NCBI GenBank assembly: GCA_050084515.1
Contig: CM114271.1
Coordinates: 25,730,001 to 25,794,000, forward strand
Origin: Blasia pusilla
Taxonomy: Eukaryota
DNA length: 64,000 nt
Direction of reading: 5' to 3'
How positions within the stretch are numbered: position 1 is the first letter of the stretch; the number at the start of each line of letters is the position of its first letter. Under the pieces are notes generated by a model. That model saw only the letters and a program-made list of their open reading frames with translations. It had not been told where the DNA came from and did not search any database. Shown in pieces: positions 1 through 64,000 of the stretch. The position numbers were made by a program, and so were the translations under genes.

Positions 1-2
1 TA

Positions 3-164
3 GTAGTTCCTGCAGGCTTACGTTGTATGTTGTGTGGTTCTGCCCGTGGTGCGGCCACGATGCTAGTCTGTGATGGGTGTTCGAGAGGATGGCATATGGC
101 ATGTTTGACGCCACCTCTCACTAGGGTTCCTCAGGGACGATGGATGTGTCCCAGATGTAGATAG
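3..164 (+). CDS. PHD finger at C-terminus of retrotransposon integrase (partial)
   Basis: Manual translation VVPAGLRCMLCGSARGAATMLVCDGCSRGWHMACLTPPLTRVPQGRWMCPRCR* shows the C4HC3 pattern; homologous to 11300-11446. Confidence 0.9.
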   Translation, partial: VVPAGLRCMLCGSARGAATMLVCDGCSRGWHMACLTPPLTRVPQGRWMCPRCR

Positions 165-344
165 AGAAGGTAGTTCTATATTCCGACTTGTGTCTATGAC
201 ATGGATGACAAGGAGGCGACTAACGATGGGGCCACATGAGCACCCGGCCTTCTTGCTCTTAGCGTCCGAGAGATGTATGTCATGGTAGGTAGGGATAGAT
301 GGCTATCTAGAGTTAGAGGGACCTAACCACTAGCTAGGGGGGCG

Positions 345-1119
345 ATTGGAGATATTTTGGTTCTTCTTGTCTCGTTTTTTGGATGCCATGAGTTAGCATG
401 GGATCATGCGTGTTTGTGTGTGTGTTTGGTGACAGCGATGTATGTTGTGTAGCGATGTGTATGCGCACGACAACTGTCACGTCTTTTAGGATAGATCGGT
501 GGGATCTAATAGAGCGCCTTCATGAGTAGTGGAGGACACACCCAAAGATGGGGTCGAGGTGACTGCTTTGAGGCCCTTGGAAACCTGAGATAGCAGATTT
601 CCCCTTCGTTTCGGCTCATTTGGAGCCATATTGAGGAACTTACTATTTTAGGTAAGTACCATTTTGAGTATATGATCGACTTACTATTTTTGGTAAGTGG
701 CCCTTGACCTCCTACATCAGGTCAAGAGCCAAGGAGGTGACTTGGGAGAATAGGTTACCATGGAGAGAGCTTGGGAGAGGAGAGGGGTATACCTCAAGGA
801 GAGAGAGCTTGAGAGCTCATTCTCTCTTTGTTGAACCTCTTGGCATGAGGCGGCGGAGCTATGGTACCTTGCCTTGTGAGTGTAACCCAAGCCTCTCATT
901 AGGAGAGTGGGTTTGGTTTGACATGAGAGAGAGTGCACACCTTTGAGAGCTATGGTGTGAGATGGTGGAGAGAGAGATTGGATCTTACTTTATTGGAGAT
1001 ATTTTGGTTCTTCTTGTCTCGTTGTTTGGATGCCATGAGTTAGCATGGGATCATGCGTGTTTGTGTGTGTGTTCGGTGACAACGATGTATGTTGTGTAGC
1101 GATGTGTATGCGCACGACA
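345..1119 (+). repeat. Split terminal repeats of copy 1: B1(345-472)-AC-A2(475-991)-B2(992-1119)
   Basis: The 128-bp block attggagatattttgg...gcgcacgaca occurs twice. The intervening A block starts TGTCAC and is homologous to 57233-57741 (reverse complement). Confidence 0.92.
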
Positions 1120-3269
1120 GCTTGAATCAAAAGGAGTTAAGGGTTGAATTATATCAAGTTTTAAAGGATGTCATGCATCGACATGATGTGGATGGTCGAA
1201 GGGTTGGGAGACGCATTGTATTACCTTCTTCTTTTACTAGAGGGCCACATCATATGCATCAATTGTATCAAGATGAAATGGAAATTGTAAGACATTTGGG
1301 GAAGCCAAACTACTTTTTGACAATGACATGCAATCCTAAGTGGGAGGAGATTACACCAGCCTTATTACTTGGTCAATCAGCTGTGGATAGACTAGATCAG
1401 GTTATACGGGTTTTAAGAAGAAAAAGAAGGAGTTGTTACAACTTATCATTAACAAGAAAATATTGGATCGAGTTCTAGGATGCATCCATGTTGTGGAATT
1501 TCAAAAAAAAGATCTCCTGCACGTGCATGTTCTTATTATTTTAGGCCATGAGGATAAACCACGAACCACTTTTGATTATGATAGTATTATTTCAGCATAA
1601 ATCCCCAATCAATCTACCCATCCAAGGTTGTATTCTACTGTCGCTAATTGCATGATTCACGGGCCATGTGGAGTATTAAATCCAAGTGCACCATGTATGG
1701 ACAAGGAAACCAAAAAATGTACCAAAGGCTACCCTGAGCCTTTTGCGGCTAGTACCACAGAGATGGAAGATGCTTACCTGATCTATCACAGGTAAGGAAC
1801 TTTTCATCCTAGATTATTTTTATGACTATAAGGGATATGAGGCCAATGTGATGATTTCATGCTTTGTAATTTTATTTTTTTAGATTGGAGAATGGGAGGG
1901 CGATACTTAAGCGCAAACATTCATTGGATAATCGTTGGGTTGTGCCCTACAATCCTATGTTCTGCGCGTTCTTTGATTGTGACATTAATTTGGAGAATAC
2001 AAGTAGTGTTTATGCCGTCAAGTACTTATATAAATATGTATATAAGGGGTCTGATGTTGTATCATTTAAGTTGTCAAAGGATACATCCGACACAATTGAC
2101 AGTGTTGACGAGACGACGTCATATCTTGATGCAAGGTAAGATTGTGCTAATTGATTGTTGTGTTGCATGATATTGAATTCATCAACTTTACTTCATTCTC
2201 CTTACTTGAATATTTGGAATTATTATTTTTCCAGATATATTTCTTCTTCTGAGGCATGTTGGCGACTCTTCAAGTTTAGTCTACACGTTGAACTTCCAAG
2301 TATTGTACAATTAGTAGTTCATTTTCTAGAACAACAAGAAATCTACTTCAATTATGTTGATCCTCCTCAACAAATTTTGCAACAAAATAGAGAGACAACT
2401 TTGACAAAATGGTTTGCAACCAATCTACTTGATTCCAATTCCCGAAAATATCTATATGTAGATTTTCCTTCATATAATTGTTGGAATAACAAGACATGGA
2501 TTCTTAGGGTACAAAAAAGAAATGATTGTGGCCATCCTATTGGCCGCTTATACCTTACTCATCCAGGTGAATACGCTTGATTTTGTTTTTCACCATCTAA
2601 AGTGATGTATTTATATTGGGATGAATTGATTTTTTTCACTTCTTCGTAGGTGAAGGAGAACTTCATTGGTTGAGATTACTTCTCCGTCATGTTTGAGGAG
2701 CAGCGCCATATGAATGCTTGAGAATTGCCAATGGAATATTAGGTCAAACATTCAAGGAAGCTGTTATCCAAATGGGACTTCTCGAGGATGATAGGGAAGT
2801 GTTCTCTTGTTTTCAAGAAGCTTCTATGATCCGTACATGTTCTTCACTTCGCCGTCTATATGCAATCATTCTAGCGTACAACTTATCTGCTCAACCTACA
2901 ACCTTATGGACTCAATTCTTGGACCCATTGGTGGAAGATCTCTTATATGAACGACGTTAGGTAGGAATTCATTACCTTCACTCCTTACATCATTAGTTTT
3001 ATTCCTAATAGTATCTTCTTTTGAGCATTCAAGAAACTAGTCATGATTTGGGCTTTTTCTCGAACTGTTGTATTGCAGAAAATAGGAATTCCTAATCTTC
3101 CTATTGATGACGATATCATTAATAATGCCTTGTTGTAAGTTCATTATTATTTACAAGATCAAGGAAAGGGACTATCTGACATTCCTGACATGCCCCAAGT
3201 CAATTTCCAAAGCCTTCACTCACATTCATATTTGGAGGAGCAAGAACTATTATGTGATACGGAAGAATT
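1120..3269 (+). pseudogene. Helitron Rep (HUH/Y2) domain, intron-containing, frameshifted
   Basis: Motifs GRRIVLPSSFT, FLTMTCNPKW, VVEFQKKDLLHVH (HUH), KYLYKYVYKGSD (Y2), RYISSSEACWRLF and TFKEAVIQMGLLEDD. GT-AG introns e.g. 1792-1883 and 2136-2234. Confidence 0.92.
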
Positions 3270-3637
3270 TTTCATGACCATACGGATTATGTCGTAGAGT
3301 AAAGTGTGCTAGTAGAGGCCATACCTTATGTAGGACCGTAGTGGCTAGGTAGAGATGCGGTTTTATACATAGGGTTGGGGGTTACTCAGTTGGGGGTGCC
3401 TTTCCCAGTAGGGCCCGCTCTTAGGTTGGAAGATATAGTGTGGCGTGCACCCAAAGAACAATCAGTTCTTTGAGTTGAGCCTGTTGCGTTGGGAGTTAGC
3501 CTTGGTAGTGAGTAGAGCTCTTGGCTATAATTTTTCCCGCAAGCTTCGACCTAGATTCTCCCATCGCGGAGTGGGTTTGGCTCGATTGTATGTGATTCTA
3601 TACGTGTTTTATGATAGTAGGTCTTTCAAGGATTTCA
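3270..3637 (+). repeat. A1 terminal repeat of copy 2 (direct repeat of 11728-12080)
   Basis: Colinear high similarity to A2 with one indel of about 15 bp. Start TTTCATG here versus TGTCATG in A2. Confidence 0.93.
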
Positions 3638-3649
3638 CTCAAAGAACTG
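3434..3649 (+). promoter_or_regulatory. Putative TATA/Inr promoter and self-priming primer-binding site
   Basis: TATA 3434-3437 and Inr-like TCAGT with A at 3464. cagttctttgagt (3463-3475) is the exact reverse complement of actcaaagaactg (3637-3649) at the A1 boundary. Confidence 0.75.
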
Positions 3650-4803
3650 GAGTAGATCGATGGTAGCTTCGATTGTGGATCAGTAGGATCTCGTTAGGGT
3701 TGATTGTGTACTCAGCCATGGATGTTTGTGGCTTGTGGCCTATGTTGGAGGTAGGAATATGGTGCATGGTTGATTGGGAAAGAAGCGCCTTGCTGAGAGC
3801 TTTCCAACGTGCTTTAGATCGCCGGATTTCGTCAAGGGAGTTGGAAGTTATCAAGGATTGAAGATTCTGGTTAGCGTTCGACGGTTTTCTGATGTGGAGA
3901 GCTTGGAGTGCGGAAGCTCTGTTGAAGTTCATCCAAATCGGGTGAGAGGTTCCTGTTGCTACTTGTATTGTGATCTCATGTGAAGCTATCTGCTCAAGTG
4001 TGTGGAGCGTTGCAGATTTTTGCGTGCATGAAACTGGGCGGAAGCGCTGTCGGAGACTTCGAGGCAACTCATGGTAGCTCGGGGCGAGTGAGCGTGAGAG
4101 GCGGAGTAAGGAGCAAGGAGCAAGCAAGAAAGCTTGCTTGCCTGGGCGTGAGGCAATTTTTGCAGGATTTGTGATTTGAGTGTTGCATAACTAGTCATCC
4201 ATCTTTGGGCTATTCTGCCTGGAAGACGCTTAACTGCTGAGTTCTTAACTATGCCAGTGTACACACTGGTGTAGCTCATTTGGTGCTATTTGGAGATGTG
4301 TTAGGTGTTTATGCATCTCAAGTTTTTTGGTTGATGGAACTCTAGTGCATACTATGGTGTAGCCTCTCCATGCAGATGATATTTTCAGGTGCTGCGAGTC
4401 CGACTAGCACGTCATCGACTGCTGGCGGAGTAGCTATTGCGTTAGAATTGTGTGGTGGGTTCTATGGATTCAGGGGGCGCCACGTTTGGTGGATTGTGTT
4501 ACCTTGATTTCCATTTGTGATTGGAGGGTTGTCGTTGGACTTCCTGTGTTTGGATCCCCTTCATCGTTGCTTCTTGCTTGCGCGCCCATTGTTAGGGTTC
4601 ACGTTGATTTCCAGAGTAGTGTTACTCCTGTGTGCTACCGGTAGTGAGGCTGGAGTGATGACGAGTAGACCGTGGGAGGCTTCTTGTGGTGCTGACAGGT
4701 TAGGTTGCCTACACCCATAGCTAGTAGAGCTAGAATAGTACAGCGACATCGACGTCACTTGGTTACTTAGTGGTGGTGATTTGGTGGTGGTGCGGCATCG
4801 GCG

Positions 4804-6328
4804 TTGGTCATCACGGAGCTGTCTGGTGGTTTGTTTGGGGACCGTGGTGCGGACAGTGGTGGTTTCACACAAATTGGATTGAGGTATCGGCTACCTTTTC
4901 CACTTCCGACGGTTGATGAAGAGGAGGACGAGGGTGTTCCAAACACCGAGTCTTCTACGTTGTTATCGAGTGTTGCAGCTCCATTGATTTGGGACATGGA
5001 CGGGATATATGGGGCCATGAAGGGCCCACGACGATACTCGGGTGCAGTGGGCACCATTGAGTTGGAGGACTTCCTGCAAGAGTTTGATACGTGGTGTGAT
5101 ATGCAGATGTTGCAGAACGCCACGTTGTTTACACCCTTCTTGGCTTGGAAGGGGTTGTTTCAGCACTTGGAGGGACCACCCATGGACGATAACCATGAGT
5201 TTAGGAAGGACCATGTTGCTGAGATTGAGGCGTGGAGACAATATTGGTCTCCAAGCTATGTGTCTATCACCCATGGTGGTATTGGTAGTAGTGCTCCTAC
5301 TATGCCAGCCAGCCCGACGTTGAGTGGTACGAGTACGAGCCGGATTGGGGGTACCAGTGGGGGTACTAGTGGAGGTACTAGTGCCCCACCATCATTTAGC
5401 CCGGTTGCACAGTTCTTCAAGAGGTTGAAGAAGAACTATCAAGGAGTGAAGACAGAGAAGTTGAGAAGTCTTCAGGAATTTGAGCGAAAGACTTGTGAGA
5501 GTCTTTGTGTATGCCACGCTTGATTTCAGTTACTCAGGGTGTGACTGAGGCTTAGGCAGTCCAGTTTTGGTATGGGATCTTGGACAGAGAGTTGCGCCGT
5601 AGGGTACGTGATGCTACTCTTATGAGTGATGATTCACCCACATTGACCCATGTGTTTGCTCTATCTGAGAAGATTGAGCTTAACATGGTGAAGGAGAGAG
5701 TGGTGACATCCACATTCAGTAGGGATACAACTACTACTTCTCGTGTTCAGCAGCCCACCTCACAATCTCGTAGTAGTGGTGGTGGTAGTAGTAGTGGGAG
5801 TCGTGGGGGGTACACACGACGTTAGTCAGGTCCTAGAGGGACACTTTGCAGAGACCATTGCCTTCATTTGCTGCCCTGCAGCAAGGACATTCATGTTGGA
5901 CATGTGGAGGTCTTCATGTTAGGAAGTTGTGTCCCCAAGAGGATGGGAGACGGACTTTGGAGGATGGGCCTCAGTCGGCCCCAACTCAATGTGATCATTG
6001 CGGGAGACCAGGTCATCCTCGAGAGCGTTGGTTTGATCTTCATCCAGAGTTAAGATCAGGCCGCGGCCGTGGTGGAGTAGCTCCGAGAGGCCGAGGTGGT
6101 AGAGGTGGTAGGGGTGGTAGAGGTGGACTAGTGGTTGGAGAGCCTACAGTGGCTACCCCTACCACTACGACAGAGTCAGCTATGGCTTCCAGGATTGAGC
6201 AATTGGAGCAAAAGTTGGCTACTATGGCTGGTATCCAGCATATATCAGGTTCGGGAGCAGGGGCTTCCACCTCTTATGGAAGGGATGATCTCTCTTATAT
6301 GGCGAGTGCAGCACAGGTTGAGGCATGA
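4804..6328 (+). pseudogene. gag-like polyprotein with two Zn knuckles and RGG repeats
   Basis: Segments IELEDFLQEFDTWCD, CWTCGGLHVRKLC, CDHCGRPGH and RGRGGRGGRGG; interrupted by stops. Confidence 0.8.
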
Positions 6329-6439
6329 GCTGCAGTTACGAGAGGAGCCACTCGAGCGTCAGAGCCACGTGATGCTATTGTGGAGTTGGACCCATAGAGG
6401 GGTGAGGCTGGGAGGCAAGCTAGGCTTCCCCAGTCATTC

Positions 6440-7516
6440 TTGTTTTCTGAGGTGCTTAGGACTCCATCCATGGTTCCTACGCACCCTATTGAGCCGACAG
6501 TGGGGACTGAGGCATCTACATCGCGTGTAGTAGACACGGATGCAACATCCAGTGCAGTATTACGGATGGAAACTTCAGTGTTGGGATCCCCATTGTTTTC
6601 GACCACGGAACTGATGGCTTTAGGAGTTGACTTAGCTCCTGTATTTCAGCTAGCAGCCACGTTGTGTGAACGTGGGGGTATTATTGCTACACATGATGAG
6701 GTGGATGAGGGTGTTACGGTGGAGCGGCCCTCTATATCAGGTGTAGCATTGAGTACCAGTGCTACTTGGCAGGCAGCAGCGGTGAAGATGGATGCATTAC
6801 CAGCCCGGCCAGCCATTGATCGTGAGAGGCTTACACCTTGTGTATATATGTTGGACAACCGGAGTGGGATATTTCGATTGGTGAGTCCTACAGGACAAGT
6901 GTATAGACCAGATAGAGTATTGTTAGACTCTGGTGCCCAACCTTTGATGTTGGGAAAGGCGGCATGTATTGGTTTGGATATTCGGAGGTTAGAGCTTGAG
7001 CCTTGCCCATTCCAGATTCAAACATCACTTGGAGGAGCCAATAATAGGTCTCAATTCACGACACGGGAGAAGTTTTCTGTACAGTTGAGACCAGATCATG
7101 CGACTGATAGCTCCCGGTTGGGAGTACCTACAGTGGTCATATCAGCCGAGTCGTATGATGTACTAGTTGGAGGAGCAGTATTGTACCCGATGGGTTTTCA
7201 GATGGATTACTGGACTGAGACAGCGTCTTATACACCTGGTTGGCAGTGTGGGGATGGACGTATGAGCCAAGTTCCTGTGAGATTTATTTATGGGGCTCGA
7301 CCAGGAGGGTCTTCCCCAACAGTGTTAGCATTTGTGGCTAGTTTTAGTGGAGTAGTCACTTGGCCAGGAGACTTTTTGGAGGGTAATGTTTCTGCTATGG
7401 ATTCTCCTGTGCATGAGGAGGTCCCTAGTTTTGCAGTAGTGGCATCCTCATCGTTGGATGTGCCACTTTGGAGTTCAGGCGGTGCACTACAGCAGGAGGT
7501 TGATCGCCTAGTGTAG
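6440..7516 (+). pseudogene. Retropepsin aspartic protease region
   Basis: RVLLDSGAQPLML (D-S-G) and YDVLVGGAVL. Confidence 0.85.
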
Positions 7517-7603
7517 GAGGCTTGGTGTGAAGCTGTTATACCTCACAAGAAAAAGGAGGCCCCACGGCAGAGTCCTACTTCTGGTCTAGTTGGGTTATCC
7601 CCT

Positions 7604-8070
7604 TTGGATACTACACCCATTGTATGGCAGTATCCGCCGGAGGGCATTTGTGTGTTAGATCTCTTTGGTGGGATTAGCACTGGTTTGGTTGCAGTGTCGC
7701 AGGCCGGTATTCCTGTGCGGAGATACGTGTATGTGGAGCGAGATGAGACGGCCCAAAGAGTCTCATCCCGACATATTGGTCAGTTGATGCGGAGATATCC
7801 TAAGTTTTTGCCACCATCATCTATTCGTGGGTACCAGCGTGCTTTGCCGTCACACATTGTATTGTTGGGGGCGCAGGACCTTAAGAGGGTTGGTCCTGTG
7901 GATTTGGTGATTGCTGGATGGCAATGTGCGACAGTTGGTGGAGCCTAACGCTGATGAGAGAGAGCGTGCGATGGGATTTGCTACTGGTGTGACAGCCGTT
8001 GCTTCCATTTCTTAGGCTTCACGACGTCATGTGTTGGGTCAGGCCATAGACCTGAATTCTTTGACTTGGA
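7604..8070 (+). pseudogene. DNMT3-like cytosine-5 DNA methyltransferase domain (internally deleted) within pol
   Basis: Motif I VLDLFGGI, motif II YVERD, motif IV DLVIAGW.C. A deletion then joins to motif IX EPNADERERAMGFATGVT and motif X RRHVLGQAID. Confidence 0.85.
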
Positions 8071-8332
8071 TTTTGAGTCTTGGTATGGCCGAGCAGCGTC
8101 GACTTCGGACTATGTCTGTGGGTCTTCCACCCCTTGTAATGAGCTCGATGGTTATTGGGATGGTAGAGGCATCGGCTGGGGGTGAGGAGAGTAGTATTTT
8201 GCATCCTTGGAGTGAATGGAATGTAATGGCTGGGCATGTGGAGTTGGTTGCTCATGCTGGTGGAGGGTTATTTGCTCAGATGATGGTGTAGCTAAGGGTG
8301 TACCATCTTGTGAGGGGGTTGCGTAGCAGCCA

Positions 8333-9800
8333 ATGGCATCATCCTCTCCCTCTAGTGTGCCAGTGGAGGAGACTTGGGAGCCATTACTTGGGCCCAAGCT
8401 TACGGGAGGTGAGAAACGACGCTTGACACAGTTCCTACATTCTTATAGGAGTTGTTTTGCCTTTAGCATGAAGGATTTGGGTGCTCTGGTTGGACTCGGT
8501 ATACGGATTGAGTTGGCTAGTGATACACCAATCTTTCGTCGTCCCTATCGATATAGTGATATGGAGAGGGACCTGATTCAGGGTAGGACGTTAGACCTTT
8601 TGGAGGCTGGATTAGTGGAGTTGTCGCATGGAGAGTATGCATCAACCACTGTTATGCCTGCTAAAAAGGATATGCATGGAAACTACACGGATAGGCGGAT
8701 GTGTGAAGATTACCGTCCTATCAATTGGCAAACCAAGACCGATAGGTATGCCATGCCTACAACTGAGGAGATCTTTGATGTGGTGGGACAGGAAAAGATT
8801 TTCAATACTTTGGATCTTCGGGCACGATACCATCAATTGCCGATTCGGGAGAGTGACAAGGCCAAGACAGCATTTTGGGGTGTCAACTCTCATGGCAAGG
8901 ATTGTTTGTACCAGTGGAAATTCTTACCCTTTGGGTTGAAGAATGCACCTTCCGAGTTTCAGAGAGTGATGGACAGGATCCTAGCAAGGTTGGATTTTGT
9001 TCGGTGTTACATTGATGATATCTTGGTGTTCAGTAATATGGTCGAGGAGCATCAGATATATTTGCAGATGGTGTTTGAGCGGTTGAAAGCTCATGGTCTA
9101 CGTTTGCATCCGGGAAAGTGTAAGTTCTTCCATGAGGATGTTGAGTACTTGGGTCATGTGATCTATCCAGGTGGTTTGGGAGTTCAGCAAGCAAAGGTGG
9201 AGGCTATTGCACTTATTCCGCGTCCGGTAGATGTGAGTAGAGTTTGGGCATTCATGGGATTGGCGAACTACTATCGGAGGTATGTGAAGGGATTTAGTGC
9301 TATGGAAAAGCCTTTGAACCAATTGCTGAAATCAGATCAAGAGTGGCACTCGGGAGATGATCAGGAGAGAGCTTTTGTGGAGCTTAAGGCCCAGTTGGTG
9401 GCGGCGCCTATCTTGAGGAGACCTATCGAGGGCGCCCATTTACATTACACATCGATTGGAGTAGGTTGGGACTTGGAGCGGTGTTGACACAACATGATGA
9501 TGAGCACATGGAGTTTGTGGTGGCCTATGCAAGTCATTCGAATAATGCAGCGGAGTCGCGCTATATTTCATATGAGGGAGAGTGCTTGGCAGTAGTGTGG
9601 GTTGTGGCACACTTTAGGTGTTACTTGTTTGGCACACAGTTTACCCTTGTTACTGATCACCAGCCGCTCAAGTGGTTGATGGAGTCTGACAAGCTTATAG
9701 GGAAGCTTGCACGGTGGGTTCTTATCTTATAGGAGTATGACTTCTAGGTGGTACATAGACCTGGAGTTGCCAACCTTGATGTTGATGGGTTGAGTAGGAA
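8333..9800 (+). pseudogene. Ty3/Gypsy reverse transcriptase + RNase H
   Basis: RMCEDYRPIN, LDLRARYHQL, LPFGLKNAPSEFQRVM, YIDD, YLGHVI, YEGECLAVVW, TDHQPLKW. Confidence 0.95.
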
Positions 9801-10026
9801 CCCATGTACTAGCCAAGAGGATGCAACTGGGGCTAGATGGCATGGCAAGGTTGATGAGGAGGTGGTGCCAGGTTGGCATGCATCTGCCTTTTTATGTTGG
9901 TTAGGGGTGGACTCTAGTATGGAGGACCACATGACATCTTACTCTAGTCAGAGGGTAGATGGCCATCCTTCATATCCTTAGGTTAGAGATGGTGGTACGG
10001 ATCAGCGTGATATTCATGATGATGCG

Positions 10027-11446
10027 TTGGTGTTGGAGTTCCTACGGACTAGTAGGGTGCCAGGCATATTGAGTGCCAAGGAGCGAGACCGTGTTCTTCA
10101 ACGTGCTAAGAGGTATCGATTGGAGGGAACACATATTCTCCGTGTGTGGGAGGATGGTAGAGTACGAGTAGTGCCGTATTTGGCTCAGAGAGAGCGCATT
10201 GTGCGACATGCCCATGAGGAGTTGGGACATTTTGGGGTAAAGCGTACGTATAGCTTACTCCTTGGTCAGTATTGGTGGCGTGGCATGCAAACTCAGGTGC
10301 AGCAGTTGGTGTCACGTTGTATGGTTTGTGATTGGGTGAGGGCATCATTCAATGCCCCTACACCACAGTTACACCCCTTGCCTATTATGGGGTTGGGTTA
10401 CCGTTGGAGTGTGGACTTTGCGGGACCGTTACCGTTGATTGTACGACATCATCGATATGTGTTGGTGATGGTGGAGCACTTCTCCAAGTGGATTGAGTTG
10501 GTGGCATTACCTGACAAGGAAAGTGAGGGAATGGCGTACGCGTTTCTTGATAGAGTGCTTAGTCATTTTGGTGCACCAGCTGAAGTGTTGACCGACTAGG
10601 GTACAGAGTTTCAGGGTGAGTTTCAGGTCTTGTGTGACAAGGCGTTGATTGATCATCGGACCACATCTCGAGATCATCCAGAGGCGGATGGTTTGGCTGA
10701 GCGTGTGGTTCATACGGTGAAGAGGGCATTGCGCAAGCATGGCCTCTGAAGGGCATCTTGAGACAGGATATTCAGTTGCCATGGTTAGCCATGGGGTATA
10801 GGTTCAGTCGCCAAGCATCCTTGGCTTCCTTCTCACCTTATTTTTTGTTATACGGCCGAGATCCAGACTTGCCAGCATCAATTTGTCGGGAGTCTAGTGA
10901 GGTGGTGAACCTTGATGACCTAGAGATGTGGATGAGGGTGTGTTCTCAGCGGGCAGAGCTCTTTTGGAGAGTTATGCCAACAGCCTTTGAGAATCTTGCC
11001 ATTTCTCAACATAGAGATACGTTGCGGTATGCAACAATTCGAGGTGGAGGTTATCGACCATCGATTCGTAGGTTCCATGTAGGGGACTATGTCTATTTGC
11101 AGCAGATTGCACCGACAACGTTGGATGTGACGGCAGGCCGCACTATTTTACGAGTGCACGAGGTGTTAGCTTCTGGAGTTCTCATGTTGGAGGGTCGTGA
11201 TGGAGTTGTTTGGAAGGACCATGTGCGTAATTGTGCGCCATGTCATCTTCCAAATGTGGATATCTTATTGACCCAAGCTTAGCCATGATACGTGCTAGCT
11301 TGAGGTGCATGTTGTGTGGGTTTGCTAGTAACGCAGCCCGTATGTTGGTGTGTGATCGGTGTTCTAGGGGTTGGCACATGATGTGTTTGACTCCACGTAT
11401 GGATGTTGTTCCTACTGGAAGGTGGGTTTGTCCTCGATGTATTTAG
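10027..11446 (+). pseudogene. DDE integrase with C-terminal PHD finger
   Basis: HHCC (HEELGH...CMVC), WSVDFAGP, VLTD*GTEF, DGLAER, PYFLLYGRDP, then CMLC...CDRC...H..C...WVCPRC. Confidence 0.93.
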
Positions 11447-11619
11447 GAGAGGTAGATGACTTGATCTTTGTATGATATGGATTACAGATGTGCGACTAAC
11501 GATGGGGCAACCTAGCACCCGGCCTTCTGATTCGTGCACCCACGAAGGTGTATAGCATGTAGTAGATGTATAGGGCTACCTGGGAGTTAGAGGGACCTAA
11601 CCGCCAGTTAGGGGGGCAA

Positions 11620-12186
11620 GTTGTGGTACACTTATGTTTGTGGATGCTCTCGTCTATGTTATGTATGTATATGAGTATGGTATGTCAACGATGTATGTTG
11701 TATGACGATGTGGATTCGCAGGACAGCTGTCATGATCATATAGATTATGTCGTAGAGTATAGTGTGCTAGTAGAGGCCATACCTTATGTAGGACCGTAGT
11801 GGCTAGGTAGAGATCCGGTTTCATACATAGGGTTGGGGGTGACTTTCCCAGTAGAGCCCGCTCTTAGGTTGGAGGATATAGTGTGGAGTGCACCCAAAGA
11901 ACAGTCAGTTCTTTGAGTTGAGCATGTTGCGTTGGGAGTTAGCCTTGGTAGTGAGTAGAGCTCTTGGCTATGGTGTTTCTCGCATGCTTTGACCTAGATT
12001 CTCCCATCGTGGAGTGGGTTTGGCTTGATTGTATGTGATTGTATACGTGTTTTATGATAGTAGGTCTTTCACGGATTTCAGTTGTGGTACACTTATGTTT
12101 GTGGATGCTCTCGTCTATGTTATGTATATATGTGAGTATGGTATGTCAGCGATGTATGTTGTATGACGATGTGGATTCGCACGACA
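11620..12186 (+). repeat. Split terminal repeats of copy 2: B1(11620-11725)-GC-A2(11728-12080)-B2(12081-12186)
   Basis: The 106-bp block gttgtggtacac...gaca is duplicated around A2. The B1-A2 junction is the palindrome GACAGCTGTC. Confidence 0.93.
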
Positions 12187-13790
12187 AATTATTTGAGCAA
12201 GTACAATTGGGAGAAGCATGTCTGAATGAATAACAACGTGTTATTTGGGATGCTATACATGATGAGCTTGATCAAATATGCATAAATGTTCCACCATCTT
12301 CAAAAGTATTTTTCATCGATGGTCCGTGTGCAACAGGAAAGACATTTCTATATAATCTTCTCCTTGCAAGCGTAAGGAGTGCGTATAGCATTGGTTGTAG
12401 CATCATCTGGAATACTTGTTTTATTGTAAGATGGAGGACGTACTGCACATTCGCGTTTCAAGATCCCCATCAATCTTCATGAGAGCTCTACTTGCAAGTA
12501 AGTGTCATTAACCACTTTACATGCAATTGTATTGATACATAAAGTTTAATTATTCCAATTATTACAACTTCTAATTTATTTTCCTTTGTCATTTATAGTT
12601 TATGAGTCGATGGTGATGGAGCATGCTTAATCCGTGCGAGAATGCTCATTATATGGGACGAAGCACCTATGACTCATTGTCATGCATTCGAGGTTGTGAA
12701 CCGTACTTTACAAGATATTATGGGAGTTATTTCTGATGATCTACGGCAAATACCATTTGGCGGAAAATTTATGATATTTGGTGGTGACTTTCGTCAAGTG
12801 TTGCCAATTATTCGTCATAGGGATCGACCACAAATCATCCAAGCTACCATAAAGAGATCACCTATTTGGTCCAATGTAAAGGTCATGAAGTTGAAAACAA
12901 ACATGTGAGTTCAAAGGTTGGAAGGTCATTTACGTGTTGAACAACAAGGTTTTGCTGATTGGTTATTGGAGGTGGGTGAGGATTGTGTACCTTTGCATCC
13001 AAATTTGGGAGAAGATTTCATAAAATTACTATCTAAAATTGTTACTGATAGTAATAAGATATCTGATCTTATTGATTTGATCTATGGCAATTCTCCTAGC
13101 CAATTCCAAGACATTGGGTTCTTGAGAAATACAACTATTCTGACTACAAGAAATAGAGATGTTGATGACATAAATACAGATGTTATGTCTCGATTTCTTG
13201 GACATGTAATCTTTTAACCTGCATACATCTTCTACATGGATTTTTTCTCTTAGGTTTTAGGATTTAGGATTGTTTTACTGACTGTCTTTACTAATACATT
13301 ATTGTTTCTCACGAATTTAGTACACATTGTACAGGAGCATATTTACCTCAGGGTCAAGTCTATTCCAAATGAGGGGATGAGTCATATCTATCCAACGGAA
13401 TTTTTGAACACATGCTTGCCTTCTGGACTACCTCCACATCGTTTAAATTTAAAGATTGGTGCACCAATCATGCTCTTACGAAATATGAATGGATCACAAG
13501 GACAAGCAAACGGGACGAGATTGGTGATTCGTGGATTTATGCAACATCATATAGATGCCAAATTATTACCGGGAAGAATATTGGCGATTGAGTTTTTATT
13601 CCACGGATTCCATCGGATTCTAGTCTGCCATTTGATTTACGCAAGTTTCAATTTCCTATTCGCCTAGCTTTTGTTATAATTATTAATAAGTCTCAAGGTC
13701 AAGCTTTGCAAAAGGTTGGCATTTACTTGCCTACTCATGTATTTTCTCATGATCAATTGTATGTAGCAGTATCCAAAATAGGGAAGAGAA
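12187..13790 (+). pseudogene. Helitron PIF1-like helicase domain
   Basis: [77 protein letters not shown]. Confidence 0.93.
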
Positions 13791-14376
13791 GTTTCATCCA
13801 CATTACCCTTGGAAGCGATGAACATTCAAGTAAAAATCACTACACACGAATTATAAAATAAAAAAAATACTTGGATGTTGGAGTGTTTTTGTAATATAAT
13901 TGTAAAATTTATTTCATCCAAGTATTTTTTATATTATACGTCACGGGAGTGTTGGAAATAAAAGGAGGTACGATAACGAGGGAGCTTGAAATTCTTTCAC
14001 ATTATATGGAAAAAAAAAAAACTTAATTATGTGGAGTATATTAATCTTTTCAATACACATTAACTCTCCAAACACTTTTTTTTTCGTGCATGCCATACCT
14101 TACTAATAATATAATATAGGTTTCTTGTTCACGAGGCAGCGGACAGCGGGCGTAGTTTGGGCCGGGACGGCGGGAGGCATGGACGGGGACGCGGGAGGGA
14201 GAACGGTGGGCGGCGGGGAAGAGAGGGGACGTGCTACATATCGAAACGGAGAGTGTGACGAGGGATTCATTTTGATCCGGACCTTAATGCATGGCGTGAA
14301 GTATTTTATTTTTATTCATCTTTTTAGAATTCGGTTCATATTAGGGTTCCAAATGTGAGTATTAGGGCTTTGCTTA

Positions 14377-15845
14377 TTGTCATTTGGAGAAATTTCCCAA
14401 GGTAACGTCCTCTATTCAACCATCCTTCCCCTCCTTTCCCAAGTCCTTCCTTGTTTGTCGTATTTGCTTCTCATTTTGGTTCGATTCACGTTTGTATTTG
14501 TTACCCCTCTCGTAGATACATCTTTCTTCTCATCTATTTTATCTCGATTGGCCCATGATCTTTCTACACTCTTAGCAACTCTAGGTATTCATGAGTTCAT
14601 TTTTGGGAGGGGGTTGGGACTAGAAGTCCTAGGTGATATCGGTAGGTGAGAGTTTATGTTAGAGGGAGCATTACCGTGGACGGTAAGAGAGTTGTTTGCC
14701 ATGACCGCTTGTTTGAATGGGGATGATAGGATTGTTATTGGCAGGGGATTGTCGCACGATTTTATTGCAGGGGGGCATGTCCTCTTCTTGGTGAGTTGCA
14801 TCCATGCCTCGACCCGCATTGACTCCCCGTGTGGGGACCCGTGGGTCGTCTAGTCGAGATACTAAATGCCCATGTTGTCCCGAATTCTTCACTCGTTCAG
14901 GAATTCGGAACCACTATGTCTGACTGGAATATCCCCATGGAGGTTAGGGCCCGTATTCGCTCTTGCTCCGGAAAGGGGGCAGACTCATGGGTAGGGGCGC
15001 GCCCCCTTCTCCCGGCTTTCCGTATCGCACCACTTACCTATACCACAGCGATGCGGTTGCGCTTGGGCCTCCCCCAACCATCGGTGGTTGGTTGGACACA
15101 CTGCGAGTGTCGCCGGAGCCTGGATCCACTTGGTATGCATTTGGCACGCTTTCCAATTGGGGGTGAGAAGATAGCCACTCACGATGTAGTGCAAGATATC
15201 ATGTTCACTATTGCTCGGGACAGTGGCTTCCATGTGCAGAGAGAGAGGCACTACTCCATGCAGGATTCCCTTATTCGAGTTGATCTTTACATGACACGAG
15301 AGGCTGAGGTGGTGGTGGCGGACGTGGTAGTTACAGATCCTACGCGGGAGGCAGTGCGAGCCCAAGTGGTGGCCCAAGGGCGAATGCTACAAGGAGCGGC
15401 GGCGGCGGCGGTGAAGAAGATACATATCTACATTCGACTTCACGAAGGACACATCTTCATCCCCCTGGCCATAGAGATGTATGGGGCTATGGGGGAGAGG
15501 TTTGACTCCTTCCTTACGAACTACGCCCATTATCTCCAATCGAGAAATGGGTTGTCCTTAGCTACTACGGTTCTCTATTGTAGGCAGCGGGTCTCCATAG
15601 CGTTGCAGTGCGCCCAGGCTAATGGGCTTTTGTGGCGGGCTCAGGCTATTGGAGACTCCAGCGCTAGAGGCCCACTTAATAATAGTCATAACTCTCTTGT
15701 TGTTGCTGATATTTTCTCTGTTGTTAGTGAATTTCGTCGCCAAAAGGAATACCCCCTTCTTTCTTTTCTGGTCTTGTTGTGGCCTTCAAGTTTTGACTCT
15801 TTGAATCCACCTCTTTTGTACTTCGGATGGGTTTTCCATCACACG
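14377..15845 (+). mobile_element. 5'-truncated CRE-clade-like non-LTR retrotransposon (Zn knuckle + restriction-like endonuclease)
   Basis: ORF 14829-15932 has MRLRLGLP, CEC...H, THD, RVD, ADV, KK, FIPLAIEMYGAMG and QRVSIALQ. The 3' UTR is shared with 16700-16822 and 59105-59260. The 5' boundary is approximate. Confidence 0.8.
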
Positions 15846-16519
15846 TTTTTATCAAAGTGCATCATTTTCTATGAGCGGCACCTTATTAGTTATAGCCCAT
15901 TGGGATACGTTTCACACAAAAGAAACAACTGAAGCGGAGCGGTACAAAACGTGAGAAAGCTCCCCGAACGTCCGTAACTTTTACAACGGCCCCAGAAAGC
16001 GTTAGAAAAGTCGGGGAAACTTTTAAACATTTAGCGGCAGCGCTAACCGCACCGATCTGCAGTGTTCTCCACGTGGCGACGAGGGGTGCAAGCACTTGCT
16101 TTCCGGGATGTGCCGTGTTCCGGAGCCCAGTACCGCCTCGATTCGCGGCGAGCCGTGCGCAGAGCTTGTCAGCAGTGCAGGCCCGGATCCGTTGGATTCC
16201 AGGATGGTCTAAAGGATAATACTGTCGACGGAGAGAATCCGTCTCCGTCGTCCATCCATCAATGATGAGCCGGATTTCCGATATGAATAGAGGAATGATT
16301 ATTTATTAATTAACGAAAGAAACAAACAACATAAAACAAAAAAATCATATCTTTGGCATCTACGCCTACAGCGCCTGTCTAGACTGAAGTCGACAATGGA
16401 CTGCTGCAGCGGCTCCACCTCCTTCCCAACGCTTTTCCCGTTCCTGCCAAACTCGGCCGGAGACGCCAGCTCCGATCAGCGGCTTGTCTTTGGCTATTTT
16501 TGTCCGGTGGGGCAGGCAC

Positions 16520-16640
16520 AGCCCTGCCCTTACGGATAGGTTCTTGTATGACTCCCTATAATTTGGAGAGAAAACGAGCATAGCCCTGCCCTTACGGGTA
16601 GGTTCTTGTATGAATCCCTCAAATTTGGAGAGAAAATGAG
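16520..16640 (+). repeat. Tandem duplication of an approximately 62-bp unit
   Basis: gccctgcccttacgg.taggttcttgtatga...aatttggagagaaaa.gag occurs twice. Confidence 0.9.
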
Positions 16641-16699
16641 GTCTTTAAAAACCGCGATGGAAAAAATATTAAAGAGTCAAATTCGTTCAAGTCACGACG

Positions 16700-16822
16700 T
16701 ATTTGGTGAGTCTAGTAGATAGGGGAATGGCTCCTCCCTCTTTTTCAGGGTCCGTTGTAGATTCCGGATACTTGATTCTTTGAGTTACCCTCTTTTATTT
16801 TTCGGATGGGTTTCCCATCATG
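16700..16822 (+). mobile_element. 3'-UTR fragment of the CRE-like family
   Basis: ttgattctttgagttaccctctttt...ttcggatgggtttcccatca resembles 15793-15842. Confidence 0.55.
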
Positions 16823-17124
16823 GATATTTATTTGGAAAGCAGAAAAGGGGACTATTGGTTATAATTAGGGAGTCTCGGCCTGGTTTGTGCAACGGATGTG
16901 ACGAGCTCCCTCTTAAATATGTTATGCATTTGTAGGTCACGAATCTGAAGGCATATTTTGGAATGATTGTGTGACATATGTGCTACATTTGAATTTTATT
17001 TTCCCCCTCTCTCCTTTGTGGTATTGGGAGGGAGTTTCTTTCTTATAGAGCATCTCATTTGGTGAGAGTTACGACCATTATCACAACTTCATGTTACGGT
17101 ATAAGCCTATCTTATGACTTCATA

Positions 17125-17190
17125 CTAGTAAGGTGCTCGTGCCATGCATGGGAAATAAAAAAAAAAGCGTTGAAGAGCTAATGCATAGGC
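17125..17190 (-). mobile_element. Helitron 3' terminus (hairpin + CTAG|T)
   Basis: Reverse complement reads cccatgcatggcacgagcaccttactag|t; upstream sequence is similar to 14057-14106. Confidence 0.7.
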
Positions 17191-18059
17191 TGTGAAGGGA
17201 AGAGGTTAATGATGTTGTACAAAAATTCAAAAAATTTCTTGTTGCATGTAGCATGTGAAACGTTTTCTTGTTGCCGAATTGTCACATGTCAAACATAAAG
17301 GTGTTTGCAAATCAAGAAGGCACTCTCCCATACAAATATAGATTTTGGCTTAAGCACTAGGAGGGCTTCTCGATTTTGGACATTATTGGCATTTTGTGTT
17401 TAGGTGCCTACGGCTGTGTTCAAATTTTTTTATGCTAATTTCTCATCAGATAAATGACCGGAAAAAATTTTGGATCAACCTTTTAAGCCATAAACATTAG
17501 AAAATAATTGGTTGGAGATACCCCTCAAATTTTTTTATCAAAATTTTCTTTTAGAAATATCTGACCGGTATAACCATTGAAAAATATTCCATCAAACTTT
17601 AATGGTAAGAACTATCTCATTTGAAATCGTACCTTTCAAATTTGATTATCCATTTTCTCATGCCAAAATTAAAGGTTCCAAATTTTTCATTTCCGTCTTC
17701 AATTACCTGCCCTACACGTACGTGTTCGCCCCTCTCCCTCCATCCGTTCCATCTTAATCTCTATATATCCACTTTATTATAAAATAAACCTCAAAAGAGA
17801 ACAAAGAAAGGTAATAAAACTCAAAAGAGGAGTCAAAAAATGCATTAAAAAATGCGAAAAGAAAATGGCAACGAGCCAAACGCAAACACCATTCATCTTA
17901 GCACCGAAATATTAAGTCTAAATTTTCATTTATATTCGAGACACTTGTGCTAAAGTGCCATACACTACTCAACATACGTAAGGCTCCTCCTTTCCGGGTG
18001 GAGGCCCTTTCATGGGCTTTCACTTAGTGGAAGCCCACGAAAACCGGCACATTTCCGTG

Positions 18060-18600
18060 AGAAAGGTAAATTTTAGAATTCTCGGCCGGTCATTTAGACA
18101 CAAATATGAAAAAGAGTCTACGTATTCCGTCGGTTTTTAGCCTGAATGGATGATTTAAAAATTTCCCGGCTAACTCAACACGTGACCCTGTTCCCCCCCT
18201 CCATTGGACGACGCCGGTGTCCGTGCGGCACGATCACATGAAAAACGGTAGGGTAATGACTCTATGAGAAAGCAGGACTCCCATGAAGTCTGAACGTAAC
18301 AATCATATGCCGACACCAGCCGGCCATATGTGCGATGCAATGTCCGGGGAGAACCGGGGTTACGTGTTGACCTAGCCGGTAGTTAATTTGCAAAGTGAAT
18401 TTCCGATTCACTTTGCAAATTAACGGCCAAAAACCGGCAGAATAGAGGGGTCCTCTTTTGTAGTTGTATCTCTTTAGCCGGACGGATTCAAGAAAATATC
18501 CAAAATTACCGTTCTCGTCCAAAAAAACCGGAAATGAACGGGTTCTCGCCAAAAAACTACCCGGACCGTGGTGCAATGTCCAGGTTGGTAGAGCATCTGA
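18060..18600. repeat. Diverged dispersed repeat: inverted pair (about 18060-18199 and 18347-18600)
   Basis: ggggagaaccggggttacgtgttgacctagccgg at about 18347; reverse-complement-like ccggctaactcaacacgtgaccctgttcccc at about 18166-18199. Confidence 0.6.
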
Positions 18601-19808
18601 GGCATTTCCAGCTTCTCGCGAGGTGGATGTGCGCAATGATCGGTGAGAACCGAGGTTCCTTGTATAGCCGGCGGGTTGTCTTTGATCATTTCAATTTAAA
18701 GAAACTAATTGCAAATGAGGTATATCTTTCTCTTTCGTAACAGAAAGTAGGAATTTTATTTACTAGTGTGAGGACGTGGATTTAATCGTCTTTCATAATT
18801 AATTCTCAAACTTTTCAAACGTAATTTTTAAATTAAACGATCTCAGTCAGTATTATTGATGGAAAATGCCAAATGCTCGAAAGAGAGTGTATGCAACCCG
18901 AAGAGGCGTTGTCCCATGTTAATATAAATTAAGGGATTTTCAATGAGGGTGAACCTTTTGTGATTATATAGTAAATGGGGGATGAATTTCGTTGAACACG
19001 TCGACAGAATAAAAGTTTACATTTGAACAGGGTTTTGCGGGCCCTAACTAGCAATACAAACTGAAGTAATGCAGCTGCCGGGAACGCATCGGTACCTGTG
19101 CGTAGCGTGCTTACTCCAGTGGAAACTTGTCAGGTATGGCAGGGCCTCTAACGCAAGTATAAGGAGAGGTTGTAGCCCAGCATTGGTTCAAGTCGTGGCC
19201 TTTATGATCAGGTTGGACGGTGCGGAGAGGGAAGGTCTACACACTCGCACAGTTGGAGGGTTACACGTTGTATACCGAGAGCTGACCATACGAGGTCGAA
19301 GTGATTGACATCATATATAATGGGCGAGATCTACCCATCAGTTCAAGGACTTGGGTTGAAATATATAATATTTTACTTTATTTTATTCTTTCGTCCTTTG
19401 TCGCCAATCAATCACAATCTACGTGGAGCTGTTTGGGGTGTTCCCGATACACATTCCTCTGTGCAGTGCAATAGGTTGCTGAATGCGTCTGTCGAACAGT
19501 TACGGTGTGAAACTCCAAATTCTCATATCGTAGCTGTTGGACACATTCCCCAGAAAACCAGAGAGGAAAAGAAAGATAACGAATACGATAAATAAAAAAC
19601 GCGATATAATTGATTCTCTTCTGGGGGGGTGATATTTCCATTTGTAACAATAAAATGGTTTACAGAAGGGACGGCGATGACGACAGTAGGTAGAAATCCC
19701 TCGCCATCCATCCCCACCCCACCCGGCTCTAGAGTATCCCAGGCCAACTGTGTAAGCGAGGACTACGCTAACCTACCCTACGCCCCGGATCTGCCTTGGC
19801 AAAAATGC

Positions 19809-22800
19809 TCACTTGGCGGCAGCAAGTTCTGCCCGCAACTGCTTGGCGGCCGCCACCAGGTTCGTGAGCGCTGGGACGACTTCCGCGTACTTTCTGGTCT
19901 TCAAACCGCAGTCGGGGTTGATCCACAGGACCTTGGACTCGAGGACGTCCAACATCTGCACAGAACAACCGGGAGGGTGTCAACGGCATGTTTACCGGGT
20001 ACGTGGCGTTCTGACCGTGGGCCGATAGAAAGGAAATCACAGCAACTGCCCTCAGAGCCTGGATGGAAGAGAACCGCGACCCATTCCTCACCTTGCGAGC
20101 GCGGTCAGCCATCTCCTCCGTGGGAGGAATACGTGGGGAGTGGATGTCGTAAACTCCTGGGCCGATTCCAGCGGCGTACTTCACACCCTCACGGAAAACT
20201 GAGAGTAGCTTCTCGTCGGACCGGGAGTTCTCGATAGTGATGACATCGGCATCCATGTCGATGATGGAGTTGATGATGTCGTTGAAGTTGGAGTAACACA
20301 TGTGGGTGTGGATCTGCACCACACATATCACGAGTAAGACGACTAGATTTGTTTGGACTCGTTCGGAGTCGGAGATCAGTAGCTTCAACTGTTGGGAAAT
20401 TTAGTCACATTGTGACACTCGAGAAACAAGCACGACGTTCGAGGACGAACCTGAGTCGTGTCTTTCACTCCGCACGTGGTGATACGGAATCCGTGGACCG
20501 CCCAGTCTTGGTATGCGGCTTGCTCGGATTTGCGCAAAGGCAGACCCTCCCTGAGAGCAGCTTCGTCAATTTGGATAACCTGATGGATCGGAAACATCAC
20601 CGCGTCAAGGTCATGTTCCGTGAACACCAGAGAAGAGACGCATTGGTGGTGAGGTGAACGGAGTAATGATAAATTTCGGTGTGTTCGAGTTCACTGGCGA
20701 ATATATTCAACAAAGAAATTTGTCAAGGATGAGAACCTACCGTGATGCCGTTGGCCTCGAGGTCCTCAACTTCGTCCTTGATTGCAAGGGCAATTTGCAT
20801 GGTGGTCACAGACCTGTGAGCACGCCAAGGGTTCTGGTTAATTTTGTATTGCACATGACGAAGACAATTCCGATGCTAAACGCGAGTCCACGCAACGAAT
20901 CCAGGAATCTAGTAACAAGAAAAATGTACCTGGGTTGATCGTTCCTGACGAAAGACCAGTTCAAGATTGTCACGGGTCCTGTGAGCATTCCCTTCATGGG
21001 TCGAGAGGTCAAACTTTGAGCATACTTCGACCAGTACACGGTCATGCTGGTTGGTCGGCTAACGTCACCGAAGATAACTGGTGGCTTCACGCACCGGGAT
21101 CCGTAAGATTGCACCCAACCGTTAGCAGTGAAACAGAATCCTTGGAGTTGCTCACCGAAGTATTCAACCATATCGTTCCTCTGCAGCAGCGACAAGCATT
21201 CAGTGTTTTTTTAACTGACGTTCGATAAGAAAATCTATGAACGCTTCAAAGATGTTAGCATTACTAGCATTTATATGATATGGCAGAAGTCGTCATTGCT
21301 GGCGAATCCTGATTCTCCAAACCAAACGGTCTTCAAAGATCGAAATTGTCCGCAATGTAACTCACCTCTGGTTCTCCGTGTACGAGGACATCAAGGTCCA
21401 GTTCTTCCTGCAGCTTCACCACACTCTGGATCTCCGCCTTGATAGCCGTGATGTACTCTTCCTCGGTGATCCTGAACCAAGAGCAACCCGCCAAAATATG
21501 AGGAGACCATTTCTTGCGGGGTATTAACCATAAACACTCCATGTTTTATATCAGCATGCTCAATGGATAATTGAAAGAAAACTGTTAGAATGCGTTTCAT
21601 AAACGAGGAGGAATGGATATGAGCTTACTTCTTGCTCTTGACCTCACGACGAACACGGCGCAACTCAGGAGTCTGGGGGAATGATCCGATAGTCGTAGTG
21701 GGCAATATAGGGAGGTTCAGCTTCTTTTGTTGTTCTTCTAGACGTTGGACCACAGGTGTAGCCCTACGATGATCGGAAGAATCCAGGTCCTTGATCTGCA
21801 TTCCAAAATTCATTCACGACAGATACGTCTCACATTTGAAACTGGAGAAAAATATTGGCGGATCTGATCTACCTTCCCGGATACTCTCGAATAACACGAC
21901 TCCCGTCTTGGACGAGTACACTGCATGCTGTGTTGCACGCTGTGTTACTTGTCCATAGATTCTCAACTAATGGATGCAGAACTTACGGCTTTCTTGACTG
22001 CATCGTTGTGAACTCGGGGAGAGCTCTTCCTGCTTGCTTGGGCAGCAGCATTGGTAGCGAAATACTCCTATGGCAACCAAAACGTGGCAAAGTGAGATTT
22101 CCTCCCTTCAACTGTGAACAAAAGCAACGTACGAGAAGAGGCATCAAAACAAGGGTGCCTCCTTACCAGGCCGGTACTGCGACTCACCTCATCCTTCTTG
22201 CCCTCCAGGGCGTTGGCCAAGGCAACGACCTCGTGGACCTTTTGTGCGGCGAATGCCATCCACGACTTCATCTCTTCGTCGAGTTTGGTTTCGTTCTTCA
22301 GGTCAAAAGCGGTGTGGAGCAGAGAGCAAGATGTGGACACTACGACCTTGTCTGCATGACAAACGATGGAAATTCAGGATCTACAACCGAAGATATCTCC
22401 AGAAGGAGACTTTCGACGAGTACTCATTGGCGAAAGCACCTTAGGACGCCATTTACCTTTCCCCAGAGCGGCCACCAACTCCTCCAGGAGAGTCAGGGAG
22501 GCCGACAAGTCGTTGGCCCAGATGTTTCGGCCATCGACAACACCGGCGTGAATTTTCTTTCCTCCATTACCGAATTGCTTCACGAGCTCCAGAGTCTGGG
22601 GGCCACGTACAAGATCCACTCCAATTGCGGTGACGTACTCCAAACCGATAAGAGTCCTGTCACCAATGACGTGAGAAAAGGATACCTGACGAGCTAACGA
22701 CCCAGGTGAGACAAATCACGGCATGATCAAAGCAAATTACAGGTAGGGTCAACACTGCAGGGCAGAAAGTGAACTCACTTAAAAGCTTCAGCAGGAAGGT

Positions 22801-24071
22801 CAGCGAAGTATGTCTCGATCAGAATGTCAATGCCAAGATCTGCACCTAGGACAGCGTACGCCTTCTTGTAGAGCTCGTACTGGCTTGATTCTAAATCAAG
22901 GACAAGGGTAGGCTCGTCGAACTGGACACCCTTTGCACCGGCGGCCTTCAATTCTTCCAGAATCTCCCTGTTCACGTAACCAAATGACCAATCTCAGCTG
23001 CAGACATGGGACGAAAAAGCTTACTTCACTAGCTACGAGCTGAAAATATTTCTGAGGACGCTTCATAAAACTTTGAGCGAATCAGACACATACTCGAATC
23101 AAGTCTCCCACACGTAGCCAGTGCGGTATTGTTACTCGGTAGATGTACTCACTTATACACTGGCAAGAGTGAGTCGAGTAAGGAGAGGGGATCGAAGTTC
23201 TTCGGGGCATCTCTGGATGCCTTGGCCTTAGCCAGGTAAGTCACGGGACCTACGAAAACTGGGATAGTCTCGATCCCAAGCTGTGGGTACAAACATCCCG
23301 TGGATTAACATACACTCTGAAGATAATCCACCACAACGATAAGCTTCAAAGGATAAAGCATCTTCCAGGCCATGTGAGAGAACTCACTGCAAGGGCTTCC
23401 TTGAACTCCTCCACGGCCTTGCGAGAAGACAGAACAAACTTGGTTTGGGGACCGAGCTCAGGTACGATGTAATGGCTACAAAAATAGTCTCATAACATCG
23501 TAAGTACATAACATCAGGCGTGTGTAAGGGAAGTAGATCAGATTCGGAAATCGCAAACAACAAACTTCAAGGGACCCTTCCGCATTGCAGTACTAGAAAT
23601 TTCAGAAAGATTAAAGTCTTATTCAAAAAGATGTTTACACAGTGGAGAGGTGTCTGACTACATGAAACTATCCACACGTGCTGCGTCAGTTACGACGATG
23701 GAGTGTTAGACTAAGATGACTTACTAATTGGTGTCGAACCACTTGGTCATCTCCATGGCGGGAGTGGTCTTGTTTCCACGGGCCATCGAGAAGTAAGTGT
23801 CGAACTCGACATTTCCTCCGGTGAATCCATAGCGCTCCGGCACTGCCCCCACCATGGCAGTGGTATCCAGACCGTGATCGTAGTAAGAGAAAGTGTTGCT
23901 CGGAATCAGCGTCACTCCAGCCTCCTTCTGGTAATTCCAGATGGACGCTCTTAGGTCCTTCGCGACCTTCTCCAAATCCTCAGCAGTCGACTTGCCATCC
24001 CAGAAGGACTCGAGCGCAAACTTGAGCTCCCTCTTGGGGCCCATGCGGGGGTATCCGACGATATGAGCCAT
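19809..24071 (-). CDS. METE: Cobalamin-independent methionine synthase (multi-exon, apparently intact)
   Basis: [110 protein letters not shown]. Stop TGA at 19809-19811; GT-AG introns. A probable 5'UTR intron lies at about 24089-24716. Confidence 0.97.
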
Positions 24072-25270
24072 TTTGGTAGACGAACGTCTGCGCAGAGCAT
24101 GAATGAATTCGACCAGATTAGTTCTTTCAAGGTAACAGAGAAATACACAAGATGGTGCACAAAGAGACGCGCGCTACACACCATCGATAGACTATCGCGA
24201 CGCTAACAGTGAGACACGTGAAAATGGCTTACATTCGATCTAAAAACTATTTATTAGATCGGCGATACAGCGAACCGACTGTTCTTGCACGAGATCTGAG
24301 CTAGGAAGTGACGCCGTCGAGGAAGGGGAAACGATCCGCCGACTGGATGTAAGCAACAAACCAATGCCGACGAACCCAGGGTAGGACCGAGATTCAAATA
24401 GGATGTAGTTTCTGCCAGCCCTAGGCTGCGCGCGCGGAGGCAGAGCGGAGAGTGGAGCAAAATCTACCTAGTCATCCAGGTTCGCTAACGCAAATACTAT
24501 CATAAAAATCGACACTACCACCGAACGACGCTCGTGTCAACTCGAGATCTACCCGAAATCAATCGCACCGCCCCCTCGAGGCAAGATTGATCGGTGGCAA
24601 ATACCAACGACGACGTACGCGTCGCAGCGAGCACCAAATCAAACGGCAGAAATGACATCTTCCGCATTAAGACCACAACAAGAGCCCACCACAATGCACG
24701 GACGCCAACCATACCTAAAACCTTGAGAAGACAACCGATCTGCAAGTCGCTCGCTGCAGCGATCGAGCGAGCGAGAGAGGAGAGGAGAAACGATAGGATG
24801 TGCCAGAGTCGGAGAAACTCGTGATAAAAGGGCCAACCCGGGAGGATCGCCGGATGGCCGATGAACATGACAGTCTGCCCACCCGAGTACTGTACTATCG
24901 CTACCGTAGCTTCTGGGAGTGCCAGATAGGGCCAGTTAATAAAAGGTTCTCATGGAAACCCTATTAAACTAGTGGACAGGCCTGTCGTGGCTCCCTACGG
25001 CCGTCCCCGAAGCGCTGAATGGCTGCGATCTCTCCTCCATCCTGGGATCTACGTCTTCCTGCTGCGCAGTAAGAATCCTCACCGCACTACCGTACGGTGC
25101 CCCGTCTGTGACGAGTTGGTTCTCAGTACTCGCCCCACATGGAAGTCCGACTTTTAGCGGCTCCTTTAGCCGGCCTCCACTCTCCAGTGCCATCACGAGG
25201 GGAGGAAAAGCACTCATGCCCTCATAGAGACTTGCTACAATGATTCGTCAGCTATTTCGAGCAATGTGCG

Positions 25271-25510
25271 GGGAGAAGCGGGGTTACGTGTTGAGCTGGC
25301 CGGAAGAATCTGAGAATTTCCGATTCAGGTCGTCACTTACCGGCCAAAAACCGAAGGTTTAGGGAGGGTGTCCTTTGTATTCGTACCTGTATAGCCGACT
25401 GGAATGAAGAAAACTTCGAAAATTGCCGCTCGGGTTTGTAGAGATCGGAAATCTACCGGTTGTAACGAAAAAACTCCCCGGACCCTGATTTCGAGTCTGC
25501 AGTGCTCCGT
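25271..25510 (+). repeat. Third copy of the 18347-18600 dispersed repeat, upstream of METE
   Basis: gggagaagcggggttacgtgttgagctggccgg...gaatttccgattca...acggccaaaaaccg. Confidence 0.7.
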
Positions 25511-27677
25511 CAGGCGGCCTTCAGTACATCCATCCTCTGGGGACGAAGGCCTTCGGAAGAAAAGCGAAGGGTTTACACGGACTCCAAAAAAGAAATTGCA
25601 ATCCATTATGCGGTGCTCATTTATTAGACCTACTCACAAGGGATGGAGGTTTGCAAGTTTCCAATTGGTTGTTACGGGGCTCTTTGTTTTCCTCTCTCCC
25701 TCATGCATGTGGAGACCTCCGACTTGATTGACTTACGAGTTTATTGATTCTTGGGAGTCTTCTTTTCATATTCTTCATGAATCCTCTCCTCCACTTTTAT
25801 TTGAGTTTTCTTTTGCTTCGTTGCCTTAAGGGAGTCACTTTAAGGGAAAAGGATGTCATGTATTGTCATGGGAAATGGACGTTTTCATGTGGTTAGTAGT
25901 CGTCTTACAAAGCACTAGTTTGCGGAATGCACGTGGAAAACAATCCAATGACTAAAAGAAAAAGGTAACAAAATTAAGATTTTTTTAGAGAAAAAACGTC
26001 TTATACGCGTGCTACTTTTTCCATCTCTCACGGTGACCTCATTAATCATCCACTGGGATCATGGTCATCATACTCCGTGCTCTTGCATTGCAGCGCTGAG
26101 TAGGATCAGTTACTTATGTTAACCTTCTACTTATTTTTACGTTCCACGAGCTAGTTGTTATTACGCTCCTGCCTAAATAAAATATTAATAAGTTTTAACT
26201 CTTTGCAACATTAGATAGTACGCCACGAAAATGATTTTTAATAAATTATAAATATTTTTATTTCAATGATTTTTTATTTTTATTTTTTTAAAATCACTTT
26301 TAAAATAATATTCAATTCCCCTAAATATTTTTACTCTTCGGTAAAAGTTTGAAAAATATCTATTCTTTCACTTTTCCCCACCAAAATAACACTAATAAAT
26401 TCTTGGTTAATTTAATCAATGAAATCATTTCCCTTTTCCATTAAAATTAATTCCCATCTCTCAAAATATCACATGTATAAAATTTAAATAAAATATTCTC
26501 TTTCACCATTAAAATGCATTTTCTCTTCCCATCAAATACGAATTAAGGAAAACTCATTTTTTAAAATATTTTTTCTAATTTTCCACATTATTCTCAACTT
26601 ATGATCACCCATTATAATAAAAAACTATTAATTAGTAATTAATATATATATATTTTTTCTCTTTCACTCAAATTTCTTCTACTTACAATTCATTCTCTCC
26701 AAAAGCTATCCATCTAATGTGATAATGTGCTACCCATCTAATGTACTAAAATTCAAATATGTCTTTTGTCAAGTTAACCTACAACTTTGTCTTATGATAC
26801 TTGTAGGGTTTTCCATTAGAGTATAGATTGGAGATGTTTGTCAAATCACTCTCTAATAATACTTTCAATCTACACAACATGTTTACCCAAGTTCTTGAGT
26901 TGTCATGGATAAATATCACTTATCCTAAGTTTTAAAAGTTTTCTTATTTTAAGAAAATTTTGAATTTATGATATCTTACTTTGATGAGAGTTATATATGT
27001 GCTCAAAGAAAAAGTGTCCAAATTTGAAAAATAAAATTATATATATTAATTATATGGTACGTATTCATTTTGATATTTCAAATTTCACACAAAGTTTATT
27101 TCTAAACGGTGGGTAATGATGTGGATGATGATGACAAATAAGTCCTTTTAATGAAATCCAACCCAAATAGTCCACCTTATTCACCATAGCCACTTAATTA
27201 ATCCCAACATATAGTGCCAATCATAGTCTCCTAGTCCCATTCCTTTTAGTCTCATGAGAACTCTTTTTACTCTATACAATGCATAGTAAAGGTAAACCAA
27301 TATGAAACTCCTTATACAAATTATATGTGTCTTCTCAAAATTAATCTCATAATTTGTGATTCATATTTTCAAAATAATCCCATCTTATTTTTATATTTAA
27401 ATTCAAAAATTTGTTCAAGGTTTTTTCCTTTAAAAATATAATTTTAAATATTATATTCCAATTTTAATTTAATCATATTATTTTATTTTCTTATTTTTCC
27501 TGCACTATATGGGCCATTGGGTGTAAAATGCTCCTTGACCATTTTTTGGTTTTTTTTTCAGATATCTAAATTCATGTCAGGTTGATTTCTACAAATTTTC
27601 TTACTCCTATGAATCATATAAAATTTCCTTTCTTTTCTTCTTCTATTTCTTATCTAGAAAATAATGTAAACAAATTT

Positions 27678-27705
27678 TTGTGCATAACACAAGACATTCT
27701 ACTAG
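27678..27705 (+). mobile_element. Possible 3' end of an AT-rich non-autonomous Helitron (about 26150-27705)
   Basis: Imperfect hairpin ttgtgcataacacaa followed by ctag|t. Confidence 0.45.
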
Positions 27706-30299
27706 TTTTCTTTATTGAGAAAAGATGTTGGAGAAAAAAAAATTCATAAAAGTGATTATCATTTATGAATATTGAATGAACTTTTGCCAAAGTCATCCCA
27801 ACAAATATGGCATAAGGAACAAATTCAATGGTCTATGTGAGTGGAAACCATGTAGGGAATAGTTGGAAAAAAAATAGTCAGTGGGAGTAGAAATAAGAGA
27901 GATAAGTGGAAGGCAATATGTGAATGAATTGAGGAAGAAAATGTGTAAATGGGTAGATGAAAAAGGGAGGGGATAATAAATTTGTGGAGGATACGTGAAA
28001 GGAAGAATACATAAAAGAAGAATGTGGGAGGGGAGCACAACCAACAAAGGTTATGGAGAATGGACGAAGAAAGAAGAAAAGAAGAAAAAATATACATTGA
28101 AGAGTTTCCCTATCGAAAATTGTGACTAGTTTGACAGTATGTCATTGGAAGGCAACTAGTACCAATCAAGATATTTGTTCATGACTTTCCACAACATGTC
28201 TATGTTTTATGTTTTCTTGTGTTGTAAATGATTTGTTGAGAGTTCAATAAATATAATCTAAGCTAGCCTTGCAAGGGATAGCTAGCAATCCTCGTTAGGC
28301 CACACAAATAGCTTTTTTCAAACCGTCATTTTTCGTATACTTTCATTAAAAGTTTTGATAGTAGATTGGGAATCCCACCATGGTATTTTTCTAGGTACGC
28401 TATTTTGATTTATGACAAATTATTGTTAGTAATAGTTTTGATAGTTGCCATAGAACAACTTTGAATCATCCCACTTATTCCATATTATGTTGGATTCTCA
28501 ACATCCACTTTTGTTGAGCATCATTAATCTGGACAGTCCTCTTATATGAGGAGAAGCCTAGATTGATGGTCCTAGTTTCCCGAGTAGTCAAATACTTGGG
28601 GAGCTAGAACAATAGCACATTCTCAAACATCAACTTTTCTCCATGTTCAAGTTCCATTGAAGCTCTTTTATGAGTACACATACAGACTAGGCCACTTTGT
28701 GCCTTAAAAAATTGTTATAGATTTCAATAATCTATTCACATTCTATTTCCTCACTTTATATTCAAAATTCTTGTAACCAACTTACAATTTCCAATCCCAT
28801 GCACAAGTTAACATCATTACAAAGATACGCCTTGATTAACAAATTGGTTGATTAAAGGCTATGGGATAGTGGGTTGGATCAACGAGTCGAGGGATGAGTG
28901 AAAGAGGGAATAGCACATAATATTGAGGAATGGAGATAAGCGAGAGGGATATATGAAGGAAATTCACTAAAAGATTAAACAAGTCTGATAATTTGATTGT
29001 GGTGTTTCTTTGATCATTTCTTCTAAGATTTTTTAAAATTTCAACATCAACAAATATTCAAAGGAATTGATCTTTTCTCCACAGATCATAAATTATGAAG
29101 ATACTCATTTAAAGACTCTCTTTTATCGCATGCCCAGTGTATCTTCCATCTCCCTATCTTCATTTATAAGATGATCCATCTATGAACTTAAAAAAACATT
29201 TTACAATGGTTTGATATAAGTCAATAAGAGGAAGTATGAATAACCCAAAATAGCAAATCCCATTCATAAGAAAATAAATTAGAAAATAAATTACCAAAAT
29301 AATAACAATTTCCTATTTTAAAAGATAATGATCCATGTGTATTTTAAAATAAAAATCACCAATGGAGCAGAAAAAGATATTATTCATCGTAACGTAAAAA
29401 AACCCAAGAGATTAAAAAATCAAGAATTAAAGAAACATAAATATAAAACCTATTTAGTTTGTTTCAATATAAAACAAGTAAACATCTTGGAGATAGAAAG
29501 TCAAAGTATCGAGAAGACAAAATGCATTCTTAATGTGAAATAAGACATGAGGAATCATGCATAATCATTCATCAATGCACCAAACATGTCACATATAAAA
29601 TAGAAGATCCTCAAAAAGAATCTCCCTCGTGACACTAACAAGAATTTCATTTAATTTGTTAACATTTAATACATATTCCACACAATTTGGATCATAAGCC
29701 TATTCAATCCTTTTTAATTGGAATTAATTTACAACAACCACTCATAAAAAAATTTTTAACTATATGGTCTATGACCAAATATTTAAATTTTACACTAATA
29801 ATATTCGAATGACTTTAAGTGGACATCTCAAATGATAGAAGTAATATTAGAACCATTTGATCTCTATGATGGGCTTTTTTATCATATATTTATTCATAAA
29901 TCCAACCCGACATGCGAAGCACCTAACAAATATGTATGAAGGGATGAAATTGATACGAGGTGGTAGCCAAAAGTGAATGCATATATGATAAGATATAAGG
30001 CATATTTGGAGAGAACGAGAGAGTGTGTATACCCATTAAGCATTGTGTGTCGTAGCCTTCTAACCATAGATCTTGCGCCCTGGTTGGAATATGCTTAAGA
30101 TTGGGATGGGTGAAGTGAGAGGAAGAAGTGAATAAGGTACCATATGAGAGGAGGGAGATACTCTCATATAGTGTGGGTGCTGACCAAATAATGTGTTGGT
30201 GCGGAGCTTCCAAGTATCAACCAAGAAACTCTTTACCACACCATCTACTTCACGTAATTGGGATCCTCAATAGACATTACTTACTAGTACAATAGCTTT

Positions 30300-33200
30300 G
30301 GACAATGAATCAAGGCTACTGAATATGTTCAAAAATTGAGTGTGAGAGAGAGAGAGAGATCAAAGAGGCGCTCCTCCGAGATAGAGATGAAGAGAAGATC
30401 GAAGCTATTCAAGAGCAGATGAGAAAGCTCAAACAAGAAGATGAGACTTTACAACACTATACAAATCATTCATGAGTGTTGAGATATTAATCTCAATGTG
30501 GAGGATGAGAGGAGGATATTTTGCACTATTTTCTTTATGGATTATGACCCAAGTTATAGATATACCTTTAGGATTTGAAGTGCCACACCACAACTACCAA
30601 ATTTTAATAAGGCAAGTAAAATTGCACAAAGATAGGAATGAACATGGGTAGAAAAAAGAGGCTAAAGAATATCTCCTTAATAGAGCTAAGTGATCACTTG
30701 AGGGGCCAACACTATTGAATTTCAAGGTGGTCAGCACCCTAAAAAAAATCAATATCCCTTCCATCCAATAAGGATAAGGTTTTTTTCCTAGATTAACTGA
30801 GAAGTAGCAAACACAATTCTTGAAAGAAGAACTCTGAATGGAGAAATACCGAAGGAACGTATCCAAAGAGAAGATACCACATATTTCAGAGGTACATACG
30901 TTGGCTAACATAGTTATACCACTTGCAATATTACCGCTTATAGACATTTGCAAGGAAAAATTAACTCCTCGAAGATGCTAACTACATCATCTTAGATGTC
31001 TCAATAACATCAATAGATGCCAACACCACAACAATAGATGATGATACCTAAGCAACAACAAACACGTGGTACCCATGCAACATGCATCGATGACATTATC
31101 CTTGCAAAATTAACAAAAATGAAGAATATATGTAACCACTTTACCTGTTAATTTGATGACAGTGGAAAGAATTTGGCCTTTAAACACCTTTAAATTCTAG
31201 AGCACAAGATGTAGTACTAACAAATACAAAGACCCTCGATACATGGCAGAATATGAAGTTGTTCTAACCATATACATGTTGTCGAATGCCGATAGAGAGT
31301 ATATTGAGAGTCAAGAGAGCACTTGGACATATCAAAATACTTCTATTGCCAAAATTGAGGCTCTCTTTAAGAAGGGCAAGTCTATTTTTTAAACCATCTA
31401 ACTCTAAACCCTCAAAGAACTTTTTTGGAATTTTTTTTTAAACCACCAGGAAAAAGGAAGTTGGTCCATCAATTCACAAGTAGAAAATGCCTACCATTAT
31501 GGAAGAAGAGCAAAGGTACTTTCCCAAAAAATATGAATTGTTACAAGAAACCCAACTATTATTTGAGAATATTCTGTCTCCCAACTTCCAAGTATCTATA
31601 TATGATTTCTATATATTCAACAATCTTAAGGAGATCTTAGTCAAATGTACATTGGGAATGGAAGATCGGTTAATCTTTAATCTTTCCTCTACAGAAAACG
31701 TAGAAAATCTTGCTTTAATCGTGTAAATTTTTAGTTCCAATATCATATCAATAATTTTCTCGTTGATGTAGGCATAAGTTTTATTATTATGATACAACTT
31801 ACATACCAATCATTGGGTATTAAAGGTATGATACAAGCCCAATGTCTATTGAAAATAATGGATGGATATCGTGTCAAACTAGAGGGTACTATGTATCGTA
31901 TTAAGATGGTAATTAATGGCCATTCTTATCGTCAACCATTTTCTCTGATTAAGCTTCAAGCTCCAAAATATTAATCATCCACTTCTCTCATGATGGAGTT
32001 GGTTATCATCTACCAAAATTTGTATAGAATGGATCAATGCTACTCTCTATATCCCCAGTAGAGGAATCGAATTCTTCCACCAAGCATTCCAATCCTTGCT
32101 ATTGGAACAAATATTTCCCTTACATTGTCCATGAGGGAGAAGCAACACTTGGATAAACAATCATCGTATGTGTAATTAAAGATATCAAACTAGGGGAATA
32201 TGAGGTCATTGCATTGATGGTGGAGAAGATGAAGGGTTGGATTTTGAGATACTCAAGGAAGCTAAAAGAGTGTATGAGCTAGAGTACCTTGGCATAGAAA
32301 TTGATCTATTAGATGAACAAAGTGTAGATATCAACTCTAATCCTCTCATACCTCAACTTATTCAGGTTGGAGCTAATCTTTATAGTATAGATTCATAGAA
32401 GTACTAGCTTATCTTCAAATTTTCTAGGAATTCTGTTAATGTTTTGTTCAGAGCTATGAGGAAATGAAGATACGACCCTCATAGCCAAACGTGGGCCAAT
32501 GCAAAACATCATGATTTTAGTAGACTCCCACTAGGATGGATGTGGGTTGGAGAAGTCTCTTGAAGGAGACATGAGTTATGAGACGTAAGCAAGGTTGTGA
32601 GTTTCATGTATTAATGGTTGCAACTCGAAAAGCCTGGACCAACGTGAACCAAGACTTGAGAAGCGTTGATTCTAAGAAGAGTGGCTTGCCAAAAATAATG
32701 AGAATCAGAATTGGAACTTGGTTGGCGTTTGGGATTCCATCATGTGTCAGGTTATAACGGCCAGACCCAAGGTATGTTTGGGACAAGTAGGATCACGTCA
32801 AAAAGGTGAAGCAAAGTGGATTCCAACACATTAAAGATTCAAAAAAATGCATGAGTAAATATTGAGAAATTGCCCCAAATTTTTCCAAGGGACAATTGGG
32901 TTGAGGGCCAAAAGGAGCGCCCCGAGAGGACTTTTCAGAATGTGGGGGTAGGGTATACTGCCCCAAAAGTATACAAAAGGGGAAGAATATCCAAGGTTGA
33001 TTGGGACCTCCCATAAAGGGTCCAAGTACCTAAAACAACACTCGCACTCCTAGCGGCTCCAATTATACAATGGACCTGACATGTATCCCTAACTAAGATC
33101 CAAGAAATAAGTTACGGGTTGGAATCCACAGGTGACCTTCGAAATTCACTCCCTTGGACGCTCATGTAACCTTGGTGTTACATGAGCGAAATTCACTAGC

Positions 33201-34330
33201 TTAGAAGAAGAAAGTTCTTGGGGGAGTAAGTATGGGTTCTTGCCTATGTCTATGGATTATCTTGCATTGGATCACGTTAGTTTTAAGGATAATTTTCCCT
33301 TACATTTCAGCAAACTCATTCACGATCAAATGAGAGGATAACAAATTTACTTGTTTCTTTATATTGCTTCTTCTATGGAAGCCTCAACCAAGGACAATCT
33401 ATACAAGATTTATGAGTAACTATATGGAATTTCATAAATATGTACCTAAAATCTTGAAAACCATGCATTATTCAGAGAGAACATGAAGTAGCGGCATTAG
33501 AGATTCATAGAGACTATTGCACATGCACAAGTGGATTGTAACAAATCATTGCATCTCCATCAGGTTGTATCTATTGGATACACAAACCCATTTGAAACTT
33601 TCCTTTGTGGATTGGTTCTTGCAAATTCCCAACCATGCTAAGAGTCAAGGATTGCCATTACAATAAGAGGATAAGGAACCGACTAGGTTTATGCAGATTC
33701 CAATGGAAGGCATAAATCTCAGGTTTTATAGAATCCCAAGTTGGGATGGGTGGATTAGACCCCATCCGGATAATTTTTGGTATGGTTAGAGAGCCATTGG
33801 AGACCATTGAGAGCGTAGGTCACCCATGCCTATTTGATGGATTCCTTCCATTAACCTAGATTTGAACAAAGGGAAGTCTTCAAAGGCATAATGACAAATA
33901 ATAGGCAAAAAATTGGAAACTGAGTTGTCTTGCAAATACTTCCCACCTATTGATTTTTCTATGGTGAGAAATACATAACATAATGAGTATTGGATGCCAC
34001 CCATCAAAGAGTAGGCAGATAGTTACTTTTGTACTGGTCCTCCATAGGATGAAAGAGCGTTGCTCTCTTGGATGGCTTGTCATTTGATCCACAAGATTTG
34101 GGCTACCTCTGAAGGAGAAAGAATTAAGTTTTTGGCTCCAATAATCATGTATATGATATTTGTAGACTCAAGATGGTCACTATGGAGATAGAGTGCAATA
34201 GTAAGTAGTAAGGTTGCTAGATTTTGTCTATATATGGGTGTTTGACAATAGACTAATACCATATGTAAATAAGAGTGTGTGTTTATGTTAGACAAATAGA
34301 CTTTGGAGATACAACCATGTAACCACTAAC
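30300..34330 (+). mobile_element. Highly degraded Ty3/Gypsy (Tat/Athila-like) internal region
   Basis: Remnants: FLVDVG (protease, about 31755), SYEEMK (about 32450), KDNFPL (about 33285) and integrase-like fragments at about 33880-34170. Boundaries are uncertain. Confidence 0.5.
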
Positions 34331-36432
34331 GAGTTGTTTAAACACAACTTCCCTAGTCGGATGATGGACATGTTGGTATTCTTAGAGAGTAAGCAGAAGC
34401 GAGTAGTGGCGGGTTTCATGAGGGTTTAAGATCGGGTGGTGTTAGAGTTAAACTCTTTTGGTGGAGAGGAGAAGTAACACTAGATCCAAATGTTTCCAAA
34501 TCCCATGATGTCAAAGCCAAGTACTCTCTGATGGAGGGAAGAAGGGAGGCCGGATCTGATGGTTTCCAAATCCAACGGTGTTGGAAGTAGGCTATTGTCT
34601 GGTGGGAGGAGAAATGACATGGGATCCATTGGTTTTCAAATATAGTGGAAAAATTATCATGATAAAATTAGTGGAGGCTAGTCATAGGGCAAGTGGCAAG
34701 GCAACCGTAGAGGCAAGTGGAAGAGTGCAGTTAATGTGAGGATAAATGGTTAGATGTGGAGGAGAATTAGAGCATGGGGAGCATTTGATGAATACTTACA
34801 CACGGATGGAGTTAGTAAAAGGTATTTTTCAAGAGTCAATGCATATAAGATAGTATGTAAGGGATACTTGGAAAAAGAGGAGAGAGAGGATAGATGTGAG
34901 AGAACTTATTAAGTGTTTGATTAGTGACACTCGTAAGGAAAAGCTATAACTTGTGATGCTCACTAAGGTGGGAAACTATGGATTTGGATATTTCTTGAAA
35001 GGAGTTATATCATATGAAGAGTGGTCTTGTGTCTTAAATTTTCTTCTTAGTAAAATATAAATATCCACGGGAATAGGGCCTCCCAACTTGGAGACCTAAT
35101 AAGTGAGAATTTGAATGTTTGAATGATGGAATATGTTTGATTATGTAAAGGTCTATCGAGATTGTAGTGCAGGAATATTGTTATGCGCATACACATCACT
35201 ACACAACATACATCACTGTCTCTGAACATATACAGAAACACGCACGATCCCATGCTAACTCATGGAATCCAAACAATGAGACAAGAAGTACCAAAATATC
35301 TCCAATAACTCAATGAAATCTCACATCAACATCTCACACCAAGCTCTCCATATGTGCACTCTCTCTCATGTGAGACCAAACCCATTCTCCTATTGAGAGG
35401 CTTGGGTTACACACACAAGGCACAGAGGACCATATCTCCGCCGCCTCATGCCAAGAGGTTCAACAAAGAGACAATGAGCTCTCAAGCTCTCTCTCTTGGA
35501 GGTATATCCCCATCCCTCTCCCAAGCCCTCTCCACGGTAACCTATGCTCGTAGGTCACATCCTGGGCTCTTGACCTGATGTAGCGGGTCAAGGGACACTT
35601 CCAAAAGTGGAAAGTAATATATACCAAAAATATTAACTTACTCAAAATAGTAATTTTCTCAAAATGGCTCCAAATGATCCAAAAAAAGGGAAAACCTGCT
35701 CTAAGAGGTTACCCGTGGCCTAAGCAAGTCATCCTTGACCTCTTGAGGATGTCCTCCAGTATCTCCAAAGTCGCTCTACTTAATCTTGCCAATCTATCGT
35801 AAAAGATGTGATTCTTATTGTGCACATACACATCGCTACACAACATATATCGTTGTCATGAACATACACATCAACATGCACGATCCCATACTAACTCATG
35901 GCATCTAAACAACGAGACGAGAAGTACCAAAATATCTCCAATCGTCCCCCTAGCTAGTGGTTAGGTCCCTCTAACTCCAGATAGCCATCTATCCCTACCT
36001 ACCATGACATACATCTCTCAAACACTAAGAGAAAAAATGTTGGGTGCTCATATGGTCCCATCATTAGTCGCCTTTTTGTCATCCATGTCACAGACACAAG
36101 TCGGAATTTAGAACTACCTACTCTATATACATGTGAGACACATCCATCATCCTTAGGGAGAGATGACGTCAAACATGCCATATGCCATCCTCTCGAACAT
36201 CCACTACGGACTAGCATTGTGTTTGCACCACGGACAGAACCATACAACATACATCGCAAGCATGTAGAAACTACAGCTAAGCTCGGATCAACTATATTGT
36301 CAATTTTAGGAAGGTGACATGACGCACACTTACGCACTTGGTCCTTCCAAACCACACCATCGCATCCCTCCAATAAGAGAACACTAGATGGCAGAATCTC
36401 AGGCACTCTCAAGATGGTGCGGCCTGTAGTAA

Positions 36433-39400
36433 TGTAACTCTCTAGCTCACGGAACCACTCTAGAGTTGCTCAAAGGTAGAATGCCCTCAAGGCCTCTCCT
36501 CTTCCTTTATATACTTAGAGATAGGTACAATGAAGACAAATTAGCTCTACTTATCCTTATGCCACATGTCCTACTCTTATAGTAGGAGAGGATCTCCTTT
36601 GGAGTCTAATGTCCCAACCTCATCCTTATCTTCCTTTTCACCAACCAATGGCCCCACTCTCATCTTTATCTCTTATATCTTGTCTTTTCTCTTTTTGGTT
36701 GATTCTTTCCAGATTATGCGCTTCATGTCATAGATTCTAACTAAACTATGACTAACAAAGGATGGTTACAAACCTCCCCCCCCATTTAAGACACAACGTC
36801 CTCGTTATGAGAACTTTCAAACTCTTGCACTATTAATGGTGCGTTTGCCAAGTTGGCCGAGGATTCCCATGTGGCCTCAAATAGTGGATATCCTTTCCAT
36901 TGGACCAGATATTCAACTCGTTGGTGATGAGCTCCTCGAGTGTATTTCTTCAAGAAACGATCCACTTTAAAATCTTCATGATCTTCGACTATTTGAGGTA
37001 GTGGTGGAGTGACAATATTATCCTTAAATCTCTCAGGGCGTGGAATAAACTGTCGAAGAAGAGAGACATGAAACACAAGATGGATTTTCATATGCATCGG
37101 TAGGTCTAGCTTATACGCCACGACACTCACTTTTTGTAGGATAGTGAAAGGCCCAATATAGCGAGAATTAAGCTTACGAACTCCTACTAATGATAAATTG
37201 GTTGTTGCTAACCAAACCTTCTCCCCTTCAAAAAACTTGACATCTTGACGATGAGCATCTGCATGTTGTTTTTGTCGAATTCGGGCAATAGCCAACTTCT
37301 CCTTAGCAAGTTGAATCCCTTTCTGAATTTGGTCCACAAACTCATTAATTGCAGCTACCTTTGTAGTTTCCCTCATACTTTTTCCTATTCGAGTGAGACT
37401 AGAAGGAATTGAGGGATGCTCGCCATGCATTAAAAAGAACGGTGTGGTCTTAGTGGAAGAGTTCATGGAGTTATTGTATGAGAACTCTATTAAGGGTAAT
37501 AATGAGTCATATCCTTGTTGATCCTCCAGTGTTAAGGCGCGTAGCATATCCTTAATGGTATGGTTGGCCCTTTAAGTTTGTCCATCAATTTGAGGGTGAT
37601 AAGCCGTAGACATGACTAGTTTAGTTTGGAGAAATCCGAATAAAGCCTTCCAAAATAAACTTGTGAAATGGATTCCCCTATCAGTGACAAGCACTTTAGG
37701 AAGACCATGATGGACAAAGAATGTCTCAATGTAAATCCTATCCAACTCTGATGTAGTGACAATCTTCTTGGTCGGACGAAGGTGTATCATCTTGCTTAGT
37801 CTATCCACAAAGACCACAATAGAGTCATATCCCATGATTGTACATGGTAGCTCACAAACAAGATCCATAGTGACTTGTTCCCAACATTTTTGAGGTTTTG
37901 TGATCGGCTACAACAGTCCTGTTGGTTTTGTGTTACTAGCCTTGATTTGTTGACAAATCCTATAACCCCTTACATATACGTCAACATCTTCTCTCACTTT
38001 GGGCCAATACTATGCCCTTTGTAATCCCTTTAAGGTTTTTTCAGCTCCCATATGACCCGCAATGATTGTGTCGTGAGCTTCAGATAATACTTCAGTGCGT
38101 AATTGTGGATCTTGTGGGATCCATACTTTACCTTTATGGAAAATCAATCCTTGAGCCTTGTATACTCTATTGGCATGAATAGCAATTGCAATTTCTTCAT
38201 CCTCCTTTGTGGTTTTGGATAACTTTTTCCACCAACTAGAGTGAATCTTCACTTCAAATATATTATTCATCTATGATATACGAGTCAAGGCGTCTGCCAA
38301 CTGCTTCTTTCCTTCAATATAGACAATTTTCATCGCCATTATGTCCATCGAATTTGACGTTTGGAGAGGTCCTTTTGGGCCTCTAAGTAGACCAAGGGCT
38401 TGTAATCAGTCTCCACCACAAACTCCTTATCGCCCAAGTAATGTTTCCAATATTTGGTTGCCAAAACAATAGCAAGTTCTTCTTGCTCAGTTGTATGGTA
38501 GTTTTGCTCAGCTGGCAATAGTTTACGAGAAAAGAAGGCAATAGGATGCCATCCATCCTCCCATTCTTATTGTAGTACTCTTCCAATGCTAGTAACTAAA
38601 GCATATGTGGCCAATTTGATGGGTCGATTAGGATCATACCACTTCAAAATAGGGGCTTTGATCAAGGCATCCTTTAATGATTGAAAATAAATCTCTTGTG
38701 ATGTGCACCAATTCCAATTTTGTCCTTTCCCTAGTAAAACTCTTAAGGATTGTGCAATTTGAGCAAAACCTTTGACAAATCTTTGATAGAATCCTATTAA
38801 CCCTATAAAATTGAAGATTGAGTTTGATCTTTAAATGTACTCCATTTTTTTATTGCTTCTACCTTCTCACTCATCACTTGAATATCTTCTGCGCTTACTC
38901 GATGCCCTAGATAATCAACTTCTGTCTTACCGAACTCACATTTTGAAGCTTTAGCATACAACTCATTATCTCTTAGGATTTGAAAGACTTCTCGTAGATG
39001 ATTTATATGCTCCTCTATCATTTTACTATAGACTAAGATGTCATCTAAGAATACAATGACAGACTTGTCTAAATATGGACGAAAGATATCATTCATTAGG
39101 CCCATAAAGGTTGCAGGTGCATTAGTAAGACCAAATGGCATGACTAAGTATTAAAATTATCCATACCTCGAACAAAACACACCACCATGTAAGGCTCTTT
39201 ACCGCTTAGCTCCAAGAGAATTAGAAGAATGCAAAGCCCAAGTGCAGGAGATGTTGCAGAAAGGATTCATCCAACTAAGCGTCTCGCCATATGGAGCCCC
39301 TGTCCTTTTTGTGAAAAAGAAGGATGGAAGCATGCGACTGTGTATCGACTATCGAGCACTAAATCAACAAACAATAAAAAACAAGTATCCATTATCAAGA

Positions 39401-42210
39401 ATGGATGATTTTTTCGACCACCTACAAGGAGAAAAATACTTTACCAAACTTGACCTTCGCAGCGGCTACAACCAAATTTGAATTACGGATGAAGATGTGC
39501 AAAAGATTTGTATTCCTCCAATACTTCTCTCAACTCGTGTAGTACCTCTGAATATTTTTTCAAACCACAAACATCTCTTATTAAACATAGGAAACACACG
39601 TCTTGATGTTTGATGGCGGTTTTTCCTATTACATATAGGGTAGGGTTCTAGGACGTAATCTGACTCTATCTCCGTAAAGATAGATTATACTGTTCCATCC
39701 AAGGCATTCCCAAGATAACATCATAATGTGATAACCTAATGACCTTCATCTTCAACTCTTCCAGATACTTTCCTATCCTCAACTCTACCCTTCGAGGAAG
39801 CTTCTCAATCTTTTTTGTTTGCCCGTTTGGTAGTTCTACCTCTTCTTTTAGATCCCTCTCTAAAGCTAAGCCCACTTTCATACTTATGGCTCTTGAAAGG
39901 AAGTTTTGTGTTGCCTCAGGATCAATCAACACTCTAACTTGGGATCCTTCTACTTCCCCATCTATAACAATGAGACGTGTTTCTCCTCTCTTCAAACCAG
40001 TTACCTCCACATGTTTATGTCGACCCTCGCCTTTCCTCCTTTTGTTAGAACCAGTATATCCGTGAGGCGCAATTATTGGTGGTTGGCGTTTCCCTGAGGT
40101 CTGCCTTCTCCGTCATCTTCCTGCATGTGTGCTCCTTCAAGAAGATTAAGGGGACAACGATATGGCCTATTTTCGAGCCTACGAAGACGATAATTCATGG
40201 CTATATGACCATATCTACCACACTCAAAGCATTGGCGTGTATCTCTTCGGACTTCCAATTCTCTCCCTCCTTTAGGAATCTCGACCCCGTCGATTCGAGG
40301 AGCAATCCCCTGTATGTTGGGATTCCGATCTCTATCCATTGGCACCCTTCCATTATACCTTCATGGCGCATAACCATCTCGTGCTCAAAGGTTATCCAAC
40401 TCCATGGGTGGGGATCCGTAATGATTGTTCATGGAAGCAACCACCTCTCCTCCTCTTTCGTACACATTTGCAATTCGTTGGGCACATGCGATTGCTTCAT
40501 TGATATCTTTTGGGTTGTCTCGAATCACCTCTTGACGCACCTTCCTCTTTAAAGCTCTCTTAAGCAAATCGAGAGCTTCTGGCCCACTCATGTCGCGGAT
40601 TTGTATGTGCAAGTCACGAAACTCTTTGATGTAGTCATCCACAATGCCTTTCTGCTCCAATTTCCATAATTTCATTCTAGCAGTGAGGATTGGATCCACA
40701 TCTTGGAAATTTTGCAGCAGCTTGGAAATTTTGCAGCTTCATTCCGCTCCATGTGACTTTTTGAGTTGTTTGAATCAATAATCTCTCCCATCCTTGATAC
40801 TATGTCAATGCTTGATTGATTAACCAAGATCTTACGAACATCCCTATAGTAAAATCATCAATGTTGAAAAGGGATAAATAGATTTCTATTTGAGTGATCC
40901 AACCCTCTAATATTTCCATGGCTCGATTTCTTTTGTACTGTTCTACCTTGCATGCCTTTGTCATTTTCAATATCAATGATGCTTGAGCATTCATCTCCAT
41001 CACTCTTTGTGCTGCTTGGGCCTCCAATGCTCATGCCCTTAAGGTTTCGTCACTCTCCCCATAAGTCACGACACTCGTGGTTTCCGTCTCCATCCCACCT
41101 ATCGGAAGAACTCTCTCTCTCTCTCTCTCTCTACTCTCATATTTTTGACCGAAGCAACTTCTTGCGCTAATTCTTGGACTTGGTTTTGACTTTGATCAAA
41201 TGCAACTCTCAACTCTCTCAATTCACGAATCATATCCCTCAAAGTTTCTTCCATAATCGCTCCGACTTTCCCCTGACCCTTTACTATCACTCTAATATAA
41301 GATCAAGATATACACTTGCCAATTTCGCATAACAGGGACTACAAAAGGCAGTGTTGACGCAATGACTTCATTATAATACTCTTGGCCAAAATTCCTCACC
41401 ATAAACTCTCTATATGCTATCTTAGGTTGACAAACCACATGGACTATACATCGAGTGTTAAAAAACACTTGTGGGGGCCTATTCAAATCCATTCCCCAGA
41501 TCTCCTCTAAAACAACATATAAATAGTGCAATCCCACACACGATCATATGTAACAATAGGGAGGATCATCGGATAGCGAGACTCCATCACTTGCGTGAAA
41601 AATTCACCAAAGTGATATACGAGGTATCTCGTGAACTAGTGTCTATCTACATATAAGAGTTTGATGGTGAACGGATTAAGAAACGGGAAATTAGGAGCCA
41701 CTCTCGCTTCCCCTCCATCCATTACATGCAAAACAGCCCTTCCCCCTTATTCTACTTGCAGTTTTATAGCCACTGCCAACCTTTAACAAGCTATCTACTC
41801 TAAACAGTATATCATTACTTAATCATCCTTCCAAGAGGGGTAATCCACTCTCGTTGGAAGAGCAACCTTGCTCTGATACCATTGTAACTCTCCAGCTCAC
41901 GGAACCACTCTAGAGTTGCTCAAAGGTAGAATGCCCTCAAGGTCTCTCCTCTTCCTTTATATACTTAGAGATAGGTACAATGAAGACAAATTAGCATAGC
42001 ATCATAGCATGAGAGGATCTCCTTGGGATTCTAATGTCCCAACTTCATCTTTCTCAATCTCATCCTTATCTTCATTTTCACGAACCAATGGCCCCACTCT
42101 CATCTTTATCTCATATATCTTGTCTTTTCTCTTTTAGGTTGATTATTTCTCACTTATGCGCTTCATGTCATAGATTCTAACTTAACTATGACTAATAAAG
42201 GATGGTTACA
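36433..42210 (-). mobile_element. Chromovirus (Ty3/Gypsy with chromodomain) with conventional LTRs, nested in the copy 3 integrase
   Basis: LTRs 36433-36770 and 41883-42210 (TG...CA); tRNA-iMet PBS tggtatcagagc (41870-41881); PPT 36771-36784; TSD AGTAA/AGTGA; gag CFECGRYGH, FLDD, GPF and chromodomain EYLVQWKGYPLFEATWE. Confidence 0.95.
36786..39141 (-). pseudogene. Chromovirus RT (C-part)-RNase H-integrase-chromodomain
   Basis: [47 protein letters not shown], chromodomain. Confidence 0.93.
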
Positions 42211-44560
42211 AGTGACATCCAAAGTCGTGGGTGTCCTCTGCTCTAAGTAGTCATAGTCTCTCTGATAAAACCTCTGGATAGTAGGTCGATAACCACCTCC
42301 TCGAATAGTTGCATATCTCAACGTATCCCGATGTTGCGTAATCGCCAAGTTCTCAAATGCCATGGGCATCACTCTTCTAAAAAACTCATCCCTCTAAGAA
42401 CATGCTCGCATCCATACTTCAGGATTATCAAGGTTCAACACCTCACCAACATCTCAAAAAATGGCCGTAGATAAATCTGGCTCTCGGCCATAAAGTAGCA
42501 AGTACGGTGAGAAAGACGCTAAGGATGTATGCTTGCTGAATCTGTATCCCATCACCAACCATGGAAACAGGAGGTCCCAATCTCCTAGGTGACCTCTCTT
42601 CAAGCCATACTTGCGCAATCCTCTCTTCATCGTCTACACAACCCTTTGCGCTAGTCCATCCACCTAAGGATGATCTCGCAAAGTGGTGTGGTGGTCGATC
42701 AACGCCTGATCCAACAAGGCGTGAAACTCCCCACAAAACTCCGTACCCTGGTCTGTCAACACCTCAATTGGTGCGTAATGACTAAACACTCGATTTAGGA
42801 AGGCATGCGCTACTCCCTAAACTTTTGTAGGCAATGCAACCAACTCTATCCACTTTGAGAAGTGCTCGACCATCACAAACACTTAAAGACTGTGGCGCTC
42901 CGTCAAAGATAAAAGTCCTGCAAAATCTAAACTCCATCTATAACCCAAATCCATGATCAAAAGTGGATGCAATCGTGGAGTCATAGGATTGAACGATGCC
43001 CGGACCCGATCACAAACCATGCACACGGAAACAAATTATTGAACGTAAGTCTGCATGCCTCGCCACCAATACTATATTTGGAGCAAGCTTTATGTTTGCT
43101 TCACTCCGAAATGATCCAACTCCTTATGGGCATGACGCACCAAACGTCCTCTTTGTGAATAATGAGGCATTACACGTAGTCTACCATCCTCCCAAACTCG
43201 CAACACATGTGTCCCCTCCTACCCAAACTGTCCGGCTCGCTGTAGGATCTGATCCTGCTTTCTAGCACCCATTGTGCTCGCGACATTGCCAGTACGCAAG
43301 TACACCAAGATTACTCCATCCTCTTGAATATCTCGGCCATCTGTCATCTCCTCACTGGCCTCTGGATCTAAGAACTCTCCATCAGACCTTGCCATCAAAG
43401 TCTCCGCAATCTAGCTCCCCATAGCCATGAAGCCCAAATAGATTGACGTATGCCATCGTAGCACCAACTCCTCATCACTCTCACCATGCCACCGAGCTCC
43501 AGTTGCATCTCGCTGACTCGGGCATGGGTTACAACTCAAACCATCTCCATCTTGGTTGAGCGTCCCAAGTCTATGCACCACCAGGAAATCATACTCCTAC
43601 GACAAGAGAGTCCACCTTGCAAGCTTTCCTGTAAGCTTTTTGGACTCCATCAACCACTTAAGTGCCTGATGATCACTAATAATGGTAAAGGGATTGCCAA
43701 ATAGATAACACGTGAAATGTGCGACAAGCCACACTGCAGCCAAGCACTCACCCTCATACGAGCTATACTTTGCCTCTGCAGCGTTGTTCGAGCGACTAGC
43801 ATAAGCCACCACAAACTCTCTATCCTCATTGTCATGTCGGGTGAGCACATTTCCCAGCCCAAACATGCTCCAATCGATATGTCCCTTGATCGGTCTCCTG
43901 AATATGGGCGCGGACATCAATATGTCTTTGAGCAGTTGAAATGCTCTTTCCCGCTCATCCTCCCAGTGCCACTCCTAATCCACCTTGGTCAACAAGATCA
44001 GCGGCTTTGCAATCAAACTGAAACCCTTGACATACCGTCGATACAAGTTTGCCAATCCCATGAATGCACAAACTCCACTGACATATGTAGGGCGTGGAAT
44101 GCGCCAAGTAGCCTCTATCTTCGTCTGTTGCATAACAAGGCCACCTGGGTATATGATATGATCCAGGTATTCAATCTAATCGTAGAAGAACTTGCATTTG
44201 TCTGGATGTAGCATCAAAGATCTCCTCAAGGATGGGCATGGCATACTTATCAAACTTCATATGCCGATTGATAGGTCGATAATCTCCACACATCCGCCTA
44301 TCCGTCCAGTTGCCATGCACATCCTTCTTGGTGGGCATGACACTCGCAAATGCATACTCTCCATGCGACATCTCTACTAATTCTGCTCCAACCAAGTCCT
44401 AGCTCCTACTCTTAATCAGAGCCCTCTCCATGTCAATGTAATGCAAATCCATGGACCCTTCAATGTACTCAAATCATGCATGCTAAATGTGAAACAACTC
44501 CTATAACTCCTAGGGAACTTATGTATTTGGCGTGACTCTCCTCTTGTCAACTTAGGGCCC
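42211..44560 (-). pseudogene. Copy 3 RT (core deleted)-RNase H-integrase
   Basis: DRRMCGDYRPIN, EEIFDA joined directly to the HPxKCKFF-like region, YEGECLAAVW, AFENLAITQHRDTLRYATIRGGGY. Confidence 0.88.
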
Positions 44561-46396
44561 ATATTGGCTCCCAAGTCTCCATCGTCACTATGGTAGGACT
44601 CTTGGGCGCGGGTGTCGGTGGTTGCTATGGTGCAACCACGTCTCAAATAGAAGAACTTGGCTGCTCCCCTGTAGCCAATTGCAAACTCTGATTTCCTCCA
44701 CGTGCAGTACCCGGAACCACGCTCGATGTTGTGGTTATCATCTCTCTGTATACGTGCAAAACATCCCAAGAAGTCCAAGGGTGTCTCTCCTAATCACCCA
44801 TGGTGTGTGGATCTCCTCGGGTCTCGCCCCCAGCCACTGCCCCAACTATCATGGTAGGCATGGGGCTCACCAACGCAACAATATGCACTAGAAGGAATAT
44901 GGTGCTTTTAGCACTAAGTCACTTACAACTAAAGTCCAATAACACAAAAATACAACTACATGTAAGTTAAGTGGCCTATGTGGCAGACTGTAGTATCACT
45001 TAGTCACTAAGAATGACTAAAGGGTATGACATGGTTTTTCTTAATATAATTGAGAAAATAAAATTATTATAAATTAATGACATATCATTATAATATGACT
45101 AGATTAGTGCAAAATAACTAACACGTGGCACTTATGATAGAATTTAACTAATTAGAAAAAATAAGATTTCAATCTATAATAAGACATGTGAAAATAAGAC
45201 TATGATAATTATTTCCAAGTTGGTGTATAAGTCCCTAATTAATAATGCCACAATATTCGATATTGTTCCTCCTTCTTGTTTCTTGTTTGCAATCTGTGTG
45301 ATTTTTCCCGCAATTTTGGATCCCTTTTCCCGTGCGCACAAGTTATAGGTTGAATCGAGGTTTTTGAGAGTCGCTTGAAGAAGTACAAGCGCACCACAAC
45401 ACGAGTGGAGGTGAGGTGGATGAGTGCCGCTTGTTGTTGTTGTTAGATCAGTGCAATCGCTAGAGTGAGATCAATGCAAGCGTTGGAGTAGGACAAGACG
45501 AAAGCGAGAGGAGTGGTCGCAGGAGTTGAGGTGAGGAGCGACAGAAGCAAGCTATTATCAAGTGTTGTTGTGATATTTTGTTGTTGTTTGCATTTTGTTC
45601 TTCATGGCGCATGCCCTCTCTCTCTTTGTGAAAGCCACGCGGTCATCATAGCTAGAGTCTTAGAGTGAGTCTTCTGACCTCTCTTAAGGTTCTCTCCGCG
45701 AGAAGTTGTAAATCTGCATCCTCTCGCGCCCTCTCATTGATTGCTATCTTTTTGACAGCTTCAAGAAGCTTTTCTTTCGTATCCTGACAAAAAACCATAA
45801 AACTTCAATCACTATTTTCTAGTAGTTACACTTACCACACTTTCCGGAATGTTGCATCTTTGATAGCTAAAGTCTCTTCTCCACAACTCTGAGTGCAAGA
45901 TCATGTTTCTGAGCATTCCATAGCAGACTTTAGACGGTTCGCTGATCTCTCCTATGAACCGTTGTTTGAAGCTTCAAGATCTTTTCATATTCCTTGTGAG
46001 TTTACAATCATGGGGTCACGTAATCTTGTAGGGCATAGGGTGGAACAAACTGACCACATTTGGCGGAGGGAGTTGTCATGAAAACTCTTGTGTACTTCAT
46101 GAATCTAGATCGTGACAATGACACCAACCTCATATGAACCCACAACATAGAGAATGATGGAGAGATTTTACAGCCTTTGATCACGAATGGTCGTCATATA
46201 CATCATGTACACATAATGGTCCTCATTTTGTTTGAATCTTAAAAATTTGTGTGATGCCATGCCCGCATGCACACGAAGATGGCAACAACTTTTGGGGGTC
46301 TTCTTCAACCCACTTGGGTGGATGAATCTTCATATTTTTTTAGAAGAAAATCGTGACGATGAAGGTACGGAGAGTTGGGTTCCTAGACAGTAGAAG

Positions 46397-46572
<176 letters not shown>

Positions 46573-48751
46573 TGACAAAAAATTCACGTGAAGGTGCTAC
46601 ATTTGGAGAGTTGAAAGTAGCCAACGTGCAATGATGTTGAATAGTCGTGGATGGTCAAGGAAGCCTCTGTAATGTTGAAGGCTTTGTTGGAGACGATGGT
46701 CGAAAGTGATCGTCTCATATATCATGTTGGTATAGGAGAGTAGTGCTCTCAAGGAGGGGTTGGAGGATCGGAAGGCTCTAGTTGTCGTGTGCCTACTCTC
46801 CTTGAATGCGAGCTTGAACGTCAATCTTAGTGTTGCGGAAGCGTACGTTTAGTAGGACATGCTCTCATTGCCAACCTGCACCCAAACAGACTCACGTTAA
46901 TCTAGCTTTGGATCAATCGGCCTTCCAACCCACTGAGTCCTCAACTCGACACCTCATCAAGCTTAACCTTCCCTCATTATTAGGTTCCCAACACGGCAAG
47001 TCCTTCAAGACTTGGAACAGGCTTTCTGGTTAGTCCAAGAACCTAAAATGGCACTTGTGCGCCTAGCAATCCTAATTGTTCGACGGACCTCATGCGAGTT
47101 CATAACCGAGACTCAAGCAATTGAATCGCGGGTTGGAATCCAAGAGGGATCTCTAAAATTCACCTCAATAGACTTGGTTCAAGTTTTCAAGCCCAACTCC
47201 AAACTCTCGATCCGTTCCATGCCCTTGAGCGGCCTCGTGGCGCCTAAAGTGGGGTTCAAGTCCCAAGCACCCTAGGAGACCTTCCCCCTTACTAGTACTT
47301 CTGGGAATCTCCACCCCCCTACCTTTGGGAAAGGATGGTCAAGGCCTTCATTTTGGTCCTCAACCCGACTCTACTCAATGTCGTTTTTGAGCCGTTTCTT
47401 AGCTGGTACTTGTACGTCTCAACTAGATTTCCATAAGCTTTCCAACGCATCTTTATTCGTCCCAAATGCATCTTGGCACTAAAACTTATGGTCATAAATA
47501 CAATCAAAAACTCTCAAACGCTAGTGGCGTCCCACATCCAGATCCCTTCCTTTGGCAACCCACTTCCTAGACTTGACTCCTCTCAAGTCGTGATCCGCGT
47601 TTGGTCCACATTTCTCAATCGCGACTACAATATATGAAATGCGAAGCCTCCCTTGCGCCTCAACTCTTGTCTTTTCTCCGAGATCACTCCAAGGTGCAAA
47701 CCATCTTAACGTGAGCCCGCTAGTGTTCCGATGTTTTGCTTTGGCACTCGTTTGGTCATGAGGATCGCAACACTAGTGCTGCGTCATTAGGAAAGCACAC
47801 GTCCCACCATTGAAACTGTAAGGTCATGGGGATGTGTTCTGTCTCAATCGAGCTGATTCTCCTTCAGGAATAGAATGATGTTTTGTAGCACTGATAAGTT
47901 ATCGCACACGCTTCTGAGTAGCTACAATGTAACAATGTGTTGCACCACTTATGTGGGGCTGACGAGAGGGAGTCCAGTCATGTGTATCGGTGCTCGGCTA
48001 TGCTTTTCTTTTTGCTCCTTTTTTGCTCCCCTCCCTCCCTAAGCTCTCTCTATCATCTATGAATACGTGACTTATAGTCGGCCGACGTTTCTATCTATCT
48101 GTCGGATGGTGTTGAGCTCTGGCCAATGGATCAATGTTTCCTAAAACTCGAAAGTAGGAGAGAATCAATAAATGTGTGTGTGTCTGTTTGTACGAGAGTC
48201 GGAGCAACATTGGGAGTAATGGCAAGTGATCAATCAATCGAAAAAGTATGGATAATTAAGGAAGTCATCGCATAATTGGGAGTTATCTTGGCGGCATTGG
48301 TTGAGCCGCTGCTGCACTCACTCGCCTGATGAATTTCTTCATTGCCCGTGGCTAATAGAGTCTTTGCTTGAGGAAAGTGAAATCTTTCTTTCAAAGGGAT
48401 TGGCTTTCATTTCCTTGCATTCTAAGCACTGTAGGGTCTTAGAAAAAATGCAATGCAAGCCACATTGTTAGAATCGGACTCTAATATAACCCTCCTCTTC
48501 ATACATAGGTGTCCCATCCAGTCTTGACCTCAAGAACAAGCATCCATATCCAGATGCCTTTGCTTTAGGGAATTTGGCCGTATTTTTTCCTATCTGTTCA
48601 CTCTCGGAAGTCCATCTGAGTAGCTAGATCTCTCCTTTTTCGAAGTGTGGCTCTTACACGTAATGTTTTGGGATGAAGAAATTTTATGATCCTCCTTTCG
48701 AAACGTCATACCCTACCCAAGGCTCATGAGGTCACTCCTTTCTCCAACCAT

Positions 48752-48752
<1 letters not shown>

Positions 48753-48817
<65 letters not shown>

Positions 48818-49019
48818 GCAAGTTTTGGCAAAGCTTATAAGAAGCTACTCATGAAGCTCAATCACTGAGTGAACGTAGATCCATAGTTTACACACACTCA
48901 TAAATGGGAGGGCATATGCAAATGGTTTCTTTGTAGGAAGAAATAGGAATACATCTCTGATCCCTAGTAAAATGAAGCTAGTTGTTGAGGTTACCAATGA
49001 GGGTGAGATAGTGTATGGA

Positions 49020-49051
<32 letters not shown>

Positions 49052-49059
49052 TGAGTGAG

Positions 49060-49147
<88 letters not shown>
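48753..49147. repeat. (CT)n 48753-48816 and (GT)n(GA)n 49021-49147 microsatellites
   Basis: Direct observation. Confidence 0.97.
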
Positions 49148-49149
<2 letters not shown>

Positions 49150-50547
49150 CGCCTTAAGAGGATGTGGGGAGAAGCAAGGAGTGCTCCTGAATGTCCCACC
49201 CCGCCAGATGTAAATCCTAAAACATGAGAGAGCTTGAAAACTTGTTGGTTGTCTCCCGAGGGGAAAAATAAATCAGAGAGGATGAAAGCCAATCATGCAA
49301 AAGTGGAGCATCCAAACCGCAATGGATGACGTTGTCTAGCAAGAGTGAAGAATATTTTGGTATGACTTCTAATTTCATTTCATTCAGATTTCTTTGGTAG
49401 CATTGAATTAACTTCTGTATTTTTTAGATGATTAAGAGATTTTGACTTCATTTTGTTATGGACTTTAGAGGAAAGAAAGGGGGACAAGTCGATCTCTACA
49501 AGAGATTGAAGAATCCTTGGGAACAATGAAAGGATCCCCAAGCCAAGTGACGATGAATAAAGTTTGTCTCATATCCATTCTATTGATAAAGTGAAGTTCA
49601 ATCTTACTTTAAAAAATCCTGCCTTTACTCTAGTGTACTCTAGCATGTATTGAGGTTAGTACACAAAAACATGTAGGAAAGTTGTAGCTCACATGCTGAT
49701 ATAATCCTTTTCCAACAGGGTAATTCATTGCTTATGTAAACATGTGGAATCAAATTCTTATCTTACACTATATCTTTGTGTATGTAGAGTGGCATCTCTT
49801 CCTTGACAAATAGAAATGAAGTGGTGGAGGCAGATTTGGGTTTCCTTAAAAGTGGAATGGACAGGTTGATGGGTATGATGACAGAGTTGAAGGGCTTAGT
49901 AGCCAAGGGGCAAACATGGACACAATCTGATCTTTAGATTGTAAGAGTTGAAAAAACTCAAGGACTTTTGGTAACTCCTATCCTATCACCTGTCGCACTA
50001 GTTAGTAGAAAGATCCACACCCTATCTCTTCTCTACGAAAGCCTTCAGAGATCTCCAAAAGTATTTTTCCATCCACCACAGAAGGTGATAAAGAGACTTA
50101 TGTTTCTTTTCTTGATGTGATATATTTAGAGGCTCCTCAAAGGGAGCCTATTAATCCTCTAAGTATAGTTCGTGAACCTGAAAAAAGAAGAAGCAAAAGG
50201 AGAGCTACCACCAACTGTGAGGAAGAAGGCTCCAACACTTTTGGAGAGGAAAGAGAGGAACACTGTAAGTTTCATTTGCTATGTACTATAACATTTCTTT
50301 ACATAATTTGCTTGCTCTTGTTTGTTTGAAATTTCCAACATGGGAATAATAAGTAGTGATTCAATTTTACATTGATGAAACCCTTGCAGCATATCAACTA
50401 TTCATAAAAAATTCCCAGCTTTGGTTGGAGTTTTATGAAGGTAACATTCTTATGCATGGAAAATATCTTATAGAAATATATGTTTTGCCTACATATGGAA
50501 CCATTTAACTACACAAGCTAATGATTAGTCTTTCATGTATTGTGCAG

Positions 50548-50829
50548 TTGGCAATTGGAGACGAGGTTTTCTTGTCGTGAAATAGGAAAGGGTGGCAGCA
50601 TGTAGGTAGAGGCAAGATATCAGGCCTTGCTGGCAGAGACAAATGCCTTGGTAAAGTAATACCACTAGGAGTTGTTAAGGTGGACATTTTGATAGTTTTT
50701 GATCATGATGCTGAGCTACCTTATCCAAATATGTAGGATGACCCACCACAAATATTGGTGGTTGATGCTTTAGGTACTTCAATATTGTGGTCGGAGAGGT
50801 CATGCAAGAAAACTATTCCTGTTCCTTAG
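50548..50829 (+). pseudogene. C-terminal domain of CACTA second ORF (TnpA-type)
   Basis: GRGKISG...IPLGVVKVDILIVFDHDAELPYPN..DDPPQILVVDALGTSILWS resembles the plant CACTA ORF2 C-terminus; contains 2 stops. Confidence 0.6.
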
Positions 50830-51759
50830 TGCTAAGTGAGAATGAAACTTACTTTTCTGAACAGAAAACACATTTTTGTGCTTGTTGATCAACAACTCTT
50901 GTGTTGATCATAACTCTTTTATATTATGTTAAAGACTTTTCGATCTCATATGAAAAGTAAAGACTTTCTCCTTATGAGATTCATCTTGTGTTAAGCATAC
51001 TTTTGGTTAACAAATTGGGGCCTCAATAGTTTGATATTTGAATTCAATGAAGATTTTATATTCACTAGATAATGAGCAAACAATATTAGTCACAGAAAAA
51101 TTCCTATATATGCCTTAGTGAGGTATCACTTTCATGGTCTGCCTTCTTTCCAAGTTGATGTAAATATGATTTATAGTTATGTAACCATGTATTTTCTCAT
51201 AGTGAATATTGTATCACTACATCTAGTCAATAAGTAGTGACAACAATTTTCTAGTTTGTAAACTTCTACTATAATTAGTCATAGCCAACTTTAGATTTGT
51301 GATTGATTTTAGTCTTTATGCACTGTGCTTTGCAAATAAACACTACTTCTAGTAACAAGCAACTAAAACTAGTACAAGTCTTAGTGTAACACTATATTCA
51401 ATATAAAAAAACTAATGAATACCATATCCACGTGTCATCATGAATTATCAAATAAACATTCTCCATGTGTCATACTACAAATGAGTACAAGTAAGCTTAT
51501 ATCAAATTCCACGTGAGACTAACCCGAATAATGACTAGGCTAACATCTACTTGCAAAATGACAACTCAACAAATGTAAATCTTCCATGTCATGTTGCCAA
51601 CATGGCACTTTGCAACTAGGAATCCTTTGCAACTAGTCCTTTGATACTAGACATTGACTAGTTGTATCTTGGTAGTAGGCATCCCATAGAACTAGATACA
51701 CTTGAAACTTCTAGTGGCTACTTGGGCAATTCCTTCTACAGGCAGCGATCTGTCGCAAC

Positions 51760-52700
51760 CTCAAACGACGCTGCTCAACTACTCCTAAGCTGAAAATCCA
51801 TGTCAAATAGTTAAAGTCCATTGCCAGGCCCATGACATGAGGTCGTGATGCCTCCAATAGTGACGGTATTTTTGTCACTCGTATGGGAAATTCCATCGCT
51901 CGCTCTCGCTCATCGGCATTGGGCTCTTCCAACCGCTGTACATGGTCATCCCAAACCAAGCCAGGTCCAACCTCCTTGAATGCATAAGAAGCAAAAAAGC
52001 TCACAAATGTGGGAAAGGCTGCCCATGGTATGCCAGTCCTCTAGACCACAATCAAGAGAGGTCAATCATCGTGACGTACTACCTGTGATCGGAGGGGTGC
52101 TCCATCCTCGCATACGCCCTCCGTAAAACCTCATGTGGCACCAAGTTGCTCCACCAAAGACGTGGGTGATATGCTCATGAACCTACACTCGCCGCAATCC
52201 AACAACACTGCCGGGCCAATCCATGTGCACACCTGATGTGTACTCGTCATCACGCGGGACCTTGAATCGCCTAAAATTGCACATTTTTTAGAATGTATTC
52301 TGGAGAACGAGACTGATGCTCCTGCAAGTGTCACAAGATCCGCATCATCTCCCAAAACAACTTGGATCGAGTGTCAGTCAACCCGGTACCTCTTCCAACA
52401 CTTGATTGGCCCTGACACAGACAACCAACAATGACCAAATCTATGGTCCCTACCCGCTCTAAGTCCTGCGCCCCCAACAATGAAATGTCCCTCGATAGGG
52501 AACTCTGGTACCCATGGACGGCGGACGTAGACAATAAGGCGGGAAATCGAAGGCGTAACTTCGCCATATGGTGAAGTGAAGCGCATCTCGCAACATCATC
52601 AATGTCAATGTACAGGTATAATTGCACGCGCACTTTAGGCTGCAAAATAGTAGCTAAGCCAGTGTTGATCCCTCCAAAGAGATCCAACACACAAATATCC
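51760..52700 (-). pseudogene. Complete but mutated DNMT3-like C5 DNA methyltransferase domain of copy 3
   Basis: Motif I VLDLFGGI; IV DLVIVGCLCQG; VI YILKNV (from ENV); VIII DAASVGS*AYHPRLWWSNL; IX EPNADERERAMEFP; X HVMGLAMD. Confidence 0.88.
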
Positions 52701-55700
52701 TACTCTAGGATGCACCACACAATCAGGGGGTGGTATCCAAAAGGGTCATAGTTGCATTATTGGCTACCTCAGGGTTCCTCTGACCCGTCACGCTTAGGTG
52801 CAAACGCCTCACTCCAGGCCGTCTATACGTGCTCATCAGATAAATATTGGAGCTCCTCACTCGAGCCCCACAACGACACCTCTTCTCCACGAAATGATGC
52901 GGCTACCATAACATTTCTCCCCCTAGAAGTTTTTGGCGTGGGGGTTTCCTCTGCATGGACATGCTCCTCAATCAAATTAGAAGGCCAAGTCATGGCGTTG
53001 CTAAATGCTGCTAAAGTTGCCATCTCTAATGGCGGTCGCTAAATTATTCCAACCGTGAATCTAACGGATAATGAACTAAGTCACCCATCATCAAAATGCC
53101 ATCTTGGTTTGTAGGATGCTAAATCCTCCGAGTAATCGAGGGAAAACCCATCGGATACAACACTTCTCCATCAACCAAGATGTCGTAGGACTCTGTATTG
53201 GTCACTATCGCCTTGGCTCGCACCACGGGCTCATCAGTAGGATGTATTGGGCAAATCCTCACCACAACCTCCTATTGGATGATAAACTATGTGGTACTCG
53301 CTCCACCCAAGGATGTTTGTATTCGGAATGGAAGACGCTCCACATTTGCCCTTGTCAAGCCTAAACTCGTGAATGCGGCCTTCCCGAACATCAGGGATTA
53401 CGCTCATAAATCTAACAAGACATGCTGCAGACAAAACAATCTACCTCATGGACTCACCAACTGGAAGATTTTTTCCCGATTTATCCAACAACACAACACC
53501 TGGAGCAACCATGGCACATTGTGTCGCGGATCTAGCGAACATCTCCACCATCCTAGCAACTGTAACCTACCATCAATTTGAGGTGGACGGACCGAGCATC
53601 GGCTCGAAGGGCAAGTCCATCACCTCCTCTACAATCATCTCTGAATGTGATGCAGGAATACCATCTCCACGCTCACATAGCCGAGGTTTTTGGGCCAATC
53701 GAAAAACCTCGACGGGCGTAGCTTCCAACGTCATAACATTGGAAGCTGAAAACAAAGGAGCACGGTACACCATTGTGGCCACTCCCAACATCGTACTCGA
53801 TGTTGGGGGCGACCAACATCGTACAGACTATTGCATAAGCAATAGCCTAGCCACCCCCAACGTCATACGGACTATTGCATCAACAATAGGAGTTGTCGCA
53901 ATCGCTTCTCCCATCGCCCTCTGTGCCTGCACACCAACAACATCAACTCTCCGGGAACTCAAATCAAGACCCATCGATGGGGTCCTCATTGCCTTGGACA
54001 ATGTGAAAGATTGAGGAAGCCTGGTGTGTTTCTTGGCTTCCCCTCTTTATGGATCCCACTCTACGGCGGCTCCACGTGTAACAAGAGTGGTTGCCTCCAA
54101 TTGGAAAATCACGCACATCCAGCCATGATCCTCCATATCTCCGACTGCTCCATAAGACGTCGATGCCACTCATTCAACATCGAGTAACCAACCTGCCATA
54201 GCGGAAATCTGATGTTGTAGCTTCTGTATCTAAGCAACCATCCTAGCCTCACACTCAGCATCTCCCTCAACATGTCTTGGTGGCGCAACTCTACCTCCTC
54301 CACGGGAAACTCCACCACTCCCTCAGGCAAATCCTGCTCCGCGTCCCCCAACAGGACCACTTGGTGCACGACCTCTAGGCCTATTCGGACCAAGAACTCA
54401 CTCTGGTGCCCTCTCTGGCCCTCGGTCTGGACGTAACTCAGTGTGTAGGCTGAAACACTTGGCTCGTGTGTGACCGTATCTTTGACAATAGTTACATTGA
54501 TAAACTCTTCGTGCAGCACCATCTCCTCCTCCATGCTGAGGCACGCGTTAATGACGGTTATGAGTGCAATCGCGCTAGTGATGGGCTCCACCATATGCCC
54601 AACAAATAATCGCAAGCGGTTGCTACTAAGACGCATATGAGGGCGCACATCTTTGTGGCACGGCCTCACCATATCCTCCCTGAGCTCGTGGTGCCACATA
54701 CCTATCTCGAAATCCACGTTGCTACAATGGTGGTGTAGACAATCGTGACTACTCTGGCCTAGAAACCATGGTGGCTATGCTCTCCTCCTCCATGTTACGG
54801 TCAATGTTCTTGGCGGTCGTAAAAACATCTCTCAACGTAGGTGAGATGTGCATAAGAAGCACTCCATCCCTCACCCACGTCCTCAGGTTTTGGTCCAGCA
54901 TCGCGTACCATGACTAGATAGCCTGGGACTCTATCACCCCCTAAGTAACGCTAATCAACCGGCGGAAAAGAGTGTAGGCCTCATGCAAACTCTCCCCCGG
55001 ATGCCTCTGGAAGTCGTGGATGCCCCGCAACTTTGTCGTCTGTACCTGTGGTAGCTCGTCCGCAAAGAACTCAACCACGGGGTTGAACCTGGGACAAACC
55101 CGATTGGATGGTGCAACTGCTCCAGTTCAAGTTACCCCTCCTGAAACATCATTGGTGGAAGAGGAAGTAGCCTCTTACGACTCCTCCTCCTCATATGGAA
55201 ATGGCTCAGTCCATCACACATAATGTGGGTCATAGTAGAGTCTCCATGCCTCAATCTCCTCGGCATATTGGTGGGAGAACTCACGGTAATCGTCCATGGG
55301 CGCCCCCTCTAAATATTGGAACATACCGTTCCATAATGTAAACGAGTTGAACTCTATGGAGTTCCTAACCCGTTGTGAGTCACACCAACTCCTAAACTCT
55401 GCAATAAAGTCGTGCAACTCTATAGTGCCTATAGCATCCAAAAACCTATGCGGCCCTCTACCTCGGTCGTCCATCTCTTACGGCCAACTGGTAGGACCAC
55501 TCAATATATGATGTGAATCACTAACATAATCCTCTACACTCTCCCCCTCGTCTGAAGACAACATAGAAGGAGATCAAGGTGGTCTCTTACGTGGAGACCC
55601 TCGAAACCTTACGCCACTCCACGTAAACCCTCTAGAGCTACTCTCAAGTCCACCACCTTACCTCTCAAAGTTCTGAAAGGATGCCGTCATGATCCTCGTG

Positions 55701-57220
55701 CCCGTATGACACAATCACTCTCAATCTCACGAGTAATCATTTAATCACTCAAACTAAATAGACGACACTCAATCTACACTCTTTCACTAAGACGTATGCT
55801 GTGCGACAACAAGGGGCGTGGTGAGGCAAATTGGCTAGTGTTCTATCATCTCATTGATAGAACATACCCCCAACTTTGGACATCCCACACACGTCTATGT
55901 CACGTAAACCCATACATCAACGATGCTCTCAGCATCTGCACAAAACCCAATATCCCAAATAACTACCTAATACCCAGAATTCCCTAGCACGTGCAGGGCA
56001 AAAGATTAAAATGGGTAACCTGAATAAATTTCTGTGTTGCTCCTCAAAAATTGCAAACCTTGACCCCAACTTGGTCGTGAAAACAAAATCATCCAATCCG
56101 CAAGTCATACTTCTCTGGTAGTGACGATGCTCAAATATCCTCGATGTGCGGTGCAAGTCCAACGATACGGTGTGGCACTAGACTAGCGGCATGGAACGGC
56201 TACAAACGAGAGGGCACTCAGAAATGGGATGCATCACTCACTGGCATATCCTTCTCAATCACCAAAACACACGCTCTGCTCCTCAATGATGGGGCTGCTC
56301 CGCGATCAAGACGGTGCGGTGCGACCACGAGTGGCACAACGGGGCAATCGACGTCGCGTTGCGGCTACGGGCGTCATGATACGGTACTCAATAATCGTCG
56401 AGCGGCTCCAACCTCAAGACAAGAAAAATGGAAATGGAGTTGGGACCCTATGAATCAAAAGGTCACCTTGTTGATATTAGGGATTGTACAAGTAGCAGCG
56501 ACGTGTACGGACTCAACCTACTCCTACGACGGGGGCTAGACGCGACCGTGAATAGGGGCAGTGGTTGCAACTGGCAACGGTGGCGCTGGCGACAAACATG
56601 GCCCTGAATTGCGGGGGTGGTGGCAGAAACTCATGGTGGCGGTGCGGACAGCGACGATGACAACGCAATCGACGGCGGCGGTTGCATTAGGGTTTGACGA
56701 TTTTTACCCTAAAAATCCTCTAGCTATTCTAGTTTGCAAAATCAGCCATAACTTTATGCTTGTAGCTCCAAATTATGTACGATTTGTTCCATAGCATGCA
56801 CGACTTCCCAATCTACAACGATATTTCACTAGACATTCCATTAGACATTAAAAAAAATGACGGTGATTGTCGTACAACTCTTCAATCTGCACTCCTACAA
56901 AAACATTTGGCAGCGCTTCTGCCCTCATTTCTCCCAAAAAAAAAGGTAAACATATGAAAACACAAATTAGAGAGCTAAATGGTGCTCCCAAGAGCACTAT
57001 CATGGAACAATCCACCCCCATATTCAATCTCTACGAAAATTTGGGCAGCGCTTCCGTGCGCCACTTTCTCGTACGAAAAATCGGCAAGAAATGACATCAA
57101 ACGAATGGCTCCTCCTCCCATGAGCACTCATGTGAGCCATGAAGTGGGGAATACGATCCCTAAACTGCAACAAATAGCGAACACCAACGAGCTCCTTCAT
57201 TGAAGCTCTCTCACTCTCTG

Positions 57221-57741
57221 ATTCTCTCTTTGTAACTCAATGAAATCTCACATCAACATCTCACTCTAAGCTCTCCATGGTGTGCACTCTCTCTCATGTT
57301 AAACCAAACCCACTATCCTATTGAAAGGTTTGGTTACACACACAAGGTAAGGAGGACCATAACTCTGCCGCCTCATGCTAAGAGGTTCAACAAAGAGAGA
57401 ATGAGCTCTCAAGCTCTCTCTCTTGGAGGTATACCCCCTTCCCTCTCCCAAGCCCTCTCCACGGTAATCTATGCTTGCACGTCACCTCCTTGGCTCTTGG
57501 CCTATTGTAGCGGGTCAAGGGCCACTTCCCAAAGTAGACACCTAACTATACCAAAAACAATAACTTACCCGAAATAGTAAGTTCCTCCAAATGGCTCCAA
57601 ACAAGCCGAAACAAAGGGGAAACCTGTTGTGAGAGGTTACCCGTGGCCTCAACAGGTCATCCTCAACCTCTTGAGGCTGTCCTCCAGTATCTTCGAAGGC
57701 GGTCTACTAGATCTCGCTTATCTATCCTAAAAGGCGTGACA
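57221..57741 (-). repeat. A1 repeat of copy 3 plus adjacent self-priming site
   Basis: A1 is homologous to 35307-35813 and 475-991. The sequence following A1 on the element strand (caaagagagaat) is complementary to the A-internal attctctctttg, located about 30 nt after a TATA. Confidence 0.85.
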
Positions 57742-58003
57742 AGATTTAAGGCATCATTTTGTTGTTATGGACTATGAATGGAGCGAATGGACAAGAACAT
57801 GAGATTTGCTTAGTGACTCTGGGATTTAGTTGGATTATTATAGATGTAGTACTTATCGCCGGAAAGAATGTTGGATTTAGAGTATATATCCTACATATCC
57901 TATTGATTGCATGTGATTGAGGTTTATGTTAAGATTTGTGACAATTTCAATTCCCTATCCATTTTGCCTTTGCAATGATAATCAATAAATCTCAAGGTCA
58001 ACC

Positions 58004-58484
<481 letters not shown>

Positions 58485-59104
58485 TATCTACTTGCCTAAC
58501 CCTATATTTTTTCCTAGAATAGGTTCCATGAAATCCACTCATATGATGATGGATATTGAAAATCCTTTAAAAAAGTAGTTATTTATGCCATAAATGTAAA
58601 CTACAATGAAGTGCTAGATTAAAATAAATAGAACGATCCAAATCTAAACCTTTTTTAGCCTCTATCTAGCAATATGTCTAAAAGGATGCATAGGATCAGA
58701 CCATTAAGATCGTAAGGCTTTACTCGAGAATAGATGTTCACATTTATGAAAAGAAGTGAAGATTCCTAAAAAAGAAAATGAATAGGGTTTTGTGTAAAAG
58801 GCGCGTGCATCGTATGGGCAGGCAATGTAGTACTAATAGTTATTATGCTCAAAGTTTCACGTGCATTATTTTCCATAGGACCTATTGTTCATCTATACTA
58901 TTCAGCAAAAATGCATATGCCACTAAGAGATACAAAAGTCGACAAAGATAAAAAAAATGATATCAAGGAAGGTCCAATTAAGATCTAGTGACATACATTG
59001 AGCTCTAGGTTCCCAATTACTAATTGGAAGTTAAAGAGTTTAATAGGCCACTTCCTCCCATATATACTTCTATCTATATGTATATATATATCTTTGAAGG
59101 AAAG

Positions 59105-59465
59105 GAGGTCTTAATGGAAAGTGGGCGATGGAAAAACCATCCAGAATTCAAGAAAGGGGGAGGGGGACTCAAAGAGTTGAGTACATGAAGGCCACAACCG
59201 AACCGGAAATAGAAAGGGGGGGGCACCCTCCTATCGACTAAACTCAACATGAGAGACAATATCAACAACACCTCGAGAGACGTGACTATCACTAAGTGGG
59301 TCTCTAGCGATGGTGTTTCCCACAACTTGAGCCGTCGCTTACAGTAGAGAATCATAACAGGCAATAACAACCCATTTCTCCACTGGAGATGATGAGCGCC
59401 ATCTATAAAGAACAAGTCAAACCTCTTCCCCATAACCCCATACATCTCTATGGCTAGGGGGACGA
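59105..59465 (-). mobile_element. Short 3' fragment of the CRE-like non-LTR family, upstream of CBL
   Basis: PLAIEMYGVMGKRFD...HHLQWRNGL plus a 3' UTR like 15720-15845. Confidence 0.8.
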
Positions 59466-60030
59466 ATCTAATCCCAATTTATATACCATTCCATCTCTCC
59501 ATTTCAAACTCCAGTCTCCTTTTCATCATCAAGACAAGGCCTAGTTCCTACTAGTGCCAATTCAAGGCATATTACATTCAATGGAAGTAGCTGTTCCTTA
59601 AAAATACATGCAAATTCAACTACCAAAATGAAATCGGTGCCTCGAACTTGAACGTTTGCGGGAAAATCGTAGGACTTGCCCTCATCAGCCCTGTAGTCGT
59701 AATCTATCTCGAGGTTTGGCCGGACCAGATTGCATGCCACCAGATACAGGTTGACACCGCCTGCCGAGAATAAGCGAAGCTTGGCTGAGCCGGACATGCA
59801 ATGAAGTCCGGGGAATGATGCGATTGGACGGAACAATACAGTTGCAGCAAGAATTTTACGAATTGGACGCGGACGAAGAAGAGGTCAGTGTGTTGTTGTG
59901 GTCGTGTTCGGGCACCGGGGTACGATATTGTGAATTGGAATGGCGATGGGATTATAGAGAAGGCGCGTTTGAGTCTTCCAGCTGTTGGTGTCTGTCTGAG
60001 CGGGCGCGGCGTCTTCGCTGGTAGACTGCG

Positions 60031-63000
60031 ATGATGGCCGCAGCGTTGCCTCTATCGATCCTTCAGCAAGGGGCGTTTTCATCATCTTCTCTCCGCTTGA
60101 GTGGTGGCAATAGCCGCGCTGCCCTGTTCTCTGCGAATCGCTGGGAGCAGCACATGTTCTCAGCGTCGCCTCACCGAATCTCTGTGCTTCAAACCACGTC
60201 GACTCCATCTGGTAAGACTCCTTGCAACTCACAAATGCTCACAGGTAATTTCATGGTGCGCTGACCTCTGCAGTTGTGGTGGTTGGTGGTGCTGATTTAC
60301 TTTCCGCAATGGCTACAATTGAACGAGGTTTAATTTTCGTCGTCGTTTTGGCTGGTCGGCGGATGCTTGCTTGCACTTGGACAGAGTCGGAGCCGGAGCT
60401 GAAGATGGGGGTGGCAGAGGAAGAGGAGCGAGAGTGGAGTCTGTGCACTCAGCTTCTTCATCATGATAAAACGTATGATCCTTACGATGCGGTCAGCGTT
60501 CCTCTTTACCAGACCGCTACATTCTGCCAGGTGAATGCTTCGAGCAACCCCAAAAGAAGAGCTGGAATTGTTCTTCACGCTGTCTGACCCTCTTGGCTTC
60601 TCTTCTTGGTTACCCTTGGACAAGAATTCTGTTCTTTCATTCATTCTCTACAGCTTGATTACGGAGACAGGTGCAATGTGATTCTATTAAATTAATCGAA
60701 AGGAAACAAAATGTAACCTTCTCAGACGCTAGCTGATATTCGTTTTCTTTTGCTGGTATAAATTTGTACGAAAGCCCTCAGCGACTGAGCCCGGATCGTA
60801 TGACTACACCAGAAGCGGTAATCCCACTCGAGATTCGCTTGAGAAGTAAGTTAAATTGGATGTGTACTGTATAAGTTGCTTCTCAATTTTTGAGGAGTAC
60901 AGCTGTGGTTTTCCTTTAGCTGATGGATCTTGGACTATCTCGTAGGCATGGAAGCCAATACATTCTGATCTCAAAAAACAATTTGCAGCCCTTACAGCTG
61001 AGGTTGCGGCTAGTTTCTACTTTCCTTGTGTCCAAGTTTCATGTAGTCTGTGTTGACGTGATTAAAGCTCTCACCCCTTCGATTTCGGCTTACATTCCAA
61101 CATATGTGTAGGTTGTTGGCTAAGCTGGAAGGAGCAGATCGGGCATTTTGTTTTACATCTGGCATGGCCGCCTTGACTACAGTTACTCATCTACTTAAAT
61201 CAGGTGCGTGTATAGAGTAATTTTGCTATTTTTCGAGGGTTTAAGGGTTTTTTAGGTGATGAGATTAATGATCTTTAGCAAAGAGCCTCTTAGGCTTGCC
61301 CATGAAGAAGGTGAATCCTCAATTGATGTCTTAGCTAACAAGATATAAATTTACGTTGTGTTTCACTGCCAACTTCAACTCATAAATCTCTCATGTCATG
61401 TGCAAGAGAGGGAAAATCGTGAGGGGCTCTTTCTGAGTTGTGAACTTCTCCTCATCTAAGTGCATGTTTTGGATCTTCTCAGCTGAATTGGTGAGCTCGT
61501 TTGTTTGTTGATAATATCAAGTTCTCAGTTGTGAGAATAATCTCATATGTTCCTTTTTATCACAAGGTCAACCGTCTGGATTGTAACCCTTGGTGACTGT
61601 AATAGCTGTAAATCATCGATTGAGCTATCTTTGGAACTTTTGTGGTTTACCTGGGCCCTCCACTCTGAGGACCTGACCATACAGTGTGAGCATGAGGTTG
61701 AACGTTAACAGAGATTATGCTTTGTGTTTTTGGGTGGAATATGATTCTTCTTGTACTGTAGATTGAAGGAAATGCTATCAGGAGATCCATTAAAACGGAG
61801 ACAGTTTGAGGCTGAAAATTGGTTTTGAAATGTATGAAGGGTGGCATTCATGTAACAGTTTTTTGTGTGTTTTTGTGGCAGGGCAAGAAATTGTGGTTGG
61901 TGATGACATTTATGGCGGTTCAGACAGACTGCTATCACAAATAGTTCCAAAGAATGGTGTCATAGTAAAGTATTACTCTTAAGGGTAGATCTTATTTCGG
62001 AAAATTGTTTGTTCTGATTTGATTTTCACTGCTTTGAATCTCTAGGAATCTTTGTGAGAGGCTTGGAGGTTTATCACATTCTTTTGAGTTTGTTGGTGGT
62101 TCAAATTTTCAAAGGGAATTGTCAGCTTTAGTTCTTATATTAGGTGGTCATCTCACAGGCGGGTAGATATGAGTAATCTTGAAGAAGTACGGGCAGCTGT
62201 GGGCCCTACAACAAAGCTGGTGTGGTTGGAGAGCCCAACGAATCCTCGCATAATGATCGCAGACATTCGTGTACATTTCTTCCTCTTCTTAATTCAATGT
62301 TGTTTCCCCTTATTTGTATTACGTGAACGATGGAATGAATAAACTGATTGTTTGTCCAGTGGTACGCAAGAGATCCACAAGGGAGCATTCAGTGATTTGC
62401 GGTGACTATATATTTTTGTTGGGTGGAAACCTTTCTGAGAAAAGCTTCAGGTTTTGATGAATTTGGAAGATTTACAGGAAATAGCAGATATTGCACACAA
62501 ACATGGAGCCCTAGTGATGGTCGACAATAGTATTATGTCTCCAATACTTTCCAGACCACTTGAGTTGGGGGCAGGTAAGAAAGAGTCTGGGTGCACAGAA
62601 TTGGAATCACGTTTAGCTTATCTTGAGTTTAGGTATGCAGGAACTTGCTTTGTGGACGTGTTGAATCTAAAGGTTCTAAGTCAAGAAGGAATGTTTACTC
62701 TGAGTGTGGTTTAAGTTTGAATAGATTATTTTTTCTGGAGCTTTTCACCAGAGTTTGGATGCCTGGCGGTTTACATTTTCTCAGCATGAATCTAGCAAAG
62801 AAGGCTTCCAACCTTACAGATATGATCTTTTGCTTCAACAAAACTGTTTGTTTCTTGCAAGGTTCACAGATATTGTGATGCATTCAGCTACAAAATTTAT
62901 TTCGGGCCACAGTGATATCATGGCTGGTGTTCTTGCTGTGAAGGATCCAAGGTATGGATGTCAATCAGCTACTTATCGTCAAAATGGAATCAGATCCCTA

Positions 63001-64000
63001 TGAGGAAACGTGGAGGTTTGTCATGATGTAAACCAAGCCAGCACTGGCTTGCCTTCATCACTTTCGTAATGCTGCACCACTGTCCTGATACAATCACTCC
63101 TGGGCCATTTCTATGAGAACCTTTCATTAAGACAACAGAAGAGTGAATTAAAGTTTTGCACTCACTGACGCCAGGGGCCAAGGGATAGACAGAAATGTCA
63201 AGGTCTAAGCAGGCACTAGCAGAGCCCAGACAGTGTGCAAAGGTCGTCAGGAAAGAAGCCTTCCGTGAGTCTTCTGAATCATATAAATGTGCTACTTCAA
63301 GTATTTGCCTTATCTTTACATTTAGAGTCCTCGAGCACAACTACCCTGTTACTTCTGTTGTCATATAATGATGGAATTCGTATGCAGATGTGGGTCTAGT
63401 TGAGTGTAGAATAGGGCGAAACAAAGGACTTAAGTGAATCCTATTTTCACCCTATTCATAATAAGCATGCTTAACCTGTGCAGTCTGGCAAAGGAGCTTT
63501 ATTTTCTGCAAAATGCGGAGGGCACAGGCTTAGCACCATTCGACTGTTGGCTATGCCTCCGTGGTATCAAGACTATGGCACTTCGTGTTGAAAAGCAACA
63601 GGTTCTGGGATTCTCAGTTGGTCTTTATTTTGCAAGTTCCCGTCTGTGAGGAAACCTTCTGTTTTTGTGATTTGTTCCTTCACGAACGAAATAGAGATTT
63701 GAAACTCTCCATTCTTCCTTGTGGTGTAACAGGCCAATGCACAAAAGATAGCAGAGTTTCTTGATACACATCCGCAAATCAAGAAGGTCAACTATGCTGG
63801 ACTCCTGGGACATGTTGGTCGAGATTTGCACTTCTCACAGGTATATTTATCCTACCAGTGAGTTCTGCAAACACTTTTCAAAGTACCAGGGATTGGGTCT
63901 AAGGGTAAACTCTTAATGGGACACATGTGTGAACAGTGCAAGGGTGCGGGATCTGTTCTGAGCTTCACGACTGGTTCTTTGGCGGCATCTAAGCATATTG
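60031..64000 (+). CDS. CBL: Cystathionine beta-lyase, plastid-targeted (multi-exon, continues beyond window)
   Basis: Ser-rich transit-like N-terminus; DPYDAVSVPLYQTATF, YDYTRSGNPTR, FTSGMAAL, DDIYGGSDRLL, WLESPTNP, VDNSIMSP, HSATKFISGHSD (PLP lysine), GLAPFDCWLCLRGIKTMALRV, GAGSVLSF; GT-AG introns. Confidence 0.95.

Follow-up and report, generated by a model that had tools for sequence, protein, structure and literature searches.

How could an element with a DDE integrase be inserted when its terminal repeats are split, with segment A alone at the 5' end and B, A and B again at the 3' end? This question was raised by the 64,000-nt stretch of DNA analysed here (the window), which holds three copies of such an element.

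Structure of the inserted copies

Positions 3270-12186 (copy 2) were confirmed as a single insertion unit of the order A1-body-B1-GC-A2-B2 (Table 1). A1 and B2 directly border unrelated flank on the 5' and 3' sides, respectively, and the ends are of the TG..CA type, enclosed by a perfect 4-bp target duplication (AATT). Ungapped blocks of the two A repeats agreed at 94% of positions; BLAST gave 89.9% identity over 366 nt and a single 15-nt indel. The two B repeats were 96% identical over 107 nt. A contig of the independent DNA run X2 links 3267 to 12190, omitting 3268-12189 (8922 bases), and carries a single copy of the target. This empty site may be allelic, or may belong to a paralogous copy of the Helitron into which copy 2 inserted.

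Table 1. Features of the three copies in the window (positions are those of the window).
Feature	Positions	Strand	Basis or remark
Copy 1, end of pol (PHD finger ~18-149), tail, G-run	1-344	+	
Copy 1, 3' end: B1 345-472, AC 473-474, A2 475-991, B2 992-1119	345-1119	+	
Copy 2, target-site duplication, left copy (AATT)	3266-3269	+	Sequence; empty-site contig in run X2
Copy 2, A1	3270-3637	+	Opens TT where A2 opens TG; no B upstream
Copy 2, TATA-like motif in A	3434-3437	+	30 nt upstream of primer-site complement; by eye from sequence
Copy 2, 13-nt exact reverse complement of primer site, within A	3463-3475	+	Predicted transcript 5' end (self-primer); 3' arm of local hairpin in fold
Copy 2, putative minus-strand primer-binding site, self-priming type	3637-3649	+	Begins at last base of A1
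Copy 2, gag-like ORFs, decayed	4780-6325	+	Translation; CX2CX4HX4C zinc knuckle in ORF 5837-6325, read by eye
Copy 2, protease ORF, D-S-G motif	6398-7513	+	By eye resembles N-terminal part of Marchantia protein P0003
Copy 2, C5 cytosine DNA methyltransferase (DNMT) remnant, between protease and RT	7517-7945	+	58% identity, E 6e-49, to P0003 residues 351-475
Copy 2, reverse transcriptase (RT, ~8687-9163) and RNase H (~9433-9729), one frameshift	8327-9729	+	RVT_1 1.3e-30; RT_RNaseH 1.2e-32
Copy 2, integrase: H2C2 zinc domain, DDE (rve) core, C-terminal part	9982-11279	+	Integrase_H2C2 7.5e-16; rve 5.9e-08; tblastn of P0036
Copy 2, PHD finger, polyprotein C-terminus	11306-11440	+	PF00628, 4.6e-11
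Copy 2, G-run, polypurine-tract-like, adjoining B1	11606-11618	+	Sequence; same arrangement in all families inspected
Copy 2, B1	11619-11725	+	CA at end
Copy 2, 2-bp spacer GC, centre of CA-NN-TG palindrome	11726-11727	+	Putative internal integrase attachment site
Copy 2, A2	11728-12079	+	TG at start
Copy 2, B2	12080-12186	+	CA at element's 3' end; RNA depth low
Copy 2, target-site duplication, right copy (AATT)	12187-12190	+	Sequence; empty-site contig
Copy 3, 3' end: B1 35942-35816, AG, A2 35813-35307, B2 35306-35179	35179-35942	-	
Copy 3, 5' end: A1 57741-57233, then primer site 57233-57221	57221-57741	-	13-nt complement within A1

Copies 1 and 3 form one family (83% identity over 1119 nt); what they share with copy 2 is confined to the coding tail and to ~45-65 nt at the end of B (80-85%). 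This agrees with the first-pass annotation, which had set copy 2 apart by its largely different A and B. The 5' end of copy 1 falls off the window; its B1 and B2 are 97% identical. Copy 3 is old and broken up by nested insertions, and its flanking 4-mers (ATCT / ATAT) match at three of four positions. All three copies have the full form, copy 1 being judged from its 3' end.

Coding region and relatives

The polyprotein order is protease, decayed DNMT, RT, RNase H, DDE integrase and PHD finger. The gag-like ORFs, the decayed protease ORF and the DNMT-remnant ORF of copy 2 gave no Pfam match of their own; aspartyl-protease Pfam domains are present in the relatives P0036 and P0041, and P0003 carries PF00145. 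The integrase ORF of copy 2 is split by a frameshift near 10600-10700. Its D, D and E residues, at 60- and 35-residue spacing, are invariant in 15 relatives. The best relative of solved structure was Ty3 Gag-Pol (9.7e-92). A tyrosine recombinase (PF00589) was absent from all window ORFs scanned; by eye, it was also missing from the tabulated domains of the 120 relatives listed. These domains bear out the earlier assignment to DDE-integrase elements of Ty3/gypsy type without a tyrosine recombinase; the RT, RNase H and integrase had been recognised in that annotation, whilst the DNMT remnant and PHD finger had been missed. The RT clade that contains the window's element is well supported and also includes two Klebsormidium nitens proteins. 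On balance, the element is probably a Ty3/gypsy-type retrotransposon of a streptophyte/green-alga clade, a judgement made jointly with the replication cycle proposed below.

Conservation of the layout

The A1-body-B1-NN-A2-B2 layout was also found at seven independent metagenome loci from another host. Together with the three window copies, of two families, this upholds the view that the split repeats are a conserved design. All four full, low-decay elements with both ends had a perfect 4-bp duplication (copy 2; L007, TCTC; L054, CATA; L075, AATC), which, with the empty site in X2, confirms the target duplications that had been suspected. In at least nine sequence families the G-run adjoins B1 and a GACA-NN-TGTCA junction lies 56-180 nt further downstream. 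Conventional LTRs at both ends of most genomic copies had been named beforehand as one finding that would speak against this design, and none of the 11 5' ends examined had B upstream of A. The mirror product, A-B-NN-A-body-B, was likewise found at 0/11.

B1 and B2 evolve in concert, sharing subfamily variants within an element, and no column separated B1 from B2 in seven pairs. The A2|B2 junction was precise in nine of ten cases. The other (L007 = L018) holds a 19-nt filler, a partial repeat of nearby A sequence, of a kind that end joining can leave.

Among the moss-type 3' ends that could be classed as either full or single-B, 10 of 17 had a single B followed by flank. These copies were as diverged as full ones (3.2-8.9% vs 3.8-8.9%), making assembly collapse unlikely. 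A-body-B elements with target duplications occurred at L008 (TGTG/TGTG) and, with three of four bases matching, at L039 and L045. Assembly-like oddities were noted at three loci: an inverted A after A2 in L051, an inverted tail plus B beside the leader in L057, and a circular-looking contig in L070.

The repeat unit of reverse transcription

In copies 2 and 3, whose sequences differ, the primer site is matched within A by a 13-nt exact complement, at a distance from the A end of 162 nt in copy 2 and 157 nt in copy 3; complementarity of this length was reached in 0/2000 shuffles of each. The moss-type family also has the primer-site motif after A1, with a 12-nt complement in L039 (0/1000 shuffles) and, at the corresponding position, a 10-nt one in L075 and L045. 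Primer site and complement covary between families, and a TATA-like motif, read by eye, lies 30-31 nt upstream of the complement in all three. In the minimum-energy fold, the complement paired with a local hairpin arm and not with the primer site, and stability was not unusual (z -0.57).

The tail and B1 had a sense-strand RNA depth of 117/195, which dropped to 35/59 across A2 and to 5.7/6.1 across B2 with its flank; reads spanned B-NN-A. RNA molecule starts piled up at 3430 (31 in X22, 27 in X23), the predicted start being 3463; the pile may mark the real 5' end, or a similarity boundary to expressed copies.

The primer site after A1, the TATA-like motif and the G-run before B1 support B-NN-A as the probable LTR defined by reverse transcription. 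The first-pass annotation had placed the LTR there from adjacency; the primer-site complement, the TATA-like motif, the G-run and the RNA drop over A2/B2 take the case further. Because the integrase ends abut inside such an LTR, the integrated form would be a rotation of the expected cDNA. A rotated form in turn suggests that the cDNA tips are joined, in a circle or its equivalent, and that the internal site is cut.

A proposed replication cycle with joined cDNA tips

From this anatomy we infer the exact transcript ends, the linear cDNA structure, a joining step and cleavage at the internal site. Transcription would begin within A1, ~160 nt before its end, and run through the body, G-run, B1 and the 2-bp spacer into A2, where most RNA would stop. 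The minus strand would be self-primed as in Tf1, the transcript start annealing to the site directly after A1, and the plus strand primed at the G-run before B1. Ordinary strand transfers would then yield a linear (B-NN-A)-body-(B-NN-A) cDNA, in which the integrase end sequences (TGTCAYG... and ...CRYGACA) would abut as the CA-NN-TG palindrome inside each LTR, not at the tips. Joining of the two tips would create the A2|B2 junction. The DDE integrase would insert the attachment site of the 5' LTR once both its strands had been opened, giving A-body-B-NN-A-B and a 4-bp duplication. Joining might come first, as a 2-LTR circle, or after insertion, by repair of free tips. Taken as a whole, a reverse-transcribed unit rotated relative to the ends used by integrase, with joined tips and a cut internal site, is somewhat the likeliest account. 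The combination of an ordinary retrovirus-type integrase with split, rotated end repeats in this bryophyte and green-alga family suggests end-to-end joining of the DNA copy ahead of its insertion.

The 2-LTR circle had already been proposed in the first-pass annotation. It reproduces the structure logically, but its joining step is conjectural and a symmetric circle has two equal attachment sites, so the mirror form should be as frequent as the observed one, against none at the 5' ends examined. Deletion between the two close A copies of the mirror form could, however, turn it into the common A-body-B. Nine precise A2|B2 junctions in ten are tidy for end joining, which also counts against the proposed cycle, as do the single-B moss-type ends, the pile of RNA starts at 3430 instead of 3463, and the fold in which the complement pairs with a hairpin arm. 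In retroviruses, according to the sections of PMC11054761 drawn on here, the circle junction was abandoned as an integration substrate, a further point against.

The single-B ends bear on the idea that A-body-B is the default product, integrase using the A start of the 5' LTR and the B end of the 3' LTR of linear cDNA, whilst the full A-body-B-NN-A-B is a minority product of another route, retained since it alone can be recopied. The A-body-B insertions with target duplications, and the 10/17 single-B ends with divergence equal to full copies, fit this idea. However, all three window copies are full, and single-B can form later, by B1-B2 deletion or from the mirror form. A joining step is still needed for the replicating form, so this alternative, which we consider unlikely, refines the proposed cycle more than it replaces it. 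Slightly less likely again is an end restoration of DIRS type. The internal B1-NN-A2 would keep the joined termini in store, much as the internal complementary region does in DIRS-1 and B1A2 in PAT/Ngaro, and would template completion or bridging of incomplete cDNA. With no (B-NN-A) LTR cDNA as an intermediate, this would directly restore a full A...B molecule, either linear or circular, for insertion by the DDE enzyme. PAT/Ngaro elements have the same repeat order, the B2 end followed by the A1 start reproduces the internal junction, some low-level RNA covers B2, and a model for DIRS-1 and the need for its internal region have been described (PMC7192593). Against this, the primer site after A1 and the G-run before B1 sit as in ordinary LTR elements and predict B-NN-A LTRs, most RNA ends before B2, and there is no tyrosine recombinase. 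A circle rebuilt in this way also has two equal junctions and so leaves the missing mirror form unexplained as well.

It is most improbable that a conventional LTR element was scrambled by misassembly, a nested solo LTR or local duplication, as the oddities in some metagenome contigs (L051, L057, L070) might suggest. The same order recurs in three window copies of two families and in seven independent loci of another host, with exact breakpoints, TG..CA ends, perfect target duplications and an empty site, and B1 and B2 covary by subfamily.

Relation to known elements

The claim that this architecture was undescribed for DDE retroelements fails in part, the layout having been noted once, in an alga. 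The Fig. 4c legend of de Mendoza et al. 2018 (Nat Commun 9:1341; PMC5890265) gives DIRS-like repeats for a Gypsy-type, DNMT-bearing Klebsormidium element. As described there, KnitGypsy-Dnmt3 of K. nitens likewise has a Gypsy-type Pol, an inserted Dnmt3-like C5 methyltransferase and the DIRS order A-coding-B-A-B. A PHD finger, primer site, internal CA-NN-TG site, target duplications and mechanism are not mentioned in the main-text portions of PMC5890265 consulted. The two K. nitens proteins in the window element's RT clade might possibly be KnitGypsy-Dnmt3 itself. KnitGypsy-Dnmt3 has an algal host, whereas best protein hits point here to a liverwort-like one; relatives occur in moss-associated metagenomes, and the DNMT is decayed in the window copies.

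PAT-like/Ngaro elements, including the non-autonomous TOC1 of Chlamydomonas, also show the DIRS order of split direct repeats, A1...B1A2B2, in which the joined termini are present once more internally. They are not known to make ordinary target duplications. By contrast, the window element has a DDE integrase, TG..CA ends and 4-bp target duplications. For PAT-like/Ngaro elements, which code for a tyrosine recombinase, integration is believed to start from a circle and to proceed through site-specific recombination (PMC7192593).

Self-priming is described for Tf1/Sushi and plant Tcn1 Ty3/gypsy elements in the passages of PMC6317226 used here. As in these, there is no tRNA-type primer site, and the site by the 5' repeat complements the element's own predicted transcript start. 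Compared by features, Tf1/Sushi and Tcn1 carry a chromodomain between LTRs that are conventional and identical, whereas the window element has split repeats and, in place of the chromodomain, a PHD finger.

A twofold-symmetric CA..TG junction of both integrase ends inside an element recalls the Panganiban and Temin 1984 model, in which the retroviral 2-LTR circle junction, built artificially, served as attachment site; as summarised in the same sections of PMC11054761, linear DNA is the retroviral substrate and circles are dead ends. Here, unlike there, the junction is natural, conserved and internal, with a 2-bp spacer, and linear cDNA tips cannot yield a provirus of the form observed. The IS3/IS30-type elements, bacterial DNA transposons without reverse transcription, offer an analogy of mechanism only: in their 'copy-out, paste-in' transposition the substrate of the DDE enzyme is a circle junction at which the inverted ends abut, a few bp apart.

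Boundaries and terminal repeats of the window copies

The first-pass annotation had mapped a retrotransposon at window positions 3270-12186, with terminal repeats A and B split as A1-body-B1-NN-A2-B2, where NN is a 2-bp spacer. Repeat finding and BLAST upheld this map for the element, hereafter copy 2. Unrelated DNA directly adjoins its A1 upstream, and AATT stands as the target-site duplication on both sides (3266-3269 and 12187-12190). An empty site was recovered from an independent DNA run (X2), in which a contig links 3267 to 12190 with a single base between, omitting 8922 bases; the 4-bp target is present there once. A single decayed Helitron hosts both copy 1 and copy 2, so the empty site may be a paralogous Helitron copy rather than an allele. 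In either case it fixes the boundaries of copy 2, and the entire stretch from A1 to B2 is one insertion.

The other full-form copies in the window, copies 1 and 3, belong to the same family (83% over 1119 nt). Their common sequence with copy 2 is confined to the coding tail and the final 45-65 nt of B; outside this stretch the repeats of the two families are not conserved. The 4-mers flanking copy 3 agree at 3/4 positions. No further copy of the clade was found within the window by tblastn with an intact relative as query.

Features of the window copies, RNA depth along copy 2, and 3' and 5' ends in the moss-type metagenome family (X22 and X23, stranded RNA runs; L numbers, metagenome loci, with merged loci joined by an equals sign)
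Feature	Position or loci	Strand	Details
A1, copy 2	3270-3637	+	94% identical to A2 in ungapped blocks; 89.9% over 366 nt; one 15-nt indel
B1, copy 2	11619-11725	+	96% identical to B2; terminal CA, then GC, then A2
A2, copy 2	11728-12079	+	starts TG
B2, copy 2	12080-12186	+	same terminal CA as B1; unrelated DNA directly after
3' end, copy 1	B1 345-472, AC, A2 475-991, B2 992-1119	+	G-run before B1; 5' part beyond window start
A1, copy 3	57741-57233	-	copy broken up by nested insertions
3' end, copy 3	B1 35942-35816, AG, A2 35813-35307, B2 35306-35179	-	
Helitron_like_N	1080-1475		just after copy 1
PIF1-like helicase pieces	12234-12905 and 13592-13858		after copy 2
RNA depth, tail, G-run and B1	11439-11745		X22 117; X23 195
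RNA depth, A2	11746-12052		X22 35; X23 59
RNA depth, B2 and flank	12053-12350		X22 5.7; X23 6.1
Full 3' end, tail-B-NN-A-B	L007=L018, L015, L017=L041, L019, L049=L054=L059, L050, L075		7 independent loci
Single B, then unique flank	L004, L008, L010, L016, L020, L025, L034, L038, L039, L045		10 independent loci
Damaged or odd 3' ends	L027, L046, L051, L055, L056, L057		6 loci
5' end, flank then A	L007, L008, L011, L023, L039=L047, L045, L054=L059, L067, L075		9 loci

Coding content and classification

The coding region of copy 2 is decayed yet recognisable, with Pfam matches to RVT_1, RT_RNaseH, Integrase_H2C2, rve and a C-terminal PHD finger. Both in the window and in intact relatives the Pol order is protease-RT-RNaseH-integrase, as in Ty3/gypsy (Metaviridae), and the best solved relative was the Ty3 Gag-Pol polyprotein (9.7e-92). 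Between protease and RT, a DNA methyltransferase (DNMT) remnant at 7517-7945 showed 58% identity (E 6e-49) to the PF00145-bearing part of P0003, a related protein from Marchantia polymorpha. This remnant was identified via relatives and not by Pfam, which left gag, protease and DNMT unmatched in the decayed window ORFs even at E up to 10. DNMT motifs are still recognisable by eye in copy 3. The intact related proteins P0036 and P0041 carry protease-DNMT-RT-RNaseH-integrase-PHD in a single frame, and the catalytic D, D and E of the integrase were invariant among 15 relatives. Since these elements encode both a cytosine methyltransferase and a PHD finger, they bear on the interplay between transposons and host chromatin.

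The absence of a tyrosine recombinase, as first reported, was confirmed: PF00589 was found neither in the 24 window ORFs scanned nor in P0003, P0036 and P0041. It was also missing from the precomputed domain lists of 120 relatives among the matches listed. The DDE (rve) integrase, 4-bp target duplications and empty site are those of a Ty3/gypsy element. The conventional arrangement, with identical TG..CA LTRs of which the 5' one adjoins the primer site and the 3' one the polypurine tract, was not found. Instead, 11/11 5' ends carry A only, 10 independent full 3' ends carry B-NN-A-B, and the G-run adjoins B, not the TG of A. By its proteins the element is thus a Ty3/gypsy member, yet it fails the LTR arrangement that defines the group. 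The split direct repeats of the DIRS order (PAT-like/Ngaro; A1...B1A2B2) are present, with a DDE integrase in place of the tyrosine recombinase. Because it lacks that enzyme and makes target duplications, the element lies outside the DIRS order.

The closest named proteins among the matches listed came from Marchantia polymorpha and Calypogeia fissa (77-78%), and more distant relatives among those matches from Sphagnum, Closterium, Klebsormidium, Chara and Volvox. A quick maximum-likelihood RT tree was built from 63 rows, comprising the window and 62 hand-picked sequences from the 120 listed relatives. It placed the window, Marchantia, Calypogeia, Closterium, Volvox and two K. nitens rows in a 39-row clade (SH-aLRT 99). 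PHD and/or DNMT domains occurred in 30/38 database rows of this clade versus 2/24 in the other clade. No relative was found in the viral contigs scanned.

Conservation of the layout in metagenome relatives

Metagenome contigs were scanned with a 15-protein alignment, yielding 274 pattern matches, 195 confirmed relatives and 80 loci that were kept. The parts of a well-sampled group of relatives, the moss-type family, were mapped by BLAST, and contigs with common flanks were merged into independent loci. The end motifs of this family are close to those of copy 2. Perfect 4-bp duplications (TCTC, CATA and AATC) flank the three full loci for which both ends are present. With window and moss-type loci pooled, 10 independent full 3' ends were counted, which bears out the earlier reading of a conserved design. 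At the 11 5' ends of the same pooled set, B was never found upstream of A, nor was A-B-NN-A.

Distant GC-rich relatives (L068, L070, L001, L002, L013, L031 and L063) retain the G-run, B, CA-NN-TG and A. They were dropped as evidence on integrated ends, because contigs with one B, or with A running straight into the leader, indicate collapsed or tandem assemblies and are uninformative on this point. In L070, an alga-like GC-rich relative, 3518 bases are repeated at 99.9% identity with a period of 8847 (286-3803 and 9133-12650), in the order body, G-run, B, GC, A, leader, body. Collapse of several copies during assembly, tandem arrangement or circularity could each account for this repeat. Inverted pieces were seen in two moss-type loci, an inverted A after A2 in L051 (3699-3876) and an inverted tail and B adjoining the leader in L057 (4965-5210). 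These could be assembly chimeras or real head-to-head rearrangements.

The internal CA-NN-TG junction

The outer ends of the element, TGTCAYG at the start of A and CRYGACA at the end of B, form short inverted repeats, and the same inverted ends recur abutted at the B1-NN-A2 junction. In at least nine sequence families the G-run is followed, after a further 56-180 nt, by a GACA-NN-TGTCA junction. As NN is mostly GC, the junction is mostly a 10-bp palindrome. The search pattern also matched unrelated places, namely an opposite-strand pol site in 10 loci and positions in L024, L039/L047 and L061.

Subfamily variants are common to B1 and B2, and when seven B1 and seven B2 sequences were aligned, there was no column at which the two sets could be told apart. 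The pattern is that of two copies taken from a single template in each cycle. The A2|B2 junctions were precise in 9/10 cases. In L007 a 19-nt filler at A2|B2 (10838-10856, equivalent to L018 2670-2688) partly repeats A about 30 nt upstream; the A1 of L007 is without it.

Putative primer site and transcripts

In copy 2, 13 nt counted from the final base of A1 onwards match the reverse complement of 3463-3475, within A, at every position. A different 13-mer occupies this place in copy 3, and it too is perfectly complementary to part of that copy's A. The distance from the complement to the end of A is 162 nt in copy 2 and 157 nt in copy 3, and for each copy 0/2000 shuffles reached a 13-nt match. 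Eleven decayed 5' ends of the moss-type family were tested for such complementarity. L039 gave a 12-nt complement (0/1000 shuffles) and L075 and L045 a 10-nt complement in the same place as in L039, while two ends had matches elsewhere and six had nothing above chance. The intact primer-complement motif was plain in most A copies inspected. By eye, all three families have a TATA-like motif 30-31 nt upstream of where the complement begins, and no site beginning with the complement of a tRNA 3' end was seen after A1 in copies 2 and 3. B1 directly follows a run of at least six G; this holds for the window copies, for the moss-type family and for six families further removed.

Folding of 3430-3660 left the primer site unpaired with its complement, and the stability of the fold was not unusual (z -0.57). 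At 3450-3475, and at the equivalent positions of the other families, a hairpin has the complement as its 3' arm and a repeat of the primer-site sequence as its 5' arm. The complement can thus pair within the hairpin or at the primer site, and this choice could work as a switch.

Two stranded RNA runs with the same species label as the window (X22 and X23) were used as raw reads. Both gave sense-strand RNA over the whole element. Most reads are 90-99% alike, indicating that they derive from relatives of copy 2. Reads link the end of B to the start of A, as B1-NN-A2 in RNA would give. Beyond loose read ends at 11615/11616 (97 and 54 reads in X23) the sequence is that of the start of B in the copy 1/3 family, so that family is well expressed. 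Starts of RNA molecules piled up at 3430 (31 and 27), inside A and 33 nt upstream of the predicted start; this pile may mark a true 5' end or a similarity boundary. No poly(A) site showed up in these reads. As the family is transcribed in the species of the window, its mechanism is testable in a tractable bryophyte.

Three RNA joins were seen in both runs, none with GT..AG ends: 5073 to 11056 (skipping 5982; 6+7 reads), 9970 to 10975 (skipping 1004; 16+29 reads) and 11570 to 11668 (skipping 97; 6+4 reads). They may come from expressed internally deleted copies or from unusual splicing.

In Tf1/Sushi elements the start of the transcript primes reverse transcription at a site next to the 5' repeat, as described in the available text of PMC6317226. 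In the elements studied here, the site next to the 5' repeat is strongly complementary to their own sequence and covaries between families, but the sole pile of RNA starts seen lies upstream of the complement.

A proposed replication model and its misfits

The first-pass annotation had proposed B-NN-A as the LTR defined by reverse transcription. The primer site after A1, the G-run before B1 and the fall of RNA depth across A2 all agree with this proposal. The transcript would start inside A and mostly end in A2, and ordinary strand transfers from these primer positions would yield a cDNA of the form (B-NN-A)-body-(B-NN-A). The provirus, A-body-B-NN-A-B, would be a rotation of this predicted cDNA, with the integrase ends internal and not at the cDNA tips. 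Joining of the tips would create the A2|B2 junction, and both strands of the junction in the 5' LTR would be cut. With a nick following each CA, at a 2-bp offset, the 3' ends would be recessed exactly like those inserted by DDE integrases. The tips may be joined before insertion, giving the 2-LTR circle first proposed, or after it, if insertion of a single junction leaves two free tips for repair.

In textbook LTR retroelements it is the tips of a linear cDNA that become inserted. In the elements studied here, the primer site and polypurine tract predict tips that do not coincide with the conserved integrase ends. An obligatory joined intermediate is a well-motivated proposal. That the whole clade, from green algae to liverworts and mosses, obligatorily integrates via end-joined (circle-junction) cDNA, cut at the palindromic CA-NN-TG inside the LTR made by reverse transcription, is a broader proposal that we advance tentatively and with slightly less than even confidence.

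Two observations bear on this proposal. A symmetric circle has two equal junctions, and cutting at the second would yield the mirror form A-B-NN-A-body-B, seen at 0/11 5' ends. Single-B forms (A-body-B) are common in the moss-type family, making up 10/17 3' ends scored as full or single-B; their target duplications are perfect in L008 and agree at 3/4 positions in L039 and L045. Assembly collapse is an unlikely cause, because single-B copies diverge from the family consensus as much as full copies do (3.2-8.9% versus 3.8-8.9%) and because B1 and B2 within full copies are only 89-96% alike. Single-B copies could be a direct product, if the integrase combines the A start from one LTR with the B end from the second, or they could result from later deletion between B1 and B2. 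They could also be remnants of the mirror form after deletion between its two close A copies; a symmetric cut would then agree with the counts of 10 full, 10 single and 0 mirror forms.

If circle-junction integration holds, a DDE retroelement would need a joining step deemed a dead end in retrovirology. The clade would then offer a natural instance of the circle-junction model that was given up for retroviruses. It would also parallel the copy-out/paste-in insertion sequences of bacteria, but in eukaryotes and by way of reverse transcription. Whichever enzyme carries out insertion, one replication logic might then underlie the split repeats of tyrosine-recombinase elements and of these DDE elements.

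Relation to known elements

The likeness to LTR retroelements lies in priming, and that to insertion sequences and DIRS elements in the retention of an internal copy of the joined ends. Composite, unequal LTRs are present in Dictyostelium DGLT-A. Standard LTR finders will miscall or miss the clade described here.

The first-pass claim that the architecture is new for DDE retroelements does not stand, since the layout of KnitGypsy-Dnmt3 from Klebsormidium nitens is already in print (de Mendoza et al. 2018, PMC5890265). In the portion of that paper available, the legend of Fig. 4c gives this Gypsy-type element a DIRS-like terminal-repeat order, and Fig. 1e shows the DIRS order as A-coding-B-A-B. 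The window copies resemble KnitGypsy-Dnmt3 both in this repeat order on a Gypsy-type element and in a C5 DNA methyltransferase inside the Gypsy Pol, decayed in the window. Common descent may explain these likenesses; two K. nitens rows, which may be KnitGypsy-Dnmt3 or other proteins, co-cluster with the window in the RT tree. The same portion of the paper contains no 'PHD' and gives no mechanism, primer sites, target duplications or internal junction.

A literature search for KnitGypsy returned the 2018 paper only. Searches combining split direct repeats, integrase and gypsy returned, in the text accessible, tyrosine-recombinase elements or general reviews only. Those for a PHD-finger retrotransposon with integrase in Marchantia returned nothing, and those for circle junctions with unusual terminal repeats returned no DDE element with this layout. 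PHD, methyltransferase and split repeats went unmentioned in the accessible parts of the Phygy/Selgy literature. The clade was absent from those of a plant LTR survey, in which neither PHD nor methyltransferase was found. No other description of split repeats on DDE elements was found in the literature searched. The split-repeat design is genuine, and the elements that carry it are conserved and transcribed. A relative with this architecture is on record, while a worked-out account of the replication logic is missing from print as far as the literature searches reach.

Other observations

Both window 1-12000 and the moss-type loci have a sense strand strongly skewed to G over C (GC skew +0.13 to +0.28). 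C>T or G>A accounts for most departures from the family consensus, with 9 to 25 such changes per copy and, in most copies, more than 2/3 of all changes. This excess is a signature of methylated-cytosine deamination, of note in an element that encodes a cytosine methyltransferase.

A conventional chromovirus (36427-42211, minus strand) is nested in the tail of copy 3. Its LTRs are ordinary (approximately 36433-36771 and 41883-42211) and its integrase C-terminus matches SH3_Tf2-1 and a chromodomain, so that the window itself supplies a conventional element with which the split-repeat ones can usefully be compared. Between its RT and DNMT pieces, copy 3 is interrupted a second time by a large stretch (44580-51766) that holds long CT/GA and GT-rich simple repeats (46378-46611 and 48719-49184). 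Beside the Helitron remnant, an open frame of 369 aa at 14823-15932 had no Pfam match.

Follow-up and report, generated by a model that had tools for sequence, protein, structure and literature searches.

A likely self-primer site adjoining the split terminal repeats of Ty3/gypsy-type retrotransposons in a plant-like stretch of DNA

Split-repeat retrotransposons in the window

The stretch of eukaryotic, plant-like DNA analysed here (64,000 nt, hereafter the window) harbors three copies of a retrotransposon whose terminal repeats are split, with a repeat A at the 5' end and the succession B-A-B at the 3' end. The question raised by this locus is what primes the minus strand of such an element, as the bases just past its 5' repeat do not have the motif of a tRNA site. 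A preliminary description, made from the letters of the window, had noted that these bases are complementary to a segment of the repeat itself, and had proposed that the element's own transcript, namely its first 11-12 nt, serves as the primer. We re-examined this proposal using the window, related loci and RNA reads.

Copies 1 and 3 belong to one family (family 1), with 81-86% identity in A, and copy 2 belongs to a second family, with about 70% identity in pol. Copy 2 spans positions 3270-12186 on the plus strand and lies inside a Helitron-like gene, the reading frame of which is interrupted by the element and picks up again after position 12186. Copy 3 has other elements nested within it, and copy 1 is truncated by the start of the window. 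The termini of the elements are TG at the start of A and CA at the end of B. In the following list, r denotes the proposed self-primer, P the proposed primer-binding site (PBS), P' a near-copy of the latter, and xx a two-base spacer.

Copy 2 (second family)
3266..3269, plus strand: left target-site duplication of 4 bp; the identical four bases are found at 12187-12190
3270..3636, plus strand: repeat A1 (5' terminal repeat), 90% identical to 11730-12079; it starts with TT, vs TG in A2
3434..3437, plus strand: TATA-like motif, aligned with the canonical TATA boxes of related families
3450..3459, plus strand: P', just 5' of r, with which it is predicted to form a local 8-bp hairpin
3463..3475, plus strand: r, with a 12-nt core at 3464-3475; 12/12 Watson-Crick pairs with 3637-3648, plus a 13th pair
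3637..3649, plus strand: P, beginning at base 1 past A1
3650..11609, plus strand: internal region, with open reading frames (ORFs) interrupted by stops and frameshifts
11610..11618, plus strand: G-run polypurine tract directly 5' of B1, within a block (11583-11618) conserved between the families
11619..11725, plus strand: repeat B1, 96% identical to 12080-12186, ending with CA
11726..11727, plus strand: two-base spacer xx that separates the terminal CA of B1 from the initial TG of A2
11728..12079, plus strand: repeat A2, with its own copy of r at 11907-11919
12080..12186, plus strand: repeat B2, adjoining A2 without a gap; its CA is the end of the element

Copy 3 (family 1)
57234..57741, minus strand: A1, with a TATA-like motif at 57433-57430 and r at 57402-57390
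57221..57233, minus strand: P, at offset 0 after A1, with 13/13 pairs with r
35178..35942, minus strand: B1-A2-B2 (B1 35942-35815, A2 about 35814-35307, B2 35306-35178); the copy of r in A2 has one mismatch

Copy 1 (family 1)
345..1119, plus strand: 3' end (B1 345-472, xx 473-474, A2 475-991, B2 992-1119); A2 contains 'tata' at 788-791 and a copy of r at 819-831

The spacer layout of copy 2 is thus shared by copy 1, and it recurs in 8 further loci.

Coding content and relatives

The internal region of copy 2 encodes gag-like ORFs with a zinc knuckle, a protease (PR), a remnant resembling a C5-methylase, a reverse transcriptase (RT), an RNase H, a DDE integrase and a PHD finger. Pfam matches were obtained for RVT_1 (1.3e-30), RT_RNaseH (1.2e-32), Integrase_H2C2 (7.5e-16) and rve (5.9e-8). 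The integrase has an HHCC finger and the DDE residues, and its C-terminal domain is a PHD finger (PF00628, E-value 4.6e-11), while a chromodomain was not found at this C-terminus. The protease motif was recognized by eye within the ORF at 6398-7516, and the methylase-like motifs, also by eye, at 7517-8015, a stretch that has no Pfam match; two relatives (P0003 and P0015) have a partial match to PF00145, and further relatives carry PF00145 according to precomputed Pfam annotations. None of the eight scanned ORF translations of copy 2 matches a recombinase family.

The best RT relatives come from liverworts (77-78% identical), Sphagnum, Closterium, Klebsormidium and Chara, many of them with PF00145 and PF00628, and no named Tf1/sushi or Tcn1 sequence is among the 120 best RT matches listed. 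These elements are of the Ty3/gypsy type (PR, RT, RNase H, DDE integrase and PHD finger, with a C5-methylase domain or its remnant) and have DIRS-like repeats (A..B-A-B).

The bases adjoining repeat A are complementary to a segment within it

In copy 2, the 13 bases that follow A1 at offset 0 (3637-3649) are the exact reverse complement of positions 3463-3475 (13/13), and on the minus strand of copy 3, the 13 bases that adjoin A1 at offset 0 (57233-57221), although different in sequence from those of copy 2, are likewise the exact reverse complement of a segment inside A1 (57402-57390). Both complements had been pointed out in the preliminary description and were recovered base for base, as were the TATA motif at 788-791 and the motif beginning at 819 that it had placed in copy 1. 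The distance between the start of r and the end of A is 174 nt in copy 2 vs 169 nt in copy 3. Counted from the first T of the TATA-like motif, r begins after 29 nt in copy 2 (3434 to 3463) and after 31 nt in copy 3 (57433 to 57402), in agreement with the spacing of about 30 nt claimed earlier. The core of the complementarity starts at an A that is preceded by a pyrimidine.

By an analytic estimate, the complement of a 13-mer is expected anywhere in A by chance with a probability of about 5e-6 to 7e-6 per element. When 57,360 background 20-mers, taken from the parts of the window outside the elements, were compared with the three A repeats, 1, 0 and 0 of them, respectively, had a complement of at least 13 nt starting at offset 0. 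The chance of a 13-nt complement at offset 0 is therefore at most about 2e-5 per element.

The pairing is retained in related loci by compensatory changes

We scanned metagenome contigs with an RT alignment, obtaining 80 loci, all of which were searched with the A and B repeats, and 52 of which were covered by self-comparison (the 28 left out were mostly short). In the loci of group 2b, the RT is 66-80% identical to that of the window elements, and the A repeat is related to that of copy 2 only in its 3' half; in group 3, the RT is about 40% identical. No 5' end is reached in the loci with an RT identity of 43-52%, which are too short, and L027 (RT 49% identical) was dropped, as its repeats 5' of the RT could not be resolved into an A-type repeat. 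Taking as a 5' copy an A repeat followed by a P-type sequence, we found 19 with different flanks, namely 2 in the window, 5 in group 2b and 12 in group 3.

The 12-13 bases past A adjoin the end of the repeat exactly (offset 0) in all 19 of these 5' copies, and they fall, together with r, into three unrelated sequence types, the third of which, in group 3, is 13 nt long, also sits at offset 0 and is perfect in L039. The start of r lies 29-31 nt past the first T of the TATA motif in all three types as well as in subgroup 2b (31 nt in L039), and the TATA motif is canonical in groups 2b and 3.

An r forms 8-12 Watson-Crick pairs of 12 with its own P, with a median of 11 (n = 16 copies with an ungapped r), vs a mean of 6.5 and a maximum of 9 with the P of another group (n = 147), and a mean of 5.35 and a maximum of 7 with the 13-mer past A in 3' copies, which is the start of B (n = 20). 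These counts include Watson-Crick pairs only; r being T-rich, the background amounts to 8/12 when G-U pairs are allowed. The pairing is not kept throughout: r is deleted in 2 of the 19 5' copies (L003 and L010), L041 retains only 8/12 pairs, and the 13th pair is lost in several group 3 copies.

Within the copy 2 type, three base pairs in total are changed on both sides. The outermost pair, r1/P13, is C-G in copy 2 of the window and T-A in L004 and L011, and in L007 the pairs r9/P5 and r12/P2 are altered on both sides, so that the r of L007 makes 12/12 pairs with its own P vs 10/12 with that of the window; the changes in r are present in both A copies of L007. These double-sided changes, along with the three sequence types, bear out the earlier claim that the pairing is kept across families by compensatory change. 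In group 3, P is no more conserved than the adjoining leader (0.84 vs 0.845), and r is slightly more conserved than the rest of A (0.905 vs 0.87); because the group 3 copies are old and decayed, this weak conservation is not strong evidence either way.

A candidate self-primer and its binding site

Taken with the spacing and the boundary position, this pairing makes it probable, in our judgement, that r and P are a self-primer and its PBS. The 12-13 bases past A1 are then likely to be the minus-strand primer-binding site, and we have here a streptophyte lineage of the Ty3/gypsy type that likely does not use a tRNA. The steps would be as follows. The element's own RNA would supply the minus-strand primer, with r, which would be located near the 5' end of the RNA and about 130-175 nt 5' of P, folding back onto P. 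The RNA would be cut after r, possibly by RNase H, a domain that the element encodes, and the 3' end of r thus freed would be extended. The first base copied would be the last base of A, which would explain why P adjoins the boundary of the repeat exactly. The plus strand would start at the G-run tract adjoining B, such that the repeat made by reverse transcription would be B-xx-A and the integrated form, A..B-xx-A-B, would be a permuted one.

The abundant RNA of the copy 2 family starts upstream of r

Three stranded RNA-seq runs with the same species label (X22, X23 and X24, all from one study and not mutually independent) were mapped at 90% likeness. The copy 2 family is transcribed in sense, with the first mate on the minus strand. 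Fragment starts pile up at position 3430, with 27/74, 26/121 and 25/78 (molecules/depth) in X22, X23 and X24, respectively; this is the only start pile-up common to the three runs among the 12 of 15 rows listed, and it lies 33-34 nt 5' of r. A start at 3463/3464 is not found among these 12 of 15 rows, in which a start appears if it reaches a fifth of the depth, such that a minor start at 3464 could pass unlisted. The preliminary description had thus been right that a PBS-like site pairs with the element's own repeat, while its view that r forms the first 11-12 nt of the transcript does not agree with the starts at 3430 in the copy 2 family. The TATA spacing of r speaks for that view, as do the folds predicted for RNAs started at r. 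For the bulk RNA of this family, it is unlikely that r is the first stretch of the transcript.

At 3431, 3461 and 3529-3532, the reads placed on A1 agree better with A2 than with A1; we infer that they are kept on A1 by mates in the leader, and hence are fragments of 5' ends. The depth in the leader (3628-3941), being 28, 14 and 17 in the three runs, is about what is expected from the molecules starting at 3430 alone. A loose upstream part at 3430 is unlikely, because X24 lists a loose end of 23 reads and none at 3430. The depth drops from 46-85 at 3431 to 23-30 at 3529, which, judged from depth alone, we read as poly(A) sites of the 3' copies between these positions. No fixed difference from the window within r or P is present among the best-supported read rows listed.

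The predicted folds depend on where the RNA starts. For an RNA started at r, the 5' end is predicted to pair with P, with z-scores of -0.71 for copy 2, -2.50 for copy 3 and -3.86 for L039, where the predicted fold has 15 bp; the fold of copy 2 is thus no better than those of shuffled sequences. For an RNA started at 3430, r is predicted to fold onto P' and not onto P. P' (3450-3459) is located between the TATA-like motif and r, and in group 2b, where the P'/r hairpin is conserved, it is identical by eye to positions 2-11 of P (10/10). In family 1, a purine-rich stretch could mask r likewise, this being a weak match of low complexity, and the decoy P' is absent in group 3. We therefore read the abundant RNA of the copy 2 family as carrying 34 extra bases at its 5' end, including a decoy P' that is predicted to mask r. 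Two arrangements may be envisaged: either the primer may be internal to the abundant RNA, as a 46-nt 5' fragment whose last 12-13 bases lie on P, or the abundant RNA may be a masked, non-priming form, a minor TATA-directed RNA being the template.

These RNA data bear on the strongest alternative, namely that r and P form a conserved long-range RNA helix that serves a different function (for instance in packaging, dimerisation, translation control or strand transfer), and that something else primes the minus strand. The covariation demonstrates the pairing and not its role, the abundant RNA, with its start 34 nt before r, is predicted to keep r in a local hairpin, and the P of group 3 is conserved no better than its surroundings, all of which would suit such a helix. 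However, a structural helix need not start at base 1 past the repeat, as this one does in 19/19 5' copies and in three sequence types, and no other candidate primer site is conserved past A, there being no TGG near the boundary in copy 3 or group 3 (by eye). We therefore consider a purely structural helix unlikely, and continue with r and P as a putative primer and its PBS.

Repeat boundaries and the permuted order of the repeats

The succession B-A-B is found 3' of the RT in 21 metagenome loci, including three pairs that resemble one place assembled twice (L018/L019, L025/L026 and L031/L032), and in the three window copies. In 2 loci, B-A is cut by the contig end; in 1 locus (L034), B-A is followed by something else; and in 11 loci, including two duplicate pairs, a single B is followed by at least 600 nt of other sequence. 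The same end of A that adjoins P in the 5' copies joins the first base of B directly in the 3' copies. The G-run tract adjoins B1 in 7 of the 8 elements examined for this boundary, the eighth, L041, having been scored at a misplaced B1 boundary. The block around the G-run is conserved enough between the families for family 1 reads to clip onto copy 2 at 11583-11615.

Where the minus strand starts determines the end of a reverse-transcribed repeat. With P at the end of A and the G-run at the start of B, these boundaries behave as a U5 end and a U3 start. Consequently, reverse transcription seems to make a repeat of the order B-xx-A, in which case U5 would meet U3 at the A2|B2 joint. If synthesis is primed at P and at the G-run, each end of the linear cDNA carries B-xx-A, leaving the observed arrangement A..B-xx-A-B unaccounted for; in other words, self-priming at P accounts for the end of A, but not for the position of B2 after A2.

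A two-LTR circle cut at its internal CA-xx-TG junction would yield the observed arrangement. The other permutation (A-B-xx-A..B) was found at 0 of 19 5' ends and in 0 of 24 A|B copies, and on this ground we rejected a symmetric two-LTR circle that is cut at either of its equal junctions; thus some asymmetry is needed. We also considered copies of the form A..B with matching 4-bp target duplications (L010 and L049, and L036 with one mismatch) as proof of a one-LTR circle, and rejected them as such, since recombination between B1 and B2 gives the same product and explains them more simply.

A fuller scheme, which we put forward tentatively and regard as possible but doubtful, combines the order of the repeats with the choice of the RNA start. 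The LTR would be B-xx-A, and the DDE integrase, instead of acting on the termini of the linear cDNA, would cut the internal CA-xx-TG after the U5 end has been joined to the U3 start in a circular or end-joined intermediate, always giving the same one of two permutations; in addition, the self-primer would be switched by the choice of start, the abundant RNA being masked by the decoy and the TATA-directed RNA exposing r.

Alternatively, the minus strand might be primed at the B-xx-A junction, with two RNA copies paired and nicked there, which would make the CA of B the right end of the element, and the r-P pairing would merely bring the RNA ends together. The junction, comprising the end of B, the two bases and the start of A, is a near-palindrome in all groups, the true termini are the TG start of A and the CA end of B, the A..B copies with target duplications exist, and the position of B2 is not explained by priming at P alone. 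However, the A..B forms are more simply ascribed to B1/B2 recombination, and this conjectural mechanism offers no reason for P and the G-run tract to coincide with the boundaries of A and B. Priming at the junction thus appears quite improbable to us, and priming by r at P is still the reading that we favor.

tRNA sites and control elements

The statement in the preliminary description that no tRNA PBS follows A1 holds at the level of the motif: TGG is absent from the first 11 bases past A in copy 2 and from about 60 bases past A in copy 3, and by eye there is none near the boundary of A in group 3. No tRNA gene was found in the window using ARAGORN. As controls, we examined four ordinary LTR pairs in the same data, none of which has a complement of at least 6 nt at offsets 0-5, and two of which have a site beginning with TGG one base past the LTR, namely L074 and an element nested in the window at 36433-42211 (minus strand). 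The site of the latter (41881-41870) is presumably the initiator-methionine tRNA site usual in plant elements.

That P binds a host tRNA, a tRNA fragment or another small RNA, with a coincidental match in A, is very improbable even though half-tRNA priming has been described for plant copia elements, since each of the three unrelated P sequences is matched in its own repeat, one type shows compensatory changes, the match has a chance of about 5e-6 per element, and TGG is absent at the boundary.

Comparison with known systems

Self-priming itself is established, having been demonstrated in Tf1 according to the published accounts, and the preliminary description had overstated its novelty. Neumann et al. 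(2019) already predicted it from sequence for 12% of the plant LTR elements surveyed, namely the Tcn1 clade of mosses and club-mosses and TAR of the Ty1/copia type, and the PHD/methylase lineage does not appear among the self-priming elements in the portions of that survey available to us. The split-repeat gypsy layout is also in print: KnitGypsy-Dnmt3 of Klebsormidium nitens has the Gypsy domain order with a Dnmt3-type C5 methylase in Pol, and its repeats are arranged as in a DIRS element according to a figure legend (de Mendoza et al. 2018). Our literature search yielded nothing beyond this legend on a split-repeat architecture with an integrase, or on self-priming in liverworts, and no paper describing self-priming in the PHD/methylase split-repeat lineage.

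What is new here is a likely self-primed PBS placed in a gypsy lineage with a DNA methylase, a PHD finger and DIRS-like split repeats. This PBS and the G-run before B fix a U5 end and a U3 start, and the identification of the A|B joint as a U5-U3 joint makes the origin of split direct repeats testable. The copy 2 family is also a tangible example of an abundant transcript that may not be competent to prime. In practical terms, annotation programs that seek a tRNA PBS and plain LTRs will mis-annotate such elements.

As in Tf1 and Tf2, the PBS of the window elements is located just past the 5' repeat, is complementary to the element's own R region and has no tRNA site, here at the level of the motif. 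In Tf2, the choice of the transcription start is reported to decide whether the RNA is competent for self-priming, which parallels the putatively masked RNA of the copy 2 family. Unlike Tf1 and Tf2, the RNA of the copy 2 family begins 33-34 nt before r, the duplex is 12-13 bp long in the window elements, the integrase of copy 2 ends in a PHD finger with no chromodomain found, and the terminal repeats are split (A..B-A-B) instead of being plain LTRs. Hence the site would work like the Tf1/Tf2 self-primer, while the C-terminal domain, a PHD finger that relatives also carry (PF00628), argues against placing these elements in Tf1/sushi (chromoviruses), as judged from the encoded domains.

The Tcn1 and TAR elements resemble those of the window in that their PBS type, 'self', was predicted from sequence alone in the survey cited above, whereas the Tcn1 elements are chromoviruses with ordinary LTRs. 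KnitGypsy-Dnmt3 is alike in its gypsy domain order and its DIRS-like repeats, a likeness drawn from the domain description and the figure legend, but the methylase region of copy 2 is a remnant without a Pfam match; priming, a polypurine tract and the repeat boundaries are not mentioned in the portions of de Mendoza et al. (2018) available to us. Finally, the elements of the DIRS order (Ngaro and PAT-like elements, and SymbioDIRS) share the terminal layout, namely A1, the internal region, and then B1, A2 and B2, but they have a tyrosine recombinase, in contrast to the DDE integrase with an HHCC finger and the 4-bp target duplications found here. If the permuted-repeat scheme holds true, LTR elements would be mechanistically tied to the DIRS/Ngaro elements with split direct repeats.

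Split terminal repeats and integration

The terminal repeats, A and B, are split in an arrangement in which the 5' end carries A and the 3' end carries B-xx-A-B, xx being a two-base spacer, and this arrangement occurs alongside an encoded DDE integrase both in the window and in related loci from metagenome contigs.

Split-repeat layout, window: 345-1119, 11610-12186 and 35178-35942
Split-repeat layout, metagenome: L003, L019, L026, L031, L039, L041 and others
A..B copies (A2-B2 absent): L010, 4769-13408; L049, 2245-11434; L036, 4297-13212

The tips of the split-repeat copies are TG and CA, their target duplications are 4 bp long, a G-run tract adjoins the first B (B1), and the B-xx-A junction forms a near-palindrome. 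The alternative permutation of the repeats was found at none of 19 5' ends and in none of 24 A|B copies. In the three A..B copies the 5' end consists of A alone and the 3' end of B alone, and their 4-bp flanks agree in L010 and L049, with one mismatch in L036. Recombination between B1 and B2 probably gave rise to all three.

Near-copy of the proposed primer-binding site

A near-copy of the proposed primer-binding site lies at 3450-3459, between the TATA-like motif and r, the proposed self-primer inside A, with which it could, from its sequence, form a local hairpin. The near-copy is kept in group 2b loci (reverse transcriptase 66-80% identical to that of the window) and absent from group 3 (about 40%).

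Putative methylase remnant and RNA reads in copy 2

Judged by its motifs, which were recognized by eye in two frames, the stretch 7517-8015 in copy 2 appears to be what is left of a C5 cytosine methylase domain; Pfam returned no match for this stretch, and relatives retain PF00145 in part. RNA reads jump two stretches, 9970-10975 (16-41 reads per run, the joint holding nine other letters in two runs) and 5073-11056 (5-7 reads per run). These skips may represent expressed deletion derivatives of the copy 2 family, or splicing; neither joint was matched in DNA contigs among the matches listed.

Nested and neighbouring sequences

36433-42211, minus strand: nested LTR element inside copy 3
46378-46611, 48719-49184 and 57931-58489, both orientations: long CT/GA dinucleotide runs
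18337-18570 / 25261-25487 and 15456-15840 / 59127-59466: diverged repeat pairs, 65-72% identity

The LTRs of the nested element, 83% alike, measure 329-339 nt; the element also carries a G-run tract, and its TGG-type primer site (41881-41870) lies one base past the 5' LTR. The CT/GA runs surround nested insertions in copy 3, and the diverged repeat pairs are probably parts of other elements. Copy 2 itself interrupts an intron-containing Helitron-like gene (1120-3269 and 12191 onward), in which, by eye, the part before copy 2 gives a Rep/helicase-like translation and the part after it contains a P-loop helicase motif.

Follow-up and report, generated by a model that had tools for sequence, protein, structure and literature searches.

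The window, as the whole analysed stretch of 64,000 nt from Blasia pusilla is called here (assembly GCA_050084515.1, contig CM114271.1, positions 25,730,001-25,794,000), contains three copies of one Ty3/gypsy element. All coordinates given below are window positions. The copies and their layout were identified by repeat finding and by BLAST of the window against itself, and in all three the parts occur in the order A-body-B-NN-A-B, where A and B are repeats and NN stands for two spacer bases. Copy 2 (plus strand, 3270-12186) is complete. Copy 1 (plus strand) is cut off where the window begins and runs to 1119, a position that replaces the value of 1122 given for the end of its second B repeat in an earlier note on this DNA. 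Copy 3 (minus strand, 57741-35179) is split by two nested insertions, one covering 36433-42211 and the other about 44580-51766; a Pfam search with the ORFs of the second of these insertions gave no match. Nested transposons are abundant throughout the region. The copies and their repeats are as follows:

Copy 2, A1: 3270-3637, plus strand; 5' terminal repeat, starts with TTTC, contains a TATA and the predicted RNA start; repeat families D10 and D4
Copy 2, body: 3650-11609, plus strand; gag to PHD finger, with stops and frameshifts
Copy 2, B1: 11620-11725, plus strand; 3' end GACA; repeat family D11
Copy 2, A2: 11728-12080, plus strand; 5' end TGTC
Copy 2, B2: 12081-12186, plus strand; 3' terminal repeat, 3' end GACA
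Copy 1: 1-1119, plus strand; 5' part beyond the window, PHD finger at 3-161
Copy 1, repeats: plus strand; B1 346-472, spacer AC 473-474, A2 475-992, B2 993-1119
Copy 3, repeats: minus strand; A1 57741-57233, B1 35941-35816, spacer AG 35815-35814, A2 35813-35306, B2 35305-35179

All three copies are degraded, their reading frames being interrupted by stops and frameshifts. Copies 1 and 3 belong to one subfamily and are about 83% identical to each other. Copy 2 represents a second subfamily, which is 67-70% identical to the other two copies across most of the coding DNA and has an A repeat without detectable similarity to theirs. Within the repeats, conservation between the subfamilies covers the final ~50 nt of B and the opening bases of A (TGTCA) but not the remainder of A. 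Within each copy, the two instances of a repeat compare as follows:

Copy 2, A1 against A2: 330 matches, 23 mismatches, 15 gap columns
Copy 2, B1 against B2: 102 matches, 4 mismatches, 0 gap columns (106 bases)
Copy 1, B1 against B2: 124 matches, 3 mismatches, 0 gap columns (127 bases)
Copy 3, A1 against A2: 436 matches, 71 mismatches, 3 gap columns
Copy 3, B1 against B2: 109 matches, 17 mismatches, 1 gap column

The full LTR (B-NN-A, as argued below) is present once per copy and in an internal position; the copies begin with A only and end with A-B. The two identical LTRs that mark the ends of Ty3/gypsy elements are consequently not found at the copy ends, and the arrangement is instead that of the split direct repeats A1-[ORFs]-B1A2B2 of DIRS and Ngaro elements. 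None of the copies in the window has a B upstream of A1.

Coding content and relatives

The following coding regions were recognised in copy 2, whose body also encodes a gag with a zinc knuckle and a protease region:

7517-7948, plus strand: DNMT-like region, by BLASTP to a Marchantia protein
8327-9487, plus strand: reverse transcriptase (RVT_1), by Pfam; longest intact ORF of the element
9388-9732, plus strand: RNase H (RT_RNaseH), by Pfam
9982-10749, plus strand: integrase, H2C2 and rve; Pfam Integrase_H2C2 and rve at 9982-10599
11231-11443, plus strand: C-terminal PHD finger, by Pfam

The order of the Pol domains, RT followed by RNase H and by an integrase with a DDE (rve) domain, is that of Ty3/gypsy elements, and the homologues carry the same set. 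Among the matches listed, the closest RT relatives are from Calypogeia fissa (77% identity) and Marchantia polymorpha (78% and 68%), with further RT homologues in Closterium, Klebsormidium and Chara. The RT homologues also include liverwort proteins in which RT, RNase H, DNMT, rve and PHD domains are combined. Many of the listed homologues combine RT, RNase H, rve integrase, H2C2 finger and PHD finger, and a C5 DNA methylase domain (PF00145) occurs in 19 of the 120 listed. The ORF at 7517-7948 of copy 2 is 58% identical to residues 351-475 of the Marchantia protein P0003, in which the PF00145 match itself covers residues 460-529. Pfam scores no match in the decayed DNMT-like ORFs of copy 2, and the DNMT assignment in this copy therefore rests on the BLASTP alignment to the Marchantia protein.

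A DNMT domain in a Gypsy Pol polyprotein together with the A-coding-B-A-B layout, both found here, also characterises KnitGypsy-Dnmt3 of Klebsormidium nitens, in which the repeats are arranged as in DIRS elements and the domains are those of Gypsy, according to the legend of Fig. 4c in de Mendoza 2018 (PMC5890265). By virtue of that legend the layout in an integrase-bearing, DNMT-carrying Gypsy element is already in print. The present element is unlike KnitGypsy-Dnmt3 in having a liverwort-like host, its best listed matches being those from Calypogeia (77%) and Marchantia (78%). Judged by domain content and repeat layout, the family would consist of liverwort-like relatives of KnitGypsy-Dnmt3. 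The portions of de Mendoza 2018 (PMC5890265) that could be consulted contain no PPT or PBS placement, 2-bp junction, target duplication or integration model that we could find. Similarly, the accessible portions of the literature on split direct repeats, DIRS, Gypsy, integrase and Marchantia retrotransposons yielded no integrase-bearing layout besides that of de Mendoza 2018, and no account of a mechanism. The layout having been noted previously, what appears to be new here is the predicted placement of the PPT, of a self-priming PBS and of the TATA, as well as the proposed reading of the A2/B2 joint.

The same order of repeats is found in elements that use another enzyme. In the excerpted text of PMC8547959, Ngaro elements are defined by A1-[ORFs]-B1A2B2 and have a tyrosine recombinase 'instead of the rve-INT', and the legend of Fig. 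1e in PMC5890265 calls the split layout typical of DIRS elements. With Ngaro and PAT-like elements (DIRS order) the present element shares this order and the internal copy of the joined termini, as would be anticipated if a circular cDNA were inserted by site-specific recombination at the B-A junction, with a tyrosine recombinase supplied in trans. It differs from them in its H2C2 and rve domains, its TG...CA ends and its 4-bp duplication. A tyrosine recombinase (PF00589) occurs in none of the 120 listed homologues and in none of the scanned ORFs of the element, which encodes an H2C2 and rve integrase where DIRS and Ngaro elements have the recombinase. Furthermore, copy 2 is flanked by a 4-bp duplication outside its TG...CA ends, and insertion by a recombinase is not expected to give one. 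A mechanism of the Ngaro/DIRS type is for these reasons extremely improbable in this element.

Polypurine tract, putative self-priming site and predicted limits of the LTR

The 5' edge of B and the 3' edge of A coincide with sites at which reverse transcription might be primed, and together with the GACA and TGTC ends described below an explanation is available for all four boundaries of the repeats. In all three copies B begins 3 nt past a polypurine tract, AGGGGG(G/A), which belongs to a block of ~34 nt that is almost invariant between both subfamilies. In both copies with a visible A1, the 3' edge of A is the start of a putative 13-nt PBS that is complementary to a segment of A itself, located 175 nt (copy 2) or 170 nt (copy 3) before the A end. 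In copy 2 the similarity between A1 and A2 stops exactly at the first base of this PBS. The sites are as follows:

11610-11616, plus strand: polypurine tract AGGGGGG of copy 2, ends 3 nt before B1
336-342, plus strand: polypurine tract AGGGGGG of copy 1
35951-35945, minus strand: polypurine tract AGGGGGA of copy 3
3637-3649, plus strand: putative self-priming PBS of copy 2, 13 nt; its first base is the last base of A1
3463-3475, plus strand: predicted self-primer of copy 2 inside A1, 13 nt, a perfect complement of the PBS; predicted 5' end of the genomic RNA
57233-57221, minus strand: putative PBS of copy 3, with the self-primer complement at 57402-57390; 13-nt perfect complement

Shuffled versions of A gave a complement of this length in 0 of 2000 cases for copy 2 and in 1 of 2000 for copy 3. 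The 13-mers differ between the subfamilies and each is perfectly paired. Four of the five A copies have the exact 13-mer, and in these a TATA precedes it by 29 or 31 nt (29 nt in copy 2); the fifth has one substitution in the 13-mer. In RNA folds the 13-mer is paired with the putative PBS, for copy 2 in both the MFE and the centroid structures. These folds add little to the case: they were begun at the predicted RNA 5' end, which was chosen by the analyst, and have weak z-scores of -0.74 and -1.91. The arrangement of 13-mer and PBS, with its predicted transcript start, is that expected of self-primed reverse transcription, which is described for Tf1/sushi elements and predicted for some plant lineages.

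In Tf1 the self-primer measures 11 nt. As would agree with priming of the Tf1/sushi type, the putative PBS of the present element lies directly 3' of U5 and is complementary to the element's own predicted transcript start, and not to a tRNA; the perfect complement is 13 nt long in both testable copies, with the TATA at -29 or -31 of a transcript start that is a prediction only. Elements of the Tf1 type have ordinary LTRs and use linear cDNA ends, whereas the present element integrates through ends located within U3. Self-priming is predicted in the Tf1/Sushi, Tcn1 and TAR groups in the available part of Neumann 2019 (PMC6317226).

Other assignments were considered and rejected. Inspection by eye of the A1 edge revealed no match starting with TGG, as a tRNA-type PBS would. 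A sequence beginning TGGTAGC, 24 nt downstream in copy 2, was discarded as a PBS; it lies away from the edge of the repeat, and copy 3 does not conserve it. Also discarded was A+B as the true LTR: the sequence that follows A1 is unrelated to B, and PPT and PBS flank B-NN-A. Because the PPT stands before B and the PBS after A, the LTR of reverse transcription would be B-NN-A, in which U3 probably comprises B, NN and A up to its last ~175 nt, these last nucleotides forming R-U5. The element thus has the PBS by U5, the PPT by U3, the TG...CA ends and the short duplication of a Ty3/gypsy element, and differs from one in that its termini are not the edges of the LTR.

The internal junction and the ends of the element

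The junction between B1 and A2, the junction between A2 and B2 and the flanking duplication of copy 2 are located as follows:

11722-11731, plus strand: junction GACA-GC-TGTC of copy 2 (GACA 11722-11725, GC 11726-11727, TGTC 11728-11731)
469-478, plus strand: junction GACA-AC-TGTC of copy 1, spacer AC at 473-474
35819-35810, minus strand: junction AATA-AG-AATC of copy 3, homologous site, spacer AG at 35815-35814
12080/12081 (copy 2), 992/993 (copy 1) and 35306/35305 (copy 3): A2/B2 junction, U5 end to U3 start
3266-3269 (left) and 12187-12190 (right), plus strand: target-site duplication AATT of copy 2, identical at 4/4 positions

The earlier note had described B1 and A2 as joined head-to-tail through exactly 2 bp and had proposed to compare the length of the spacer across copies. 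Both the description and the comparison hold in the window, where the spacer measures 2 bp in all three copies (GC, AC and AG). The junction of copy 2 is indeed a perfect 10-bp palindrome, that of copy 1 reads as had been described, and the junction of copy 3, which had been called degenerate with an AG spacer, proved to be so: four of its eight half-site bases are changed and, in the alignment with copy 1, the 2-bp spacing is kept. At the spacer position the copies differ by point changes only, in homologous surroundings.

By itself, the palindrome is unremarkable. The window has two occurrences of the motif GACANNTGTC, where 1.31 would be expected, and at least two are reached in 37 of 100 shuffles; this count is not beyond chance and would agree with a palindrome that arose fortuitously and has no function. 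However, both exact GACANNTGTC matches and the degenerate third site fall exactly on the B1/A2 boundary of independent copies, and the halves of the site are the termini of the element. It is the position of the sites on the repeat boundary that is beyond chance, and not the number of motifs, and the likelihood of a functionless chance palindrome is practically negligible. GACA-NN-TGTC probably represents an abutted-ends (att-like) site inside the U3 of the reverse-transcription LTR (B-NN-A). Being located inside U3, and hence inside the LTR, NN would be recopied by the reverse transcriptase in each cycle and in this manner be inherited.

The same GACA and TGTC sequences had been reported to form the outer ends of the element without the 2 bp. 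The absence of the spacer was borne out at all five visible outer ends, and the sequences themselves in part, since two of the ends carry one change. Copy 2 starts with TTTC (3270-3273, one change from TGTC) and finishes with GACA (12183-12186); copy 1, whose 5' end is beyond the window, finishes with GACA (1116-1119); copy 3 starts with TGTC (57741-57738) and finishes with AACA (35182-35179, one change). The conservation between subfamilies of the last ~50 nt of B and of the first bases of A is as expected if these segments were integrase binding sites. For a 4-bp target duplication the basis is thin, consisting of one match at 4/4 positions (AATT, copy 2) and one at 3/4 (flanks ATCT and ATAT, copy 3). 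The TG...CA ends, the short duplication and the H2C2 and rve integrase argue for strand transfer of the DDE type and not for a recombinase.

Copy 2 lies within a Helitron. The Helitron Rep ORF at 1125-1475 was used in a protein search, and 15 long hits were aligned to the window by tblastn. Ten of these 15 RepHel proteins align to 1125-2957 and then resume at 12126-12297, and because the alignments resume downstream, copy 2, including its B2, appears to be a single insertion in one RepHel gene. Among the 15 proteins, none gave an alignment that cleanly reaches 3269 or 12187; three of the HSPs extend a few tens of bases into B2 and were taken as spurious ends. Since the alignments stop short of the breakpoints, the Helitron proteins do not confirm the 4-bp duplication. 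The reading frames across the empty site fit the removal of 4 bp, although weakly, given the decay of the ORF.

These observations bear on whether the layout could have arisen after integration, by permutation of canonical elements through tandem or nested recombination, or else by misassembly of repeats. Transposons nested within one another fill the region, so rearrangement is plausible in general. Against it, an identical permutation with identical 2-bp spacing is present in all three copies, which belong to two subfamilies and occupy unrelated sites; copy 2 cleanly splits one Helitron gene, with a 4-bp duplication; no copy with a B ahead of A1 occurs in the window; and the layout is reported independently for Klebsormidium in the figure legend of PMC5890265. 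Rearrangement or misassembly is, on these grounds, a very improbable origin of the layout.

Routes of integration

In the textbook view, linear cDNA is the form from which LTR retrotransposons and retroviruses integrate, and circles with two LTRs are usually regarded as dead ends. With B-NN-A as the LTR of reverse transcription, the predicted linear cDNA would be B-NN-A-body-B-NN-A. The observed copies differ from this product in that there is no B before A1 and an extra B after A2. Circular permutation of the expected product, by joining its ends and reopening it at the NN of the upstream LTR, gives exactly the chromosomal order A-body-B-NN-A-B. No series of ordinary strand transfers was found that gives the observed order without uniting both cDNA ends. 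An intermediate joined end to end is implied by the positions of the PPT and the putative PBS.

The integrase had been proposed in the earlier note to act on the abutted ends of a joined molecule, with B1-NN-A2 as the junction of the circle. The first part of this proposal is supported by the PPT and PBS positions and by the presence of a DDE (H2C2 and rve) integrase. The second part had to be abandoned: the chromosomal B1-NN-A2 lies inside U3, and the joint of circularisation would be A2/B2 (12080/12081 in copy 2). At the A2/B2 joint no base has been gained or lost in any of the three copies, barring one A that can be assigned to either side, and in copy 2 the similarity between A1 and A2 ends, and that between B1 and B2 starts, at the same base.

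It is rather probable, as judged from the sequence features described above, that a circular intermediate of the 2-LTR type is cut by the integrase at the internal abutted-ends site. Transcription would begin in A1 and end in A2. The minus strand would be self-primed as in Tf1 and the plus strand initiated at the PPT, and standard strand transfers would lead to the linear cDNA given above. The ends of this cDNA (the end of A and the start of B) would then be joined, forming a 2-LTR-type circle with an A-B joint. In one of the two LTRs the DDE integrase would cut each strand of the palindrome 3' of its CA, a double-strand break made in a single step from which recessed CA-3'OH ends with 2-nt 5' overhangs would result. 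Insertion of these processed ends would then take place with a 4-bp stagger. The LTR that is cut would be split into A1 and B2, and the uncut LTR (B1-NN-A2) would pass the site on to the next cycle. This cut had originally been presented as replacing the trimming of linear ends by retroviral integrases; the contrast now seems weaker, as the geometry of recessed CA-3'OH ends and 2-nt 5' overhangs would be the same in both.

A linear intermediate, (NN)-A-body-B-NN-A-B-(NN), could also account for the copies if it were produced by an unusual route of reverse transcription, for instance by a switch of template that leads end to end from U5 into U3 and takes the place of a ligation, and if the integrase then trimmed its linear ends or used them in the ordinary way. 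The internal B-NN-A would in that case serve only as a template for regenerating the ends, as does the internal complementary region in DIRS elements. Retroviral-type integrases normally use linear ends, the 2-bp spacer would correspond to the dinucleotide that retroviral integrases remove, and the exact A-B joint in all three copies is easily explained if it is templated or made by a polymerase. However, the canonical cDNA has its ends fixed at the start of B and the end of A by the PPT in front of the one and the PBS behind the other, and no standard strand transfers were found that place B after A2 or remove the B before A1. Moreover, the A-B joint still requires that the cDNA ends be united, and the linear route differs only in how and when this happens. 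We regard this route as unlikely, if by no means far-fetched.

For the circle cut by its integrase, precedents exist in retroviruses. The integrases of PFV and HIV-1 are reported to cleave the palindromic LTR-LTR junctions of 2-LTR circles, as far as the consulted text of Delelis 2005 and 2007 goes. In those retroviruses a DDE integrase cuts an internal palindrome of abutted CA...TG ends in circular viral DNA and yields processed ends, as the integrase of the present element would do. Unlike the retroviral palindrome, which is made by ligation and belongs to a circle route that is at most accessory, the palindrome of the present element is encoded in the LTR. Here the circle route would be compulsory, since it is the very ends of the cDNA that are found joined in the chromosomal copies. 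If this is true, circularisation would be a required step, circles could be tested as integration precursors in a natural system, and the element would exemplify the action of an integrase on an internal palindrome.

In the circles of IS3 and IS30 the spacer at the junction is captured from flanking DNA; it measures 2 bp in IS30 and 3 bp in IS911. The parallel with these elements that had been drawn earlier can be retained insofar as the ends are abutted through a fixed 2-bp spacer. It does not extend to the origin of that spacer, which is inherited within the LTR and not derived from the flanks. In addition, the IS elements are bacterial DNA transposons whose circle is made by the transposase, whereas the circle of the present element would be made by reverse transcription and end joining. 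The relevant section of PMC3299598 states that transposases of the IS3 and IS30 families act on abutted ends in minicircles and groups IS3, IS30, IS21 and IS256 as copy-out-paste-in elements.

A broader proposal, to which we would give a little less than an even chance, is that a whole streptophyte lineage of DNMT/PHD Ty3/gypsy elements (liverworts, Klebsormidium, Closterium) integrates obligatorily from a covalently joined 2-LTR-type circle, its DDE integrase making a restriction-like cut with a 2-nt stagger at a palindromic att site in U3. Were this true, the split-direct-repeat layout, so far taken as diagnostic of tyrosine-recombinase retroelements, would be a footprint of circle-based integration that can be served by either class of enzyme. 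The lineage would then form a natural link from LTR elements to DIRS/Ngaro elements, and bacterial copy-out-paste-in insertion would have a counterpart in eukaryotes. The repeat layout of DIRS and Ngaro elements would, moreover, be explained by ordinary LTR reverse transcription.

A 2-LTR circle has two equivalent palindromes, so that the alternative product A-B-NN-A-body-B would be expected about as often as the observed one. It is represented by none of the three copies in the window, which with n=3 is uninformative (P = 0.125 under a 50:50 expectation). What every chromosomal copy does display is the joining of both ends of the expected linear cDNA and the use of ends that lie within the LTR, and annotation tools that seek pairs of LTRs will misread such elements.

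Conserved blocks beside and within the internal B repeat

The internal B repeat of the split-repeat Gypsy family (Ty3/gypsy elements in which a B repeat is joined to a second A repeat through two base pairs) is directly preceded by a block of about 34 nt that ends with the polypurine tract. This block is near-identical in the two subfamilies, represented by copy 2 and by copies 1 and 3, although coding-DNA identity between them is only about 70%:

11585-11619, block before the internal B repeat, copy 2
311-345, the same block, copy 1
35976-35942, the same block, copy 3

The block may hold content beyond the plus-strand primer. Also, the conserved 3' part of B (11680-11725 and the homologous B ends) carries a pair of ACGATGT(A/G) units, some 20 nt from each other and immediately inside the GACA end, and these units are candidate subterminal integrase binding sites.

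Coding strand and methyltransferase-like region

G strongly outnumbers C on the coding strand of these split-repeat Gypsy elements, with a GC skew of +0.22 to +0.28 in copy 2 (4000-12000, plus strand) and of -0.22 to -0.25 in copy 3, which lies on the minus strand (40000-44000). Where the Marchantia homologue has AGWPC, the PC of which we take to be the methyltransferase catalytic motif, the DNMT-like ORF of copy 2 has AGWQC (7925-7948), and its frame breaks soon afterwards. The copy 2 methyltransferase is dead.

Insertion sites and neighbouring features

Two insertions of the family, copy 1 (ending at 1119) and copy 2 (3270-12186), lie 2.1 kb apart in one decayed Helitron gene:

1120-3269 and 12187-c.13840, plus strand, decayed RepHel gene (Rep part 1125-2957, Pif1-like helicase part from ~12230)

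Their closeness could mean that the PHD-bearing integrase prefers certain targets, or simply that the region is rich in transposons. Further along, a 62-bp unit is tandemly duplicated at 16516-16639 (90% identical). Beyond it lies an ORF, probably a host-gene exon within a GC-richer stretch at ~18-26 kb, with a match to the catalytic domain of cobalamin-independent methionine synthase:

19771-20400, minus strand, methionine synthase-like ORF (Meth_synt_2, E = 4e-31)

Interruptions of copy 3

Copy 3 is interrupted twice:

36433-42211, minus strand, nested LTR retrotransposon of ordinary type (direct repeats 36433-36771 and 41883-42211)
c.44580-51766, second interruption, ~7.2 kb

The direct repeats of the nested retrotransposon are 83% identical, and its ORF at 36789-37571 encodes a Tf2-type SH3 and a chromodomain, as in chromovirus integrase. 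A Pfam search with five ORFs of the second interruption returned zero matches. Long (CT)n runs occur in this interruption at 46378-46611 and at 48719-48856, as does a compound repeat at 48952-49184, and (GA)n-type runs at 57931-58489 are inverted repeats of these.

Follow-up and report, generated by a model that had tools for sequence, protein, structure and literature searches.

The window, that is, the whole stretch of 64,000 nucleotides of Blasia pusilla DNA that was analyzed (positions 25,730,001 to 25,794,000 of contig CM114271.1, assembly GCA_050084515.1), holds the remains of a Ty3/gypsy-like retrotransposon family on both strands (Table 1). One of these, here called copy 2, spans 3272-12186 on the plus strand and reads, in order, A1, gag, protease (PR), a methyltransferase (MT) remnant, reverse transcriptase (RT), integrase (INT), a PHD finger and B1-A2-B2. 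Long stretches of its gag, PR, RT and INT remain open. The protease ORF has no Pfam match of its own and was recognized by its alignment to the Pfam-annotated protease of P0005, one of the related proteins described below. Another element lies on the minus strand, and the 3' end of a third copy is cut by the window edge. The split A...B-A-B repeats and the PHD finger after the integrase, both part of the original prediction, are indeed present: the repeats frame copy 2 and the minus-strand element, with the 3' part, B-A-B, found in the third copy as well, and the PHD finger of copy 2 scores well above the PF00628 cut-off. In the minus-strand element, the 3' end of pol includes a decayed PHD-like stretch without a Pfam match.

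Table 1. Coordinates of the retrotransposon features in the window
Feature	Position	Strand	Evidence or remark
Third copy, 3' end, cut by window edge: pol end 16-343, B1 345-473, A2 490-975, B2 992-1114	16..1114	+	
Copy 2, 5' repeat A1	3272..3637	+	89.9% identity to A2 11730-12080
Copy 2, gag 4780-6328 and protease 6398-7516 (LLDSGA motif)	4780..7516	+	
Copy 2, MT remnant, internally deleted	7580..8108	+	tblastn, alignment
Copy 2, RT 8327-9487 and integrase 9982-11282	8327..11282	+	RVT_1, E = 1.3e-30; Integrase_H2C2, rve
Copy 2, PHD finger, C-terminus of pol	11306..11440	+	PF00628, E = 4.6e-11, 43 bits vs cut-off 24
Copy 2, 3' split repeats B1 11619-11725, A2 11730-12080, B2 12080-12186	11619..12186	+	B1/B2 96.3% identical
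Minus-strand element, 3' split repeats B1 35815-35942, A2 35310-35800, B2 35173-35306	35173..35942	-	B1/B2 86.0% identical
Minus-strand element, 3' end of pol	35946..36433	-	blastn, 67% to copy 2 11134-11615
Nested chromovirus (RT, integrase, chromodomain)	36427..42211	-	sits in integrase region of minus-strand element
Minus-strand element, RT and integrase	42187..44562	-	blastn, 70% to copy 2; tblastn
Inserted DNA, about 6.9-7.2 kb, unclassified, splits MT from RT	44563..51743	.	copy-2 coordinates continue across, 8101 to 8368
Minus-strand element, decayed DNMT3-like C5-methyltransferase	51771..52696	-	tblastn, PF00145, alignment, motif table
Minus-strand element, aspartic protease region, decayed	52826..54046	-	tblastn with copy-2 PR ORF
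Minus-strand element, gag region, decayed	54092..55459	-	tblastn with copy-2 gag ORFs
Minus-strand element, 5' terminal repeat A1	57237..57726	-	85.9% identity to A2 35310-35800, 491 columns

Several other features share the window. A multi-exon gene for cobalamin-independent methionine synthase (MetE) runs from 24071 to about 19900 on the minus strand; its exon 1 is 92% identical to that of Marchantia polymorpha, 84% to that of Calypogeia fissa and at most 82% to those of the other plants listed. These values indicate a liverwort as host, most likely a species other than M. polymorpha, in line with the land plant that the original prediction had presumed. A direct repeat, 18397-18570 and 25314-25487 (71%), flanks this gene. 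Directly after copy 2, a short ORF at 12234-12482 (+) resembles the P-loop of PIF1-like helicases (PF05970, E = 6.4e-5, below the cut-off) and may be a Helitron fragment. Finally, a 369-residue open frame at 14823-15932 (+) matches no Pfam family at E <= 0.01 and probably belongs to some other mobile element.

No tyrosine recombinase match was found among the window ORFs scanned, and the integrase ORF matches Integrase_H2C2 and rve. A DIRS element was rejected on these two grounds.

The minus-strand element

The original prediction treated the methyltransferase-bearing segment on the minus strand as a separate copy, its copy 3. This part of it probably does not hold. The gag-PR-MT block (55459-51744) and the RT-INT block (44562-42187) are probably the 5' and 3' parts of one nested element, 35173-57726, since they lie on the same strand, are contiguous in the coordinates of copy 2 (8101 to 8368), and are flanked by A1 on one side and B1-A2-B2 on the other. 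Two insertions interrupt it. The DNA at 44563-51743, between MT and RT, is AT-richer, with (CT)n/(GA)n arrays and without long ORFs; the only repeats found in it were CT/GA microsatellites. Long microsatellites of the (CT)n and (GA)n/(GT)n types occupy 46378-46611, 48719-48856 and 49003-49162; two seeming inverted repeats, I4 and I5, consist of them. The second insertion is a chromovirus with LTRs at 36612-36771 and 42052-42211 (92% identical) and an integrase carrying SH3_Tf2-1 and a chromodomain.

The methyltransferase remnants

Between the protease and the RT of the minus-strand element, at 52696-51771, lies the remnant of a C5-cytosine methyltransferase. In tblastn searches with the unbroken relatives P0013 and P0007, it appears as two blocks with a joint E of 6e-47, a match far above chance level. 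The first, in frame -1 (52696-52088; 38% identity to P0013 over 204 columns), contains motif I (DLFGGI), motif IV (GCLCQGQS), motif VI (LKNV) and motif VIII (AYHPRLWWSN). The second, in frame -3 (52127-51771; 44% identity over 101 columns), contains the target-recognition region (TRD), motif IX (ERERAMEF) and motif X (GLAMDFN). Thus tblastn, the alignment and the motif table confirm, on the minus strand, the six motifs I, IV, VI, VIII, IX and X in the canonical order in which they had originally been reported. Two stop-to-stop ORFs cover much of this region: 52331-52699(-) reads DICVLDLFGG...GCLCQGQS..., and 51711-52040(-) reads ...EPNADERERAMEFP...GLAMDFNYLTW. PF00145, the family that the original prediction named, matches the former above its Pfam cut-off (E = 4e-6, 26.9 vs 22 bits). 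The latter and all three methyltransferase pieces of copy 2 gave no Pfam match when scanned singly, so that Pfam detects one of the five right-frame pieces in the window. In place of the HMMER search on a consensus that the original prediction had suggested, profiles built from natural relatives were used.

Copy 2 had been said to carry the same domain at the same position in pol. The position is indeed the same; of the domain itself, only motifs I and IV (7580-7927, frame +2) and motifs IX and X (7932-8108, frame +3) are left. Motifs VI and VIII and the TRD have gone with the loss of 172 residues (positions 123-296 of the P0013 domain). In addition, there is a frame change and one stop, and motif IV reads GWQC, with QC in place of PC.

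The minus-strand copy is damaged in a different way. It contains seven in-frame stops, its frame shifts at least once, and near 52090-52127 there is a gap of some 12 residues. Its motifs have drifted from those of its relatives, with GCLCQGQS for GWPCQGHT in motif IV, LKNV for LENV in motif VI and AYHPR for AHRPR in motif VIII. The catalytic residues are altered: LC for PC, KNV for ENV, and YHPR at the RxR position. Both local domains have thus been inactivated, by stops, frameshift, deletion and catalytic-residue changes.

Terminal repeats are 86-96% identical within elements, and CpG is depleted in the element parts (observed/expected 0.58-0.72, vs 0.89 in the neighboring MetE locus), from which we conclude that both insertions are old. 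A matching excess of TpG+CpA accompanies the CpG depletion, a pattern that fits long-term methylation and deamination. Past selection has left a trace: when the two local copies are compared, pN is lower than pS in the methyltransferase (0.31 vs 0.62; 0.19 vs 0.66) and likewise in RT and INT, with Ks saturated (above 1.3), which makes the Ka/Ks values rough.

Might a working methyltransferase nonetheless be expressed from this locus? Six motifs are recognizable, and copy 2 has its long open gag, PR, RT and INT stretches. This idea is contradicted by the stops, the frameshift and the motif changes of the minus-strand copy, by the loss of motifs VI and VIII and the GWQC motif of copy 2, by terminal repeats that are 4-14% diverged, and by the two nested insertions that break the minus-strand element, unless there are sequencing errors at all these sites. 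We consider it highly improbable. As non-functional relics, the local copies methylate nothing from this locus, which is itself a fossil without a function of its own.

Affinity to DNMT3

The affinity of the domain was judged from the family profile and the predicted fold of a relative, in place of the broken window sequence, whose 122-residue piece alone matches DNMT3A with only E = 0.026. A profile of 19 relatives was compared with the PDB sequences. The best matches were DNMT3A (4e-26), DNMT3C (7e-24) and DNMT3B (9e-24), followed at a distance by NtDRM (6e-13), DRM2 (4e-9) and M.HhaI (6e-8); DNMT1 was absent at E <= 1. The alignment of the profile with DNMT3A is colinear, with no circular permutation. 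In contrast, DRM is matched through its rearranged half only (profile positions 88-217), at least 13 orders of magnitude more weakly than DNMT3A.

The fold points in the same direction. Among unbroken relatives, P0285 is nearest to copy 2 (74% identical to the N-terminal half of its methyltransferase), and its AlphaFold model has a pLDDT of 89.4. With Foldseek, the best match of this model is DNMT3A (6f57_D, E = 1.5e-19, TM 0.84), and the best 50 matches listed, with near-duplicate chains omitted past rank 10, are all DNMT3A, 3B or 3C. Profile and predicted fold therefore support the original assignment of the family as DNMT3-like and colinear rather than permuted like DRM. The tree described below contains no host DNMT3, DRM or bacterial outgroups, so the DNMT3-derived reading rests on the profile E-values and the fold.

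Since liverworts have DNMT3 genes of their own, such as MpDNMT3b (Mp5g09290; bioRxiv 10.1101/2021.02.12.428880), the methyltransferase pieces might be imagined as remains of such a gene, or of a host DNMT3 pseudogene, lying by chance beside retrotransposon debris. However, the PR-MT-RT position is identical in the two local copies, the same order recurs within unbroken single ORFs of relatives, there are no introns, and the best matches are transposable element (TE) polyproteins instead of host DNMT3. A host origin of the pieces can hardly be credited in the face of this evidence.

Relatives and their pol layouts

When the 122-residue piece of the minus-strand copy was searched against 1.84 billion representative proteins, 434 relatives were found at E <= 1e-3. 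Pfam scans of 23 long or top-ranked relatives detected PF00145 in 18, a reverse-transcriptase domain in 13 (RVT_1 in 12, RVT_2 in one) and rve in nine. Two of the proteins, P0122 and P0157, carry CCHC, PR, MT, RT, RNase H and INT in this order in a single ORF, and P0318 of M. polymorpha has MT, RVT_1 and RNase H in one ORF. Together with the two local copies, these single ORFs bear out the original claim that the methyltransferase belongs to the retrotransposon and sits between protease and RT.

Two layouts of pol occur among the relatives. The PR-MT-RT layout of the window elements is also found in P0005, P0091, P0122 and P0157. In eight other proteins, including a Scenedesmus 'pol', the order is RT-RNase H-MT-INT(-PHD). 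Separately, a 1417-residue metagenomic relative (P0034, P0280, P0281) carries, besides the C5-methyltransferase, a Dam-type N6-adenine methyltransferase (PF05869, E = 6.5e-12), which recalls the 'EpiLTR' elements of a 2026 preprint (10.64898/2026.05.21.726589).

The stretch at 52696-51771 is thus very likely the methyltransferase remnant of a Ty3/gypsy-like family with A...B-A-B repeats, in which Pol comprised gag (CCHC), protease, a DNMT3-like C5-methyltransferase, RT, RNase H, a DDE integrase and a PHD finger; the place of RNase H in this order is taken from the relatives P0122, P0157 and P0318.

Distribution and phylogeny

Thirty representative relatives were looked up by source: seven are from Closterium and one is from Scenedesmus. 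Klebsormidium was absent from these 30 and from the named entries of the searches restricted to longer proteins. One such search, at 3108-5000 residues, returned five giant polyproteins, of which one is from Haematococcus lacustris. With the N-terminal methyltransferase piece of copy 2 as query, 47 matches were obtained among longer proteins: 11 from M. polymorpha, three from Calypogeia fissa, five from Sphagnum and 28 unnamed. The liverwort and Sphagnum entries are gene models of the gypsy-DNMT3 kind labeled 'hypothetical protein'. Judged by these proteins, the kind extends beyond a single charophyte, to liverworts, Sphagnum mosses and Closterium.

The catalytic motifs are mostly kept in the gene models from M. 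polymorpha, Calypogeia, Sphagnum and Closterium. Ten M. polymorpha models had 180 or more aligned residues; of these, nine keep PC, all ten keep ENV and eight keep RxR. Being predicted gene models, these relatives do not imply an uninterrupted genomic ORF. The catalytic PC, ENV and RxR residues, to which the original prediction had drawn attention, are therefore altered or deleted in the local copies and mostly retained in M. polymorpha.

A maximum-likelihood tree was built from 60 methyltransferase sequences, near-full-length domains only, drawn from about 210 proteins; it was rooted at the midpoint, and support is by SH-aLRT only. Both window copies and all the M. polymorpha and Calypogeia sequences used fall in one clade of 16 (SH-aLRT 100). 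Two metagenomic PR-MT proteins adjoin this bryophyte clade, and beyond them is a clade (support 95) containing Closterium proteins. The proteins with the RT-RNase H-MT-INT layout form a separate clade (support 98). The two pol positions thus lie in two separate methyltransferase clades, and modules must have moved at least once. Within the bryophyte clade, the window copies belong to different sub-lineages, copy 2 near P0285 and the minus-strand copy branching deep. The M. polymorpha domains cluster tightly, with end branches of 0.003-0.1, which suggests a recent amplification in that species.

How the bryophyte elements came by their DNMT3 can be read in two ways. They may have gained it independently or received it by horizontal transfer of the element, and not from the charophyte Gypsy-DNMT3 lineage. 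Such a history would accommodate the two pol positions in separate clades. It would also account for the methyltransferase of copy 2 being closer to Calypogeia (76%) and Sphagnum (68%) than to Marchantia (64%), although MetE in the same window is closest to Marchantia. Moreover, de Mendoza et al. (2018; PMC5890265) place an acquisition 'in the K. nitens lineage'. Against this, the same article reports the same repeat layout for K. nitens, and in our tree the nearest named relatives of the bryophyte clade are PR-MT elements of Closterium, a zygnematophyte. Since land plants have their closest algal relatives in the zygnematophytes, this pattern fits vertical descent. On balance, we regard independent gain or transfer as unlikely.

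Vertical descent can be carried further. Split-repeat gypsy elements with DNMT3 and a PHD finger may form one ancient lineage that passed from streptophyte algae (Closterium, Klebsormidium) to the bryophytes and was amplified recently in M. polymorpha with its catalytic motifs kept. Land plants would then still host TE-encoded de novo methyltransferases, with the element's own cDNA or its new insertions as targets. This full scenario is speculative, and we would not bet on all of it. If it is true, TE methyltransferases perhaps leak onto the host methylome, and a plant amenable to genetics becomes available for testing the role of TE-borne DNMTs. M. polymorpha offers genome editing as well as published methylomes, so the function of a TE-encoded DNMT is open to experiment there.

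A possible role for the methyltransferase

Hosts fight transposons chiefly by cytosine methylation, which makes a transposon with a de novo methyltransferase of its own a paradox. We offer one solution tentatively, as a possibility of somewhat less than even weight. In active relatives, the methyltransferase would be made within Gag-Pol and released by the protease, and the freed enzyme would then methylate de novo the element's own new cDNA or a fresh insertion. The original prediction placed such an activity, on cDNA or circles, inside the particle, where it would likewise be hypothetical. The PHD finger on the integrase may in turn read histone tails and so steer integration, a part played in chromoviruses by the chromodomain. 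A related idea, self-methylation of cDNA, has been proposed for the DIRS class (PMC5890265).

Alternatively, the methyltransferase of active relatives may act on RNA or host DNA, or serve only as a structural or binding module, and leave the element's cDNA alone. The K. nitens domain showed no DNA methylation activity in yeast, a result its authors call inconclusive, and for the LINE class they raise RNA methylation (PMC5890265). Motif IV may point the same way: seen in 104 of the 164 family proteins examined (P0005, P0011, P0020, P0041, P0091, P0122 and others), it reads GWECQG in 53 and GWPCQG in 46. On the other hand, PC, ENV and RxR are kept in most bryophyte copies, pN is below pS in the methyltransferase, and SymbioDIRS-Dnmt3 domains methylate CG de novo in yeast (PMC5890265). 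We consider a role away from the cDNA doubtful, if a serious competitor to the self-methylation proposed above.

The GWECQG form replaces the canonical Pro of Pro-Cys with Glu. It occurs in both pol layouts, and the Closterium proteins checked all have it except P0060 (GWSCQG). It may be a catalytic loop that is non-canonical but conserved, or it may mark a loss of activity.

Comparison with known systems

Capture of a DNMT by a retrotransposon has the precedent that the original prediction cited in Klebsormidium and Symbiodinium, namely, KnitGypsy-Dnmt3 and SymbioDIRS-Dnmt3 (PMC5890265). The combination with split repeats, which it called notable, is not new, as the legend to Fig. 4c of that article already describes DIRS-type repeats paired with gypsy domains and DNMT3 in KnitGypsy-Dnmt3. 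The kind of element is uncommon and already described; its extension to land plants we did not find in print. Indeed, outside subscription journals and supplements (those of PMC5890265 and PMC12344493 may list copies), we found no published description of DNMT-bearing retrotransposons in bryophytes, and in the same literature no mention of six M. polymorpha gene identifiers. The available part of the 2026 preprint (10.64898/2026.05.21.726589) still cites only 'streptophytes (Gypsy-DNMT3)' from PMC5890265.

Host DNMT3A, 3B and 3C resemble the TE family in giving the best profile and fold matches and in the colinear order of their motifs; for motif VIII and the residues after it, the TE family has AHRxRLWWTNL where DNMT3A has AHRARYFWGNL. 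They differ in that identity in the fold alignments is about 20-23%, and in that the TE domain is embedded in a polyprotein, with no PWWP or ADD beside it. Plant DRM1/2 belong to the same superfamily and are found in the same hosts but, unlike the TE family, are circularly permuted. Chromoviruses, like the window elements, have a chromatin-reader module fused to the C-terminus of the integrase; the reader is a chromodomain there and a PHD finger here.

SymbioDIRS-Dnmt3 of Symbiodinium also carries a Dnmt3-type domain within Pol, and its repeats are arranged A-coding-B-A-B (PMC5890265). However, it uses a tyrosine recombinase, whereas the window elements have a DDE integrase (Integrase_H2C2, rve).

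The closest known system is KnitGypsy-Dnmt3 of Klebsormidium nitens, a gypsy element with an unrearranged Dnmt3 inside Pol (PMC5890265). It resembles the window elements in that a Dnmt3-type domain without rearrangement lies inside a gypsy-type Pol, and shares with them the A...B-A-B repeats, the lack of introns and signs of purifying selection on the DNMT (Ka/Ks < 0.2 in KnitGypsy-Dnmt3; PMC5890265). The host here is a liverwort and not a charophyte, the window copies are dead, and they have a PHD finger after the integrase; the word PHD is absent from the main text of PMC5890265. As far as sequence can tell, the window elements have every architectural feature of the KnitGypsy-Dnmt3 kind, a kinship suggested by architecture and DNMT3 affinity rather than by a joint tree.
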